Source: an uncultured delta proteobacterium
Lineage (GTDB): Bacteria; Myxococcota; Myxococcia; Myxococcales; Myxococcaceae
DNA: 64,000 nt
Assembly: GCA_963771175.1 (NCBI GenBank)
Contig: CAVYSY010000045.1
Coordinates: forward strand, 96,001 to 160,000
Direction of reading: 5' to 3'
In this document: positions 1-64,000 of the stretch, piece after piece
How positions within the stretch are numbered: position 1 is the first letter of the stretch
Layout of the letters: the number at the start of each line of letters is the position of its first letter
Notes under the pieces: model-generated
What the model was told of the DNA's origin: nothing
Database searches by the model: none
Seen by the model: only the letters and a program-made list of their open reading frames with translations
Program-made: the position numbers and the translations under genes

Positions 1-1
1 C

Positions 2-997
2 GCCTGCGCGGACATCTTCCGCATGGCCCTGGCCGACACCACCAAGCGCGGCATGGGCACCACCTTCGTGTGCCTCGCCGTGAGCGGCAACAAGGGCGTC
101 ATCGGCCACGTGGGTGACTCGCGCGTCTATCTGGTGCGCCACGGTCAGTGCCACCGGCTCACCGAGGACCACACCCTGGTGGCCGCCCAGCTCAAGGCCG
201 GCACCATCACCAAGGAGCAGGCCGCCACCTCGCAGTACCGCAACGTGATTACGCGCGCGGTGGGCATCCAGGAGTCCGTCCAGGTCGACACCCTCATCGT
301 CGATCTCTTCCCGGGCGACCTCTTCGTGTTGTGCTCGGACGGTCTGCACGGCTACCTGGATGACGACGAGGTGCTGCCCTTCGTGCAGGGCGCCACGGCG
401 TCGGAGCTGCCCAAGAAGTTCATCGACCTGGCCAACGAGCGCGGTGGCAAGGACAACATCACCGCGGTGGTGGTGAAGATCTCCGGCGAGGGCACGCTCG
501 AGGCGGAGACCACCGAGGCCCAGTCGCGCATGGAGGCGCTGCGGAAGATTCCCCTCTTCCGCCACCTCACCTACAAGGAGCAGACGGCGGTGCTGTCCAT
601 CGCCACCACGCGCACCTTCCCCGCCGGGAGGGAGATTGTCGTGGAGGGCCAGCCGGGCGAGGAGCTCTTCGTGGTCATCCGCGGCCGGGTGGCCATCGAG
701 AAGAGCGGGGTGGAGATCGCCGAGCTGCGGCCCGGCGGCCACTTCGGCGAGATGGGCCTCATCGACAACGCCCCCCGTTCGGCCACCGTGCGAGCCGTCG
801 AGCCCACGCGCACCATGGTCATCTCGCGCGTGGACCTGATGGGACTCATGAAGCGCGAGTCCATCCTGGCGGTGAAGATGCTCTGGAGCTTCGTCCAGGT
901 GCTGTCGGATCGTCTGCGGGCCACCAACTCGGAGCTGAGCGAGGCCCGGCAGGAGCTGGCGGTGGCGCAGGCCATCCAGCCCTTCGCCGAGGAGTGA
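2..997 (+). CDS. PP2C-family Ser/Thr phosphatase with C-terminal cyclic-nucleotide-binding domain (5' partial)
   Basis: PP2C motifs MGTT, HVGDSRVY, LTEDH, RAVG, LCSDGL and GGKDNIT; cNMP motif FGEMGLIDNAPRSATV; the frame is open from the window edge. Confidence 0.9.
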   Translation, partial: ACADIFRMALADTTKRGMGTTFVCLAVSGNKGVIGHVGDSRVYLVRHGQCHRLTEDHTLVAAQLKAGTITKEQAATSQYRNVITRAVGIQESVQVDTLIVDLFPGDLFVLCSDGLHGYLDDDEVLPFVQGATASELPKKFIDLANERGGKDNITAVVVKISGEGTLEAETTEAQSRMEALRKIPLFRHLTYKEQTAVLSIATTRTFPAGREIVVEGQPGEELFVVIRGRVAIEKSGVEIAELRPGGHFGEMGLIDNAPRSATVRAVEPTRTMVISRVDLMGLMKRESILAVKMLWSFVQVLSDRLRATNSELSEARQELAVAQAIQPFAEE

Positions 998-1101
998 GCC
1001 CCGGGGGTGGGAAGACGTCGAGCGGGCGACGCGTTGGAATGAACCGCTCGAAATGTCGGTTGGCGGGCCGGTCGCGGGGGTAACGTCCCGCACCGGTCCG
1101 C

Positions 1102-4068
1102 ATGCGGAAATGGCTTGTCATAGGGGCGGCAGCCGCCCTGGTCGTCGTAGCGGTGGCGATGCTGTGGCCTCGGGACGAATCGCTCCAGGGGCCCATGGAG
1201 GCCAGCGCGCCCGCCGTGCGAGCGCTGCCCGAGTTCGAGTCGGTGGAGGTGTCCTCCGGCGAGGCCGAGGGCCTCACCCTCACCGGGCGGGTGCTGGACG
1301 CCGCCGGCAGGCCGGTGGCGGGGGCGGACGTGTTCCTCTCCGCGAGCGCGCAGAAGACGCTCGACTCGGTGCGCTGTGACGAGTGCGGGCTGGCGCTGCT
1401 GGCCTGTCCGGCGCGGGAGAGCGGCCTGCACGCGCTGGCTTTCTTCGAGCAGGCGCGGGGTTTCCTCCAGGCGAAGGCCACCGCGCGCACGGACGCGCAG
1501 GGGCGCTTCCGTTTCGAGCACCTGGCGGGCGTGTCCTTCTCCGTGTGGGCCCGGGCGCCGGGCTTCGGCTCGGCCATGCGCGAGCGCGCGGCCCCGGGCG
1601 AGTCGGTGGACCTGTACCTGCCTCCGTTGAGGAGCATTGGTGGGCAGGTGGTGGACGAGGCGGGCCAGCCGGTGCCGGGGGCGCGCATCCACGCGGTGTC
1701 GCGCAAGGTGCCGCTGCCGTACGAGGCGGTGGCGAAGGAGGATGGCTTCTTCACGCTGCCGGAGCTCGGCGAGGGGCCCTTCTACGTGCTGGCCACCGCG
1801 AAGGGCTTCCTCCCGACGGTGGAGCCCCTGGTGGAGGCGGGCCCGCAGTTGGTGCGGCTGCGACTGGAGCCCTCGCGGACGCTGGAGGTGCGCGTCACCC
1901 GCCAGGGCGCGCCCGTGGTGGCCACGGTGCGGCTGAAGGCGGACCACCTGGCGCGCGAGTCCCGCACCGAGGGTGGGGTGGCGCGCTTCGAGGGCCTGTA
2001 CCCGGACGAGCTGGTGGTGACGGCCGAATCCGGCAAGCTGGGCGCGGTGCCGCGGACCCTCACGCTCGACGAGCGCCTCACGCAGGTGACGCTCGAGCTG
2101 GAGGAGGCGGGCACGCTGCTCGTCACCGTGGTGGACGAGGCCGGGCAGCCGGTGCCCTCGCCGGAGCTGGTGCTGCGCTCGGTGCGCGGGCAGGCCATCC
2201 AGTCGCAGAAGCCGTCCACGGGAGCGCTGGTGCAGTTCGGCCCGCTCGCCATGGGTGACTACGAGCTGGAGGGGCACGCGAAGGGCTACCAGGACGCGCG
2301 GTTGCCGGCGCGGGTGAAGCCGGGCGAGACGATGCTGGAGCTGGAGCTGGCCCGCGCCACGCTCATCTCCGGGCAGGTGTTGGACCAGTACGGCCGGCCG
2401 GCGCCCAATGTGACGGTGCTGGTGCAGCCCACGGGCGAGACGGTGGTGGCGGACGCGGAGGGCCTCTTCTCCGCGGCGGTGCCCACGCCGGGCCTGTACG
2501 AGCTGCACGCGCACCACTCCGAGTGGGGCGGCGGGCAGGTGAAGGTGACGGCGCCGGCCGAGGACGTGAAGCTGGGGCTGGAGCCCCGGGCCTCGCTGGA
2601 GGTGACGGTGATGGCGGAGGGGCGCCGCGTGGAAGGCGCGGACGTGATGCTGTGGCTGGAGGACGAGGGCATCTTCCGCAGCGACACTTCCTCCGGGCCG
2701 GACGGGCTGGTGCCCATGCGCGGGCTGCCGTCGGGGACGTATTCGATGCTGGCCACGCACCGGGACTACGTGCCCTCGGAGCCGCGGAAGGTGGTGGTGG
2801 TGGATGGGCAGACACAGCGGGAGACGGTGACGCTCGCCTCGGGGGCGGCGCTCAGCGGCGAGGTGGTGGACACGCGGGGTGCGCCGGTGGCGGGAGCGTC
2901 GGTGTCGGTGCTGCCGCGCCTGGCCCAGCCGGTGACGACGGATGCGCGGGGGCACTTCGAGATCCGCGCGCTGAAGCCCGAGCGCTCCTTCCAGGTGGAG
3001 GCGCGGCACCCGGGGTACGACCAGCGCGAGCGCGTGCAGGCGAAGGCGGGCTCCGGCTCGGTGCAGGTGGTGATGGAAGCGCGGAGCATGTTCCGCGGCC
3101 GGGTGGTGGCCAGCGATGGCGAGCCGGTGCGGCGCTTCCGGCTGGACGAGCACGACGTGACGAGCCCGGACGGGCGCTTCGAGGTGGCGCTGCCCACGGC
3201 GGGCGATCGCGTCATCGTATCGGTGGAGGCGCCGGGCTTCGAGCCGCTGATGGTGGACAAGCCGGTGCAGCCGGACCTGGGCGAGCTGGTGCTGGAGCGG
3301 GCGCCGACGGTGACGGGGCTGGTGCGGGACGAGGGCGGCGGGCCGGTGGCGGACGCGGTGGTGTCGTGCGATGCGTGCGAGGACTCGGTGATGACGGGGC
3401 CGGATGGGCGCTTCGCGCTGCCGAGCCCGCCCTTCGTGGCGAAGTTCACCGTGTCGGCGCGCAAGGGGCGGTTGAGCGCGTCGGTGCCGGCCACGCGCGA
3501 GGGGACGAAGGCGGTGGAGCTGGTGCTGAAGCCGGCCACGCGGCTGTACGGGACGGTGTACCAGCCGGGCGGGACGCCGGCGGCGGGCTTCCAGTTGGAG
3601 GGCGTCAACGCGGACCGGGGCGAGCCCATCAGCATCGTCACGGGCCCGGACGGGAGCTACAGCGTGGACGTGTCGCCGGGCCACTACCGCTTCGCGCTGG
3701 GCGTGGCGCGCGAGTTCTCCGGCGAGCCGGCGCTGCTGGTGCAGGTGGGGGGAGGGGAGCTGCGATTGGACGTGGGGCCGGCGCCGGGCACGGGCTCGCT
3801 GTCGGTGCAGCTCAAGCCCGAGATGGGCAAGGCGCTGTGGGTGGTGGCCGGAGACGTGGGTTCCGTGAGCAACCCGCCGAGGGAGCTGATGCAGGCCAGC
3901 TACGGGCAGCTCCTCTACCAGCCTCGCGGCGAGCGGGTGACACTGCACGGGCTGCGGCCCGGACGCTACACCCTGGTCTGGGGGCACTTCCACGTGGACT
4001 CGGAGGGCGCTCCGGTTGTGCGCACGGTGGACGTGCCGAGCTCGGGAGACGTGGTCCTCGCTCCGTGA
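1102..4068 (+). CDS. Large exported protein with repeated carboxypeptidase-regulatory-like (CarboxypepD_reg) beta-sandwich domains
   Basis: N-terminal TM/signal segment; repeated G.V.D..G.PV.GA.V and TDxxGxF units; GC3-rich codon pattern. Confidence 0.8.
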   Translation: MRKWLVIGAAAALVVVAVAMLWPRDESLQGPMEASAPAVRALPEFESVEVSSGEAEGLTLTGRVLDAAGRPVAGADVFLSASAQKTLDSVRCDECGLALLACPARESGLHALAFFEQARGFLQAKATARTDAQGRFRFEHLAGVSFSVWARAPGFGSAMRERAAPGESVDLYLPPLRSIGGQVVDEAGQPVPGARIHAVSRKVPLPYEAVAKEDGFFTLPELGEGPFYVLATAKGFLPTVEPLVEAGPQLVRLRLEPSRTLEVRVTRQGAPVVATVRLKADHLARESRTEGGVARFEGLYPDELVVTAESGKLGAVPRTLTLDERLTQVTLELEEAGTLLVTVVDEAGQPVPSPELVLRSVRGQAIQSQKPSTGALVQFGPLAMGDYELEGHAKGYQDARLPARVKPGETMLELELARATLISGQVLDQYGRPAPNVTVLVQPTGETVVADAEGLFSAAVPTPGLYELHAHHSEWGGGQVKVTAPAEDVKLGLEPRASLEVTVMAEGRRVEGADVMLWLEDEGIFRSDTSSGPDGLVPMRGLPSGTYSMLATHRDYVPSEPRKVVVVDGQTQRETVTLASGAALSGEVVDTRGAPVAGASVSVLPRLAQPVTTDARGHFEIRALKPERSFQVEARHPGYDQRERVQAKAGSGSVQVVMEARSMFRGRVVASDGEPVRRFRLDEHDVTSPDGRFEVALPTAGDRVIVSVEAPGFEPLMVDKPVQPDLGELVLERAPTVTGLVRDEGGGPVADAVVSCDACEDSVMTGPDGRFALPSPPFVAKFTVSARKGRLSASVPATREGTKAVELVLKPATRLYGTVYQPGGTPAAGFQLEGVNADRGEPISIVTGPDGSYSVDVSPGHYRFALGVAREFSGEPALLVQVGGGELRLDVGPAPGTGSLSVQLKPEMGKALWVVAGDVGSVSNPPRELMQASYGQLLYQPRGERVTLHGLRPGRYTLVWGHFHVDSEGAPVVRTVDVPSSGDVVLAP

Positions 4069-4087
4069 GGAGCCACCCTTCCTGCGC

Positions 4088-4822
4088 TCAGTGACGCGTG
4101 GATTCCGGTCGGGGCTCGCCAACCCTCAGGGGGCGCCCCTCGCCGCGAATCCGCTGGGCTTCGGGCCGCGCCAGGCCGCGCCCGCTCTCCGCCTCCGCGC
4201 GTTGTTTGATGCCCCGCAGCATCTTCCGCTCCAGGATGAAGTGCAGCGGTCCGAGGAACAGGGTGGGCAGGGGAGAGCCCGGCTTCCAGAGATACGCGGA
4301 GCGGACGCGGGAGACGATGCGCGTGGAGCCATCCTGCTCCGGGTAGAGCCCGAGCGACCAGCTCACCGAGGACTCTCCAGGCGGCGCGTCCGGTTGGGAG
4401 CCGATGACCAGGGCGGCATTGGGCTTCACGGCATGCACGGGCAGCTGGAGGCCCCGGGTCGCGGGGATGACATCTCCGGGCTGCAGATTCTGGAACTCGG
4501 GGATGACGTGCTCCACGGAGGAGATGCTCAGCTCGGCGAGTCGCTCGAACCACTCGTAGCCATAGAACCCGGCCCGGCCCATGCCGATCTGCACCACCCA
4601 GGGCCAGACCTCCTCGGGCGCGGCCTGGATGGTGATGGCCCGGTTGGTGACATAGACGGGCTTGCGCACCAGCTCGTCACCCGGCATGGGTCGGGTCCTC
4701 TCCTCTTGGGTCGCCCCCCAGCGCATGTGCCAGGGGCGGGCGATGAGGTAGTAGCCCGCCAGGCTGCCAGCCCCCACGGCGGCCAGCGTTCCGAGGGAAC
4801 TGCGATTTCCCGTGCGCCTCAT
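4088..4822 (-). CDS. Conserved hypothetical SRPBCC-like protein
   Basis: RWGATQEE...MPGDELV...ITIQAAPEEVWPWVVQIG.GRAGFY motif; C-terminal MLRGIKQRAE helix. Confidence 0.7.
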   Translation of the reverse strand: MRRTGNRSSLGTLAAVGAGSLAGYYLIARPWHMRWGATQEERTRPMPGDELVRKPVYVTNRAITIQAAPEEVWPWVVQIGMGRAGFYGYEWFERLAELSISSVEHVIPEFQNLQPGDVIPATRGLQLPVHAVKPNAALVIGSQPDAPPGESSVSWSLGLYPEQDGSTRIVSRVRSAYLWKPGSPLPTLFLGPLHFILERKMLRGIKQRAEAESGRGLARPEAQRIRGEGRPLRVGEPRPESTRH

Positions 4823-4939
4823 GCGATGCCCTCCTTTGGAGCTGTGAGAGAGGGTGCGCCCGATTCAGGGGAGGGCAAGGCGCCCTGGAGGATGGGTCGG
4901 CGGTTGCGAGCCCGACTCCGCGCGCGTAAGGAAGCTCGC

Positions 4940-6157
4940 ATGGTGGCTTCGGCTCTGCAGGGACGTCGGGTGATTGTCGGCGTGGGCGGCGGCATCGCGG
5001 CGTACAAGGCGTGCGAGCTGGTGCGCGAGCTGGGGCGCGCCGGGGCGCAGGTGCGGGTGGCGATGACGGAGGCGGCGAAGCAGTTCGTCACCCCGCTCAC
5101 CTTCCAGGCGCTCAGCGGGCACCCGGTGCTGACGGACTACTTCGATCCCGCGCAGGAGGGGAACTTCGGTCACCTGGACCTGGCGCGCTGGGCGGAGCTG
5201 TACGTGGTGGCGCCGGCCACGGCGGACCTGCTGGCGCGCATCCGGGCGGGGATGGGGAACGACGCGGTGACGACATCGCTGCTCGCGTTCCGGGGGCCGG
5301 TGCTGCTGGCGCCCGCGATGAACGTGGCGATGTGGGAGAACGAGCGGACGCAGGAGAACGTGGAGGTCCTGCGCACCTCGCCGCGCTTCCATGTGGTGGG
5401 GCCGGGTGCGGGGCTGCTCGCGTGCGGAGACGTGGGGGCGGGGCGACTGGCGGAGGTGGGCAACATCGTGGAGGCGGCGGCGAGCCTCTTCGCCGAGGGG
5501 CCACTGGCGGGCCGGCGGGTGCTCATCACCGCGGGGCCCACGCGCGAGTACCTGGACCCGGTGCGGTTCATCTCCAACCCCTCGACGGGGAAGATGGGGC
5601 TGGCGCTGGCGGAGGCCGCGCGGGCGATGGGGGCGCGGGTGACGGTGGTGCTGGGCCCGGTGGGCGAGGTGGCGCGAGGTGGCTACGAGGTGGTGGACGT
5701 GGTGAGCGCGGAGGACATGGCGCGCGAGGTGCTGGCGCGGGTGGAGGAAGTGGACTGCTTCATCGCCTCGGCGGCGGTGGGCGACTGGAAGCCGCAGCTG
5801 CGGGAGTCGCAGAAGGTGAAGAAATCGGAGGGCCCGGAGACGCTGACGCTGGTGCGCACGCCGGACGTGCTGGCCGAGGCCTCGCGGCGGGTGGCGGGGC
5901 GGGCGCGGCGGCCGGTGCTGGTGGGCTTCGCGGCGGAGACGCAGCGGGTGGTGGAGTACGCGCGGGAGAAGCTGGAGCGGAAGGCGCTGGATGCGATCGT
6001 CGCGAACGACGTGACGGCGCCGGGCGCGGGCTTCGGGGTGGACACCAACCAGGTGACGGTGCTGACGCGGGACGGCAGGCAACAGGAGCTGTCGGGGACG
6101 AAGCGGGAGGTGGCTCGTTCCGTCCTGGAGCTCGTCAAGGACCTCCTCCCGCATTAA
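4940..6157 (+). CDS. coaBC: Bifunctional phosphopantothenoylcysteine decarboxylase/phosphopantothenate-cysteine ligase
   Basis: GGIAAYKA, HLDLARWA, APAMNVAM, LACGDVGAGR, ITAGPTREYLDPVRFISNPSTGKMG, VGFAAET; start placed at ATG 4940. Confidence 0.97.
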   Translation: MVASALQGRRVIVGVGGGIAAYKACELVRELGRAGAQVRVAMTEAAKQFVTPLTFQALSGHPVLTDYFDPAQEGNFGHLDLARWAELYVVAPATADLLARIRAGMGNDAVTTSLLAFRGPVLLAPAMNVAMWENERTQENVEVLRTSPRFHVVGPGAGLLACGDVGAGRLAEVGNIVEAAASLFAEGPLAGRRVLITAGPTREYLDPVRFISNPSTGKMGLALAEAARAMGARVTVVLGPVGEVARGGYEVVDVVSAEDMAREVLARVEEVDCFIASAAVGDWKPQLRESQKVKKSEGPETLTLVRTPDVLAEASRRVAGRARRPVLVGFAAETQRVVEYAREKLERKALDAIVANDVTAPGAGFGVDTNQVTVLTRDGRQQELSGTKREVARSVLELVKDLLPH

Positions 6158-6270
6158 AACATTCCCGCCTCCAACATGGCGTCCCCGCTCGACCCTGGGG
6201 TAAGCGTACAGGCGCCCTACCCGGCAGGCGGTTGAATCGAAGTACCCGGACCCATAAACCCCTAGGCACC

Positions 6271-7197
6271 GTGAGCGAAGCCCTCGATACCGCGCATGAG
6301 CTGAGCGAAGTGCTGGAGGACCTGCGCCGCCACCTCCTGTGGCAGGAGGAGGCGGGGGGCCGGGTTCTCCAGGTGGATGCACGCCTTGCCGCCGAGCTGC
6401 GCGCGGCGCGTCCCCTGGCGATGCAGCGTGCCCAGGCCGTCGAAGGCCGCGCCGCAGCAGGCCCCGGCTGCTCCGCCTCCCACTCCTGTTGCCCCTCCGC
6501 CGCAGCCCGCGCCCGCCGCGCGCCCGCTGGCCGCCCGCCCGGCGACTCCTGCACCCGAGAAGCATCTCGAAGCCCCCCCGCAGGCGCGCCCTTCCGCCGG
6601 CTCGCTGCCCGGCGTGGTGGAGGGCGAGCGGCCGACGCTGGATCAGATCCGCCGCGAGCTGGGCGACTGCCGGCGCTGCAAGCTGTGCGACGGGCGCAAG
6701 AACATCGTCTTCGGGTCGGGCAACCCGCGCGCCGAGCTGGTCTTCGTGGGCGAGGGCCCGGGCGACGAGCGAGGACCTGCAGGGCGTGCCCTTCGTGGGC
6801 GCCGCCGGGCGAGCTGCTGACGAAGATGATCGAGGCGATGGGGTACCGCCGCGACGACGTCTACATCTGCAACGTGGTGAAGTGCCGGCCGCCGGGCAAC
6901 CGCAACCCCGAGCCCGACGAGATCGCCGCGTGCGAGCCGTTCCTGCGCGCGCAGCTCGCGGCGATGCAGCCCAAGGTGATCGTGGCGCTGGGCAAGTTCG
7001 CGGCGCAGACGCTGCTGCGGGACAGCACGCCCATCACCCGGCTGCGCGGACAGTGGCGCGAGTACGAGGGCATCCAGCTGATGCCCACCTTCCACCCGGC
7101 CTACCTGCTGCGCAGCCCGGCGGAGAAGAAGAAGGCGTGGGAGGACCTGCAGCAGGTGATGAAGTTCTTCGGCAAGCAACCCGGGCAGCGAGGCTGA
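6271..7197 (+). CDS. Family-4 (Fe-S) uracil-DNA glycosylase with Pro/Ala-rich N-terminal extension; about 3 frameshifts
   Basis: [45 protein letters not shown] and TFHPAYLLR, spread over three frames. Confidence 0.9.
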
Positions 7198-7222
7198 CCG
7201 GGTTCCCGGAGGGGGATACGCG

Positions 7223-8244
7223 ATGAAGGGAGTCGCTCGAGACGCAGCGAGATGCACTCGCCGGCGCTGGAGGGCAACCCGCTGGGAGACCCGGCACGCG
7301 CGCGAGCTCCGGGTGTACCTGCCGCCGGGTTACGCGGAGGGCGAACCGGCGCTACCCGGTGGTCTACTTCCTCACGCCTTCTCCGACAGCGGCAAGTCGT
7401 GGACGAACGTCTCGCGCGTTCGCGCCGAGCGTCCCCGAGCGGCTGGACGCGCTCGATCGCGGCGGGGACGATCCCCCCGGTCATCGGCGTGTTCGTGGAC
7501 GGGTGGACGTCGCTGGGCGGCAGCCAGTGGGTGAACAGCGAGGCCATCGGCCGCTACCGGGACTTCCTGGCGCAGCGACGTGGTGGGCTTCGTGGACCGC
7601 ACGTTCCGCACGCTGCCCAAGGCCGGCGTCGCGCGCGGTGGTGGGGCACAGCTCGGGCGGCTACGGCGCGCTGGTGATGGGCCGCTACCACCCGGACGAT
7701 CTTCGCGCACCTGGGCGCCCACTCCGGCGGACGCCTACTTCGAGTACTGCTACCTGCCCGACCTGCCCAAGGCGGCCGGCGGCGCTGCTCAAGGCGGGCG
7801 GCGTGGAGGCGCTGGTACCGCGACTTCACCCGGCGCGCGCCGCGAGACCAAGCTGCGCGGCGACGACTTCACCGGTCATCAACGTGCTGGCCATGGCCGC
7901 GGCGTACTCGCCGAAGAAGGGCGAGCCGCTCAACCTGGAGCTGCCCTTCGATCCGCAGACGGGCCGGCTGCAGCTGGACGTCTGGAACCGCTGGCTGGTG
8001 CACGACCCGGTGCGCTTCGTGCCCAAGTTCCTGGACGCCTTCCGCAAGCTGAAGACCGTCTTCATCGACTGCGGCACCCGCGACGAGTTCAACCTGCGCT
8101 GGGGCGCTCGGATGATCACCGAGGAGCTCAAGGACGGCGGCGTCGAGCTCATCCACGAGGAGTTCGAGGACGGGCACATCGGGCGTCAACTACCGCTTCG
8201 AGCGCTCGCTGGCGGTGCTCGCGCCGCGGCTCGCGAGCGAGTAG
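7223..8244 (+). CDS. Alpha/beta-hydrolase esterase (enterochelin-esterase-like); multiple frameshifts
   Basis: SPALEGNPLGDP, VYLPPGY, GHSSGGYG nucleophile elbow, FIDCGTRDEF, EEFEDGH. Confidence 0.8.
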
Positions 8245-8315
8245 CGGACGGGGAGGGCCCCGATGACGCGGGGCGTTGTCGAAGCCTCTGGCGCTCCCAC
8301 GTTCGCCCGGATAGA

Positions 8316-8343
8316 CGCTACCCGTGCACTCGTGCGGGTAGCG
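8316..8343 (+). terminator. Stem-loop between the esterase and kdd
   Basis: CGCTACCCG...CGGGTAGCG perfect 9-bp stem with G-U extension; no U-tract. Confidence 0.35.
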
Positions 8344-8375
8344 GCTGTGTCCACCCGCGACCAGGAGATGGAGCC

Positions 8376-9408
8376 ATGAGCATCGACCGCTATGGATTGT
8401 CCCGTGTCATTGGGGAGAAGGGCGTGCTGCCCCAGCGGGCGCGCAAGCTGGACCCTTCGCTGCCCTGCCGGGAGGCCGAGCTGCCTCATCGACGTGGAGA
8501 GCCTCAACATCGACGCCGCCTCCTTCAAGCAGATCAAGGACGAGGTGGGCGCGGAGCCGGCCCGCATCGCCGCGCGCGTGCAGGAGATCGTCCGCGAGCG
8601 GGGCAAGATGCAGAACCCGGTGACGGGCTCGGGCGGCATGCTCATCGGACGGGTGAAGGAGATCGGCCCGAAGCACCCGGCGCGCGGCGAGCTCCAGCCG
8701 GGCGACCGCATCGCCACGCTGGTGAGCCTCAGCCTGACGCCGCTCGTCATCGAGGAGGTGAAGGCCGTGCACCCGTCCATCGACCGGGTGGACATCCGCG
8801 GCTACGCCATCCTCTTCGCCTCGGGCCTCTACGCGAAGCTGCCCACGGACATGCCGGACACGCTGGCCCTGGCGGCGCTGGATGTGTGCGGCGCGCCGGC
8901 CCTCGTGGACCGGTACGTCCGGCCGGGGATGACGGTGGCGGTGCTCGGGGCGGGCAAGAGCGGGGCCCTCTGCCTCGCGCAGGCGCGGCGCAACCTGAAG
9001 GGGCAGGGGCGGCTGCTGGCGCTCGACATCTCCGAGCCGGCCCTCACCGCCCTGAAGGGCATGGGCCTCTGCGATGCGGCGCTCCAGGTGAATGCCACCC
9101 AGGCGGTGGAGGTGATGGAGACCGTCTCCCGGGCCACCGACGGCGCGCTCTGCGATCTGCTCATCAACTGCGCCTCCGTGGGCAACACGGAGATGGCCTC
9201 CATCCTCAGCGTGAAGGACGGCGGGACGGTCATCTTCTTCTCCATGGCCACCAGCTTCACCGCGGCCGCGCTGGGCGCCGAGGGCGTGGGCAAGGACGTC
9301 ACCATGGTGGTGGGCAGCGGGTACGTGCCCGGGCACGCCGACTTCACCCTCGAGCTGCTGCGCTCCGAGCCCGCCCTGCGCCGGCTCTTCGAGTCGCGCT
9401 ACGTCTAG
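8376..9408 (+). CDS. kdd: L-erythro-3,5-diaminohexanoate dehydrogenase; one frameshift near 8483
   Basis: YGLSRVI..KGVLPQ.A.KLD, LIDVESLNIDAASF.QI, RGKMQNPVTGSGGMLIG, LDVCGAPA, FFSMATSFTAAALGAEGVGKDV. Confidence 0.93.
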
Positions 9409-9604
9409 TCGGAACCTCGGCGAGCAGGAGTGCCCGAGCGCCCGGGATGCGGCCGATCGAGCCGCCCCGGGCGTCATTACGCACTGAGCCATTTCCGCGC
9501 GAGTTCTCGGGGGACGAGACTCCGTGTAGGCGCGGGCAATACTGCGGGTGGCGGGCGCCGAGGTTATTGAAGTACTCCGCCTGCTTGGCGGATAAGGTGC
9601 CACC

Positions 9605-11155
9605 ATGCCAGGTCCGTTCATCGAGGACGCGCAGCTCGTTCATGCGCGAAAGCTGGCGGAGGACATCACTGAGCCCATCTTCGAGCTCATCCGCCGCCAC
9701 ACCACTGTCTCCGTCGAGCGCACCGTGTTGCGTTTCTTCGGCATCTCGGATGCTGGAGCCGGAGGCGTGCCGCTCGCCAATCTGATGGTCGATCGGCTCA
9801 AGGAAGCCCGAGTCCTCAACAAGGGGGCGGCGTACTGGTACGGCCGCGCCCTGCAGATGGGGGCCCGCAGTCCCCTGGAGGCCGTGGAGCGCCTGACCGT
9901 GCTGCCCATGGAGAAGCTGGGGCCCCTCTCGCCGGAGATGGAGCACAACCTCCGCGAGGAGGTTCGCGCCGAGGCCCACGCGGCCATGGAGGACTTCAAG
10001 TCCCGCATCGCCCAGCGTGACGCGCTGCGCAAGGAGCTGGGCAGTGCCCCGGCGCCGCACAAGTACGTCATCGTGGCCACGGGCAACATCTACGACGACG
10101 TGGATCAGGCTCGGGCCGCCGCGCAGGCCGGCGCGGACATCATCGCGGTCATCCGCTCCACGGCGCAGTCGCTGCTGGACTACGTGCCCCACGGCGCCAC
10201 CACCGAGGGCTACGGCGGCACCTACGCCACCCAGGAGAACTTCCGCATCATGCGCGAGGCCCTGGATGACGAGAGCCGCAAGCTCAAGCGCTACATCCAG
10301 CTCACCAACTACTCGTCGGGCCTGTGCATGGCGGAGATCGCCTTCGCCGCGGCCTACGAGCGGCTGGACATGCTGCTCAACGACGCGATGTACGGAATCC
10401 TCTTCCGCGACATCAACATGCGGCGCACGTTCATCGACCAGTACTTCAGCCGCCGCATCTGCGCCCAGGCCGGCATCATCATCAACACCGGCGAGGACAA
10501 CTACATCACCACCGCGGACGCCTACGACGCGGCGCACACGGTCATCGCCAGCCAGTTCATCAACGAGTCCTTCGCCAAGCGCGCGGGCCTCGAGGACTGG
10601 CAGCTCGGCCTGGGGCACTCGTACGAGATCGACCCGTACCGGGCGGACACGCTCCTGTTGGAGCTGTCGCAGGCCATGCTCGTGCGGCGGTGCTTCCCCG
10701 ACGCGCCGCTCAAGTACATGCCGCCCACCAAGCACAAGGAGACGGACATCTTCTTCAGCCACGCGTACGACGTGATGGCGGACCTGGTGGCCATCTGGAC
10801 GCGGCAGGGCATCCAGCTCCTGGGGATGATGACCGAGGCCATGCACACGCCACTGCTGGCGGACCGGTACGTGGCGCTCAAGGCGGCCAGCTACATCTAC
10901 CGGGCGGCGGCGGGCATCGACGAGGAGTTCACCGTGCGCGAGGACGGGAAGATCGCCAACCGCGCGCGCGAGGTGTTCGCCAAGGCGATGGAGCTGCTGG
11001 AGGAGTGCCAGAAGGACGGCATGGTGGCGGCCATCGGCCGGGGCCACTTCGGCGACGTCAAGCGCGCCGAGACGGGTGGCAAGGGGCTGGATGGGGTCTT
11101 CGAGAAGGCGCCCGACTATTTCAACCCGTTCCAAGAGCTGCTGGAGGCGCCGTGA
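9605..11155 (+). CDS. kamD: Lysine 5,6-aminomutase alpha subunit
   Basis: HTTVSVERTVLR, YVIVATGNIYDD, IRSTAQSLLDYVP.GATTEGYGGTYATQENFR, KYMPPTK, GMMTEAMHTP. Confidence 0.96.
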   Translation: MPGPFIEDAQLVHARKLAEDITEPIFELIRRHTTVSVERTVLRFFGISDAGAGGVPLANLMVDRLKEARVLNKGAAYWYGRALQMGARSPLEAVERLTVLPMEKLGPLSPEMEHNLREEVRAEAHAAMEDFKSRIAQRDALRKELGSAPAPHKYVIVATGNIYDDVDQARAAAQAGADIIAVIRSTAQSLLDYVPHGATTEGYGGTYATQENFRIMREALDDESRKLKRYIQLTNYSSGLCMAEIAFAAAYERLDMLLNDAMYGILFRDINMRRTFIDQYFSRRICAQAGIIINTGEDNYITTADAYDAAHTVIASQFINESFAKRAGLEDWQLGLGHSYEIDPYRADTLLLELSQAMLVRRCFPDAPLKYMPPTKHKETDIFFSHAYDVMADLVAIWTRQGIQLLGMMTEAMHTPLLADRYVALKAASYIYRAAAGIDEEFTVREDGKIANRAREVFAKAMELLEECQKDGMVAAIGRGHFGDVKRAETGGKGLDGVFEKAPDYFNPFQELLEAP

Positions 11156-11643
11156 TGCTCGGCTCGTTGCTGGTGATGGTGCTCGCCGCCGGAGAGCCGG
11201 CGGAGACGCTGACGAAGTACGAGGTGAAGACGCTCGCGCTGCAGGTGCCCTCCGAGTGGAAGCAGTCCGAGGCGGATGGCACCCAGCGCTTCGACGACCC
11301 GTCCGGGGACGCGTACCTGTTGCTGGACGTGGGCTCGGTGCAGACGTCGGGGATGAAGGCCCGGGTGTGCCTGGAGAAGATCCTCGCCGCCATGGGCAAA
11401 GAGGATTGGAAGAAGCTCAAGTTGGGCAAGGCTCCCGCGGCGCGGCGCGTGAACACGGACACCACTCCGGATGGCGCCGAGTCCGTGGAGACCGTGACGT
11501 ACGTGGGCTGTGACGGGAAGACCACCTGGTCGCTCGTCTTCCACATGGACGTGAAGAAGAAGGACCGCTTCGAGGCGCTCGTGGCGAAGGTGGCCAACAG
11601 CGTCGCGTACTCGAAACCGTCCGTGAGCAAGAAGGGGAAGTAG
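11155..11643 (+). CDS. Secreted hypothetical protein (possibly PsbP/DcrB-like fold)
   Basis: ATG overlaps the kamD stop (TGATG); short hydrophobic signal; LQVPSEWK motif; normal codon bias. Confidence 0.7.
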   Translation: MLGSLLVMVLAAGEPAETLTKYEVKTLALQVPSEWKQSEADGTQRFDDPSGDAYLLLDVGSVQTSGMKARVCLEKILAAMGKEDWKKLKLGKAPAARRVNTDTTPDGAESVETVTYVGCDGKTTWSLVFHMDVKKKDRFEALVAKVANSVAYSKPSVSKKGK

Positions 11644-11648
11644 CCGCC

Positions 11649-12437
11649 ATGGCGACGAAGCCGACGAAGCAGATCATCCGCCCCTATGGCGACCGTCGTG
11701 ATGACGGCGTGGTGCAGCTCTCGTTCACGCTGCCGGTGCCGTTGTCGGAGAAGGCCAAGGAGGCCGCCGCCGTCTTCACCAAGAAGATGGGGTTCACCGA
11801 TGTGAAGGTGGCCGCCGCCGAGCGCGCCGCCGATACGTACACCTTCTTCATCGTGTACGCGCGCACCTCGATCTCGCTCGACTATGCGGAGATCGACGTG
11901 CCCGAGGTCGTGGTGAAGAAGCTGGGCTTCGATGACCTCAACGTGCTCATCAAGGACAAGGTGGGCCGGCGCATCGTGGTGTTCGGCGCCTGCACGGGCA
12001 CGGACACGCACACGGTGGGCATCGACGCCATCCTCAACATGAAGGGCTACGCGGGCGACTACGGTCTGGAGCGCTACCCCGGGTTCGAGGCCCACAACCT
12101 GGGCAGCCAGGTGCCCAACGAGGACCTCATCAAGAAGGCCCAGGCGCGCAACGCGGACGCCATCCTCGTGTCGCAGGTCGTCACCCAGCGTGACGTGCAC
12201 AAGGACAACTCGCGCCAGTTCATCGAGGCCGCCAAGGCCGCGGGCATCCACGGCAAGACGCTCCTGCTGCTGGGCGGGCCGCGCGTGGACCACAAGCTGG
12301 CGTTGGACCTGGGCTTCGACGCGGGCTTCGGCCCCGGCACCAAGCCCTCGGACGTGGCCAACTACATCGTGCACCAGGTCCTCCAGAAGGAAGGCAAGGA
12401 GGAGAAGAACATGCACTGGGAGGGGGAACCCAAGTGA
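11649..12437 (+). CDS. kamE: Lysine 5,6-aminomutase beta subunit (AdoCbl/PLP-binding)
   Basis: RPYGD...[13 protein letters not shown]; base-off B12 motif [10 protein letters not shown] followed by PLP lysine in [19 protein letters not shown]. Confidence 0.96.
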
Positions 12438-12829
12438 GTAACGTGAAGGCCGTCATCCGCCTGCGCATGAGCAGCCACGACGCGCACTACGGCGGCAACC
12501 TGGTGGACGGGGCCCGCATGCTGGGCCTGTTCGGCGACGTGGCCACCGAGCTGTGCATCCGCCTCGACGGGGACGAGGGCCTGTTCCGCGCCTATGACTC
12601 CGTGGAGTTCCTCGCGCCGGTGTACGCCGGGGACTTCATCGAGGCCGAGGGGGAGATCGTCCAGACGGGCAACACCTCGCGGAAGATGCGCTTCGAGGCG
12701 CGCAAGGTCATCCGCCCGCGTCCGGACGTGAACGACTCGGCGGCGGACGTGTTGCCGGAGCCGGTGGTGGTGTGTCGGGCTAGCGGCACCTGCGTGGTTC
12801 CCAAGGACAAACAGCGAGGCCAGCGATGA
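12434..12829 (+). CDS. kal: 3-aminobutyryl-CoA ammonia-lyase (hotdog fold)
   Basis: [53 protein letters not shown]. Confidence 0.93.
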
Positions 12830-13665
12830 GCACTCCCATGGTCATTACCGCGGCGATGATCGGCGCGGAGACGACGCGCGAGCAGACGCCCTACCTGCCC
12901 ATCAGCGCGGAGGAGATCGCCGAGGACGCGGCGAAGTGCCGGGAGGCCGGTGCGGCGATGGTGCACCTGCACGTGCGCACGCCGGACGGCAAGCCGTCGC
13001 AGGACACGGAGCTGTTCCGGGCGGCCATCCGGGCCATCCGCAAGCGGACGGACATCCTCATCCAGGTGTCCACGGGTGGCGCGGTGGGGATGGGCGTGGA
13101 CGAGCGCTGCGGCGGGCTGCGGCTGACCGGCGAGGATCGGCCGGACATGGCCACGCTGACGACGGGCACGGTGAACTTCGGCGACGAGGTGTTCTGGAAC
13201 CCGCGCCCGCTGGTGAGGGACATCGCCCGGCGCATCAAGGCGCTGGGCCTCCGGCCGGAGTTCGAGTGCTTCGACGTGGGCATGGTCGACGAGGCTCGGG
13301 CGCTGGCGAAGGAGGGGGTGGCGGAGCTGCCGGGTCACTTCGACTTCGTGCTGGGCGTGCCGGGAGCGCTGACGGCTCGCGAGGACGCGCTGGACTTCAT
13401 GATCAAGTCCCTGCCCGAGGCGAGCACCTGGACGGTGGCGGGCGTGGGGCGGCACCAGTTGCCGTTCGTGGAGCTGGCGGCGGAGCGGGGCGGTAACGCG
13501 CGCGTGGGGCTCGAGGACAACATCTACGTGTCCAAGGGCGTGCTGGCGAAGGGCAACTGGGAGCTGGTGGCGGAGGCGGCGAAGCGGGCGAAGGCGAAGG
13601 GCCGCACCCTGGCCACCCCGCAGGAGGCCCGCAAGCTGCTGCGTCTGGACGTGCCCACCGCCTGA
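12826..13665 (+). CDS. kce: 3-keto-5-aminohexanoate cleavage enzyme
   Basis: [38 protein letters not shown]; pathway context. Confidence 0.93.
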
Positions 13666-13748
13666 GCGGAGGTGGACCCTACCTCTCCCGTCAGACCTTC
13701 CTGTAGAATGTGAGCAGTCAGGCAGGAAGGTCTGGGAGAGGAGCGGGT

Positions 13749-14333
13749 ATGGGTCGGGTCAAGCGTCCAGCCACCTACGAGGACATCGAGGCATTACCGC
13801 CGGGGTGGGTGGGGGAGCTCATCGATGACGAGCTGTGGGCCTTCCCACGGCCGGCGTCGTGGCATGGATGGGTGGCGTCGGTGCTGGGGGGAATGCTGGG
13901 GAATTCGTTCAGCTATGGAAGGGGAGGGCCGGGCGGTTGGTGGATCATCGACGAGCCGGAGTTGCACTTCGGCCGGCAGGTGCTCGTGCCTGACCTGGCG
14001 GGCTGGCGTCAGGAGCGCGCACCCGGGCTGCTCGAGCGAGAGGTGCCCTTCTTCGAGCTGGCGCCCGACTGGGTCTGCGAGGTGCTGTCCCCCTCGACGG
14101 CCGCGTTGGACCGAGGGCGCAAGCTGTCCGTCTACTACCAGGAGGGCGTGAGCCACGCGTGGTTGGTGGACCCGAGGGCCCACACCCTGGAGGTCTACCG
14201 CCGGGGAGCGCGAGGCTGGCGGTTCGCCCGGTACGGGGGTGAGGACGTGGTCCGCGCCGAGCCGTTCGATGCCGAGCCGCTCGACCTGGGGCGGCTCTGG
14301 GCTCCGGGCTCCACCCGGTCGCCCGTGCCCTGA
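13749..14333 (+). CDS. Uma2-family (DUF820) restriction-endonuclease-like protein
   Basis: ATYEDIEALP, GGWWIIDEPELH, VPDLAGWR, APDWVCEVLSPST, WLVDP; GGAG-type RBS upstream. Confidence 0.92.
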   Translation: MGRVKRPATYEDIEALPPGWVGELIDDELWAFPRPASWHGWVASVLGGMLGNSFSYGRGGPGGWWIIDEPELHFGRQVLVPDLAGWRQERAPGLLEREVPFFELAPDWVCEVLSPSTAALDRGRKLSVYYQEGVSHAWLVDPRAHTLEVYRRGARGWRFARYGGEDVVRAEPFDAEPLDLGRLWAPGSTRSPVP

Positions 14334-14343
14334 GTCCTTGGGT

Positions 14344-15081
14344 TCACGGGCCAGCGGGGCCCTGGAATCCCTTCGCGCGGAAGGTCAGGACCAGCGTGTC
14401 CCGGTGCCCCCGGTCGGCCAGCGGCTGGATCGGCGTGCTCTCGTGGATGACGCGCTCGTCGTCGAGCAGGAGCACCGACCACGGCTCGGTCAGGGTGAAG
14501 CGGATGCCGTGCGGGCCGGCGGCCTCGAACACGCGCGTCTCGCCGCCCTTGATGCCCTCGCGCCCGACGAGCAGCACGGCGACGAAGTCCACACCGTCGC
14601 GGTGCGCGCCCTCGGGCGTCGGCCGGCCGATGCCGTCCGTCGTGTCGATGCGGAACTGGTGCGCCTCGACGAACCACGGCTGTGGCCCCTTCATCGCGGA
14701 GCAGCACGCGGCGAGCCCGCGCAGCAACTGCGGCCAGACCGGCTGCGCGACAACGGCTGGCATCATCGGCTCGAACCAGCGCTCCAGTCCGCCGTGCAGC
14801 GCGTTGTATTCGATCGGCTGCCAGTGCGCGCGGTGCGGCACCGGGCTGACCGACGCGCCCTCGACGACGAAGCACGAGTGCCGGCGCGAGCGATAGCGGC
14901 CGCCGTCGCGCAGGTAGGCGTCGGGCGGCAGGTCGTTCCAGGTCGGACGCAGGGCCTCGAGCGCGGCGGCCGGGGTGCCCACCAGCTCGCACAGGCCCGT
15001 GCGGCTGAGGACGGCGTAGCCGCGGTCGCGCAGGACGGCGGTGAGTTCGGAAGGCGGTGTGACGGGCGGCGAGAGACTCAT
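14344..15081 (-). CDS. 2OG-Fe(II) dioxygenase family protein
   Basis: DAYLRDGGRYR.RR, EAHQFRI, PTPEGAHRDG (HxD), VIHESTP, RDTLVLT. Confidence 0.85.
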   Translation of the reverse strand: MSLSPPVTPPSELTAVLRDRGYAVLSRTGLCELVGTPAAALEALRPTWNDLPPDAYLRDGGRYRSRRHSCFVVEGASVSPVPHRAHWQPIEYNALHGGLERWFEPMMPAVVAQPVWPQLLRGLAACCSAMKGPQPWFVEAHQFRIDTTDGIGRPTPEGAHRDGVDFVAVLLVGREGIKGGETRVFEAAGPHGIRFTLTEPWSVLLLDDERVIHESTPIQPLADRGHRDTLVLTFRAKGFQGPAGP

Positions 15082-15182
15082 GGGGGCGGTGTAACCATCG
15101 CCGGGCGGTGCCTGCTTGGAAAGAGCCTTGGCGGGTCCTGGCTGGACTCAACCCCCGCTCCCTCTGCTAGAGGGCAACACCT

Positions 15183-15959
15183 ATGGATACGGAACTGCGC
15201 GGAAAGGGTGTCCTCGTCACGGGAGGAGCGGGTGGCATCGGGAGCGCGGTGGTGCGCGCCTTCGCGGAGGAGGGGGCGAAGGTGGCGGTGCATTACCACC
15301 AGAGCGCCGAGAAGGCCGAGTCCCTGGCGAAGGAGCTGGGCGGAGCCGCGCTGAAGGCCGACCTGACGTCCGAGCCTGACGTGGACGCGCTGGTGCCGGC
15401 GGCGGTGAAGGCGCTGGGTCGGCTGGACGTACTGGTGGCGAACGCGGGCGTGTGGCCGCCGCCGGACGAGGGCGTGTGGCAGATGTCGCTGGAGCGCTGG
15501 CGCCGGACGCTGGCGGAGAACCTGGACAGCGTGTTCCTGAGCTGCCGGGCGTTCCTGCGCCATGTGGCGACGACGGGGACGGGGAACATCATCCTCATCA
15601 GCTCGACGGCGGGGCTGTTCGGCGAGGCGGGACACTCGGACTACGCGGCGGCGAAGGGCGCGCTGGCGAGCGGGTTCCTCAAGAGCCTGAAGAATGAAAT
15701 CACCCGCATCGCGCCGCTGGGCCGGGTGAACACGGTGTGCCCGGGGTGGACGGCGGTGGACCGGCACAAGGACAAGCTGGAGAACCCGGCGTTCATCAAC
15801 CGGGTGACTCGGACGATGCCGCTGCGCAAGGTGGGCCGTCCCGAGGACGTGGCGCGGGTGGTGGTGACGCTGGCATCCGACCGCATCTCCGGCCACGTCA
15901 CGGGCGAGGTCATCACCGTGGCGGGAGGCATGGAGGGCCGCGTCCTGCACGAGACCTGA
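15183..15959 (+). CDS. SDR-family oxidoreductase
   Basis: TGGAGGIG, LVANAG, YAAAK, VNTVCPG. Confidence 0.92.
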   Translation: MDTELRGKGVLVTGGAGGIGSAVVRAFAEEGAKVAVHYHQSAEKAESLAKELGGAALKADLTSEPDVDALVPAAVKALGRLDVLVANAGVWPPPDEGVWQMSLERWRRTLAENLDSVFLSCRAFLRHVATTGTGNIILISSTAGLFGEAGHSDYAAAKGALASGFLKSLKNEITRIAPLGRVNTVCPGWTAVDRHKDKLENPAFINRVTRTMPLRKVGRPEDVARVVVTLASDRISGHVTGEVITVAGGMEGRVLHET

Positions 15960-15985
15960 GCCCATGCGGCTGGAGCGAGCCGACA

Positions 15986-16905
15986 TCACCGTCGCTCTTC
16001 GTCGACCTGGCCATTCGCGAGGATGACCCAGCGGTAGTCATCGTCGCAGGCTCGGCACGCCTTGAACCAGGAGCCCTCGGTGATGAGGGTGCGCTTGTGC
16101 TCCACCAGCCAGGCCCAGGTGTGGTCACGCACATGCCCGAGCCGTCCCTCTCCCGCGCACGTCGTTCACGCACGGCATCAGCTCTCCTTCCACCGTGATG
16201 AACGTGACAGCTCCGAAGATGCCGCATCCCTGGCAGCCATTCGCTGGTCGATGCGAAGTGACGACTCCCCCACGCGTGTGGAGGCGCCGGTAGAAGAAGT
16301 CGAAGCCGAGCTCCGTGGCCCAGTTTCTAACGGCATCCCGGCCGTGGGCGTTGTTGGGCGTCTCCACGAAGTTCACACGGACTCTCAGGTGCTCCGGACG
16401 GAGAGTCGCGGAGATGCTCGAGGTTCTCCCGGACTTGTTCGGGTTTCGCGCCGCGCGTGACGATGGGGGCGAGCTCCCGCGCATCCAGACCATGAACGCT
16501 CACCTGGAACTGCGCCAGTCCCGCGGCGATCAGCTTCCGCTGCCGGTCTGGCGTCAGACGGATGCCGTTGGTGATCGCACAAGGAGAGAAGCCCCGTGCC
16601 GAGAGCGCTTCGACGAAGGACTCCAATCGCGGGTGCAGGAGCGCGTCGCCGAGCCCGCTGAACATCACCACGGCGTTGTCGGGCAGGAACGCCAGGATCT
16701 CCTGGAAGGTGCTCTCCAACATCAATCCCTTCGGGCGCGTCATCTCCTCTCGGGGGCAGAACGAGCAGACGATGTTGCAGGCCGAGGCGAGCTCGATGTC
16801 GAACAAGGGGGCCTGCTCGAGCAGGGCAAGGTTTGCTGCCCGTCGCCGCTCCTCGGACCAGGCCTGCACGGTGGCGACGAGAGCATCGGTCCGCTCAGCG
16901 TCCAT
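15986..16905 (-). CDS. Radical SAM/SPASM(Twitch) protein; about 2 frameshifts
   Basis: CNIVCSFC, FSGLGDALLHP, ITNG, QVSVHG; C-terminal GC..F...FITVEGELMPC.ND ... CRAC reconstructed across frames; stop at 15986. Confidence 0.85.
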
Positions 16906-18079
16906 GGCGTCTTCCCGTGAGGTCGAACTGCCGCATCCGTCCACTCCATCGCACCGGCGAGACGACACCTGCCCCGTGCCGAGCCCTCCACGTGGGCGAC
17001 AGGAAGTTCTCGCGGTCATAGGGCACGGAGGCGTGTTCCTCGGACTTCTGGCAGTTCATTCCGCACCCGTCGCAGTGCCACTCCAACCGTCCTACGGAGA
17101 ATCCTCGCCGGATCCTCCGGTAGAGGGGGCCGTTCCAGATGGTGGTGAAGGGCTCGTTCAGGATGTTGCCCGCTGCGTCGCCTCCATGGGAGTGGCAGGC
17201 CAGCACGGCACCGTCGATGTCGATCCAGGTCTCGTGCCAGGGGAGGTGGCAGGCCGTGGCCTCCAGCGCGGCCGTTGCCGCCGGGGCTTCGGGCTCGGCG
17301 CATTCGAGGGCGATTCCCAGGCGTTCTCCTTCCCGCACGGCTTCTTCCAGCACGGGAGGCCACACGGAGAGGTCGTGCATCAGGGACTCGTCATCCAGCT
17401 CTTCCGTGAACGAGAAGAGGTGGTAGGCCTTCACGCGGTGGGCTCCGAGCTCCGCGGCGAGGCGCACCAACGCGGGCAGCTCCCGGTAGTTCGAGCGCAT
17501 GAGCGTCATCTGCAAGGAGATGGTCGGACGCGCGGGCGCATCGCGCAGGGCATCCACCAGTCGGCGGACATTGGCGCGGATGGCGTCGAAGCTCGCGCCA
17601 CGGCGGAGCCGTTCGAACGTCTCGCGGCTCGCGCCGTCGAAGGACACCTTCACATCTCGGGCGATGGGCTGCATCCAGGCGATGCGCTCGGGCGTGAGCA
17701 GCGTACCGTTGGTCGTGAGATCGAGCAGCACTCCATGGCGCTCCATTTCCCCACACAGCCTGGAGAAGAGCGGCCAGGTGAGCGGCTCGCCGAGGTTGGT
17801 CGGGTGGAGCTCCGTCAGGGTGGGGAACAGCTCGGCTACCACTCGCTCCAGCACTCGCTCGTCCATCCGCGGTTTCTTGCTCGCGCGCGGAATCTGGCAG
17901 ATGCGGGCAGTCGAGGTTGCAGCTATCGGTGGTCTGGAGGGTCAGCTTGACGGGTAGGGCGTCCAGCACCTCCGCGTGGGCCTGGTGGGCCTCGTCCCCG
18001 CGCCGCAGGTATGTCCATCATCTCGCGCATGGAGCGGGTGCCGGGAGTCCAGCTTCTCAGGGGCGATATAGGGATCCAT
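16895..18079 (-). CDS. Radical SAM/SPASM protein; frameshifted, start uncertain (18079 or 18030)
   Basis: CNLDCPH[C] split by an indel, NLGEPL, LTTNGT, VSFDGA; SPASM CHLPW...DGAVLAC...GNI...IWNG...CDGC. Confidence 0.88.
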
Positions 18080-19713
18080 CGATGACTACTCCATCCAGTC
18101 CGAGCCGGTGGGCACAGGGAAGCGCATCCTCTGGCCGATGCACGATAGGCTCTCCCGGACCGTTGAAGGAGGTGTTGATGAGACCGGCGATTCCGTGCCG
18201 CCGCCACAGCCGCGTGAGCAGGGCGCACAGGAACGTCTGATCGTGATCATCCTCCCGGATGACCTGGGCCCGAAGCGAGCCGTCCGCGTGGAGGACGCCC
18301 GCGAACCGTGCTTCCCACTCAGGCCGCAGTCGCCATGCGCCGAGCATGAACGGTGCGAGGTGACTTCGCGCCACCTCTCCGCCGAAGGCTTGTTCGGCGA
18401 CTTCCCGCAGGAGCACGGGGGCCACTGGCCGATACCACTCCCGCCTCTTGAGGGTCTCACTGGACACGTCGCCGGAGCTCGGCGCGATCCGGCCGGGCCA
18501 GGATGCTCCGATGTCCGAGGGCGCGCGGGCCGATCTCGGCCGCACCATTGCAAACGCCGATGACCCTGCCCTCGGCCAGCAAGTCCGCGATCGTGTCCAC
18601 CTCCTGGAGTGGCGTGTCACCCGGACCGGTCCTCGTGCGCCCGAGGAAGGGCCCGTGGAGTGCCACCTCACCGTGTTCGAGGAACTCGACCCAGGCCGCC
18701 GCTCCCAGTGCGAGCCCGGTGTCATTGGTGCAGGGCGGAACGTGCACCGTCTGGAATGCGCCCGAGGCCTCGAGGCGGGCGTTGGTGGGGATGTTCAGCG
18801 CCGCGCCCCCCGCGTAGTAGATGACGGGCGCCAGTGCGGCGCTGCCAGTCGAGGAGCTCCGCGCTGACACTCTCCTCGAAGTGGTGTTGGAGCGTCGCGC
18901 AGAGATCTCGACAGAGTTCCTCATGTGGCTCGAAGGTGGACCACCGGGTGCCGAACCGCCGGTTGACGAGCTCGAGCAGCCTCGCCGGGTCCTCGGGCCC
19001 TTCGAGGAAGAAGCGGTGCTCCTCCAGCCAGGAGAGGAGTGAAGGGGCGGGGGTGCCGTGGCCCGCGTAGCCCATCAGCTTTCCCGGAATGGTCAGGTGC
19101 TCGTGGCTCCCGAACCCGAGGATGGCCCTGACCAGGGGGTTGACGTTGAAGTTGTTCACTGGGGCCTTCAGCCGGTCCCAGGAGGACTCCAGCAGCCGCG
19201 CCTCGCGTCCATCCCACCACCAGAAGGAGCATGCGGAATCCGAGGCGCCGCCGTCGATGTGCGCCAGCAGGCTCTGGGGCTCGAAGCGCCCGACGAAGGG
19301 GAGCAGGCTGGCGACATGGGCGAATTCATGACAGAGCGCCCAACCCGTGGCGGTGCGTGGCCGGAGACCGTCTGGATACCACCGCACCCTGGCTGGCACC
19401 GGCCGTGCGTCGATGCCGACCGCCGCAGTGGGTTCGATTCGGAGGTTGCCATCCGCCGTCTGGAAGCCATCGCCGACGAACGCGTTGACCGAGACGAAGC
19501 GGACCGGCTCGTCCCCGATGCCCACCGCCTCGAGCAACTCGTGCAGATACTGGTCGAGCCGGTTGTCGTGCTTGCGCCGGGTCCACCGTTCCAGCGACAG
19601 CACCGTCTCCACGCGCCCTTCCCGGGCATCACCGCGAGGCCGTGGTCATGGGTGTAGGTGGGTGCCGTGCCGTGCGAGGTATCTCGAATCCCATAGAGCC
19701 CGACAGTCACCAT
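18057..19713 (-). CDS. Carbamoyltransferase (NodU/CmcH/TobZ family); frameshifted
   Basis: [100 protein letters not shown]. Confidence 0.92.
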
Positions 19714-20351
19714 GGCTCCACCGCCCTGTGCTCTCCGCGCCAGATACAGCGCAGGCCGCCGCCGAGCCGCTGGATGGCGAATCCATCGAGCGGCGCCAGC
19801 CAGGTTCCTGTGAATTGCTCGCCGGAGAGCGGAGCGATGGCGGGCATCAGCACCGAGTCATGGGTGATGCACACGCCACTGCCCCTTCTCGCGTCGAGGC
19901 GATCGAGCGCCGCTGACAGCAGCAACCGGGTTCCCTCTCCAGCCGCGCGGACGAAGGGCCAGCGCCGCCCGGAGAGCTGCGCGCGGACGACCCCTTCGGT
20001 GCCCAGCTCGGCGAACAGGCGCGCCCCCTCGGTCCGGTCCATCACCCAGGGGCCAGGCGAGCCCAGCCGGGTGTCCACCTCCACGCTGCTCGTTCCCGGC
20101 CGCTCCGCGAGCGCCTCCGCCGTGCGCCGGCACCGGAGGAAGGGGCTGATGGCGGCCCAGGAGATTCGCGTGCGAAGCCTGTGTCCGAGCTCCAGGGCGG
20201 CTTCGTGGCCAGCGGGAGTGAGGTCGACATCGGCGTAGGGCTCCTCGGGAGGGAGGGGGGCCCGCTCCGCGTGGCGCAGGAACAAGGTGAAGGGGGCGGA
20301 GGGGTCCAGGGCATTGAGCGTACGGACGAGTCCCTCGGGCAGGAGGGTCAT
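19707..20351 (-). CDS. Histidine phosphatase superfamily protein
   Basis: LFLRHAER, SPFLRCRRTA, ITHD; overlaps both neighbouring genes. Confidence 0.88.
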   Translation of the reverse strand: MTLLPEGLVRTLNALDPSAPFTLFLRHAERAPLPPEEPYADVDLTPAGHEAALELGHRLRTRISWAAISPFLRCRRTAEALAERPGTSSVEVDTRLGSPGPWVMDRTEGARLFAELGTEGVVRAQLSGRRWPFVRAAGEGTRLLLSAALDRLDARRGSGVCITHDSVLMPAIAPLSGEQFTGTWLAPLDGFAIQRLGGGLRCIWRGEHRAVEPW

Positions 20352-21282
20352 GGCTCATTCCCCAGGTGCTCGAGGCCCCAGAAGGTGAGCAGCTCGATGC
20401 GCTTGTCGAGCGGGAGCGGCTCGATGGGGCCACAGGCCCGTGCGGTCATGACCACCTTGGCGTAGTGCTCCAGGCCCTCGACACGGAGGAAGGCGTTCCA
20501 GATGGAGTCGGCCCAGGCAACCACTCCGTGGCGCGGAAGGATCGCCCAGTTGTAGTGCTCCATGTACGGGCGCAGCACGGCGGGGCTCTGCTCCGAGGAG
20601 ATCCGGGCGTACTCCGTGGTGGGAATGGGCGCGACGCTCACGTAGGTCTTGTGCAGGTCGACGCCCGCCAGCGAGGCCGCCACGGCATAGGGCGAGTGGA
20701 CGTGGATGACGCAGCGGCAGTCCGGACGGGAGCGGTGCAGCTCGACGTGCAGGCGGTACTCGGACGTCGGACGGCGGTCGCCTCGGAGCAGGGTTCCATC
20801 CGGGTGGGTGACGACGAACTCCTCGGGGCGGATGAATCCGTTGTGCGAGCCGCTCGGTGTCATCAGCAGGGTGCCATCATCGAGCCGGTAGGAGAGGTTG
20901 CCGTCGATGGAGACGTTGTACCCGCGCTCATAGATGAGAATGCGCGACGCGGGTGAGCTCCTGGCGGATGCGCCACTCGGGGTCGGCCTGGTCTGGATGG
21001 AAGAGGCCTTCACGGTCGAGCTGCCCGTGTGTGCCCTCCACCGTGCAGGACGAGGCGTGACCATCGACGAATGGGAGGATCCACTGAAATCGGAGCCCAT
21101 GGGTGGGAAGCTCGTGACCGTGGGGATCGATGAGGACGGCGCTTCCATCGAACCGGTGGGCGACGGCGAACCCCTCCCGGAAGGCGCTGACCGCACGGTA
21201 GCGGGATGCATAGACGGGCTGTCCGGTCCCATCGACATGGGCCCAGGTCCCATCCGGCATCCGCGCGGGATGCGGTTCTGAC

Positions 21283-21290
<8 letters not shown>
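20348..21290 (-). CDS. WG-repeat domain fused to a class II aldolase/adducin domain; one frameshift near 20940
   Basis: N-terminal WAHVDGTGQPVY...SAFREGFAV and LPFVDGHA repeats; then DGNLS, LMTPSG, PTSEYRLH, HVHSPYA and RHGVVAW. EWRIRQELTRVAH joins LIYERGYN to restore the normal aldolase N-terminal helix. Confidence 0.8.
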
Positions 21291-22835
<1,545 letters not shown>

Positions 22836-22836
<1 letters not shown>

Positions 22837-25214
22837 CACGTCACCTCCACCGGCTTGCGCATGTTGCAGCCGAGGCAGAGCGTGCGGTTCCGGTAGGTCG
22901 CGACGAGCCGCTGGTAGGCCTCGCCGTTCCAGATCTCCATGAAGCCCGTCGTCGTGCAGGTTGCCGAACTCGCCGAGCGTGCGCCGCTGCGCGTCCGGCG
23001 CGCAGCAGGGATCGAAGCGGCCCTCCGCGCTCACCCAGGCCTCCTGCCCGAGGAACGGGCACGGACCGCCGGGCGCGAGATCCTCCTGTCGCGTCGTCGT
23101 CGAGCAGGAAGATGTTCTCGAGCAGGACGGGCTCGCCGTTCGGCAGCGGCCCGCTCGGCGGCGGCCGCGCGCGCCTCGAGCACGGCCTCGTTCCAGCGCC
23201 GGATCGCACTCGGGCTCCGCCGCATCGAGAGCGGTTCTGATCTCGTCGAAGTGGGCCCAGAGGTGGTGGCCCTTCACGCGGTCGACGCCGAGGTCGACCG
23301 CGAGCCGCACGATGTCGGCGAGCTCGGCGACGTTGCGTCTCGAGGAACGTGAGCTGGAACGTGACGCGGCAGCGGTTGCCGCCGCTCGCGCGCGTGCGCG
23401 TCGCGCACCGCGATGAACGTGCGCACGTTCTCGAGCACCTTCTCCCAGCGCGCGCCGAGCATGATCGCCTCGTGCGTCGCCTTCGTCGCGCCGTTCCACG
23501 AGATCTTCACGTCCGAGGTGACCGGCACGATCCGCTCGGCCCACGCGCGCGCGCCGAGCCGCGGGAAGGTGCCGTTGGTGGTGAGGTTGAGCTTCACGCC
23601 GTGCGTCGCGCAGAGGTCGAGGATCTCCTCGAAGTGCTCGTAGAGCAGCGGCTCGCCCATCGTCGACGGGATGATCTCCCGCAGCCCGTGCGCGGCGCAG
23701 CCTCCGCGACGACCCGCGCGAATCAGCTCGATCGGCATCACCCGGCGCGGCCTCCCGCGGCCTTGCGCGCGGCTCTGCAGCGGGCTGTGCGGCGAGTGCT
23801 CCTCGCACATGACGCAGTGCAGGTTGCAGGTGTCCGGGTTGGTGTCGAACGTGATCCGCCACGGGCCCGGCGCGGCGTGGCACGCGCGCGGTGTCACGCC
23901 GCGCGAGGACCTGCTCGTAGAGCGCCTCGACGTCGCGCGACGTGGTCGCCGATGTCGGGGATGTCGCCGCTCGCGCTGAAGCAGGTAGCCGCGCGCGCCC
24001 GAGGCGCTCGCGCCAGCGCCGGGTCGTCGACGAGCCGCTGCATCTGCTCGGCGAGCGCCGTCGGGATCGCGGTGCTCGAAGAGCAGCCCGTTGACCTCGT
24101 GGTGCACGTACTCGGCCATGCCGCCCGACGTCGGCGGTGATGACCGGGACGCGGGCCTGCTGCGCCTCGTGGATGACGAGCGGCGAGTTCTCGACCCAGA
24201 CCGACGGCACGACGATCGCGTCGACGCGGTCGAAGACGTCGCGGACGATCTCCTGGTTGCGGTACTCGGGCAGCCACTCGACGCGCTCGGCCAGCGTCCC
24301 CCGGCAGGCGCCGCGGCGATCGCCTTGAGCGCCTCGGTGTCCTGGCCGCGCGGCCGCCCCCAGATGCGCAGCCGCGGCGTCGCCGCGCAGCCGCGCCGAA
24401 GGCGTCGAGAGGTGGTGGATGCCCTTCGCCGGGATGTGCGTGCCGATGTAGCCGAACGTGAATGGCTCGCCCGGCGCGCGCTGCGCGGCCGCGCAGCCGC
24501 GTCGCGGTCGAAGCCGTAGTCGAGGTAGACGCAGCTTGCGCTCGGGCAGCCCGAAGTCGTCGCGATAGCGGTCGATGGAGGTACCGCGACGGGCGCGATG
24601 AAGAGGTCGACGAGCTCGGCCATCTCGCGCACGTGCGCGCATCCGGCGCGCGACCCAGTCGCGTCCAGTAGGCGACGTCCGCCTCGCGCTCGTCGGGCGC
24701 GCCGCGAGAAGTAGCGGGCGTAGCAGCGCTCGGCGCACTTGCGGTCCTCCTGCCCGTCGCACGCGGCCCAGAGGTCGTTCGGGTCCTCCGGGTGCATCTG
24801 CATGAACTGGCCGCGCGGGCACATCAGCCAGTAGTCGTGCAGCGTGAAGACGATCGGGAGCTCGCGGGTCGCGGCCTCGCCGAGCAGCGAGGTCGAGAGG
24901 TGGTTGAGGTGGCCGACGTGGACGACGTCGGGCGCGAACGCGATCGAGCACCTCCGCGAAGCGCTGATCGACGCCGACGTGCCGGTAGCGATCGCGGCTC
25001 CGCGGCATGTTGACGACGTGCAGCGTGACGCGCGGGTCGTCGCGTCGCGCTCCGCGCGCAGCGCGGTAGTCAGGCGCGAACGGGATCCTCCTCGCGCGTG
25101 AAGACGTGCACCTCGTGCCGCTCGGCGAGCGCCGTGGCAGAGGGTCTGCGTGTAGACCTCGGAGCCCGCGTTGTACCGCATCGGGTAGCCGTGGATGACC
25201 TGCAGGATTTTCAT
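22836..25214 (-). CDS. GT-B (GT4) glycosyltransferase fused to a radical SAM/SPASM domain; heavily frameshifted
   Basis: MKILQVIHGYP..NAGSEVY, FTLHDYWLMCPR, GYIGTHIPAKG, VVPSVWVENSPLVIHEA; then CNLHCVMC, STMGEPL, LTTNGT; SPASM CPFLG...DPCC...GNL...CLGC. No stop/start with RBS was seen between the domains, but indels make the fusion less than certain. Confidence 0.85.
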
Positions 25215-25356
25215 GCGCCCTCTCGCATGAAGCTCATCACAGATCATCAAAGCGCAGCATCCATCCCGGCGAGGTATTTCCTGAACAGCGCGGTCCGACA
25301 GTCCTTGACAGCAGGAGGGACGGACCAGCACTCCGATGAGCTCTCCTGCCCCGATT

Positions 25357-27037
25357 TCAGAAGGGGGCCGGCTGCTCGAAGGAGACGAGCTGTCCCGTCT
25401 CCGGATGGCGGAACGAGAGTGACTCCGCGTGCAGGTGCAGGCGGCGGTCCTCGTGCCCGTAGAGGCGGTCCCCGACGATGGGCGCGCCGAGGCCGAGCGG
25501 GTGCGCCGCGTGGACGCGCAGTTGGTGGGTCCTCCCGGTGAGGGGGAAGAAGGCCACGCGGGTGCGCTCCCCACTTCGCTCGAGGACCTCCCACCGGGTG
25601 ACCGCGGCCTTTCCGTGCACGGGGTCGTGAATCTGCCGGGGCCGGTCGTGGAGGTCGACGCGCATCGGGAAGTCGATCGTTCCTCGCTCGCCCTGGACGT
25701 GTCCCTCGAGCCAGGCCACGTAGCGCTTCTGGACCTCCCGGTGGACGAACTGCCGCTGCAGGGCCGCGTGCGTCCGCGAGTCGAGCGCCGCGACGAGCAG
25801 GCCCGAGGTGTCCAGGTCGAGCCGATGCACGAGGAGCGGGCCCGTCGCGTGCGGGTACCGGGCGCGCAGCCGGGCGAGCACCGAGTCCGTCACCGAGGCG
25901 TCCTTTCCGGGCACGGAGAGCAGGCCGCAGGGCTTGTCGACCACGACGACCCACGCGTCCTCGAAGACGACGGACAGCTCCGAGGCCACGACGGCCGGTG
26001 GCGAGAAGGCTCTCGGGGAGGTGACTCGCAGGCCCTCCAGCATGAACGGAAGGAGGGGGCCGCACTTGTCCCGGCAGGCGGCGTAGAAGGCGCCGGTGAC
26101 GCGTCCTCCCGAGAGCGGCGGAGCGCCCCACCAGAACTCGGCGAGCGCCAGCGGACGCAAGCCGTGCGCGAAGGCATGGGCGAGGAGCTTCGGGGCCGCG
26201 CAGTCAGCGGCGCCCGAGGGAGGCTCTCCGGGTGCGTACAGGGCCCGCAGCGGACGCTGCTCGCCCCGCGCATTGGGGACTTCGTAGGTGTCGTGGAGCC
26301 GCTTCATGAGCGCGCGACAGACGATCCGCCGCAGGCGCTCGAGGGCCCGAAGACGCCGTTCGAGCCGCGCTCGCTTCGGCACGAGCGCCCGTCGTTCCTC
26401 CTCCTGCGCCGCATCCAATCGGCGCTGCTCCGCCTTGTCGCCCCGGCTCTCCTGGTCGAGCGCATGGAGGGCCTCGCGCTTCTCGGCCTCCGCGAGCGCA
26501 TCCGACGCCGTGAGCTCCGCCCGCCGCGCGTGGCGCCGCCGCCGCTTCTCTTCATGCCGGGCGCGCAGCGCCGCTCGTTCCGCGGTGTGGCGTGCCTGCT
26601 GCGCTTCGTGGGCGGCCCGGAGCGTGACGAGCTCCGACGAGGTCCGGAGCTCCTCGGCGCGGGCGAGCAGCGCCTTCACCACGGCCTCGCCCGCGGGCTC
26701 CACCTGGGCTCGTGCCTCGCGGTCGAAGAGGGGCGGGACGAAGCCCGGGACGTCCCAGCGGCCCGCGAGCATGCCGGAGAAGGACCGGAGGAACCCGAGG
26801 CGTCCGTCTGGCTGCTGCACGACCAGCACGCCGAACATCTTGCCGCCCTCCGGGCCGTCGAGCGTCGCGCTCGGAATCCCCGGGGCGACGAAGCCCGGCA
26901 CGGAGCTCCGCCTGCATCACCTCCGCGGCCTGGCGGGCCAGTTCGTGAGGACCGAGCTCGTCGAAGGGGCTCGGGAAGGCGTCGGCGACATCGTCAGAGG
27001 CCGGCCGCGGCTCGAAGGGTGTGACCCAGGTCTCCAC
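25357..27037 (-). CDS. RluA-family pseudouridine synthase, long form with coiled-coil N-terminal part; frameshift near 26895
   Basis: GGKMFGVLVV, DKPCGLLSVPG, LVHRLDLDTSG, GRTHQLRVH, LHLHA. Confidence 0.92.
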
Positions 27038-27188
27038 GGCCCTCCGGTAGCACGAAACGGCGAGAAACGGTGCCACCATCCAGGATTCTAGCCGTAGCGG
27101 TGCCAATCCAGGCGCAAATGTCGAGAACTCAATGTCGGATGACCCGACTCGTGGGCGGGGTTTTCATCGGTGAATTCGGCAGCGGCCA

Positions 27189-27992
27189 TCAAGGAGCCCA
27201 CGAAGGCTTGTTCGCGCCCACGAGGTACAGCACCTTGTCGTCAGAATTGAAGGAGAACTGACCCGCTCTGTCCGAAAGGCTGGAGATCCTGGCATGTCGA
27301 ATCTCTCCGTTCGTGCAGTTTTACGAATCACTTGCGGCATTCCCGGAACTCGATGTCGCTTCCGTCGACGTCTCCGAGGAACAAAGCCATATTGAATTCT
27401 CCCAGTATTTGCTGGCCAATTGCGGGATCGCCTCCGTGGATTTGATGAGGTAGTCTCTTTGGTGTGCCCCTGCTGGTCCCGATTGCGAAATATGTGCGAG
27501 GATCCCCCCTTTCCGCTCGTTGGACGGATGATCATGCCCAAGCAGCCAGCAAATCCTCCGGTATAGAGATTCGTGGCCCCATTTAGGGATGCCAATATGC
27601 TTCTCAGATACGAAGAAGGTGTTGGACATGTGCGGCGCCGAAGCACTATCGGAGACAAACTCGATTTTTACCCTTCCGTCTCCCGCCAGTGTCATCGTCT
27701 TCAATTTTTTCTTGAGGCGGTCTGTTTGGAAGCGTTCGCGTGCTGCTTTCACGCTGGGAAACATGGGACAATCACCACTAACATGCGGCGCGATCATGGC
27801 GCCGAAAATCCAACATGAAGGGATCTTGCCGAAGGAAGCCATACTTCACGTTGGCGGTCATCAGGAAGACGCCCAGGAACTTGTGCTCGCGAGGTGTGAG
27901 CACAACCCCACCTCGACGCAGCCACTTGCTGGCGCATCGATGTCCAAGGCCTCTCCCTCTTCGCTGTGCATGTATACAACTCGTACCGTCAT
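27189..27992 (-). pseudogene. Low-GC fragmented ORF, candidate CheD/CNF1-like Cys-His hydrolase
   Basis: GGAG RBS before ATG 27992; visibly AT-richer than the flanks; YTGGFAGCLGMIIRPTSGKGG-ILAHISQ after adding one G to a G6 run. Confidence 0.4.
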
Positions 27993-28073
27993 GACATATC
28001 TCCCGATGTTGTCGGCTCGAATGGCGCGGATGTGAGGTGCTGACGATTTGAGTCGTCTGACCCCCTGCCTGGC

Positions 28074-28682
28074 TCACGCCGGGGGCAGAGAGGCCACCAG
28101 CTCCTCCAGGGCCTCGTGCCCACGTCGGAAGACGGGCCAGCCGTCCCCCACCAGCACCGCGTCGATGCGCGACCGTGAGAGCAGCCCACGCACCGAAGCA
28201 CGCGCCCTCGCGGCGTCCTTCAGCTTCGCGTCCGGCAGGAGGTTGAGCCGACCCCCCAGGTGGCCGCGGACGAGGTCGCCCGTCACCAACGTGGTGTCCT
28301 CGAGGAGGAGGGCCAGCTCGCCGGGCGTCTTGGAGCCGTGCAGCTCCAACGCCACGAGCCCGGGGACGAGCACCTCGCCATCCGCGAGCCAGCGGTCGCA
28401 CCGCAGGGGGAAGGAGTCCGCCTCGGCGCGAGGGCCGGCGACCTTCGCGCCGAAGTCGGCGACCAGCTCACGCGTGGCGCGGAGGTGCTCCGAGTTGGTC
28501 ACCACCACCCAGGCCACCCCGCCGAGCGAGCGCAGGCGCGCGGCCTCGTGCGCGGACAGCGGGAGCGGATCGATGACCACATTGCCCTCGGGGCGTACCC
28601 AGAGGACGCTGTGGAAGTCCAGGTTGCGCGCCTCGTCGAAGCGGGACCAGCCGTAGAGCGATGGGCGGTGCAGGGCTTTCAT
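28074..28682 (-). CDS. MBL-fold metallo-hydrolase-like protein
   Basis: VVIDP, degenerate metal motif VTNSEH, GSKTPGE, VTGD, LVGDG. Confidence 0.8.
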   Translation of the reverse strand: MKALHRPSLYGWSRFDEARNLDFHSVLWVRPEGNVVIDPLPLSAHEAARLRSLGGVAWVVVTNSEHLRATRELVADFGAKVAGPRAEADSFPLRCDRWLADGEVLVPGLVALELHGSKTPGELALLLEDTTLVTGDLVRGHLGGRLNLLPDAKLKDAARARASVRGLLSRSRIDAVLVGDGWPVFRRGHEALEELVASLPPA

Positions 28683-28912
28683 GCGCCCGAGCCTGCCCTA
28701 CCGGCCGGCCGGTGGGAAGCTGCGCACGCGCTGGCCCTCGGAGACGTAGAGCGTGTCCTTTGTCGGCCGCGGGCTGCACCGGGAGCGGGGTGTCAGTCCA
28801 GTACGGCAGGCAGTATTCCGACCGGAGGTACAGGTAGCCCATCAGCACGACGCCCCCGAAGCGGAGGACGGGGACTGGACGGGCGCGCTGCTCGCGGAGC
28901 TGGACGCACTCG

Positions 28913-28932
28913 TGGTTTTCATCTGAAAGCCA
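28913..28932. promoter_or_regulatory. 20-bp near-perfect palindrome, candidate operator
   Basis: TGGTTTTCA-TC-TGAAAGCCA (1 mismatch), AT-rich, in the divergent gap about 90 bp upstream of the OmpA gene. Confidence 0.45.
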
Positions 28933-29019
28933 TCACAAATAACGCGGGAAGCGTCGGGAACCTGAAGGAGTGCCGGGCGCCCTCTTTGATCAACCGGGCG
29001 TCTCTCCCACTCTGGGGTC

Positions 29020-30444
29020 GTGATGAAGCCACACACCCCATCTGGTCTCACCTCGCGCGGGCTGGTGGCGATCGCCGCCCTGACGGGAGTGCTGTTCGCC
29101 CCGCCCGCGTCTTCCCGCGATGGCGCTCCGAGTCTGGACGTCAATCGTTTTCATCCCGCGGCGGGCTCGGCCCGGTTGCTCACCGTCGACCTCGCCGACG
29201 TGGGCCGCTCGAAGGAACTGGTGTCCCAGTTCGTCCTGCACTACGCGGACCTGCCGCTCGCCTACACCTTCGGTGAGCGCATCACGGGCAAGCTGGTGCG
29301 GGATCGGCTCACCGCCGACCTCTCGTTCGCCTTCTCCCTGCTGGACAGGGTGCAGCTCAGCATGGCCATTCCGGTGACGCTCCACCAGGCCGGCGACATC
29401 GTCTCCTACCCGGACATGGTGACGCGCGAGCCGCGCTCGCTCCCGAGCATCGCGAGCGGCGGGCTGGAGGACCTGCGGCTGGGCCTCAAGGGTCGCTTCT
29501 GGAGCAACGAGCGGTTCGGTCTGGGCGGGGTGGCCGAGGTGGTGGCGCCCACGGGCAACGCCGAGAGCTACCTGGGCTCGGCGAGCGTGACGGGGTCGGC
29601 ACAGCTCATCGGTCACGCCCGGTTCCAGCGGGTGACGGTGGCGCTCAACCTGGGCTGGCGGTGGGCGGAGGAGCAGCGGCTGCTCAACATTCGTGCGGGC
29701 CACGGTCTGCTCTACGGCGCGGGCGTGGAGGTAGAGGTGGCGCGCCCCTCGGACATCCCCGTCTTGCTGCTCGGTGAGGTGTATGGGCTGGCCGCTCCAC
29801 GGTTCGGCGATACCGTGAGCAGTCCCGCCGAGGCGATGTTGGCGGGCAAGGTGCGGGTGCGCGACTGGAGCTTCTTCCTCGGCGCGGGCGCGGGGCTCAA
29901 CGCCGGCTACGGAGAGCCCCGGGTGAGGGTCATGGCTGGCCTCTCCCATGCCTGGGAATACCGGCCCCCCCCGCCTCGGTCCGTGGCTCCGCCGGCGGTT
30001 GCCCCACCACCCGCCATCACCGTGGCGGAGCAGGACTCCCGCCTGCGGCTCTGGGAGCCGGTGTACTTCGCCTTCAACAAGGACTCCATCGACCCGGTGA
30101 GCTATCCGCTGCTCGACGAGGTGGCGCGCTTCATTCGCGAGCACCCCGAGCTCGGTCCCGTCCGGATCGATGGGCACACGGATGACGTGGGCAACCCCCA
30201 ATACAACCTGGAACTGTCGCAGCGCCGGGCCCGGTCCATCCTCGAATACCTCAGCACGAAAGGCGTGCCGGTGGAGCGGCTGAGCCCCGTGGGCTACGGC
30301 AAGCGCTGCCCGCTGCTGTCCAATACGTCCGAGGAAGGTCGTGCCACCAACCGGCGGGTGGACTTCATCCTCGTGGACCGAGAGCGTCGCCGCCCCCGCC
30401 CGGGCGAGTGTCCCGAGCCGCCTACCGCCCAGGGCGGAGAGTGA
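29020..30444 (+). CDS. OmpA-family outer-membrane protein (N-terminal beta-barrel, Pro-rich linker, OmpA_C domain)
   Basis: Signal peptide; VYFAFNKD, IDGHTD, NLELSQRRA, GYG, NRRVDF. Confidence 0.9.
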   Translation: MMKPHTPSGLTSRGLVAIAALTGVLFAPPASSRDGAPSLDVNRFHPAAGSARLLTVDLADVGRSKELVSQFVLHYADLPLAYTFGERITGKLVRDRLTADLSFAFSLLDRVQLSMAIPVTLHQAGDIVSYPDMVTREPRSLPSIASGGLEDLRLGLKGRFWSNERFGLGGVAEVVAPTGNAESYLGSASVTGSAQLIGHARFQRVTVALNLGWRWAEEQRLLNIRAGHGLLYGAGVEVEVARPSDIPVLLLGEVYGLAAPRFGDTVSSPAEAMLAGKVRVRDWSFFLGAGAGLNAGYGEPRVRVMAGLSHAWEYRPPPPRSVAPPAVAPPPAITVAEQDSRLRLWEPVYFAFNKDSIDPVSYPLLDEVARFIREHPELGPVRIDGHTDDVGNPQYNLELSQRRARSILEYLSTKGVPVERLSPVGYGKRCPLLSNTSEEGRATNRRVDFILVDRERRRPRPGECPEPPTAQGGE

Positions 30445-30454
30445 GGAGCGAATC

Positions 30455-31493
30455 ATGCGCAACGCCCCCTGTCTGATCCTGCTGTTGCTCGCCGTCGTGT
30501 CCGTTCCGGCGCATGCCTTGGAGGACGTCAACTGCAACGGCATCGCGCGCTCGGTCGAGAAGGACTCCCGGAGGCCGGATCGAGACTGCATCGACTACTT
30601 CCGCAGCGGCATGACATGCAATGGGGGCGAGCTCCCCCTGTACCGAGCCTGCGATGACTATGTCGCTCCGGGCCCTGGCATGGCGGCCACCTGCAGCAGC
30701 CAGCTCGCGGTGGACCAGGACGCGGATCTGCTCGGGGACTCGTGCGACAACTGCCCCAGGCACGCCAATGCCAGCCAGCAGGATGGGGATGCGGACGGGC
30801 TGGGAGATGTCTGTGACATTTGCCCGGGCCAGGCCAATGCCGACCAGCGGGACTCGGACGGGGACGGGCAGGGAGATGCCTGTGACAGCTGCCCGGGCCA
30901 GGCCAATGCCGACCAGCGGGACTCGGACGGGGACGGGGTGGGGGATGTCTGTGACATCTGCCCAGGCGTGGTCAACGCCGACCAGCGGGACACGGATGGG
31001 GATGGGATAGGGAGATGCGTGCGATGTCTGCCCCGCGAGTGCGAGCGGCGACCAGCGGGACACGGATGGGGATGGGGTCGGGGATGCGTGCGATGTCTGC
31101 CCCGCGAGTGCGAGCGGTGACCAGCAGGACACGGATGGGGACGGGCTGGGGGATGCCTGCGATGTCTGCCCCGGGCATGCCAACCCTGGCCAGCAGGACG
31201 TGGATGGGGACAGGCTGGGGGATGCCTGTGATGTCTGCCCCACGCTGGCCGGCGTCAGCCAGGAGGACGCGGATGGCGATGGGGTGGGGGATGCGTGCGA
31301 CAACTGCCCGATGGAGGCCAACCCCGGCCAGGAGGTGTCGTCGCTCTCCCCGGAGCTGGGCGAGGTCTGCACCCCTGGCGTCCGGGGAGGTGGGGGCTGC
31401 TCGTCAGACGGGGGCGGCCTGGGCGGGATGTTGGGCGGGATCGCGCTCGTGGGGGCGCTGCTGCTCGGCATGAGCCGCCGACGGAGCGCATGA
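30455..31493 (+). CDS. Thrombospondin type-3 repeat surface protein with MYXO-CTERM sorting tag; frameshift near 31010
   Basis: Signal peptide; repeated D.DGDG.GD.CD.CP..N.DQ; C-terminal GGGGCSS-hydrophobic-RRR. Confidence 0.88.
30715..31330 (+). repeat. Coding tandem repeat, 69-bp unit (23 aa), about 8-9 copies
   Basis: tgcccgggccaggccaatgccgaccagcgggactcggacgggga recurs at 30821 and 30890, with degenerate copies on both sides. Confidence 0.85.
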
Positions 31494-31535
31494 GCGGGAT
31501 TGGGACGGACGCCGCGCCCATCCGCACGTCATCAA

Positions 31536-32688
31536 CTAGCGACCGTTCTTTGCCACCGCACTCTTGTCCATCCACCCCAGGGTCTTCGCGTGGAGGCTCT
31601 GGATGTATAGCCGGTCCTCCGTCTCGGTGACGGAGGTGGCCTCGGGGTAGGTGCCGCTCGGGTCCTGCATGTCCACGAGCACCCGGCCCGCTCTCGTCGA
31701 AAGCGAAGACGTGGCCGTAGGGCTTCGGCACCGGCCACATGGACTTGGGCAGCCGCACCGAGAGCGCGCGCAGCCAGGGCTTGTCGGCCGTCTTGTCCAC
31801 GAAGGCGCCGCGAGGCTTGGTGAAGCCCACCCAGATGCGACCCTCCTGCCCGCGCATCAGGTTGTCTGGATAGCCGGGCAGGTTGGAGAGCAGCACCTGG
31901 GCCTGCTCGCTCGGCCGGGCCGCCAGCTGCTTCGCATCCAGCTCCCTCGCCTCCACGGCCACCTTCCAGATGCGGTACTCGCCTGTCTCGGTGAGGAACA
32001 GGTGCTTCCCATCCTCGGACAGCGCCAGCCCATTGGGGAAGCACAGGCCCGTCATCATCACGCGCGTGGCCTTCGTCGTCGGCTCGTACTCGAGCAGGCG
32101 TCCGGTGCACTGGTGCTCGAGGATGTCGAGCACGCTGGCGTTGAAGGTGCCACCCCACTCCGGCGGGGCGAAGCGGCGCGAGGCATCCGTGAAATAGATT
32201 CCGCCGTCAGGCGCCACCACCACGCCATCGGCATAGCGGATGGGGTCTCCCTTCACGGGGTGGTCCACCGTGTCGGCCAGCACCTCGATCTTCGCACCCG
32301 GTCCAAGGTGGGTGGCCTTGAGCAGCCCCCGCATCGGATCCGCGATGATCATGTTGCCCTGCGCGTCGAAATCGAAGCCCAGCGGCCGTCCCCCCGTGTT
32401 CACCGCCACCTCTCGCGAGGAGCCGTCGGGCGCCAGGCGCAGGATGGCGCCACTGAGCACCGCGGCATACACGTAGCCGTCGCGGACGACGACGTGCTCG
32501 GGGCCCTCGTCCTCGCCCAGCTCGAGCTGCTTCAGCCCCGCCAGCTTGTGGTTCACCGCGTGCGGCCCCTGGTAGCCAGGGTCCGGGGGAGCGCTCCACG
32601 CCACCGGCTGGATGGGGACGGGCCACAGCAGCAGGTACGCGGTCAGGGCCACCACGAGGACGAGGAGCACGATCAGGATTCTTCGCAT
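31536..32688 (-). CDS. Strictosidine-synthase-like (SMP-30/gluconolactonase) protein; frameshift near 31685
   Basis: GPEHV, GGRPLG, IYFTDAS, GRLLEY, FPNGLALS, LPGYPDN; the C-terminus continues in another frame to TAG 31536. Confidence 0.88.
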
Positions 32689-32776
32689 GAGGCGCATTCT
32701 GCACAGCCGCGATCAGCGCGACTACGCCTACGTGTATCCGGCTCTGTCTGCCGGGGGCGGGTGGGGTGAGCACCTG

Positions 32777-34563
32777 TCAGAAGCCCAGCTGCGCCCCCGT
32801 GGGCACCGCCTGCTCGCCGGGCGCCGATGCGGGACGTCTCGTCCGAACGGAAGCGGCAGACCACCTCCCAGCCCTCGGGGACCGTCCCGTCCACGAGGGC
32901 CCGGATGCCGACTCGTCCCGTCCTCTGCGCTCCACGGCTCCTCGCGGGCGCGGGAGTGAATCGATGACCTCGCGGCGGCGCTCCACCTGCTCGTCCAGGT
33001 ACGCGAAGAAGTCGTCGAACACCTGGGACAGGTCGATCCCCGCCGTCTGGAACGCGTCCTGCCACGCCAGCGCGCCGTCGAGCCCCTCGGGTGCGTCCTT
33101 CCTCCCGAGCGCCGAGAGCACTCGCGCCGGGGCTCCGTCTCCATGCCGCCGCACCAGCACCTCGATGAAGGCCCTCCCCAGCGGGTACACCTGGTTCTCG
33201 TCCCGCTCGGCCGCGAGCTTCTCCAGGTCCAGCAGCTCCTCGGTCTTCACCTCCCGCCGCGCCCGCGCCGCCGCGGCGATGAGCTGGTACTCCTCCTCCG
33301 CGCCGGGTGGGTAGAAGAGGCGATACTCCACGTAGCTGGCCAGTCCCTCGCTGAGCAGCTTCATGCGTCGTCAGACGGGAGGCTGCCTCCGCTCCGGCGA
33401 TGCGCTGGGCGAGCACGTGCGTCGTCTCGTGTCCGAGCACCGCGAGCCCCTCCTCGGGCTGGGAGAGCCCGGCGAGGTTCATCCGGAGCGTGTTCCAGTA
33501 GGCCGTGCCCGCCGTGTGCCTCGCGCTCCCGTTGAGGTCCGCGTGGATGGGGACTCCCGCCTCCACCCCGAGGAAGGCACGGACCTTCTCGAAGGCTCCA
33601 TCCGCTCCCTCCAGGAGCGGCTCGGCGCGCTTGCGCAGGCTGGCGGGGTAGCTGAACTGGTAGTGCCCGGTCGCCGCCTGCGCGGTGGCCGCGGAGGGGA
33701 ACTCCACCTGGGGGCCCTCGTCGTCGCGCTGTCCTCCTCCGTGCCGTCGCTCCCGGCCGACCGGCCGAAGACCACGAGGAACATGCCCACGGTGGCGAGC
33801 GTGGCCAGGGTTCCCAGCCACGAGCCCTGCATCCGTCGCTGGATGGAGGCGGTGAGCCGCTCACCCCACCCGAGGAACTGCGCCAGGGCCATTCCGAGCA
33901 GCACGCAGGCCACCGAGAGCTGGAGGCGCAGGGCCTCCACGGGCCAGCGCCACGCGGTGCCCTCGAACCGCGGCGCCGTGAGGCGGAACGGGTTGAGGGC
34001 GGAGAGCCATGGCACCCGATCCTCGAGGATCGATTGGCTCAGCATCAGCACCGCCAGCGCCGTCCAGCACAGCCGCCGCAAGGGCGCCAGCGCCAGCGCC
34101 AGGGCGAGCACCGTGAGCGCCTGCGCCACCCGCAGCACGGACGCCACCACCATCACCTGCAGGTGCAGGCCCGGCTCCAGCGAGGTGCGGGACAAGACCT
34201 GGTGGAAGATCACCCACAGCGTCGTCCCGAGCGGGTACACCAGCACGGTGGCGAGCGCGACGAGCAGCTTCACCCAGAAGAGCGTCCAGCGAGAGGTGGG
34301 CAGCGCGTCGAGGAACTCCAGCGTGCGGTCATCCTGCTCGCGCACGAGCAGGCCGCAGCCCAGCGCGAACGCGAGGATGAACGTCATCAGGGACAGGTCG
34401 CCATCCGGATTGAACCGCGACTCGAAGGTGTCCGCGTAGGGCGAGGAACCCCAGGGGCCTGAACCACAGAGTCCGTCAGCACGTCGAGCGCGATGAAGAA
34501 GAGCGCGAGCCAGAGGAACGGCCGCTGGTCACGCACCTCCTTGGCCACGAGCGGGCGGATCAT
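32777..34563 (-). CDS. ABC-2-type permease fused to a gluzincin-like peptidase domain; frameshifted, 3' end unclear
   Basis: MIRPLVAKEVRD, EQDDRTLEFLDALP.SR...FWVKL; VLGHETTHV and downstream LSEGLASY. Confidence 0.7.
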
Positions 34564-36439
34564 CGGATCTCCCTCCTTTCCGCGAGCAGGCGGATGGGGC
34601 ACCCGAGCGTCTCGGACTCCATCTGCACCACGAAGAGCCACCGATCCCCTCGCGCGAGCCCGCAGTGGAAGCCGCGCCCCACTCGCGGAGGGCACCGCGT
34701 CCTGCCGGGAGAGCTCGTGCGGCGCCACCTCGTTCTCGAAGGGTTTCAGCTTGCTGGTGGAGGAGCGCGTACCGAGCGGGAAGCGCCTGGCCTTCCGCCG
34801 CCTGGAGGGTGTGCTCCAGACGGAAGGTCTCCGCCGACTCCGCCACCAGCGTGAGCGAGGGCGTCATTCCGGCCAGGCGTTCCAGCTCCTTCGCGTGCGT
34901 CTCGCGATCCTCACGCGAGCGCCTCGCGACCAGAGCCGCTGACAGCTCCTCCTCGGAGAACCCGTCCTGCTCGCGCAGCAGCGAGGCCAGCCGCGGCTCG
35001 CGCCAGAGTCCCCACAAGCCCGTGCCCGGCGGCTGCGCCAGGGTGCGCCGCATCAGCGCTCGGAAGGAGGGCTCTCCGAGCCGTCGTGAGCAACGTCTGG
35101 CACTCCCCGGGCGGCCAGCGCTCCCGACAGGCAGGGACCGAGGCGCTCGCGCGTGGTCAACCAGCCCTGGATGTCGAAGCCTTCCCGAGAGGCCACCGCG
35201 GCCCTCGCCGACAGCCGCTCGCTCCTGCCTGCTCCGGTTCGCCCACCACGTGGTGAAGCCATCGAGCAGCCACTGCCGCTCCTCCCGCAGCACCACGCCC
35301 TCGCTGACCTGGATGAGCACCTCGCGGAAGAGGAAGGCCTCGAAGGCGCGCGGGTCGAAGTCCGGAGCCGCGAGGTTCGCCCGCACCACGACGCCATCGG
35401 CCTTCTCCAGCTTCGCGCGCTGGAATACGTCCGCATCGAGCTCGCGGATGGGCAATACCGCCACGGCCGGAAGCCGCTCGAGCCCGAGGTAGTCGCTCAG
35501 CGCGAGCAGCTCCTCCGCGAGCCGTTCCGCCAGCGCCTGCGCCTCGCTCCCGCGGGAAGCCCACCCCGGAGGCCACCTGGACGGCCGAGCTCCTTCACTC
35601 GGGCTCTGCTCCGCCTCGTGCAGGGCGAAGGGCTCTGCGCTGCTTCGCCTTGTCCAGCATGGAAACAACCGTCGATGAGCCCGACGAAGACACACGCGAT
35701 GAACACCTTCTCCCGGTGACTCATCCGCTGGGAGAACAGCTCGGCCAGGGTTCCGTCCCGGTAGAGGACCAGCCCGAAGCAGAGCGCCACCGCCGCCGCC
35801 GTGAGGGCCCAGCACGCAACGAGGTTGCTCCCAGGGGATGCGGTGGCGCTCGAAGGCGAAGTCGGCGCCGAGCAGCGCGAACGGCCCGGTCTTGGAGAGA
35901 TCGAGCTCCGTGAGGTGGTCCGCCGCGAAGGCGGCGATGGCCAGGATGACGTAGAGGGGGTTGCGGTAGCGGCCGAGCAGCCCGGCGAGCGCGAAGAAGG
36001 CTCCAGCCCAGCAGCACCGGGGTGGCCGCGCGAAGGGAGCAGAAGGAGGACGAAGCGGGCGGTGACGTCCTCGCGCGCCCCGACCCTGCTCCAGAGGACG
36101 AGGAAGGTCAGCCGCGAGCGGGAGCAGCAGCACGGCCGCCCCGAGCACGAGCTTGGTGGTGAGGATGCGCGTGCGCGAGAGGGGAAGCGCTTCGAGGAAG
36201 AGCTGGGTCCGCTGGCCGTACTCGCGCACCACCAGGCGGTGGCCCACGAAGAGGGCTCCCACGCTGGAGAGGAGCACGGCGGGCATCTGGAGCAGCGCGA
36301 ACAGGCTGCCCTTCGCTTCGGCGTAGCGCTTCTCCGCCAGGACGCAGGAGGAACGAGCAGGAGCCCGAGGAGGATGTTGAGGAGGAGCCACGAGCCTCGG
36401 TGCTCGCGCCACTCCTTGCGCAGGAGGGCCCGCGCTCAT
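34560..36439 (-). CDS. Paralogous ABC-2-type permease with a degenerate peptidase-like domain; frameshifted
   Basis: LLRKEWREH, EYGQRTQLFLEALPLSR...TKL; C-terminal domain with FREVLI...WLLDGF. Confidence 0.65.
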
Positions 36440-36900
36440 GTCTCGTCCGACCGCCGCGCGTAGGCGAGGAAGATGTTCTCCAGCGAGAGCGTCTCCACCG
36501 CCTCCGGAGCGAAGGGGCTCGCGGCCCAGTCCGCCGACGCGCCGAAGAGCACCAGGGCCAGGCGCCCATCGGGCAGGCGCTCGCGTCTCACGAGCGAGAA
36601 TCCGGGCGGGAGCTGCTCCGTCGGGGTCTCCAGCACCACCCGCCGGACCGACTGGCGGAGCGTGTCGAGGCTCGCCCTGGAAGCGCAGCCGGCCGTCGTG
36701 GAGGATGCCGATGCGGTGCGCCACCTCCTCCACCTCGCCGACGAGGTGGGACGAGAAGAGCGCGGTCTGCCCCTCGCGCCGGACCTGGTCGCGGAGGATG
36801 TCGAGGAACTCGCGCCGCGCCACCGGATCCAACCCGGCGGTGGGCTCGTCGAGGATCAGCAGCGGAGGGCGGTGGGCCAGCGCGAGCGCCCAGTGCTTCC
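36436..36900 (-). pseudogene. ABC ATPase C-terminal half (Walker A and signature motif absent)
   Basis: LALAHRPPLLILDEPTAGLDPVARREF, FSSH, GILHDG; there is no room for the N-terminal half before the S8 stop at 36984. Confidence 0.75.
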
Positions 36901-36983
36901 AGGGCCTCGTGTCCATCTTGGGACCCGGGCCAGCCGTCCCTACCAGCCGGCCCGGGCCTTCGTGCTTCACACCCGATGGGTGA

Positions 36984-39504
36984 CTAGAACGTCACGGTCG
37001 AGTCGTTCGAGCAGCGGCTCGTGCCGGCATCGCACACGCGGTACGTGTACGTCCCCGCGGCGCTCACCTGGTCGGTGTGGGCGCCGTCGTTGGCCGTGGT
37101 GATGACCAGGGTGCCGTTGCGGAACACGTCCACGTTGGTGCCGCTGGCAGCGGACCACGTGAGGTCCACGTACTGCTTCTTGCCCTGGGTCCGCGTCGCG
37201 GAGGAGAGCGAGATGGACACCGGCGCCGTCACCGTCACCGTCTGCGTCCGGGTGCTGCTCAGACCCTGGCTGTCCGTCACCGTCAGCGCCACGGAGAAGG
37301 TGCCGCTCGCCGCGTAGGTGTGGCTCGGGTTGCTCGCGGTGGAGGTAGCGCCGTCGCCGAAGCTCCAGCTCCAGGAGGCGATGGTGCCGTCCGAGTCCGT
37401 GCTGGTGTCCGTGAAGCCGCAGGTCAGCCCGCTGCACGACGAGGTGAACGAGGCCGCGGGAGCCTGCGCTCCGCTGCCATCACCCACCGGGAAGGCCAGG
37501 TCGTCGCGGTCATCGTAGCTGCCGGTGGTGCAGGTGCCAGCAGTGGTGCTGCTGTAGCGGAAGTTGCCGCGCACGGCCTGCAGGCTGCCGGACGGCAGGG
37601 TGTAGGTGGCCGAGAGCACCTGCGCGCCACCCGCGGCCGGCTTGAGCGTGGCGAGGAAGGTCCACGAGGGGTTGTTCGCGTCCGCCGTGTAGTAGATGTC
37701 CAGCGAGTCCGAGCTGCCGGTGGACCACGCCCACACCGTCATCTCCACCTTCACCGTCTTGCCCGGCGCCAGCGGCGAGCCGTCCAGCGTGGAGATGCGG
37801 ATGCGCTCCAGCGACTCGTCGCTCTTGTAGGTGCCGCTGTTGCCGTCGGCGCACGTGCCGCCCAGGGTGTTGGGAGCGTTGGTCTCCGGGCCCATCGTGC
37901 CGCGCCCGTTCACCAGCGCGCCGGTGTCGCAGTAGGCGCCCGGCTCGGTGCAGCGCGGCGCCTTGAGCGCGGCGTCGTAGCTGGCGATGCCCGGGTTGTT
38001 CACCGTCACGCTGACGGCGGAGCTGGTGCCCACGTTGCCGCCCGCGTCATAGGCCTTGGCCACGACGGTGTGGCTGCCGTTGCCGCCCAGGGTGGTGTTC
38101 CAGGCCACCTCGTACGGCGCGGTGGTGTCCGTGCCGAGGAGGGCCCCGTTGGCGAAGAAGGAGACGCGCGTCACGCCCACGTCGTCGCTGGCGTCGGCCG
38201 CGACGTTGACGGTGCCAACGATGCTGGCACCCGAGGTCGGGGCCGTGAGGGTGGCGGTGGGGGGGTTGTTGTCGGCCGGGCCGGAGGCGATGGCGCCGGT
38301 GTACAGCAGCAGGTTGGGCGAGCCGGTGCCCGGGCTGGTGACGACGCCCACCGTGGCCATGTTGGTGAGCACGCTGGTCACCTGCTCCGGGGTGGCGGTC
38401 GGGTTGGTGGCCAGGTAGAGCGCCGCGGCGCCCGCCACGTGCGGGGAGGCCATCGAGGTGCCGCTGATGGTGTTGGTGGCCGTGTCGCCCGTGTACCAGG
38501 CCGAGGTGATGTTCGAGCCCGGAGCGAAGATGTCCACGCAGGTGCCGAAGTTGGAGAACGAGGACGCGCGCGTCGCGTGTTGGTGGTGGCGCCCACGGTG
38601 ATGGCGTTGGGCGTGCGGGCCGGGGATTGGTTGCAGGCGTCGCCGTTGTCGTTGCCGGCGGCGATCGCGTAGACCACGCCCGAGGCGATGGAGCTCGTCA
38701 CCGCGTCATCCACCGCCTGGGAGGCGCCGCCGCCGAGGCTCATGTTGGCCACGGCCGGCTTGACGTGGTTGGCGGTCACCCAGTCCACGCCGGCGATGAC
38801 GCCCTCGTAGGTACCGGAGCCGCGCGCAGTCCAGCACGCGCACCGCGTGCAGGCTCACTTCCTTGGCCACGCCCTAGGTGGCGCCGCCGACCGTGCCCGC
38901 CACGTGCGTGCCGTGGCCGTTGCAGTCATTGGCGCCGTTGCCGTCCGTGATGGCGCGAATAGTCCAGGCTGGCGCGGCCGCCGAAGTCGGCGTGGGTGGT
39001 GCGGATACCGGTGTCGATGATGTACGCGTGGACCCCGGAGCCGGCGGTGTTGTACGCGTACGTCTGGTCCAGCGGCAGCGCCACCTGGTCGACGCGATCC
39101 AGGCCCCACGTGGCGCCCGTCTGCGTGCCGGAGATGGACATGCGGCCGTTCTCCTCCACGTAGGCCACGTTCGGGTCCTCGGCGAGCGCGCGTGCATCCG
39201 CCTCGCTCATGTACGCCACGAAGCCGCGCAGCGCGTGACGGAACACCCGGCCCGTCTTGCCGCGGTAGGACGCCGCCAGTGCCGGCGCCACGTCCCTGAC
39301 GTCCCCGCGCTCCTCGTTCTTGAGGACGACGATGTACTCGCCCGCCACCGGCTCGAGGCTCCGGCGGAACTTCGTCGGCCGGGACTCCTTGATGGCGGCC
39401 TCGCGGCTCTGGAGGATGGCCTCGCTCCCGGTCGAGGGGTCGGCGTTGTTGCAGGCCATGGACGACAGGGCCGCTGCGGTCAGGAAGATGGGGATTTTAC
39501 GCAT
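36984..39504 (-). CDS. S8 subtilase (aqualysin/proteinase K-like) with I9 propeptide, Ig-like and PKD domains; frameshifts and an in-frame TAG at 38874
   Basis: Lipobox [48 protein letters not shown]. Confidence 0.9.
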
Positions 39505-39637
39505 TACCACTCCTTGGAGGTACAACGGGTTTCCCTGATTTATCGCAAATGGAGCGGAAAAGTCGCGTTGCGGCCTGAATTGAATTTTTTGCCGAAGCGG
39601 CCGCCCCACGGAGCAGTCGCTGGAGGAGGAGGGCATC

Positions 39638-40432
39638 ATGGATGGGCCATCACCTACGCCGGCCTGGGGCGGGCGCCTGTTCCTCGCGCCGGGTGTCTTT
39701 CTCTATGTGGGCCCCGGGGGTGTCGCGGACGAGCATGCGCACCACGCCGTGCAGTTCGTCTGGGCGAGCGAGGGAGAGCTCACCCTGCGGTGGCCAGCGC
39801 GGAGGACCCGGGTGCGAGCGGCGCTGGTGCCCGCCAACCTCCCGCACTCCTTCGAGGCGCAAGGCCAGCCCCTCGTGCTGATGCTCGTCGAGAGGCACGG
39901 GCCGCGTGGAGCGGCACTCGAGCGACGCGCGAGAGAGGGTCTGGGCCATGAGCTCCTCGAGAGCCTGTCCGGCTTGAAGTTCCCATCGCTCGAAGCTGGC
40001 CCCGAGGAGGCCATGGCCTGGTGTGAGCGCGTCTTCACGGCGCTGGGAGCGACGTCCACCGGGGTGGAGGTGCCCTCGAGGGGGATCCGGCGCGCCATCG
40101 CGTATGTCGAGAGTGCGCTCGACACCGTTCCAAGCCTCGAGGTCGCGGCCGCCCGCGCCTCGGTATCACCCACGCGGCTCACGCACCGCTTCTCCGCCGA
40201 GGTCGGAATCCCGTTCCGTCGCTTCGTGCTCTGGGCCAGGCTCAAGCGAGCGGTCGAGGAGACCCGTCGTGGCGCCAACCTGACCGAGGCCGCGGTCGAG
40301 GCCGGGTTCAGCGACGCCGCTCACTTCAGCCGGACATTCCGGGCGATGTTCGGGCTGAGCCCCTCCACGGTCCTCCCGCGCATGGAGTTCTTCGGCGGCC
40401 ACTGGGTCGCTCCGGGCGCGCCTTCGCGGTGA
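39638..40432 (+). CDS. AraC-family transcriptional regulator
   Basis: HAHHAVQ cupin-like N-terminus; SPTRLTHRF...[25 protein letters not shown]. Confidence 0.92.
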
Positions 40433-40478
40433 CCGCAACGTTCAAGCCTGTCTTTCCGGCCGTGGCTACCTTCGCGGC

Positions 40479-41288
40479 ATGAACGAAGAATACCTGCGGC
40501 CCACGCCCCTGCTCGACCATGAGCACCCGAGCCTCCAGCGCCTCGTCGAGGAGCGCGGCTGGCGAGCGCTGACGGAGAGCGAGCGCATCGGCGCTGTCTA
40601 CGCGTACGTCCGGGACGAGATTCGCTTCGGCTACAACGAAGCCGACAACCTGCCGGCCTCGCGCGTCCTCGCGGATGGATACGGTCAGTGCAACACGAAG
40701 ACGACCTTGCTCATGGCCCTGCTGCGGGCCTCGGGCATCCCGTGCCGGTTCCATGGCGCGACCATCCACAAGCGGCTGCAGAAGGGCGTCGTGAACGGCC
40801 TCTTCTACGCTCTGGCCCCCGCGAGCATCATCCACAGCTGGGCCGAGGTGCGGGTCGGCAACCGCTGGGTCGCGCTCGAGGGCGTGATACTGGACGTGGC
40901 CTACCTGTCGGGGGTGCGCGGGCTCGTGCCGCGAGGGCAGGGCGAGGGCGCCTTCCTCGGCTTCGGGGTCGGGACCGAGAACCTCGCCGAGCCTCCCATC
41001 CAGTGGCGGGGGAGCGACACGTTCATCCAGAAGACGGGAGTCAACCAGGACCTGGGCGTGTTCGAGCACCCGGATTCCTTCTACGCCGCGCACGGAACGA
41101 ACCTCACGGGCGTGAAGGACTGGCTCTACCGGCACTGGATCCGCCACGTGATGAACGAGAACGTGACGAGAATCCGGGCCCGCGGCGTTGGTCTGGCTGG
41201 CGGTTGCATGAGTCGGATTCCCGGCACCACACCGCCCCCGTGTGCCATGGACGGACGGCACTCGGCTCCACAGAGTGGGGGGACATGA
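40479..41288 (+). CDS. Transglutaminase-like protein
   Basis: GYGQCNTK...[17 protein letters not shown]. Confidence 0.88.
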
Positions 41289-42007
41289 CACCTCCGAAGG
41301 TCGGGCAGGCGGTGCTCGTGGCGCGTGGCCTCACCAAGGTGTACCGGACGGGTGAGGTGGAGGTGCACGCGCTGCGGGGCGTGGACCTGGACCTGTATGG
41401 GGGCGAGTTCGTCGTCCTGCTCGGGCCCTCGGGCAGCGGCAAGTCCACGCTCCTCAACATCCTCGGAGGGCTCGACGTGCCCACCGGCGGCGACATCTCC
41501 TACTACGACCACGACCTCGCCCACGCCGACGAGCGCGCGCTCACCCGCTACCGGCGCGAGCACGTGGGCTTCGTCTTCCAGTTCTACAACCTCATCCCCA
41601 GTCTCACCGCCCGCGAGAACGTGGCGCTGGTGACGGAGATCGCCGAGAAGCCCATGCGGCCGGAGGAGGCGCTCGCGCTGGTGGGGCTCGGCCAGCGGAT
41701 GGACCACTTCCCCTCGCAGCTCTCCGGAGGCGAGCAGCAGCGGGTGGCCATCGCTCGGGCGGTGGCCAAGCGCCCGGATCTGCTCCTGTGCGACGAGCCC
41801 ACCGGCGCGCTGGACTACGTCACCGGCAAGCTCGTCCTCGAGACGCTCGCGCGCATCAACACCGAGCTGGGCACCACCACCGCCGTCATCACCCACAACG
41901 CGGCCATCGCGGGCATGGCGGACCGGGTCATCCACATCGCGGACGGGCGCATCGTCCGGCTCGTGCCCAACCCGCACAAGCTGCGCCCCGATGAGCTGAG
42001 CTGGTGA
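41285..42007 (+). CDS. LolD/MacB-type ABC ATP-binding protein
   Basis: [34 protein letters not shown]. Confidence 0.93.
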
Positions 42008-42090
42008 GGATGCTCGATGGGGGCGCCGGGAGGGGGAGCGGATCCTCCGCCTCGTGCCCACACTCCCCATGGAGATGGAGGAACGAGACC

Positions 42091-42489
42091 ATGTACGAAG
42101 CGAACTACGCTCATACGCGGCGGCTTGATGGGGTGACGCAGGAGCAGGCGATCGCCCGGGTCAAGGAGGCGCTCGCCGCCGAGGGCTTCGGGGTTCTCAC
42201 TGAAATCGACGTGAAGGCCACGCTGAAGAAGAAGCTCGGCGTGGATCGCAAGCCCTACGTCATCCTCGGCGCCTGCAACCCGGCCCTGGCCCACAAGGCT
42301 CTAGAAGCCGAGCCCGCAATCGGGGTGTTGCTGCCCTGCAACGTGGACGTCTTCGAGGGCGAGGACGGGGCCGCCTGGATCCAGGCCATCCGGCCGCAGA
42401 CGCTGTTCCGCATGGTGGGCAATCCCGCCGTCCAGCCCATCGCCGAGGAAGTGGATGCCCGGCTGCTGCATGCCCTGGAGAAACTCTGA
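42091..42489 (+). CDS. DUF302 domain protein
   Basis: [39 protein letters not shown]. Confidence 0.9.
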
Positions 42490-42490
42490 G

Positions 42491-43803
42491 TCATGTCGCC
42501 GGGGCTGGCCGGCGGAGCCCGCGCGCTCGCTTCTTTCCTGGGACGGGATGGGGGCGTTCTTCCGGACGCCAGGCAACGAAGGGCCTTCCCTCCCGGGCGC
42601 AGAGGAGCTGGATGCTCTGTCGCCCCGAGAGCGCCGCGATTGGCAGGCCCCCACCGGGTGAGACCCACTGACCGGCCATGAAGAAGGACTCCAGCCCCGG
42701 CAGGGTTCTGCGCGGGCTCTTGCGCATCGCCTCGGGCGTGGGGAGCCACCCCTCATAGGCCCCCTTCCAGTTTCCCGTGTAGTGCTCGAAGGTCACGGGG
42801 GTCGCCACGTCCCGCATCTCCACCTGCGAGGAAATGCCGGGGAAGCGCTTCTCGAGCGCCGCGAGGAATTGACTCGCGACCCGCTCCTTCTCCTCGGCGT
42901 AGCGCTCCGGGTTCTGGCTCAGGGCCGCCCACCGGGCGTAATCCGTATGGACGAGCACCTTCAGCACCGTTCGTCCCTCCGGTGCCAGCGTCGGGTCATG
43001 GTTGTCGATCTCCACCAGCACCCGGCGGTGCTCCTGGCCGGCGATCTGGAGAGGCTCGGGCAGCGGCAGGCTGATGCCCATGACGACGTGCGGAACGTCA
43101 TCGAAACGCCGACGGACGCCGAACGCCACCTGGAGGATGCCCGGGAAGAGGGGATTCCGCTGGTAGAGCACGCGCAGCTCGTCGTCCACGTAGCGGCCTT
43201 CGAGCAGCTCGAAGAGGGTGGTGTGACCATCGGCCGCCGAGATGACCGCGTCGGCCCGATGCTTCTCTCCACTGGCGAGCCGGATGCCCACGGCGCGGCC
43301 GTTCTCGACCAGGATGCGCGCCACACGCGCCGTGTAGTGGAGCTCCCCCCCGAGCTCCCGGAAACGTGCCTCGATGGCACGGGAGAAGGCCAGCGAGCCG
43401 CCCACGGGGTATCCCGCCTGCGCCGCTCCGACGAACCCGAGGTTGATGAGCAGGAAGAGGAGCGACGTCTCCGGAGGCCATGATCCGTGGGGGTGACGAG
43501 GGTGTGTCCGTCGAGCCCCTCGATGCGCATGAACTCAGCCGGATAGAGCATCTGGCGCCCCTGGACGGCGCCCAGCTCCTCCCACATGCGGTACAGGGGA
43601 GAGGTGGGGGCGGAGCCGACCACCCAGTGGACGCACCCATCGATGGTGTAGTCGTCGCGCTGCCAGGAGGTGCACAAGCCTCCGGGCTTGTCGTGCAGCT
43701 CGAAGAGCTTCGTCTGGTACCCGTTCATCCGCGCATAGCACCCGGCGGACAGCCCCGCGATGCCAGCGCCGATGACGATGAGTGATTTCTCCTGGTTCCC
43801 CAT
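42491..43803 (-). pseudogene. Phytoene-desaturase-family FAD oxidoreductase with a frameshift and probable internal deletion near 43490
   Basis: IGAGIAGL, PGGLCTSW, YPVGGS, VATPVT, MAGQWVSPGGGLP; abrupt jump from GHTLV to PPETSLLFLL. Confidence 0.75.
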
Positions 43804-43974
43804 GGATGAAGGGTGGAGCCCTCAGGAGGGAGGGGACAACCCCCCCCTTTCGTCCGTGCCTCCGGGGGAGGGGCGGCCTTCCAGGCGCGAAACTTCGCGC
43901 GTGGGCTGGAGGTGGGGGCATGATGGCGGGGAGTCCGAGTCCGGACCGTATCCGTTCAACAGTTGGGGGAATGA

Positions 43975-45426
43975 ATGAATTGGCTCCATGCGCGCATCGT
44001 GAGCGCGCTCGTTGTCTTCGTGCTGGTCGTGCCCGCCGCCGAAGCGGCAACGCGGCAGCAGGAGATTGATCGGCTCGTCACGAAGTACAACCAGTTGCGC
44101 CAGTTCAACGGTGCCCTGCTCGTCGCCGACGAGAAGGGCATCGTCCTCAAGAAAGCCTACGGCCAGGCGAACTTCGAATGGCAGGTGCCGAATACACCCG
44201 ACACGAAGTTCCGCCTCGGATCGATCACCAAGCAGTTCACCTCGATGGTCATCATGCAGCTCGTCGCCGAGGGGAAGCTCAAGCTCGAGGACAAGCTCAC
44301 GACGCATCTCCCGGACTACCGTAAGGATACGGGTGACCGCATCACGATCGCCCAGTTGCTGAATCACACCTCGGGCATCCCGAGCTACACGTCGTTGCCC
44401 GCGTTCTTCGAGAAAGAGTCGCGCAATCCCTACACGGTCGCGGACTTCGTGAAGAAGTTCGCCAGCGGCGACCTCGAGTTCGAACCCGGGACGAAGTGGG
44501 CGTACAACAACTCCGGCTACTTCCTGCTCGGCGCCATCATCGAGAAGATCACCGGAAAGACTTACGCGCAGGCGCTGCAGGAGCGGATCTTCGACCCGCT
44601 GGGGATGAAGAACACCGGCTATGACGTCTCCGCGACGGTGCTCCCGAAGCGCGCGAGTGGTTATCAGCTCGAGCCCAACGGGTACGTCAACGCGCCATAC
44701 CTCGACATGGCGCTCCCCTATGCCGCCGGCTCCCTGTATTCGACGGTGGAGGACCTCTATCTCTGGGATCGCGCGCTCTACCTCGACAAGCTGCTGCCCG
44801 CGCCGCTCAAGCAGCAGCTCTTCACGCCGGGAATGGGCCAGTACGCCCATGGGTGGTTCGTGAAGCCGATCAAGCTGAACGACGGCGCGACGGAGCTCGC
44901 CACCATCAGCCACGGTGGCGGGATCAACGGGTTCAGCACGCTACTCATCCGCGTACCTGAGCGGAGGGAGCTCGTCGTCCTCCTCGACAACACGTCGCGC
45001 GGCGGCAGGCTCCAGGAGATCGCGGCCGGAGTGCTGAGCATCCTTCATGGCATTCCGCCCCGGCAGCCCCGGCCATCAATCGGGGAAGTCGTGCTGGCGA
45101 CCATCGACAAGGCGTCCGTGGCGGAGGGAGTCGCCAGGTACAAGGCCTTCAAGGCGACGAAGCCGAACGACTACGACTTCTCCGAAAGGGAGCTGATTCG
45201 CGTTGGATATCAGCTGCTGGACGCTGGGCGCGTGGCGGACGCGATCGAGATCTTCAAGCTGAACGTGGAGATGTTTCCCAGCGATGGGAACACCTACGGC
45301 GGCCTGGGTGAGGCGTACAGGGCCAGCGGAAACAAGGAGCAGGCGATTGCGAACTACCGCCGCGCTCTGGAACTGACCCCTGACAACACGGAAGTGGCGG
45401 CGAGGCTCAAGCAGCTCGAGGAGTAG
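43975..45426 (+). CDS. Serine hydrolase (class C beta-lactamase/PBP-like) with C-terminal TPR
   Basis: Signal peptide; SITK, LLNHTSG, YNN, HGG; TPR helices. Confidence 0.92.
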   Translation: MNWLHARIVSALVVFVLVVPAAEAATRQQEIDRLVTKYNQLRQFNGALLVADEKGIVLKKAYGQANFEWQVPNTPDTKFRLGSITKQFTSMVIMQLVAEGKLKLEDKLTTHLPDYRKDTGDRITIAQLLNHTSGIPSYTSLPAFFEKESRNPYTVADFVKKFASGDLEFEPGTKWAYNNSGYFLLGAIIEKITGKTYAQALQERIFDPLGMKNTGYDVSATVLPKRASGYQLEPNGYVNAPYLDMALPYAAGSLYSTVEDLYLWDRALYLDKLLPAPLKQQLFTPGMGQYAHGWFVKPIKLNDGATELATISHGGGINGFSTLLIRVPERRELVVLLDNTSRGGRLQEIAAGVLSILHGIPPRQPRPSIGEVVLATIDKASVAEGVARYKAFKATKPNDYDFSERELIRVGYQLLDAGRVADAIEIFKLNVEMFPSDGNTYGGLGEAYRASGNKEQAIANYRRALELTPDNTEVAARLKQLEE

Positions 45427-45436
45427 GCCCCGCCGA

Positions 45437-46578
45437 CTAGAACGCGAGCCACTGGGGGCGGAACAGCAGCAGCAGCCCCAGCAGGAGCATCACCGAGCCG
45501 CTGAGCAGCTTGAGCCATCGCCCAGCGCGCTCCTGGAGCTTGTGCTGCCCGAGCGTCACCACGGCGATGAGGACCATCACCGAGTCGTCGAGGATGTAGG
45601 CCACGTTGTAGAGGGCGAGGTACGCGTAGTACTGCCAGGTGGGCAGGTGCTGGAGGACGAGCAGCTCGGTGTAGACGGCGGGGAGGCCCGCGGTGCAGGC
45701 CAGCTCGACGAGGTTGACGAGGAGGGCGAGCACCACCACGCCGCCCATGGCCGGCAGCAGCGACTTCGCCTGGAGGAGCCGCCGCACGCGGGCATACAGG
45801 CTCGGCTTCGCGCTCTCGGGGATGGAGAGCGAGGGCCCGCGCTTGAAGGCGAGGAAGTCCTTCACGTTGAGGGCGCCGATGACGAGCGCCACCAGCCCCA
45901 GCACCACCTGGGTGACGCGCGAGAGGCCCAGGTACAGGAAGACGTTGAGCCACGCCGCCATGAAGGCGAAGTAGACGAGGCCACTGGTGAGCACGAAGGT
46001 GCCCGCCACCGCGAGCATCTTCCGGCGGCTGCGCAGGTTGACGAGCAGCGAGAGCAGGAACAGCAGCACCCACATGGCGCACGGGTTGAAGCCGTCCAGC
46101 AGGCCGATGAGGACGGTGAAGGCGGGCAGGCCCCAGTCCTTCAGGCTCACCCGGCCCACCCAGGGGGCGTCGATGGAGTCCAGGGGCGCTCCGGGCGGAC
46201 ATTCGGGGGACTCCGCGCCCACCGGACATAGGGCCGCGCTCGTCTCTCCGGGCTCCTGTCCCTCGAGGAGGGCCACGAGCTGCCGGCCCGTCGTCTCGGG
46301 GCCGCTGAAGCCGATGAGGAGCTGCCCCGCCACGTGGAAGGCCGGCACGCCGAGGGCCCCCGCGGGCCCCTCTCCGGCCAGCTCCTGGAGCCGCGCGAGC
46401 GACTCGGGCTCCCGCACCACGTCGCGGTAATGCACCTGGAGCCCGGGGCGCTCGGCCTGGAGCTGGGAGAGGAACCGCTTCGCGTCCTCGCAGCGCGGGC
46501 AGCCCTCGCGGACGAAGACCTCCAGCTCCACCGGCTCGGAGGGAGTCTCGGCCGGGCGCCGGGGGCGGCCAGCAGCCC
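45437..46578 (-). CDS. Glutaredoxin-like domain fused to a CcdA-like membrane domain; 5' end disrupted
   Basis: CPRC, GVPAF, LDGFNPCAMWVL, VELACTAGLP; multiple TM helices. Confidence 0.82.
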
Positions 46579-46579
46579 G

Positions 46580-48733
46580 CCGCCTCCATCATCCCCAGGA
46601 AGAGGTAGGCGCGCGCGAGCAGCCGTCCATCGAGCAGCCGCCCACGGAAGGCGCTCGGGGGCTGTTGCATCACCCGGGCGTGCGGAGGCTCCGCCCCCAG
46701 CGCGAGAGCCGGCAGGAGGTCCGTGCCGAGGTCCACCGCGAGGATTTGAATGACGGTGAGGGGCAGGGGAATCTGGAAGAGGATGAAGGCCAGGTAGGGG
46801 ATGAGCTCCGGAATGTTGGAGGTGAGGATGTAGGTGAGGAACTTGCGGAGGTTGGAGAACACCGCGCGCCCCTCCTCCACGGCGTTGACGATGCTTGCGA
46901 AGTGGTCGTCCGCGAGCACCACGTCCGAGGCCTCGCGCGCTACGTCCGTGCCGGTGCGGCCCATGGCGATGCCGATGTGGGCCTCCTTCAACGCTGGCGC
47001 GTCATTCACTCCGTCCCCGGTGACGGCCACCACCTCGCGCTTGCGCTTGAGCGCGGCCACCACCCGGCGCTTCTCCACCGGGCCCACCCGCGCGAACACC
47101 ACCTCTGGTGCGTCGAGGGCGATCTGCAACTGGGCATCCGACAGCCGCCGCAGCTCCGGGCTGGAGAGCACGACGGGCGTCCGCGAGCGCACCAGGCCCA
47201 CCTGCCGCGCCACCGCCTCCGCCGTGCGTGGGTGGTCTCCCGTTACCATGATGACGCGGATGCCGGCCTCGCGGCATCGCTGGATGGCCTCGGGCACCTC
47301 GGGGCGGATGGGGTCCTCCAGGCCCACCAGCCCCGAGAGGACCAGGGCCTCCTCCAGGTGCTCGCGCGGCACGTCCCCGTCCACGCTCCGCGAGGCGAAG
47401 GCGAGCACCCGCAGTCCCTCGCGCGCGAGCTGCTCGCCCGCCTGGAGGAAGCGCTCGCGCAGCTCCGGGGTGAGCGGCCGGGGGCCCTCTTCCGTCTCCA
47501 GCGTGGTGCACAGGGGGAGCACCGTCTCCAGCGCGCCCTTGGTGTAGAGCACCCGTCCCTCGGCGGTCCGGTGCAGCGTGGACGAGCGCTTGCGCTCCGG
47601 ATCGAAGGGGAGCTCGTCCTCACGCGGAGCCTCGGGCCGGGGCCCCAGCGCCCGCATGCCCAGGTGCATCAGCGCCACCTCCATCGGATCTCCCACCAGC
47701 TCCGGAGTGCCCGCGTTGCGCACCTCGCGCACGTTCTGGCAGCGCCACGCGGCCTCGAAGAGCCGCCGGTGGGACGGGGCGAGCGCGTGCAGCGCCTCGG
47801 GCTTCACGGGGTGGAGGCCACTGGAGACGAAGAGGGCGCGGGCCTCCATCCGGTTCTCGGTGAGGGTGCCGGTCTTGTCGGTGCAGATGACGGTGGCCGA
47901 GCCGAGCGTCTCCACCGAGGTGAGGTCGCGCACCAGCGCGTTGCGCCGGGCCATGCGCTGCGAGGCCATGGCCAGCGAGAGGGTGACGGTGGGCAGCAGA
48001 CCCTCGGGGACATTGGCCACGATGATGCCGATGGCGAAGAGGAGGTTCTCCCACGGGTCGAGCCCCAGCCCGCGGCCGAGGAGGAAGAAGACGACGCCCA
48101 GCACCGTGGCCAGCCCCGCCACCATCCGGCCCAGGCGGACGATCTCCCGCTGCAGGGGGGTGAGCTCCTCGCGCGGTCGTCTGGGTGAGGTGGGCGATGC
48201 GCCCGAACTCCGTCTGCATGCCGGTGGCGAAGACGAGCGCGCGCGCCCTCCCGGAGGTGAGGAAGGTGCCCGCCAGCAGCACGTTGTGGCTGCGCAACAA
48301 CTCCTCCTCGGTGACGGGCGCGGCCTCGACGGGCTCCGGCAGCGGACTCGCCGGTGATGGTGGCGTTGTTGACGCGCGCCGCGTGCGTCTCGAGCACCCG
48401 GCAGTCGGCGGGGACCTGGTCCCCCTCCTCGAGCAGGAGGACATCCCCCGGCACCAGGTCCGTGGCGGGAAGCTCCTCGCAGGTGTCCCTCGCGCAGGAC
48501 CTTCACCCGGACGGGCAGCAGCCGGCGCAGGGTGGCGATGGCGCGTTCGGCCCGGTACTCCTGGAAGAAGGAGAACAGCCCGTTGACGAGGATGACCCGA
48601 GAGGAGCCTCGGCTCGGGCACTGGGGGCGGCCAGCAGCCCCGTCGCGAGCAGCCCGAGCACCAGGGCCCGCGCGGGGGTGAGCACGATGCAGCGACGCGT
48701 GGCCTCCTCGGCCGTGAGGTGGTGGATCTTCAT
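46580..48733 (-). pseudogene. P2-type cation-transporting P-type ATPase, internally disrupted and C-terminally truncated
   Basis: TGES, ANVPEGL, DKTGT, KGA, MVTGD, TGDGVND, TDLLPALAL; last TM helices missing. Confidence 0.85.
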
Positions 48734-48742
48734 GCGCGGCCC

Positions 48743-50221
48743 TCACTCCAGTGGCCATTCGTGCACGGGAAGCCCGGACTCCGAGAGCGCCGCGTAGCGC
48801 CCCAGCAGAGCCCCGAGTGCCTCGGACCTCGGCCGATGCGCCTCCAGCTTCGCCAGCACCTCCCGCTGCCAGCGCGCGCCCGTCCGCCGCGTCCGCAGGC
48901 GCTGCCGCACCACGCCCAGCAGCGCGTCCGCCTCCGAGCCCTCCACGCCCGCCTCCATCAGCCCCGCGTGCGCCACCGGCAGCAACCGCTCCAGCAACTC
49001 GCCCACGGGCACCGGACGCGGAGAGGGGGCCCGCACCTCCGGCCACAGCAGCACCGCGTCCAGTCCATCCCGCGCCGCCCGGAAGAAGTTCCCCCGTGCG
49101 TGCTCGAAGGGCATCCCCGGCAGCAGCGCGTCCACCTCGCGGCTCAGCCCCAGCGTCAGTCCCAGCAACAGCGCCCCGTTCGCCATCATGTCCACCACCG
49201 TCGGCCCCGCGGGGAGGGCGCGGAGCTCGAGGCGCAGGTGCCCGCCCGCGTCCGGGTCGTACACCGCCCGGTTCCACGTCCACACCGTGCCATGGTGCAG
49301 CCGCAGCTCGTCCAGCCGGGGAGTGCCTCCCCCGGCCAGCACGGATAGGGGGGCTTCTGGTCCCACCTCCGGCAGCAGGGGCTCGTGCAGCGCCACGGAC
49401 TCCGCGAACAGCTCCAGCGCTCCCTGCCGCACCCATCCGCGTCCGAAGGACAACCGCGCATGCCGGGGCACTTCACGCGCCTCGTCGTCCACCTTGTCCA
49501 CCGTCCGGTAGAGGGCGATCCGCGTCTCGTCCCACAGCCGCCGTCCCAGCAGCAGCGGTGAGTTGGCTCCCACCGCCAGGGCGGGCGCCGTGGCGAGCTG
49601 GGCCGCGTTGTACGCCCGCGCGAACTCCTCCGGGTCCACGCGCAGGTGGTACTGCATGGACGTGGCCGCCCCCGCCAGGGTGATGTCGTTCCACGGCAGC
49701 GTCAGCGAGTCTTCGCGCGACAGGGTCGCCACGATGGTATCCCGCCGGCTCGGGAAGGTGGCCGACAGCACCCGGTAGCGCGGCAAGGGCGTCATCGCGT
49801 TGCTCCCCGCGTCCTCCTCCCGCAGCGTGGGCAGGATGCCCGCCATCACGATGCGCGCCCCCTGGGTGGCCGCAGCCCGCCGGGCCTCCGCCAGCACGTC
49901 CGCGCACTCGGCTTGCAACGCCGTGAAGGAGCGCCCGGCCAGGGGCACGGGCCGCAGGTTGCACTCCAGGTTGAAGCGGGCGAGCTCCACCGTCAGCCGG
50001 GGGTCCTTCGTCCGCTCCAATACCCGCTCGCTGACTGGCAGCGGCCGGCCCGCCGCATCCACCAGGAAGAGCTCCAGCTCCGCCCCGAGGGTACGCGGCC
50101 CCTCTCCGAATCCAGGCCGGGCCAGCAACAGCCGCAGGGCCTCCAGACCCTCGCGCAGGCGGCTCGCGAAGCGCTCGTGGTCCTCGGGCGTGAAGGTGTC
50201 CCGCTGGATTCGCAGCCCCAT
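48743..50221 (-). CDS. Glutamate-cysteine ligase family 2 (GCS2) protein
   Basis: LGAELELFLVD, ELARFNLE, SMQYHL, ANSPLL, W.ETR, VWTWNR, HLRLELRALPAGP. Confidence 0.88.
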   Translation of the reverse strand: MGLRIQRDTFTPEDHERFASRLREGLEALRLLLARPGFGEGPRTLGAELELFLVDAAGRPLPVSERVLERTKDPRLTVELARFNLECNLRPVPLAGRSFTALQAECADVLAEARRAAATQGARIVMAGILPTLREEDAGSNAMTPLPRYRVLSATFPSRRDTIVATLSREDSLTLPWNDITLAGAATSMQYHLRVDPEEFARAYNAAQLATAPALAVGANSPLLLGRRLWDETRIALYRTVDKVDDEAREVPRHARLSFGRGWVRQGALELFAESVALHEPLLPEVGPEAPLSVLAGGGTPRLDELRLHHGTVWTWNRAVYDPDAGGHLRLELRALPAGPTVVDMMANGALLLGLTLGLSREVDALLPGMPFEHARGNFFRAARDGLDAVLLWPEVRAPSPRPVPVGELLERLLPVAHAGLMEAGVEGSEADALLGVVRQRLRTRRTGARWQREVLAKLEAHRPRSEALGALLGRYAALSESGLPVHEWPLE

Positions 50222-50442
50222 GCGGGAACCATGGGCACGGCGCATCCTGGGTGGAGGGAACGAGCGAGCACGCCCTGTTGCCCTCTGGAGGGAGGACCGC
50301 TCACCTTCGCCTTGTCGGACCTCCACGACAGGCAGGACTCCGAAGTGGCGGGGCAGGGCGGGTGCTCCTGGAGCGGGCGTGGAGAGCATCGATGCATCGG
50401 TCGCTGACTCCCGCGGCGCTCCAGGGGGCCCACCCTCAGGGC

Positions 50443-51573
50443 ATGGCCCTCATCGACACCTTCCTTCCGGATGCCCGCATGCGGCAGATTGACAGGCGAG
50501 CGGTCGCCGCGGATCCCGCCTGCGCATGGGCCATGGTGCGAGCCCTCGACCTCCATCGGATCCCGTTCGCGCGGGGGTTGTTCGCCTTGCGGACGCTTCC
50601 CGAGCGACTCCTGGCCCGCCTTCGCGGACGACCACTCCCTGCTTCGCGGCACTTTGGAATCGATGACATCGTCCGGTCCGACAGCGGCTTCCGCCTGCTC
50701 GGCGAGGAGCCGGGGCGCGAAGTAGTGGTCGGTGCGATCGGCCGTTTCTGGCAACTGCGCATCCCCTGGGCGGAGGTAGCGCCGGAGGACTTCAAGGCGT
50801 TCGCGGTGCCGGGATTCGGGAAGGTCGCCTGGAACCTCCGCGTGGAGCCGCGCCTCTCGGGCGGTTCGTGGATTTCGATCGACGTGCGGGTCACCACGAC
50901 CAATGAGGCCGCTTGGAAGCGCTTCCGCTCGTACTGGCGGCTCATCGGCCCCTTCTCGCACGCCATCCGGCGCGCGGGGCTCCGCATGTTCGAGCGCGAA
51001 CTGGGCCGGGTGCATGACGAAAGGCGCTCGGCCCTGCCGGGTGATGAGTTCCTCCCGCATGCGGGCTTCCAACGCACGCACCTGCGCGACATCGAGGCGC
51101 CCCCCTCTCGGGTCTGGCCGTGGCTGGTCCAGATCGGGGCGCGGCGGGCCGGGTGGTACTCGTTGGATCGGCTCGACAACGCCGGAATCCGCAGTGCGGA
51201 CCGGATCATCCCGGAGCTGCAGGCGCTGCGATTGGGCGACCTGATTCCAGCGCTTCCCAAAGGCGATGCGGCGTTCGCCGTGCTGCGGCTCGAGCCCGAG
51301 CGGGCGCTGGTGCTCGGCTCTCCCTCTCTCCGGCCGGGCGGCGCGCCGGAGGGGGCGGACACCTCGCCCTTCAGGTACACCTGGGCGTTCATGCTCGAAC
51401 CGATCGGGGATTCGGCGACCCGTCTCATCGTGCGCGGCCGCGCGAGCTTCGTGCCGAGCCTCGGGATGGCGCTGCTCCGGCTGTATCGCGGGGCCGCACA
51501 CGAGGTGATGCAACGCACGCAGTTGAGGCACCTGAAGCACCGGATCGAACGGCTCACCCCCCAGCTGTCCTGA
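50443..51573 (+). CDS. Two-domain SRPBCC-like hypothetical protein
   Basis: N-domain ending FRSYWRLIGPFS; C-domain LPGDE...IEAPPSRVWPWLVQIG..RAGWYS resembles 4088-4822. Confidence 0.7.
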   Translation: MALIDTFLPDARMRQIDRRAVAADPACAWAMVRALDLHRIPFARGLFALRTLPERLLARLRGRPLPASRHFGIDDIVRSDSGFRLLGEEPGREVVVGAIGRFWQLRIPWAEVAPEDFKAFAVPGFGKVAWNLRVEPRLSGGSWISIDVRVTTTNEAAWKRFRSYWRLIGPFSHAIRRAGLRMFERELGRVHDERRSALPGDEFLPHAGFQRTHLRDIEAPPSRVWPWLVQIGARRAGWYSLDRLDNAGIRSADRIIPELQALRLGDLIPALPKGDAAFAVLRLEPERALVLGSPSLRPGGAPEGADTSPFRYTWAFMLEPIGDSATRLIVRGRASFVPSLGMALLRLYRGAAHEVMQRTQLRHLKHRIERLTPQLS

Positions 51574-51745
51574 GCGAGGCCGCCTCGGATGCGCGGAGAG
51601 GCAGGGGCTGGCCGCATAGCGGGGCCTGCCGCGACCGCGGCGAGCCCGGCCGGCCGCCCACCAGTCGCCTCCGGGCAGGCTGCCCCGAAGGGCCGTGGCC
51701 AATCCACTCCTGGACTCCCTAGGTTGGCGCAAGGGAGACCATCAC

Positions 51746-52309
51746 ATGGCCGACATCCAGCAACCCTTTCTCACCGACATCAATGAGATCCGCCGTCGGG
51801 CGCGCGAGCACCTGGAAGAGGGCTCGCTCACCTCGGACTACGAGGGTGACGTCAGCGTCACCGTCAAGCTGCTCAACGACGCGCTGGCCACGGAGATCGT
51901 CTGCGTGCTCCGCTATACCTCGCACTACATCAGCGCGGTGGGCATCCACAGCGAGTCGGTGCGGGCGGAGTTCGGCGCGCATGCGCGCGAAGAGGAACGG
52001 CACGCCCTGATGCTCGCCGAGCGCATCAACCAGCTCGGCGGCAAGGCGAACTTCCACCCCGAGGGGCTGCTCACGCGCAGCGCGAGCCAGTTCGTCGAGG
52101 GGCAGAACCTCGTGGACATGATCCGCGAGGATCTCGTGGCCGAGCGGATCGCCATCCAGACGTACCAGGAGCTGATCCGCTACTTCGCCAACCATGACCC
52201 GACCACGCGGCGGATGCTCGAGGAGATCCTCACCAAGGAGGAGGAGCACGCCAACGACATGCACGATCTGCTCGTGGCGCACCAGGGCCGCCCGATGCTC
52301 AACAGCTGA
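51746..52309 (+). CDS. Bacterioferritin/ferritin-like protein
   Basis: ATEIVCVLRY, EEERH, ERINQLGG, AERIAI..Y, EEEH di-iron ligands. Confidence 0.88.
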   Translation: MADIQQPFLTDINEIRRRAREHLEEGSLTSDYEGDVSVTVKLLNDALATEIVCVLRYTSHYISAVGIHSESVRAEFGAHAREEERHALMLAERINQLGGKANFHPEGLLTRSASQFVEGQNLVDMIREDLVAERIAIQTYQELIRYFANHDPTTRRMLEEILTKEEEHANDMHDLLVAHQGRPMLNS

Positions 52310-52466
52310 GCCTCCCCGGTGCCGCTCGGGGGAGCCCTACTGCTCACCCCGAGGCGGCGGCCGGCGCTCCGGTCTCCGAGGGCTCGCCGCCCAGCCTCCC
52401 GCGCCTTGAGGAGCCTCCAGGCCAGCACGATGTTCACTCCAACCACCGCGGATGGAGGGCACGGCC

Positions 52467-53573
52467 ATGGAGGAGATCTCCCGGTTCCTGGATGGGTTGG
52501 GCCCCTTCCTGGTCCTGCACATCCACCGGCCGGCCGTGGGGCTGAAGGCCACGGTCGTCGTGGATAACGTCGCGTGCGGCCCGGCGCTGGGCGGCGTGCG
52601 GATGGCGCCCGACGTCAGCACCGAAGAGGCCTTCCGTCTGGCCCGTGCGATGACCTTCAAGAACGCCGCCGCCCAACTCCCGCTTGGAGGCGGCAAGTCG
52701 GTCATCTACGCGGACCCTCGGATGCCCGAGGGGGAGAAGGAGCGCTTGATGCGTGCCTTCGCCACGGCCATCCGGGGGCTGACCGACTACATCCCCGGCC
52801 CCGACATGGGCACGGACGAGCGGTGCATGGCGTGGATTCGTGATGAGATCGGCCGGGCCGCGGGGCTGCCCGCCGTACTCGGCGGCATTCCGCTCGACGA
52901 ACTGGGTGCCACGGGCTTCGGTCTGGCGGCGGCGATCGACGTGGCGCGCGAGTTCCTCGGTCTTGAGCTGACGGGCGCACGTGTGGTCGTCCAGGGGTTC
53001 GGAGCGGTGGGCAAGCATGCGGCCCGTGTGCTCGCGGAGAAGGGGGCCGTGCTGGTGGGCGTGGGCGACTCCCGGGGCACGCTCGCCAACCCCTCGGGAC
53101 TCGATGTGGCTGAGCTCATCGCCCTCAAGGATGAGGGGCGCTCCGTCGTGGACTCCCCTCGGGGACGGAAGCTCGAGCGCGAGGCGGTGCTCGAGCTCGA
53201 CTGCGACATCTGGATTCCCGCCGCCCGGCCCGACGTGCTCCGCGCCGACAACGTCGGCCGCTTGAAGGCCCGGCTGGTCGCGCCGGGGGCGAACATCGCC
53301 TGCACTCCGGAAGCGGAGGTGGCGCTGCACGAACGGGGCGTTCTGGTGCTCCCGGACTTCATCGCCAACGCCGGAGGGGTCATCTGCGCGGCCACGGAGT
53401 ACCAGGGCGGTGGCCAGCGGGCCGCCTTCGAGGCGATCGACGAGAAGATCCGCCACAACATCCGCCTCGTCATCGAGGAGTCCCGGCGCACGCGAGTTCC
53501 CCCCATCCGAGCCGCGATGGCGCTCGCCGAGCGGCGTGTGCGCGAGGCCTCGCGTACCCGGCGCTGGTCGTGA
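52467..53573 (+). CDS. Glu/Leu/Phe/Val dehydrogenase
   Basis: GGVRM, MTFK, GGGKSVI, GPDMGT, ATGFG, QGFGAVG, PDFIANAGGV. Confidence 0.93.
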   Translation: MEEISRFLDGLGPFLVLHIHRPAVGLKATVVVDNVACGPALGGVRMAPDVSTEEAFRLARAMTFKNAAAQLPLGGGKSVIYADPRMPEGEKERLMRAFATAIRGLTDYIPGPDMGTDERCMAWIRDEIGRAAGLPAVLGGIPLDELGATGFGLAAAIDVAREFLGLELTGARVVVQGFGAVGKHAARVLAEKGAVLVGVGDSRGTLANPSGLDVAELIALKDEGRSVVDSPRGRKLEREAVLELDCDIWIPAARPDVLRADNVGRLKARLVAPGANIACTPEAEVALHERGVLVLPDFIANAGGVICAATEYQGGGQRAAFEAIDEKIRHNIRLVIEESRRTRVPPIRAAMALAERRVREASRTRRWS

Positions 53574-53727
53574 AGCAATGTCCGAAATGCCGCTGGATTG
53601 GAGGCGTTGCTCGCCGAGGTTAGGCAGGACGTGGTGCCACGCGTGGTGTGTCATCGTGCGCGAGCCCTCCAGCACCGGCAAGGTGTGGTGGGGCAAGAGC
53701 ACGGCAGTGAATGCTCGCGAGGATGAC

Positions 53728-54981
53728 ATGGACTTGGAGAAGAGCGTCGGAGGGTCCGGAGGCCGCAGGGTGTGGGTGCTCCTGGTCCTCCTCGCCGGGT
53801 GTGGCCACCGTGGTGTGACTCTTCCCCCGGACAGCCGGGGCGTCTCGCTGCGCTCCGGGGTCGACTTGCACGCGCACCTCATCATGCGCTCGGCCCTGGC
53901 GCCCTGGTTCCAGGGTGAGCCGGACTCGGGCGTGCTCGCTTCGTCTCCCACGCAGGCCTTCGTCAACCCGCTCGACTCGGCCACGCTCCAGCAGGCGGGA
54001 ATCCGACTGGTGGTGGTAGCTCTCTGGCCGCCGTTCGACTTGAGGCCGGGCCGCACCGCGCTGGACGAGGCGCTCGGGCAACTCCGCGCGCTCCACGAGT
54101 TCGCCCGTCGCCATCCAGCCTTCGGCGTGGCCACCGACGCGGCGAGCGCACGTTCCCTCATGGCCCAGGGGCGCATCGCGCTGCTGCCCTCGATTGAAGG
54201 CGGCGGGGGAATCTCGCGCGTGGAGGAGGTGGACGTGCTCTATGCCGCCGGCGCGCGCTCCATCGGGCTGGTCCACTTCACGGACAACCGGCTCGGGGAC
54301 GCTCGCGACGCCCAGTTGGGAGCGGTGCTCGGCCCGTTGCTCAACGGCAGCTCCGACGGTCTCACGCCCCTGGGACGCCAGGTGGTGGGCAGGATGATGT
54401 CCCTCGGGATGGTGGTGGATGTCTCGCATGCGAGCGAGCGCACCATGCGAGACGTCCTGGCGCTCACCGAGCCAGCCGGCGTCCCCGTCATTGCCTCGCA
54501 TGAGGGGGCCGCGCACGCCTCCGTCCGGACAGTCACCGCTGCCACGGCGGCGCGCATCGGCGCGAGCGGAGGGTTGATTGGAATCGGCCTCTACCGCAAC
54601 CCCATCGCGGAGCCTGTCCCGGAGGAGGAGCGCTGGCGGGGCCATCAGCCCGATACCTGTGACGACGTGGTGGCCCACTGGCTGTACTACCAGCGGCTGG
54701 CTGGCGAACGGGCGGTGGTGCTCGGGAGCGACCTGGGCACCCCCACCTCGCGCCCGCTCCCGGGTCCGGGCTGCCCTGAGGGCATTCGGAATTCCGGAGA
54801 CCTTCCCGCCCTGTTCTCCTCCCTGGTTGCTCACGGGGTGTCACGGGAGCTCCTGGAGGATGGCGCGCAACGGGTGCTGGAACTGCTCGAAAGGGTGGAG
54901 GCCATGGCCAGTCCAAAGGCCAGGGCCGACGCGCGCCGCCGGCGCGTCTTCGAGAATCCGCACTTCGCCTCGCCGCTCTGA
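53728..54981 (+). CDS. M19 membrane dipeptidase-like lipoprotein
   Basis: Lipobox LLAGC; DLHAH, SIEG, GLVH, DVSH, ASH, LGSD. Confidence 0.85.
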   Translation: MDLEKSVGGSGGRRVWVLLVLLAGCGHRGVTLPPDSRGVSLRSGVDLHAHLIMRSALAPWFQGEPDSGVLASSPTQAFVNPLDSATLQQAGIRLVVVALWPPFDLRPGRTALDEALGQLRALHEFARRHPAFGVATDAASARSLMAQGRIALLPSIEGGGGISRVEEVDVLYAAGARSIGLVHFTDNRLGDARDAQLGAVLGPLLNGSSDGLTPLGRQVVGRMMSLGMVVDVSHASERTMRDVLALTEPAGVPVIASHEGAAHASVRTVTAATAARIGASGGLIGIGLYRNPIAEPVPEEERWRGHQPDTCDDVVAHWLYYQRLAGERAVVLGSDLGTPTSRPLPGPGCPEGIRNSGDLPALFSSLVAHGVSRELLEDGAQRVLELLERVEAMASPKARADARRRRVFENPHFASPL

Positions 54982-55018
54982 GTCGACCCTCGAGCACGGG
55001 GGCGGGGAACCTCTCGTG

Positions 55019-55050
55019 GGAGCGCTGCGCCGTGGATGGAGCAGCGCTCC
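55019..55050. terminator. Stem-loop between convergent genes
   Basis: GGAGCGCTGC / GCAGCGCTCC perfect 10-bp inverted repeat. Confidence 0.5.
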
Positions 55051-55060
55051 GCCCATGGTG

Positions 55061-55459
55061 CTAGGCCATGGCGCTCATCTTCCGGCAGGACTCCGCGCAG
55101 CGACGGCACGATTCGGCGCAGGCCTTCATCACCGCGTCATCGCTCATCTTCTCGCACTCGTTCGCGCACCGATCACACACCTCGGCACAGACGCCGCAGG
55201 TTCGCGCGTGGAGCACAGAGCCGCGCAGCATGAAGTCCGCGCTCGTCTTGCAGATCTGCACACAGTCCTCGAGCAGCCGGATGTGGTCGGCGGCCGCATG
55301 CTTGCCGCCCTTCTGAAGGCAGTACGTCACCGTCTGGATGCAGACCGCCGAGCACGACAGGCAATTCTGGATGCATGCCTTCATTTCGTCCGACAGCTGG
55401 GGGCCGCCAACGGGAAGGAAGGGTTGGAACGAGGGCTTCTGTGTCTCTATCCGCGGCAT
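55061..55459 (-). CDS. Four-helix-bundle copper storage protein (Csp3/DUF326 type)
   Basis: 16 Cys in CxxxC/CxxC spacing; no Tat signal; directly downstream of cusA. Confidence 0.88.
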   Translation of the reverse strand: MPRIETQKPSFQPFLPVGGPQLSDEMKACIQNCLSCSAVCIQTVTYCLQKGGKHAAADHIRLLEDCVQICKTSADFMLRGSVLHARTCGVCAEVCDRCANECEKMSDDAVMKACAESCRRCAESCRKMSAMA

Positions 55460-55535
55460 GTCTTCGTCTCCTCTCGTGATTCGGGTCTCAGGAATGAGGT
55501 GAGGAGGGGGGTGGGCACCTACAAGTGTGGCTCCC

Positions 55536-58500
55536 TCAGTGCGCCGCTTTCTCGCCCGCCGTGAATGCTGGCAAGCGGGTATCCGGTGCGATGTCCGGCT
55601 CAGCCTCTGGAGACTCGGGGGTTGCCGGACCTGGCACCACCTCGTGGCGCTTCCACAGGAAGTAGACGGCCGGGTAGACGAGCAGCTCCAGCAGGAAGCT
55701 GGTGACCAGGCCGCCCACCATGGGCGCCGCGATGCGCTTCATGACGTCCGCGCCGGTTCCGGTGGACCACATGATGGGCAGCAGGCCCAGCATCGCCGCC
55801 AGGACCGTCATCGCCTTGGGCCGTACGCGCTTCACGGCACCGTGGATGATGGCCTCCACCAGGTCGCCTTCGGTGCGCAGCATCCCGCGCTTCTTCGCCT
55901 CATCGTGGGACAGGTCGAGGAAGAGCAGCATGAACACGCCGGTTTCGGCGTCCAGGCCCATCAGCGCGATCATGCCCACCCACACCGCGATGGAGACGTT
56001 GTAGTCGAGCGCCCACAGCAGCCACACCGCGCCGATGGCCGAGAAGGGCACCGCCAGCATCACGAGGCCCGCCTTGAAGGCCGACTTCGTGTTCATGTAG
56101 AGCAGCCCGAAGATGAGCACGAGCGTGAGCGGAATGACGAGCTTCAGCCGCTCCCTGACGCGCAGCATGTTCTCGTACTGCCCGCTCCAGGTCATGGAGT
56201 AGCCGGCGGGCACCTTCACGCTCGCGGCCACCGCCTCCTTGGCGCGCTCCACGAAGCCGCCCACGTCGTACTTGGAGGTGTCGAAGTCCACGTAGACGTA
56301 GCCGGTGAGCATCCCGTTCTCGTTGCGAATCATCGAGGGGCCGTGGGCGAGCACCACGTCCGCGATGGCCTCCATGGGAATCTGGCCCTTGCCGTCGGGC
56401 AGGGGCAGCAGCACGCGCTTGAGGGACTGGAGGTCCTCGCGGTAGTCACGCGCGTAGCGCACGTTGATGCCGTAGCGCTCGCGGCCCTCCACGGTGGTGC
56501 ACTGGTTGTCTCCACCCACCGCGGTCATCACCATCATGTTCGCGTCGTCCACGCTCAGGCCGTAGCGGGCGAGCTCGTCGCGCTTGAGGACGAAGTCCAG
56601 GAAGTAGCCGCCCGCCACGCGCTCGGCGAACGCGCTGCGGGTGCCCGCCACCTTGGACACCGCGGCCTCCGTCTCGCGAGCGATACGCTCCACGGTGGTC
56701 AGGTCCGCGCCCATGATCTTGATGCCCACGGGCGTGCGGATACCGGTGGAGAGCATGTCGAGCCGACCCTTGATGGGCATGGTCCAGGCGTTGGAGATGC
56801 CCGGCAGCTGGAGCGCGGCGTTCATCTTCGACTCCAGCTCGTCCTGGGTGATGCGGTCGCGCCAGAACGGGCGCAGGACACCCTTCAGCCACTCGGGCGC
56901 CCAGCTGCAGTACCAGCGCGGGACTCTCGCGCCACTGGGACTCGGGGCTGCAGCAGGACCGTCGTCTCCATCATGGTGAACGGGGCGGGGTCGGTGGAGG
57001 TGTTGGCGCGGCCGGCCTTGCCGAAGACGCGCTCGACCTCGGGGAACTGCATGAGCAGCTTGTCCTGCACCTGCAGCACGCGCTGCGCCTCGGCGACGGA
57101 CATGCCGGGCTCCACCGCCGAGGGCATGTAGAGGATGGTGCCCTCGTGGAGCGGCGGCATGAACTCGCTGCCCAGGTGCAGGTACACGGGGATGGTGGTG
57201 GCGACCAGCAGCACGCTCACCGCGAGGGTGGCCTTGGCGTGGCGCACGCACGAAGCGGCAGGGGCCCTCGTAGAGCCGGTGCAGCAGCCGGCTGATGGGG
57301 TGCCGCTCCTCGGAGTAGTACTTGCCCACGAGCGCCTGCGTCGCCGCCCACGCCAGGAACCTCGGGCGGAAGCGGAAGGGCTCCATGCGCGCGAAGAGCA
57401 TGCGCATGGCGGGGTCGAGGGTGATGGCCAGCAGCGCGGCGATGGCCATGGCCAGGTTCTTCGAGTAGGCCAGCGGCCGGAAGAGCCGGCCCTCCTGGTC
57501 CACCAGCGTGAAGACCGGCATGAAGGCCACCGCGATGACGAGCAGGGAGAAGAAGACGCCCGGCCCCACCTCCAGCAGCGCCTCCAGGCGCACCTGGTGG
57601 AAGTCGCCCTTCTTGCCGTCCTTCATCCAGTGGTGGATCTTGTTGTAGGCGTTCTCCACCTCGACGATGGCGCCGTCCACGAGCACGCCGATGGAGATGG
57701 CGATGCCGGCCAGCGACATGAGGTTGGCGTTCAGCCCCATCGCGTACATGGGGATGAAGGCCAGCGCCACGGACACCGGAATGGTGACGATGGGCACGAT
57801 GGCCGAGGGGACGTGCCACAGGAAGATGAGGATGATGAGGGAGACGATGATGATCTCCTCGACCAGCTTGTCCGTCACCGTGTCGATGGCGCGCTCGATG
57901 AGGTCCGAGCGGTCGTAGGTGGTGACCACCTCGACGCCCTTCGGGCAGCGAGGGCTTGAGCTCCTCGAGCTTCGCCTTGACGCGCTCGATGACGTTGAGG
58001 GCGTTCTCCCCCTGGCGCATGACCACGATGCCGCCCACCACGTCGCCCTCGCCGTCGAGGTCGGCGATGCCGCGGCGCATCTCGGGGCCCAGCGTCACGC
58101 TGGCCACGTCCTTGACCGTGACGGGCGTGCCGCCCTCGGCCTTGAGGACCAGCTTCTCGAGGTCCTCCACGTTCTTCACGTAGCCGCGGCCGCGCACCAT
58201 GTACTCGCGCCCGGCGAGCTCGACGAGCCGTCCGCCCACGTCGTTGTTGCCCTGGCGCACCGCGCGCATCACCGCGTCCAGCGACAGCCCGTAGCTCGCG
58301 AGCGTGTTGGGGTTCACCGTCACCTGGTACTGGCGCACCTGGCCGCCCACGGTCGCCACCTCGGAGACGCCCGGCACGCTCTGCACGGCGTAGCGCAGGA
58401 ACCAGTCCTGGTAGGAGCGCAGCTCGTCCAGCCGGTGCTTGCCGGCTCTTGTCCACCAGCGCGTACTGGAACACCCAGCCCACGCTGGTGGCGTCCGGGC

Positions 58501-58886
58501 CCAGCTCGGTCTTCACGTCCGGCGGCAGCTGCGGCGTGATCTTCGACAGGTACTCGAGCACCCGCGTGCGCGCCCAGTACATGTCGGTGCCGTCCTCGAA
58601 GATGACGTAGACGTAGCTGAAGCCGAAGTCGGAGAAGCCGCGCATCGCCTTGACCTTCGGGCGCGCCCAGCAGCGCGGTGGTGATGGGGTAGGTGACCTG
58701 GTCCTCGATGATGTCGGGGCTGCGGTCCCACCGCGAGTAGACGATGACCTGGGTGTCGGACAGGTCCGGCAGCGCGTCCAGCGGGATGTTCCGCATGGTC
58801 CACCAGGCGCCGAAGAGCGCCACCACGGTGGCCGCGATGACCAGGTACTTGTTCTCCGCCGAGAAGCGGATGATGGCTCGAATCAT
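55536..58886 (-). CDS. cusA: CusA-type heavy-metal RND efflux permease; several frameshifts
   Basis: [78 protein letters not shown]. Confidence 0.93.
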
Positions 58887-58890
58887 GGGC

Positions 58891-60324
58891 TCAGTGGCCT
58901 CCGTGGCCGGAGGCGGCGGCGGGAGTGCCCGTCGGTGGCGAAGAGGGGGGAGGAGACGCCGTGGCGCCCCCCGAGGAGGTGGCGGCCAGCGCCGCCAGCG
59001 AGGCGCGCAGGCGCGATTCGGAGTCGATCAGGAAGTTGGCGCCGGTGACGACCTGCTCGCCGGCCTTCAGGCCCGACGTCACCTCCACGCTCTTTCCGTC
59101 CGACTCGCCCAGGCGGACCTCACGCGGCTGGAAGCGGCCGTCGCCGAGCGCCACGAAGACGACCTGGGTGGTGCCGGTGGGAACGACCGCGTCGGACGGA
59201 ATCTTCAGCCCCTCGCGGGTCGTGCCCCGGAGCACCACCTCGCCGAACATCTCGGGGCGCAGGTCGCCGTCGGGGTTGGGGAACTCCAGGCGCACCTTGA
59301 CGGTGCGCGTGGCCGGATCGAGCACCGGGTCGAGGAAGGACACCTTCCCGGCGAAGACACGGTTGGGGAAGGCCTTGAGCTGAAGCGTGGCGGTCATGCC
59401 CACCTTCACGTGGCGCAGCTCGCTCTCGTACACGTCGGCGAGGACCCACACGCGCGACAGGTCGACGATCTCATAGGGCGAGGTGCCCACCTCGAGGCGC
59501 GCCCCCTCCACGACGTCCTTCTTGGTGACGACTCCGGAGATGGGCGACACCAGGGTGAGGGAGCGGCTGGCCTCGCCCGTCTCGGCGAGCCGCTCGAGGG
59601 TGGCCGGCGGCACGTCCCACAGCTGCAGCTTGCGTCGAGCCGCCGCCACCAGGGCGTCGCCGTCCGTCGCCATCCCGCCGCCCTGGCCAGGGCCTGGCGG
59701 GTGCGCAGCGCCAGCAGGTACTCCTCCTGGGCCGCGAGCAGCTCGGGGCTGTAGACGGAGAAGAGCGGCTCGCCCTGTCGCACCGGCTTGCCGATGAAGT
59801 CCACGTACACGCGCTCGACGAAGCCGGGCACCTTCAGGTTGACGCGGCGCACGCGGGTCTCGTCCATGGCCACGCGGCCGATGGTCCGCCAGGTGCCGCC
59901 CGACCTTGCCCTCCGTCACCGGTGCGGTGCGCAGGCCGATGAGCTGCTGGCGCGAGGGGTCGATGGTGATGGGGGCCAGGCCGTCCACCGCGGGGGTGCC
60001 CGGGTCGCCGGGAGAAGCCGACACGGGCGTCATCGCCACCAGGTCCATGCCGCAGATGGGGCACTTGCCCGGGTGGTCCTGCACGATGCTCGGGTGCATC
60101 GGGCACTGGTATTTCGTGGCCGCCGGCTCGGAGGCGGCCGGGGTGGCGGTGGCCGCGGCGGCCGGCGCGTGGGCGTCGTGCGCCTCCTTCCCGTGCGCCA
60201 GCAGGTGCACGGCGCCGCCGCCGAGGACCGCGCTGGCCAGTGCCGTAGCGGCGAGCGCAGCGGCTCCGAAGCGGCGGCGCGCGGGGGGCGGCGAGGGGGG
60301 GAGTGGGGGAGTCACGAGAGACAT
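58891..60324 (-). CDS. cusB: CusB-type RND periplasmic adaptor with heavy-metal-binding domain; frameshifted
   Basis: YQCPMHP...PGKCPICGMDL, YSPELLAAQEEYL, LRPEMFG, FLIDSES. Confidence 0.92.
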   Translation of the reverse strand: MSLVTPPLPPSPPPARRRFGAAALAATALASAVLGGGAVHLLAHGKEAHDAHAPAAAATATPAASEPAATKYQCPMHPSIVQDHPGKCPICGMDLVAMTPVSASPGDPGTPAVDGLAPITIDPSRQQLIGLRTAPVTEGKVGRHLADHRPRGHGRDPRAPRQPEGARLRRARVRGLHRQAGATGRAALLRLQPRAARGPGGVPAGAAHPPGPGQGGGMATDGDALVAAARRKLQLWDVPPATLERLAETGEASRSLTLVSPISGVVTKKDVVEGARLEVGTSPYEIVDLSRVWVLADVYESELRHVKVGMTATLQLKAFPNRVFAGKVSFLDPVLDPATRTVKVRLEFPNPDGDLRPEMFGEVVLRGTTREGLKIPSDAVVPTGTTQVVFVALGDGRFQPREVRLGESDGKSVEVTSGLKAGEQVVTGANFLIDSESRLRASLAALAATSSGGATASPPPSSPPTGTPAAASGHGGH

Positions 60325-60337
60325 GGGTTCTCCAGGG

Positions 60338-61838
60338 CTACATCCCTGACATGGAGGAAGAGGATGATGGGGCCGCACTGGGAGCGCCGCCCGCGGGGGT
60401 GGCGCCGCGCGCGGGAGCGGACGGGGTGCTCCCCGCCCCGGGCATGCCGCCCGTTGCCTGACCGCCGTCGCCCATGGCTGCCACGGGCTCCAGGCTCACT
60501 TCGGCGTGGGCGATGGCGAGGCGCTGCGCGTCGACGAGCGTCCGCAGGTAGTCTTCCTCGTCGCGGATGACGCCGGTGTTGGCCTCCAGCACCGAGGCGA
60601 ACGAGGCACGCCCTACGCGGTACTGCGTCAGGGTGCTCTCGACGGTCGCCGCCGACTGCGTCAGCAGGCCGTCGCGGTAGATGGCCGCCGTGTCGCGCAG
60701 CGCGGCCAGGGCGATGAGGCGCTCCCGCACCCGCAGGCGGAGCACCTGCTCCAGGGCCTCCGTCGCGTGGGTGTTTGCCTCGGCCAGGGCGCTGCTCTCG
60801 GCCACCGCGCGGTTCTGCTTCCTCCCGGCGAAGACGGGCAGGTTGACGCCGACGTTGGCCTGCCACATGGGGGGAAAGTCGCCGCCCCGGGGCATCACCC
60901 CCGCGCTCAAGGTGAAGTCGGGCAGGCGCTCACGGCGCGCCAGTGCCACCTGCTGCTCGGCCTGTGCCACGCAACGCGCGTTGCTGGGCCAGTTCAGGGC
61001 TGTGCGCGAGCGCGTTCCTCACCGCTGATTCGGGGTCGCCGAGCTCTGGCACTCCCAGGTCACGCACGCGCGTGGTGGTGGGCAGGGGCTCCTCCAGGGG
61101 CCGACCGCTCAGGCGATTCAGGGTCTGCACACGGGTGCGCTCCTCGGCCTGCAGCGCCAGCCGACGCTGGCGCAGCCGGTTGAGCTCGAGCTGGGCGCGC
61201 AGCAGGTCGGACTGGGCCCCCTCTCCGGTCTCGTAGCGGATGCGGGCCGTGTCGGCGGACTGCTTCCAGAGCGCCTCGAGCCGGTCCAGCAGAGCGAGCC
61301 GCTCGCGCACCAGCAGCAGGTCGAGGTAGCCCCGGCGCACCTCGGCCTTGATGGACAGCCGCGCGCGCGCCACCTGCGTCGACGCGGCCGTGGCGCCGAG
61401 CTGTGCGACCTCGGTGCGCAGCGCGCGCTTGCCTGGGAAGGGCAGTGCCTGGGAGGCCATGATGCTCAGGTAGCTGCCCTCCATCTCGCCGATCATGAGG
61501 CCGTCGAAGCCGTCGTTCTGGATACCCAGCTGCAACACCGGGTCTGGCAGGGCACCCGCCTGGGGTACACGCTCCCGAGCGGCCTGGACCTGAGCCTCGG
61601 CCTGGCGCAGCTCGGGGCGCGTCTCGAGGGCTTCCGCGAGGAGCTGCGCCAGCGTCGGGTCCGTCGGCAGCGCCGGTGCGGAGGCCGCTTGCGTGGACGG
61701 CGTGCGAGTGTCCCCCTGCGCGGGCGCCGCCAGGGGCGAGAACAGCGCCAGCGCGAGGGCGAGGTGCCCTATCGGATGGCGCCGCCAGCCCGAGGTGGGG
61801 ACAGGCTGGGAAAGGTCGTGAGTGGGTTGCACGGCCAT
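60338..61838 (-). CDS. TolC/CusC-family outer-membrane factor; frameshift near 60970, start uncertain
   Basis: GALPDPVLQLG, SQALPFPGKR, RYETG..AQSDLLRAQLE; first gene of the CBA operon. Confidence 0.88.
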
Positions 61839-61844
61839 GGGTTG

Positions 61845-61860
61845 TGCAGGGCTTGTGCCA
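61845..61860 (-). promoter_or_regulatory. sigma54 -24/-12 promoter for cusCBA
   Basis: The minus strand reads TGGCAC-AAGCC-CTGCA (GG-N10-GC). Confidence 0.65.
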
Positions 61861-62015
61861 CGGGCCGTGTCCCGTCCGAGTGAGGCGGACCCCGGGGGCG
61901 CGGCGTGCTCCATCGGTGGCGTGCCCGGCGCGATAGGAGCCCGGTGCGTCACGGTGTAACCGCGGGAATCACATCTCCCGTGGGGAGACAAGCGCATAGG
62001 CTGGGGGAGGGCAGG

Positions 62016-62030
62016 TGGCATCCGGCTTGC
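62016..62030 (+). promoter_or_regulatory. sigma54 -24/-12 promoter for the two-component operon
   Basis: TGGCAT-CCGGC-TTGC (GG-N10-GC), followed by GGAGG and ATG 62058. Confidence 0.75.
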
Positions 62031-62057
62031 GTAGTACAGATGGAGGAGAGCTCATTC

Positions 62058-63503
62058 ATGCAGGTCCCCTCAGGCACCGCCAGGCGTCTCGGCCTGGCCC
62101 TCGCCGCCCTGGTTTCCCTCTTCGTGGTCTCATCCGTTCTGGTACTCGTGCACATGCGGGAGATTCATTCCCGCCTGGTCGAGATGCAGGCGCGGCAGCA
62201 TGCCGTCCGCTCGGCGCTCGAGGTGGCCAGCGCCATCCGGGACACCTACGCGCACCAGGCTCACACCCTCATCCTGGGAAACGACAGCCACCTGCACTTC
62301 TACGAGGCGGCTGCCGGCCGGGTGACCCGGCTGACGGAGGAGATGAAGGCGCAGGCCTGGGGCCCGAGGAGCGGGCCTGGGTGGCGGACATCGAGCGTGC
62401 ACAGAAGTCGCTGGACACGCTCTTCCGCGAAGCGCTCCTGCCGGCGGTGCTGGCGGGAAGGCAGGAGGACATGGAGCGCGAGCATGGCCGGGCGCTGGGG
62501 CTCGTGTCCCAGATGGAAGAGCGCACGGACCGGCTGGTGAGCCATTTCAACCGCTCGGTGGATTCGGCCGAGGCACGTGTGGGCGAACTTCGAGAGCTCC
62601 GCCTTCCAGTGGACCCTGTTCTTCCTGGTGGGCGCGCCGCTGCTGGCCATCGGCGTGGGCGTCTACATCGTCCGCTCGGTGGCCCGGCCCATGGCCCGGC
62701 TGCGCGAGGGCGCGGCGCGGCTGGCCGCTGGAGACATGCACGCGCGTATCGACGTCGCGACCCCCGACGAGTTCGGCGAGCTGGCGCGCCAGTTCAACGC
62801 CATGACGGCGGCACTGCGCGAGCACCAGGAGCGGCTGGTGCAGAGCGAGAAGCTCGCGGGCATCGGCAGGCTGGCGGCGGGCGTGGCCCACGAAATCAAC
62901 AACCCGCTCACCGTCATCCTCGGCTATGTGGGCATGATGAAGAAGAAGGCGGAGGGGAGCCTGCGCGAGGATCTCCAGGTCATCGAGGACGAGGCGGTGC
63001 GTAGCCGCGACATCGTCGAGGACCTGCTCGCGCTCTCGCGCCCACTCCAGGCCGAGCCAGAGCCGGTGGACTTGCGCGCCTTGTGCGAGGAGGTGGTGGA
63101 GCGGCTGAGGCAGGGGGGCCAGCTTGGCGCCGTGCAGGTGGACGTCGAAGGCGAGGCGCGTACCGCGGGGCACCTGACGAAGCTGCGCCAGGTGGTCCTC
63201 AATCTGATGCGTAACGCGGTGGATGCATGTGGAGAGGAGGGGCGGGTGCGGGTGCGCCTGGCGCAGACGGAGAAGGGAGCCGAGCTGCACGTGGAGGACA
63301 CGGGCCCGGGCCTGAGTGTCACGGCGCGCGAGCGTCTCTTCGAGCCCTTCTTCACCACGAAGCCCAGCGGGACAGGGCTGGGCCTGGCCATCAGCCAGAG
63401 CATCGTGCAGGCGCATGGTGGCAACCTGGAGGCTGCCGCCGGTCCGGGGCCGGGCGCACACTTCACGGTGTGGCTGCCAGCCATGTTGCCGGGGAGGGCG
63501 TGA
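62058..63503 (+). CDS. HAMP sensor histidine kinase (CorS-like copper sensor); frameshifted
   Basis: Two TM helices; His-rich periplasmic YAHQAH...HLH; VAHEINNPL, NLMRNA, DTGPG, FFTTK, GTGLGL. Confidence 0.88.
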
Positions 63504-63506
63504 GGC

Positions 63507-64000
63507 ATGGAAACGCGCGGACGCGTGCTGGTGGTGGATGACAAGGAGAACATCCTCAAGCTCTTCGCCCGGCTGCTGGGCGACACCTATGAGGTGACGT
63601 GCGCGGAGGACGGGGCGCGCGCGCTGTCGCTGGTGGCGGCGCAGGAGTTCGACGTCGTGGTGTCCGACGTCCGCATGCCAGGGGCGGACGGCTTCGAGGT
63701 GCTGCGCGCCGTCAAGTCCCGCCACCCCGATACCGAAGTGGTGATGATGACGGGCTACGCCACGGTGCCGGATGCGGTGGAGGCGATGCGGGCGGGTGCC
63801 TTCGACTACCTCCAGAAGCCCTTCCTCCCCGACGCCCCCGCCGAGCTGGTCGCACGGGCGATGGAGCGCCGGCGGCTGCGCCTCCAGGCGGAGGTGTTGG
63901 GGCAGAAGTCGCCGAGCACGGACTTCTCCTTCCTCGGAGTCGTGGGCCGCAGCGCGGCGATGCAGGAGGCGCATCGGCTCATCGAGCAGGCGGCGCGCCT
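63507..64000 (+). CDS. NtrC-family sigma54-dependent response regulator (3' partial; absent from the ORF track)
   Basis: Translated by hand: METRGRVLVVDD...VSDVRMPGADG...MTGY...DYLQKPF...GVVGRSAAMQ (start of the AAA+ domain). Confidence 0.9.
   Translation, partial: METRGRVLVVDDKENILKLFARLLGDTYEVTCAEDGARALSLVAAQEFDVVVSDVRMPGADGFEVLRAVKSRHPDTEVVMMTGYATVPDAVEAMRAGAFDYLQKPFLPDAPAELVARAMERRRLRLQAEVLGQKSPSTDFSFLGVVGRSAAMQEAHRLIEQAAR

Follow-up and report, generated by a model that had tools for sequence, protein, structure and literature searches.

The locus raises the question of whether seven closely packed genes on the minus strand, at positions 15986-25214 of the window (the whole 64-kb stretch of DNA analyzed here), form a genuine unit and, if so, what that unit makes. 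The block is a real, widely shared and uncharacterized seven-gene cassette whose product is most likely a carbamoylated sugar compound.

Organization and distribution of the cassette

The seven genes, numbered g1 to g7 from the high-coordinate end, are collinear with the intact ORFs of a locus in an Archangium MAG (L001), which carries the same block at 86% nucleotide identity between unrelated flanks. In the window, the block lies between a plus-strand classical SDR gene (15183-15959) and RluA (25357 to c. 26000), and a Pfam domain scan of the window found no transporter, regulator, NRPS/PKS or aminotransferase domains inside it, all as described in an initial annotation of this DNA. The six junction overlaps quoted there are likewise present: TGATG, ATGCCTGA, ATGA, ATGGTGA, ATG..TGA at 18079/18057, and ATGGACGCTGA. 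Five of the six have the same form in L001, where the g1/g2 junction is ATGA (TGATG in the window) and the g2/g3 overlap measures 14 nt. The unit common to both copies consists of the seven genes and about 60 nt only; this upstream leader (25215..25275, minus strand) is still shared although the upstream genes differ, the blastn match spanning 15997-25275, and no sigma-70-like promoter was detected in it. The window is 70% GC and resembles a Myxococcota chromosome region with metabolic genes as neighbors; the GC3 of the cassette is 0.76 to 0.85 versus 0.90 to 0.94 in the neighboring genes.

A conserved-synteny comparison of 24 related loci found all seven genes in 14, most of the others being interrupted by contig ends. 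Because the same gene order recurs in other genomes, the arrangement is more than chance, and the proposal of a tightly coupled conserved operon holds. The cassette is found in unrelated contexts in different genomes. The GT4-radical SAM fusion encoded by g1 is represented by at least 120 protein clusters at 74 to 100% identity to the L001 protein, including many from cultured Sorangium and Polyangium strains; the two parts are fused in most loci and occur as separate adjacent ORFs in L008, L012, L015, and L023. An extended SDR homolog adjoins the cassette in 12 loci (six confirmed by Pfam), and no homolog of it occurs anywhere in the 64-kb window. Other neighbors include carAB in L015 and MatE exporters in L012 and L015, with most loci lacking an exporter. 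A literature search found no characterized pathway with this gene set, in agreement with the initial annotation.

Each of the seven protein families has kept its catalytic motifs, and none of the seven proteins has membrane helices. g1 (22836..25214, minus strand; 29 indel events relative to L001) encodes a retaining GT4 glycosyltransferase (∼25214-23900) fused to a radical SAM/SPASM module (∼23880-22836). Its Pfam matches are spread over three frames in the window, whereas the L001 ortholog is an intact protein of 782 aa with Glyco_transf_4, Glycos_transf_1, Radical_SAM, and SPASM domains; read through, the window copy is 83% identical to it and contains no stops. The E-x7-E motif, the CxxxCxxC motif and the SPASM cysteines are kept in 12/12 sequences, E339-x7-E347 of the GT4 domain is invariant in 16/16, and this domain holds an insert with four invariant cysteines. 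The best solved relative of the g1 radical SAM domain is anSME.

g2 (21283..22839, minus strand; 13 indel events) joins a WG-repeat β-propeller to a Hanks-type kinase-like domain; in the window, the kinase part is marked by a Pkinase match at 22011-21322 (Pfam), and the gene matches L001 g2 by tblastn. The L001 kinase has the catalytic loop HTDLHPEN and a DFA motif, and its nearest relatives are PknB and other Hanks-type protein kinases, not small-molecule kinases. The initial annotation had treated the kinase as part of the system; it is present in window g2, but the locus comparison shows it to be optional, replaced elsewhere by APH-family or P-loop kinases, and only the N-terminal WG propeller (∼250 aa; pLDDT 96.4 for the predicted structure) is conserved among relatives. 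g3 (20348..21296, minus strand; one frameshift near 20940) encodes a class II aldolase-family enzyme (Aldolase_II, 7e-39 by Pfam) whose zinc histidines and catalytic Glu are kept in 17/17 sequences and whose nearest PDB entries are 6vop, 6voq, and 6btd. The WG module ascribed to this aldolase is a short WG-like N-terminal extension that falls below the Pfam threshold (E = 0.011; 16.3 bits against a cut-off of 25.6) but matches WG regions by tblastn, and full-length WG-aldolase fusions exist in other genomes.

The only gene free of indels, g4 (19707..20351, minus strand), is an intact 214-aa ORF for a branch 1 histidine phosphatase (His_Phos_1, 1.5e-9 by Pfam) with its R-H...H core kept in 19/19 sequences; it belongs to the conserved gene set of the cassette. 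g5 (18057..19713, minus strand; three indel events) encodes a TobZ/NodU-type carbamoyltransferase, with Carbam_trans_N and Carbam_trans_C split across three frames in the window; the L001 ortholog is nearest to TobZ (2e-40) and NovN (1.8e-38), and the metal-binding His and Asp are kept in 20/20 sequences. g6 (16895..18079, minus strand) encodes a radical SAM/SPASM enzyme and is interrupted at three sites by single-base insertions, including one within CxxxCxxC at ∼17900. It is a paralog of the C-terminal domain of g1 (32-33% identity to the g1 radical SAM domain), and its best solved relatives by profile are the peptide-modifying enzymes SkfB (7.6e-14) and PqqE (5.4e-11), with BtrN and BlsE also matched. 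The last gene, g7 (15986..16905, minus strand; stop at 15988-15986; two frameshifts), encodes a radical SAM enzyme (Radical_SAM, 5.9e-15 by Pfam) with a C-terminal Cys-rich twitch/SPASM-like auxiliary-cluster region; its L001 ortholog is nearest to BtrN (2.4e-7), followed by NifB, DesII, and BlsE. The relatives of g5 and g7 uphold the earlier description of the block as a sugar-tailoring enzyme set.

A candidate route to a carbamoylated glycoside

On balance, and with modest confidence, we favor a horizontally mobile, cytoplasmic cassette whose product is a small, soluble glycoside bearing a carbamoyl group and whose frame breaks in the window are errors. The best reading of the enzyme set is cytoplasmic synthesis of a carbamoylated, radical SAM-tailored glycoside via a phospho-intermediate. 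The retaining GT4 domain of g1 would first use an NDP-sugar to glycosylate a small phosphorylated acceptor with a hexose, the NDP-sugar being supplied, in most relatives, by the putative extended-SDR epimerase/dehydratase encoded beside g1. The radical SAM/SPASM domain fused to it, together with g6 and g7, would then oxidize or rearrange the sugar by radical chemistry. Where present, the aldolase-family enzyme g3 may act on a ketose-phosphate intermediate; this step is not universal, because g3 is absent from L005, L008, L018, and L023. The histidine phosphatase g4 would remove the phosphate, and g5 would O-carbamoylate a hydroxyl with carbamoyl phosphate and ATP. The WG β-propeller is a candidate non-catalytic docking or recognition module, fused in each lineage to whichever tailoring enzyme the cassette uses.

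Foldseek analysis of the GT-domain model (pLDDT 91.8) identifies MshA as the nearest structure (E 7.6e-21, TM 0.69/0.75), followed by sucrose-phosphate synthase, GlgM, and BshA, and a sequence search gives the same order. MshA of the mycothiol pathway and sucrose-phosphate synthase, each of which works with a phosphatase, and GlgM are retaining GT4 enzymes with E-x7-E, as in g1; they are the top fold and sequence neighbors of the GT4 domain, yet share only 13 to 18% identity with it. These enzymes use small phosphorylated acceptors, with a two-step logic of glycoside phosphate formation and then phosphatase action. Like MshA/SPS-type two-step pathways, the cassette encodes a phosphatase in the same operon, where it may play the corresponding part. 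In contrast to MshA, sucrose-phosphate synthase, and GlgM, the cassette glycosyltransferase has a four-cysteine insert and a fused radical SAM domain, and the cassette has both radical SAM enzymes and a carbamoyltransferase, whereas those pathways have neither.

The likeness to aminoglycoside enzymes, namely of g7 to BtrN, of g5 to TobZ, and of the GT4 domain, is at the level of superfamilies, and the cassette of L021 includes an APH(2'')-like kinase (1.3e-13). BtrM and BtrP have aminoglycoside tailoring roles. A 2-deoxystreptamine aminoglycoside cluster was considered and rejected: cyclitol synthase and aminotransferase were found neither in the window nor in its relatives (Pfam), and domain scans of the window block, of L001, and of accessory genes yielded no 2-deoxy-scyllo-inosose synthase, aminotransferase, or deacetylase.

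The initial annotation suggested that the product stays inside the cell. The window block has no transporter, in keeping with this, but the suggestion does not hold generally, given the MatE exporters beside two relatives and three transporters in the Wolbachia sibling described below. Several observations count against the glycoside reading. We identified no enzyme that would make the proposed acceptor. The best solved relatives of g6 are peptide-modifying enzymes and that of the g1 radical SAM domain is anSME, the fused kinase is nearest to Hanks-type protein kinases, and β-propellers often mediate protein-protein contacts. Most loci lack an exporter, and 5/19 loci adjoin defense genes.

Alternative readings of the locus

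The initial annotation raised a possible defense role. On such a reading, the cassette would be an anti-phage or other conflict system whose product is an antiviral small molecule, such as a modified nucleoside or nucleotide, or whose target is nucleic acid, as a viperin-style chemical defense. Two pVip+VakA modules flank the cassette of L023 (Methanosarcinaceae; pVip scores of 248-265 bits against a cut-off of 180), with Csa3, TPR, and IetA alongside. A BrxHI/SngC-type helicase is directly downstream in L014 (844 bits), and TmtA, an HKD+Snf2 protein and PDC-M51A are found in L004 (230 bits), L002 (357 bits) and L007 (461 bits), respectively; the unrelated genomic contexts of the cassette are also as for defense islands. 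However, the raw count of 5/19 leaves 14 of the 19 scanned loci, and the window itself, without a strong defense neighbor, and no nuclease, abortive-infection, or sensor component was found. Prokaryotic viperins (pVip) are likewise radical SAM enzymes beside kinases, but the cassette enzymes carry SPASM/twitch regions and fall far below the viperin cut-off, scoring 20 to 41 bits on PADLOC pVip models and 25 to 26 bits on the family model NF038283 (cut-off 180 bits; window g6, g7 fragments, and L001 g1). While g1 scores 48.4 bits on PF20706 'GT4 in conflict systems', above the gathering threshold of 26 bits, generic GT4 models outscore it on this protein (89 bits). We therefore consider a conflict system unlikely.

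The frame breaks could instead mean that the cassette in this genome is a dead, decaying pseudogene cluster with genuine frameshifts. Relative to L001, the window carries 54 indel events (47 insertions and seven deletions) that break the frame of 6/7 genes and include the base inserted within the g6 CxxxCxxC motif; the initial annotation merely hinted at such damage ('repair the frames') and missed the indel load. A GC3 below that of the neighbors fits a foreign, possibly dispensable island, and L024 shows that cassette remnants do occur. However, with the extra bases removed, all seven genes read through with no stops at 77 to 91% identity to L001, and nucleotide identity is 0.86 to 0.97 at codon positions 1 and 2 against 0.69 to 0.81 at position 3, a clear excess of third-position substitutions and a purifying-selection pattern. 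The indels are nearly all insertions, whereas bacterial pseudogenes are biased toward deletions, and 42 of the 54 are packed into 2.9 kb (22255..25133). Unrelated window genes are frame-split as well, namely AcrB (in three frames), a TolC-like gene, and an S8 peptidase. Decay is thus quite unlikely; the frame breaks are most likely assembly or sequencing errors, and the organism therefore probably has an intact operon.

Modification of a macromolecule, be it a RiPP-like peptide or protein (in which WG would serve for recognition and proteins would be the substrates of the kinase and phosphatase) or a glycan of the cell envelope, is improbable. In its favor are the SPASM enzymes nearest to SkfB, PqqE, and anSME, the Hanks-type kinase, a propeller that, like RiPP recognition elements, occurs in fusions with several different enzymes, and the annotation of Wolbachia relatives as exopolysaccharide/LPS genes in PMC9203015. 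Against it, the unit common to the window and L001 has no conserved extra ORF (≥60 aa searched), RRE Pfam match, protease, or transporter, lipid-carrier, flippase, and polymerase genes and membrane helices are absent, the fold neighbors of the glycosyltransferase use small soluble acceptors, and the kinase is dispensable and swapped elsewhere.

Relationship to the Undecim Cluster of Wolbachia

On sequence comparison, the core enzyme of the cassette is shared with the Undecim Cluster of Wolbachia, a link that is new here and was missed by the initial annotation. Bordenstein & Bordenstein 2022 (PMC9203015) define this cluster as UC1-UC11 (WD0611-WD0621) of Wolbachia prophage WO, and that paper together with 10.1101/2025.04.16.649125 describes a highly expressed, horizontally transferred island that one Wolbachia lineage has duplicated and whose function is stated to be unknown. 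UC3 is the same GT4-radical SAM-SPASM fusion, with the same Pfam architecture; with the L001 ORF (791 residues) as query, residues 10-788 align to it at 52.4% identity across 781 aligned residues. UC4 carries the WG propeller of g2 in its N-terminal half (45% identity over 246 aa), and UC2 corresponds to the extended SDR that adjoins the cassette in 12 relatives (40%). Like the Undecim Cluster, the cassette is a compact island spread by horizontal transfer.

The two differ in setting and in tailoring enzymes. The Undecim Cluster sits in prophage WO or a WO-like endosymbiont island, whereas the window copy lies in a Myxococcota-like chromosome region, with no phage gene noticed beside it in general domain annotation. 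The C-terminal enzyme of UC4 is an O-methyltransferase, where the WG partner in the window and L001 is a kinase. No matches to g3-g7 were found in the Wolbachia region (L025) at E ≤ 1e-5 by tblastn; their place is taken by the UC4 O-methyltransferase, a PhyH dioxygenase, and two threonine-aldolase-like PLP enzymes, along with a UDP-glucose dehydrogenase and an NTP-transferase, for NDP-sugar supply, and ABC, MFS, and EamA transporters. The pairing of the shared core with sugar-supply and transporter genes speaks for the glycoside reading. None of the Pfam families of UC1 and UC5-UC11 (NTP-transferase, PhyH, ABC, PLP aldolases, MFS, UDP-Glc dehydrogenase, EamA) is present in the window block.

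We tentatively put forward, as a possibility to be taken as a whole, that the extended SDR, the GT4-radical SAM/SPASM fusion and the WG propeller are the core of a large mobile cassette superfamily building radical SAM-rearranged glycosides of a new class. Tailoring would be recruited in each lineage via the WG domain, as carbamoylation here and as methylation and hydroxylation in Wolbachia, and the products may be chemical weapons or defense molecules (antiviral or antibacterial) or host-interaction factors. Such a superfamily would range over Myxococcota, Gammaproteobacteria, Bacteroidota, Spirochaetota, methanogens, and Asgard archaea and, as the Undecim Cluster, over Wolbachia, Rickettsia, and Cardinium.

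The GT4-radical SAM fusion is unusually conserved and is the signature enzyme of the Undecim Cluster. Wolbachia is not easily cultured or genetically manipulated, and the product of this enzyme core can more practically be sought in free-living myxobacteria, which can be cultured and carry a sibling cassette. With three SPASM/twitch radical SAM enzymes and a carbamoyltransferase acting on a glycoside, the cassette would add new chemistry to the few known sugar-modifying radical SAM pathways.

Gene order and reading frames of the cassette

The window has a GC content of about 70%, and the cassette occupies positions 15986-25214 on its minus strand. Pfam searches over all reading frames and tblastn searches with intact orthologues gave the gene order as g1 (a fusion of GT4, radical SAM (rSAM) and SPASM domains), g2 (WG repeat and kinase), g3 (class II aldolase), g4 (histidine phosphatase), g5 (carbamoyltransferase), g6 (rSAM-SPASM) and g7 (rSAM). 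The initial annotation had proposed a translationally coupled operon with six stop/start overlaps, and all six were found in the window; the six junctions of L001, an Archangium MAG with the closest intact copy, overlap too, four of them with a string identical to that of the window. The cassette is bordered by a classical SDR gene (15183-15959, plus strand) on one side and by RluA (25357 onward) on the other. No direct or inverted repeats of at least 9 nt were found at the cassette ends, promoter and terminator scans gave no signal above shuffled expectation, no tRNA was found in the window, and Rfam returned no match at gathering scores in the window or in the related loci L001, L012, L015 and L021.

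The genes beside the cassette at 12784-15959 (a BKACE enzyme, a Uma2-family endonuclease-like gene, a PF10014 2OG-Fe dioxygenase and the classical SDR) are probably unconnected with it, since none is common to L001. Between RluA and a metallo-beta-lactamase-fold gene lies a stretch of roughly 1 kb (27080-28030) whose GC content is far below that of its surroundings and which has no codon-position GC signal. Its two ORFs (27164-27658 and 27321-27842, both on the minus strand) have no match in Pfam or PADLOC, and this stretch is possibly an insert, either foreign or non-coding.

The window aligns with L001 as one continuous blastn match (15997-25275, 86.2% identity), and the L001 copy comprises seven intact ORFs. 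Global alignment of the two gave 54 indel events; 7 are deletions, and the window has 47 insertions, including 41 of a single base. Forty-two fall within 25133-22255, nine in other coding sequence and three at the ends, with per-gene counts of 29 (g1), 13 (g2), 1 (g3), 0 (g4), 3 (g5), 3 (g6) and 2 (g7). Once the surplus bases are disregarded, none of the seven frames contains a stop codon; amino-acid identity to L001 is then 77 to 91%, and nucleotide identity is 0.86 to 0.97 at codon positions 1 and 2 versus 0.69 to 0.81 at position 3. Indel errors or pseudogenes seem to be present throughout the window, because genes outside the cassette are also frame-split: AcrB, a TolC-like OEP gene, an S8 peptidase and a TSP3-repeat gene. 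These genes fall in 55539-62051, 36987-38705 and 30284-31490; the N-terminal part of AcrB is spread over three frames (58726-57465), the TolC-like OEP gene and the TSP3 repeats each occupy two frames, and the N-terminal half of the S8 peptidase is not in frame. Genuine decay (pseudogenisation) would also account for broken frames in the cassette, and we consider it improbable: the excess of insertions, the clean read-through, the pattern at codon position 3 and the other split genes make assembly errors, very dense locally, the most likely source of the frameshifts.

Conserved active sites and a proposed pathway

Catalytic signatures are kept in every aligned sequence of all cassette families. 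These comprise the three CxxxCxxC rSAM motifs with the SPASM/twitch cysteines, the GT4 E-x7-E motif, the zinc histidines and catalytic glutamate of the g3 aldolase, the R-H...H core of the g4 phosphatase and the metal ligands of the g5 carbamoyltransferase. No cassette protein has a predicted membrane helix, and no NCBIfam model reached its cut-off for any of them. By sequence, the nearest solved proteins are anSME for the rSAM domain of g1, Hanks-type protein kinases for the kinase domain of g2, the aldolases 6vop, 6voq and 6btd for g3, TobZ and NovN for g5, and BtrN followed by NifB, DesII and BlsE for g7; those of g6 are PqqE and SkfB, with BtrN and BlsE found at the profile level. A small-molecule role for the fused kinase is disfavoured, given that protein kinases are the solved structures closest to it and that the match to APH covers only 48 residues.

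A model of the GT domain (pLDDT 91.8) has MshA, sucrose-phosphate synthase, GlgM and BshA as its nearest folds, which are retaining GT4 enzymes that use small phosphorylated or acidic acceptors. The N-terminal domain of the GT carries an insert with four invariant cysteines that is specific to the g1 family (C133, C153, C161 and C165 in L015; about 24800-24700 in the window). These cysteines may bind a metal, a feature that would be unusual among GT4 enzymes.

The gene order, the fusions, the conserved active sites and the fold neighbours form the basis of the pathway that we propose. A retaining GT4 would glycosylate a small phosphorylated acceptor, and the three rSAMs would tailor the sugar; the aldolase-family enzyme, where present, would work on a ketose phosphate, the phosphatase would take off the phosphate and the TobZ-like enzyme would carbamoylate a hydroxyl. 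Two less probable functional readings compete with such a carbamoylated glycoside, namely a defence system, on which the neighbouring genes bear, and macromolecule modification, for which the protein-kinase relatives of g2 are to be set beside the small-acceptor relatives of the GT domain.

Distribution, flanking genes and probable mobility

The initial annotation regarded the product as possibly defensive. In PADLOC the cassette proteins returned generic kinase and rSAM matches only, and the 19 flank ORFs of the window itself gave weak generic matches only. The flank set comprised 76 ORFs from 19 loci (75 of a selected 107, plus one extra), the 32 omitted having clear housekeeping Pfam matches; strong matches lie beside the cassette in 5 of the 19 loci (L023, L014, L004, L002 and L007), and this raw count makes the defence neighbourhood a lead only. 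The flanks of L023 contain pVip, VakA, Csa3, TPR and IetA over both sides. Prokaryotic-viperin modules stand on either side of the cassette in this Methanosarcinaceae locus (1-3660 and 12162-19054), one consisting of pVip and VakA kinase and the other of pVip, VakA and pVip.

Homologues of g6 numbered 229 at E ≤ 0.001 among 8000 candidates scored, and the 120 listed are 50 to 89% identical to it. When a single genome of each species was scanned, 24 loci were recovered, 14 of which hold all seven genes (L001-L004, L006, L007, L011, L014-L017 and L019-L021); five are truncated by contig ends (L009, L010, L012, L013 and L022), and the aldolase is absent from L005, L008, L018 and L023, some of which also lack g7. 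In L024 (Methanosalsum natronophilum) only fragments of g5, g6 and g7 are present (9805-11390), an apparent leftover of the cassette.

The hosts are mostly Myxococcota, and the MAG labels of the others are Coxiellaceae, Francisellaceae, Bacteroidaceae, Leptospiraceae, Methanosarcinaceae and Promethearchaeum. This spread, together with flanking genes that differ from locus to locus without relationship and a GC3 in the window of 0.76 to 0.85 for the cassette versus 0.90 to 0.94 for its neighbours, points to a mobile island. Plasmid records searched with g6 gave distant rSAMs only, below 31% identity among the 10 listed of 29 matches. The g6 proteins of L012 and L015, labelled Coxiellaceae and Francisellaceae, are 82% identical in amino acids, and both loci are arranged alike as two divergent operons with a MatE exporter, which points to recent transfer or to a binning or labelling problem.

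The WG domain and the Undecim Cluster

Several parts of the cassette vary. The GT and rSAM are encoded as separate genes in four loci, carAB adjoins the cassette in L015, and MatE does so in L012 and L015. A homologous extended-SDR sugar epimerase/dehydratase adjoins it in 12 loci, with no homologue at L001, at L017 or anywhere in the 64-kb window. In g2 only the N-terminal part of about 250 residues (WG) is conserved; the kinase domain is found in 8 loci and the window, and other kinases occur elsewhere, since L021 has one of the APH family and L008 a P-loop kinase to which an STM4013-like hydrolase is fused.

The WG domain was modeled as a beta-propeller (pLDDT 96.4), and among solved structures BamB and designed propellers come closest to it in fold (TM ∼0.5). 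In a manual tally over the 120 best longer proteins with this WG subfamily, the partner is a family-2 O-methyltransferase in 98 (one also with PhyH), a protein-kinase/APH-like domain in 18, a P-loop kinase in 2 and a class II aldolase in 2; archaeal WG fusions to histidine phosphatase are also listed in the ESM Atlas. Because a single non-catalytic domain is joined to a variety of tailoring enzymes, depending on which one the protein carries, WG may serve in docking or recognition. In L016 (6324-7727), a locus of a Myxococcaceae MAG, the WG protein is apparently joined to the aldolase in a single 455-aa fusion (P0296).

A literature search on this gene set returned nothing relevant, and the accessible part of the eLife 2020 conflict-systems paper (PMC7159879) does not describe the cassette. 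Among phage records, tblastn located a full-length homologue of the g1 fusion, 52% identical, in Wolbachia phage WO. The annotated phage WO region with this homologue is the Undecim Cluster, WD0611-WD0621, whose function is stated as unknown (PMC9203015), as it is in a preprint (10.1101/2025.04.16.649125). The remaining genes of the Undecim Cluster, namely an O-methyltransferase, a PhyH dioxygenase, two PLP aldolases, sugar-nucleotide enzymes and three transporters, differ from those of the cassette. Counterparts exist there only for g1, for the WG half of g2 and for the extended SDR, so the window cassette is a sibling of the Undecim Cluster and not a member of it.
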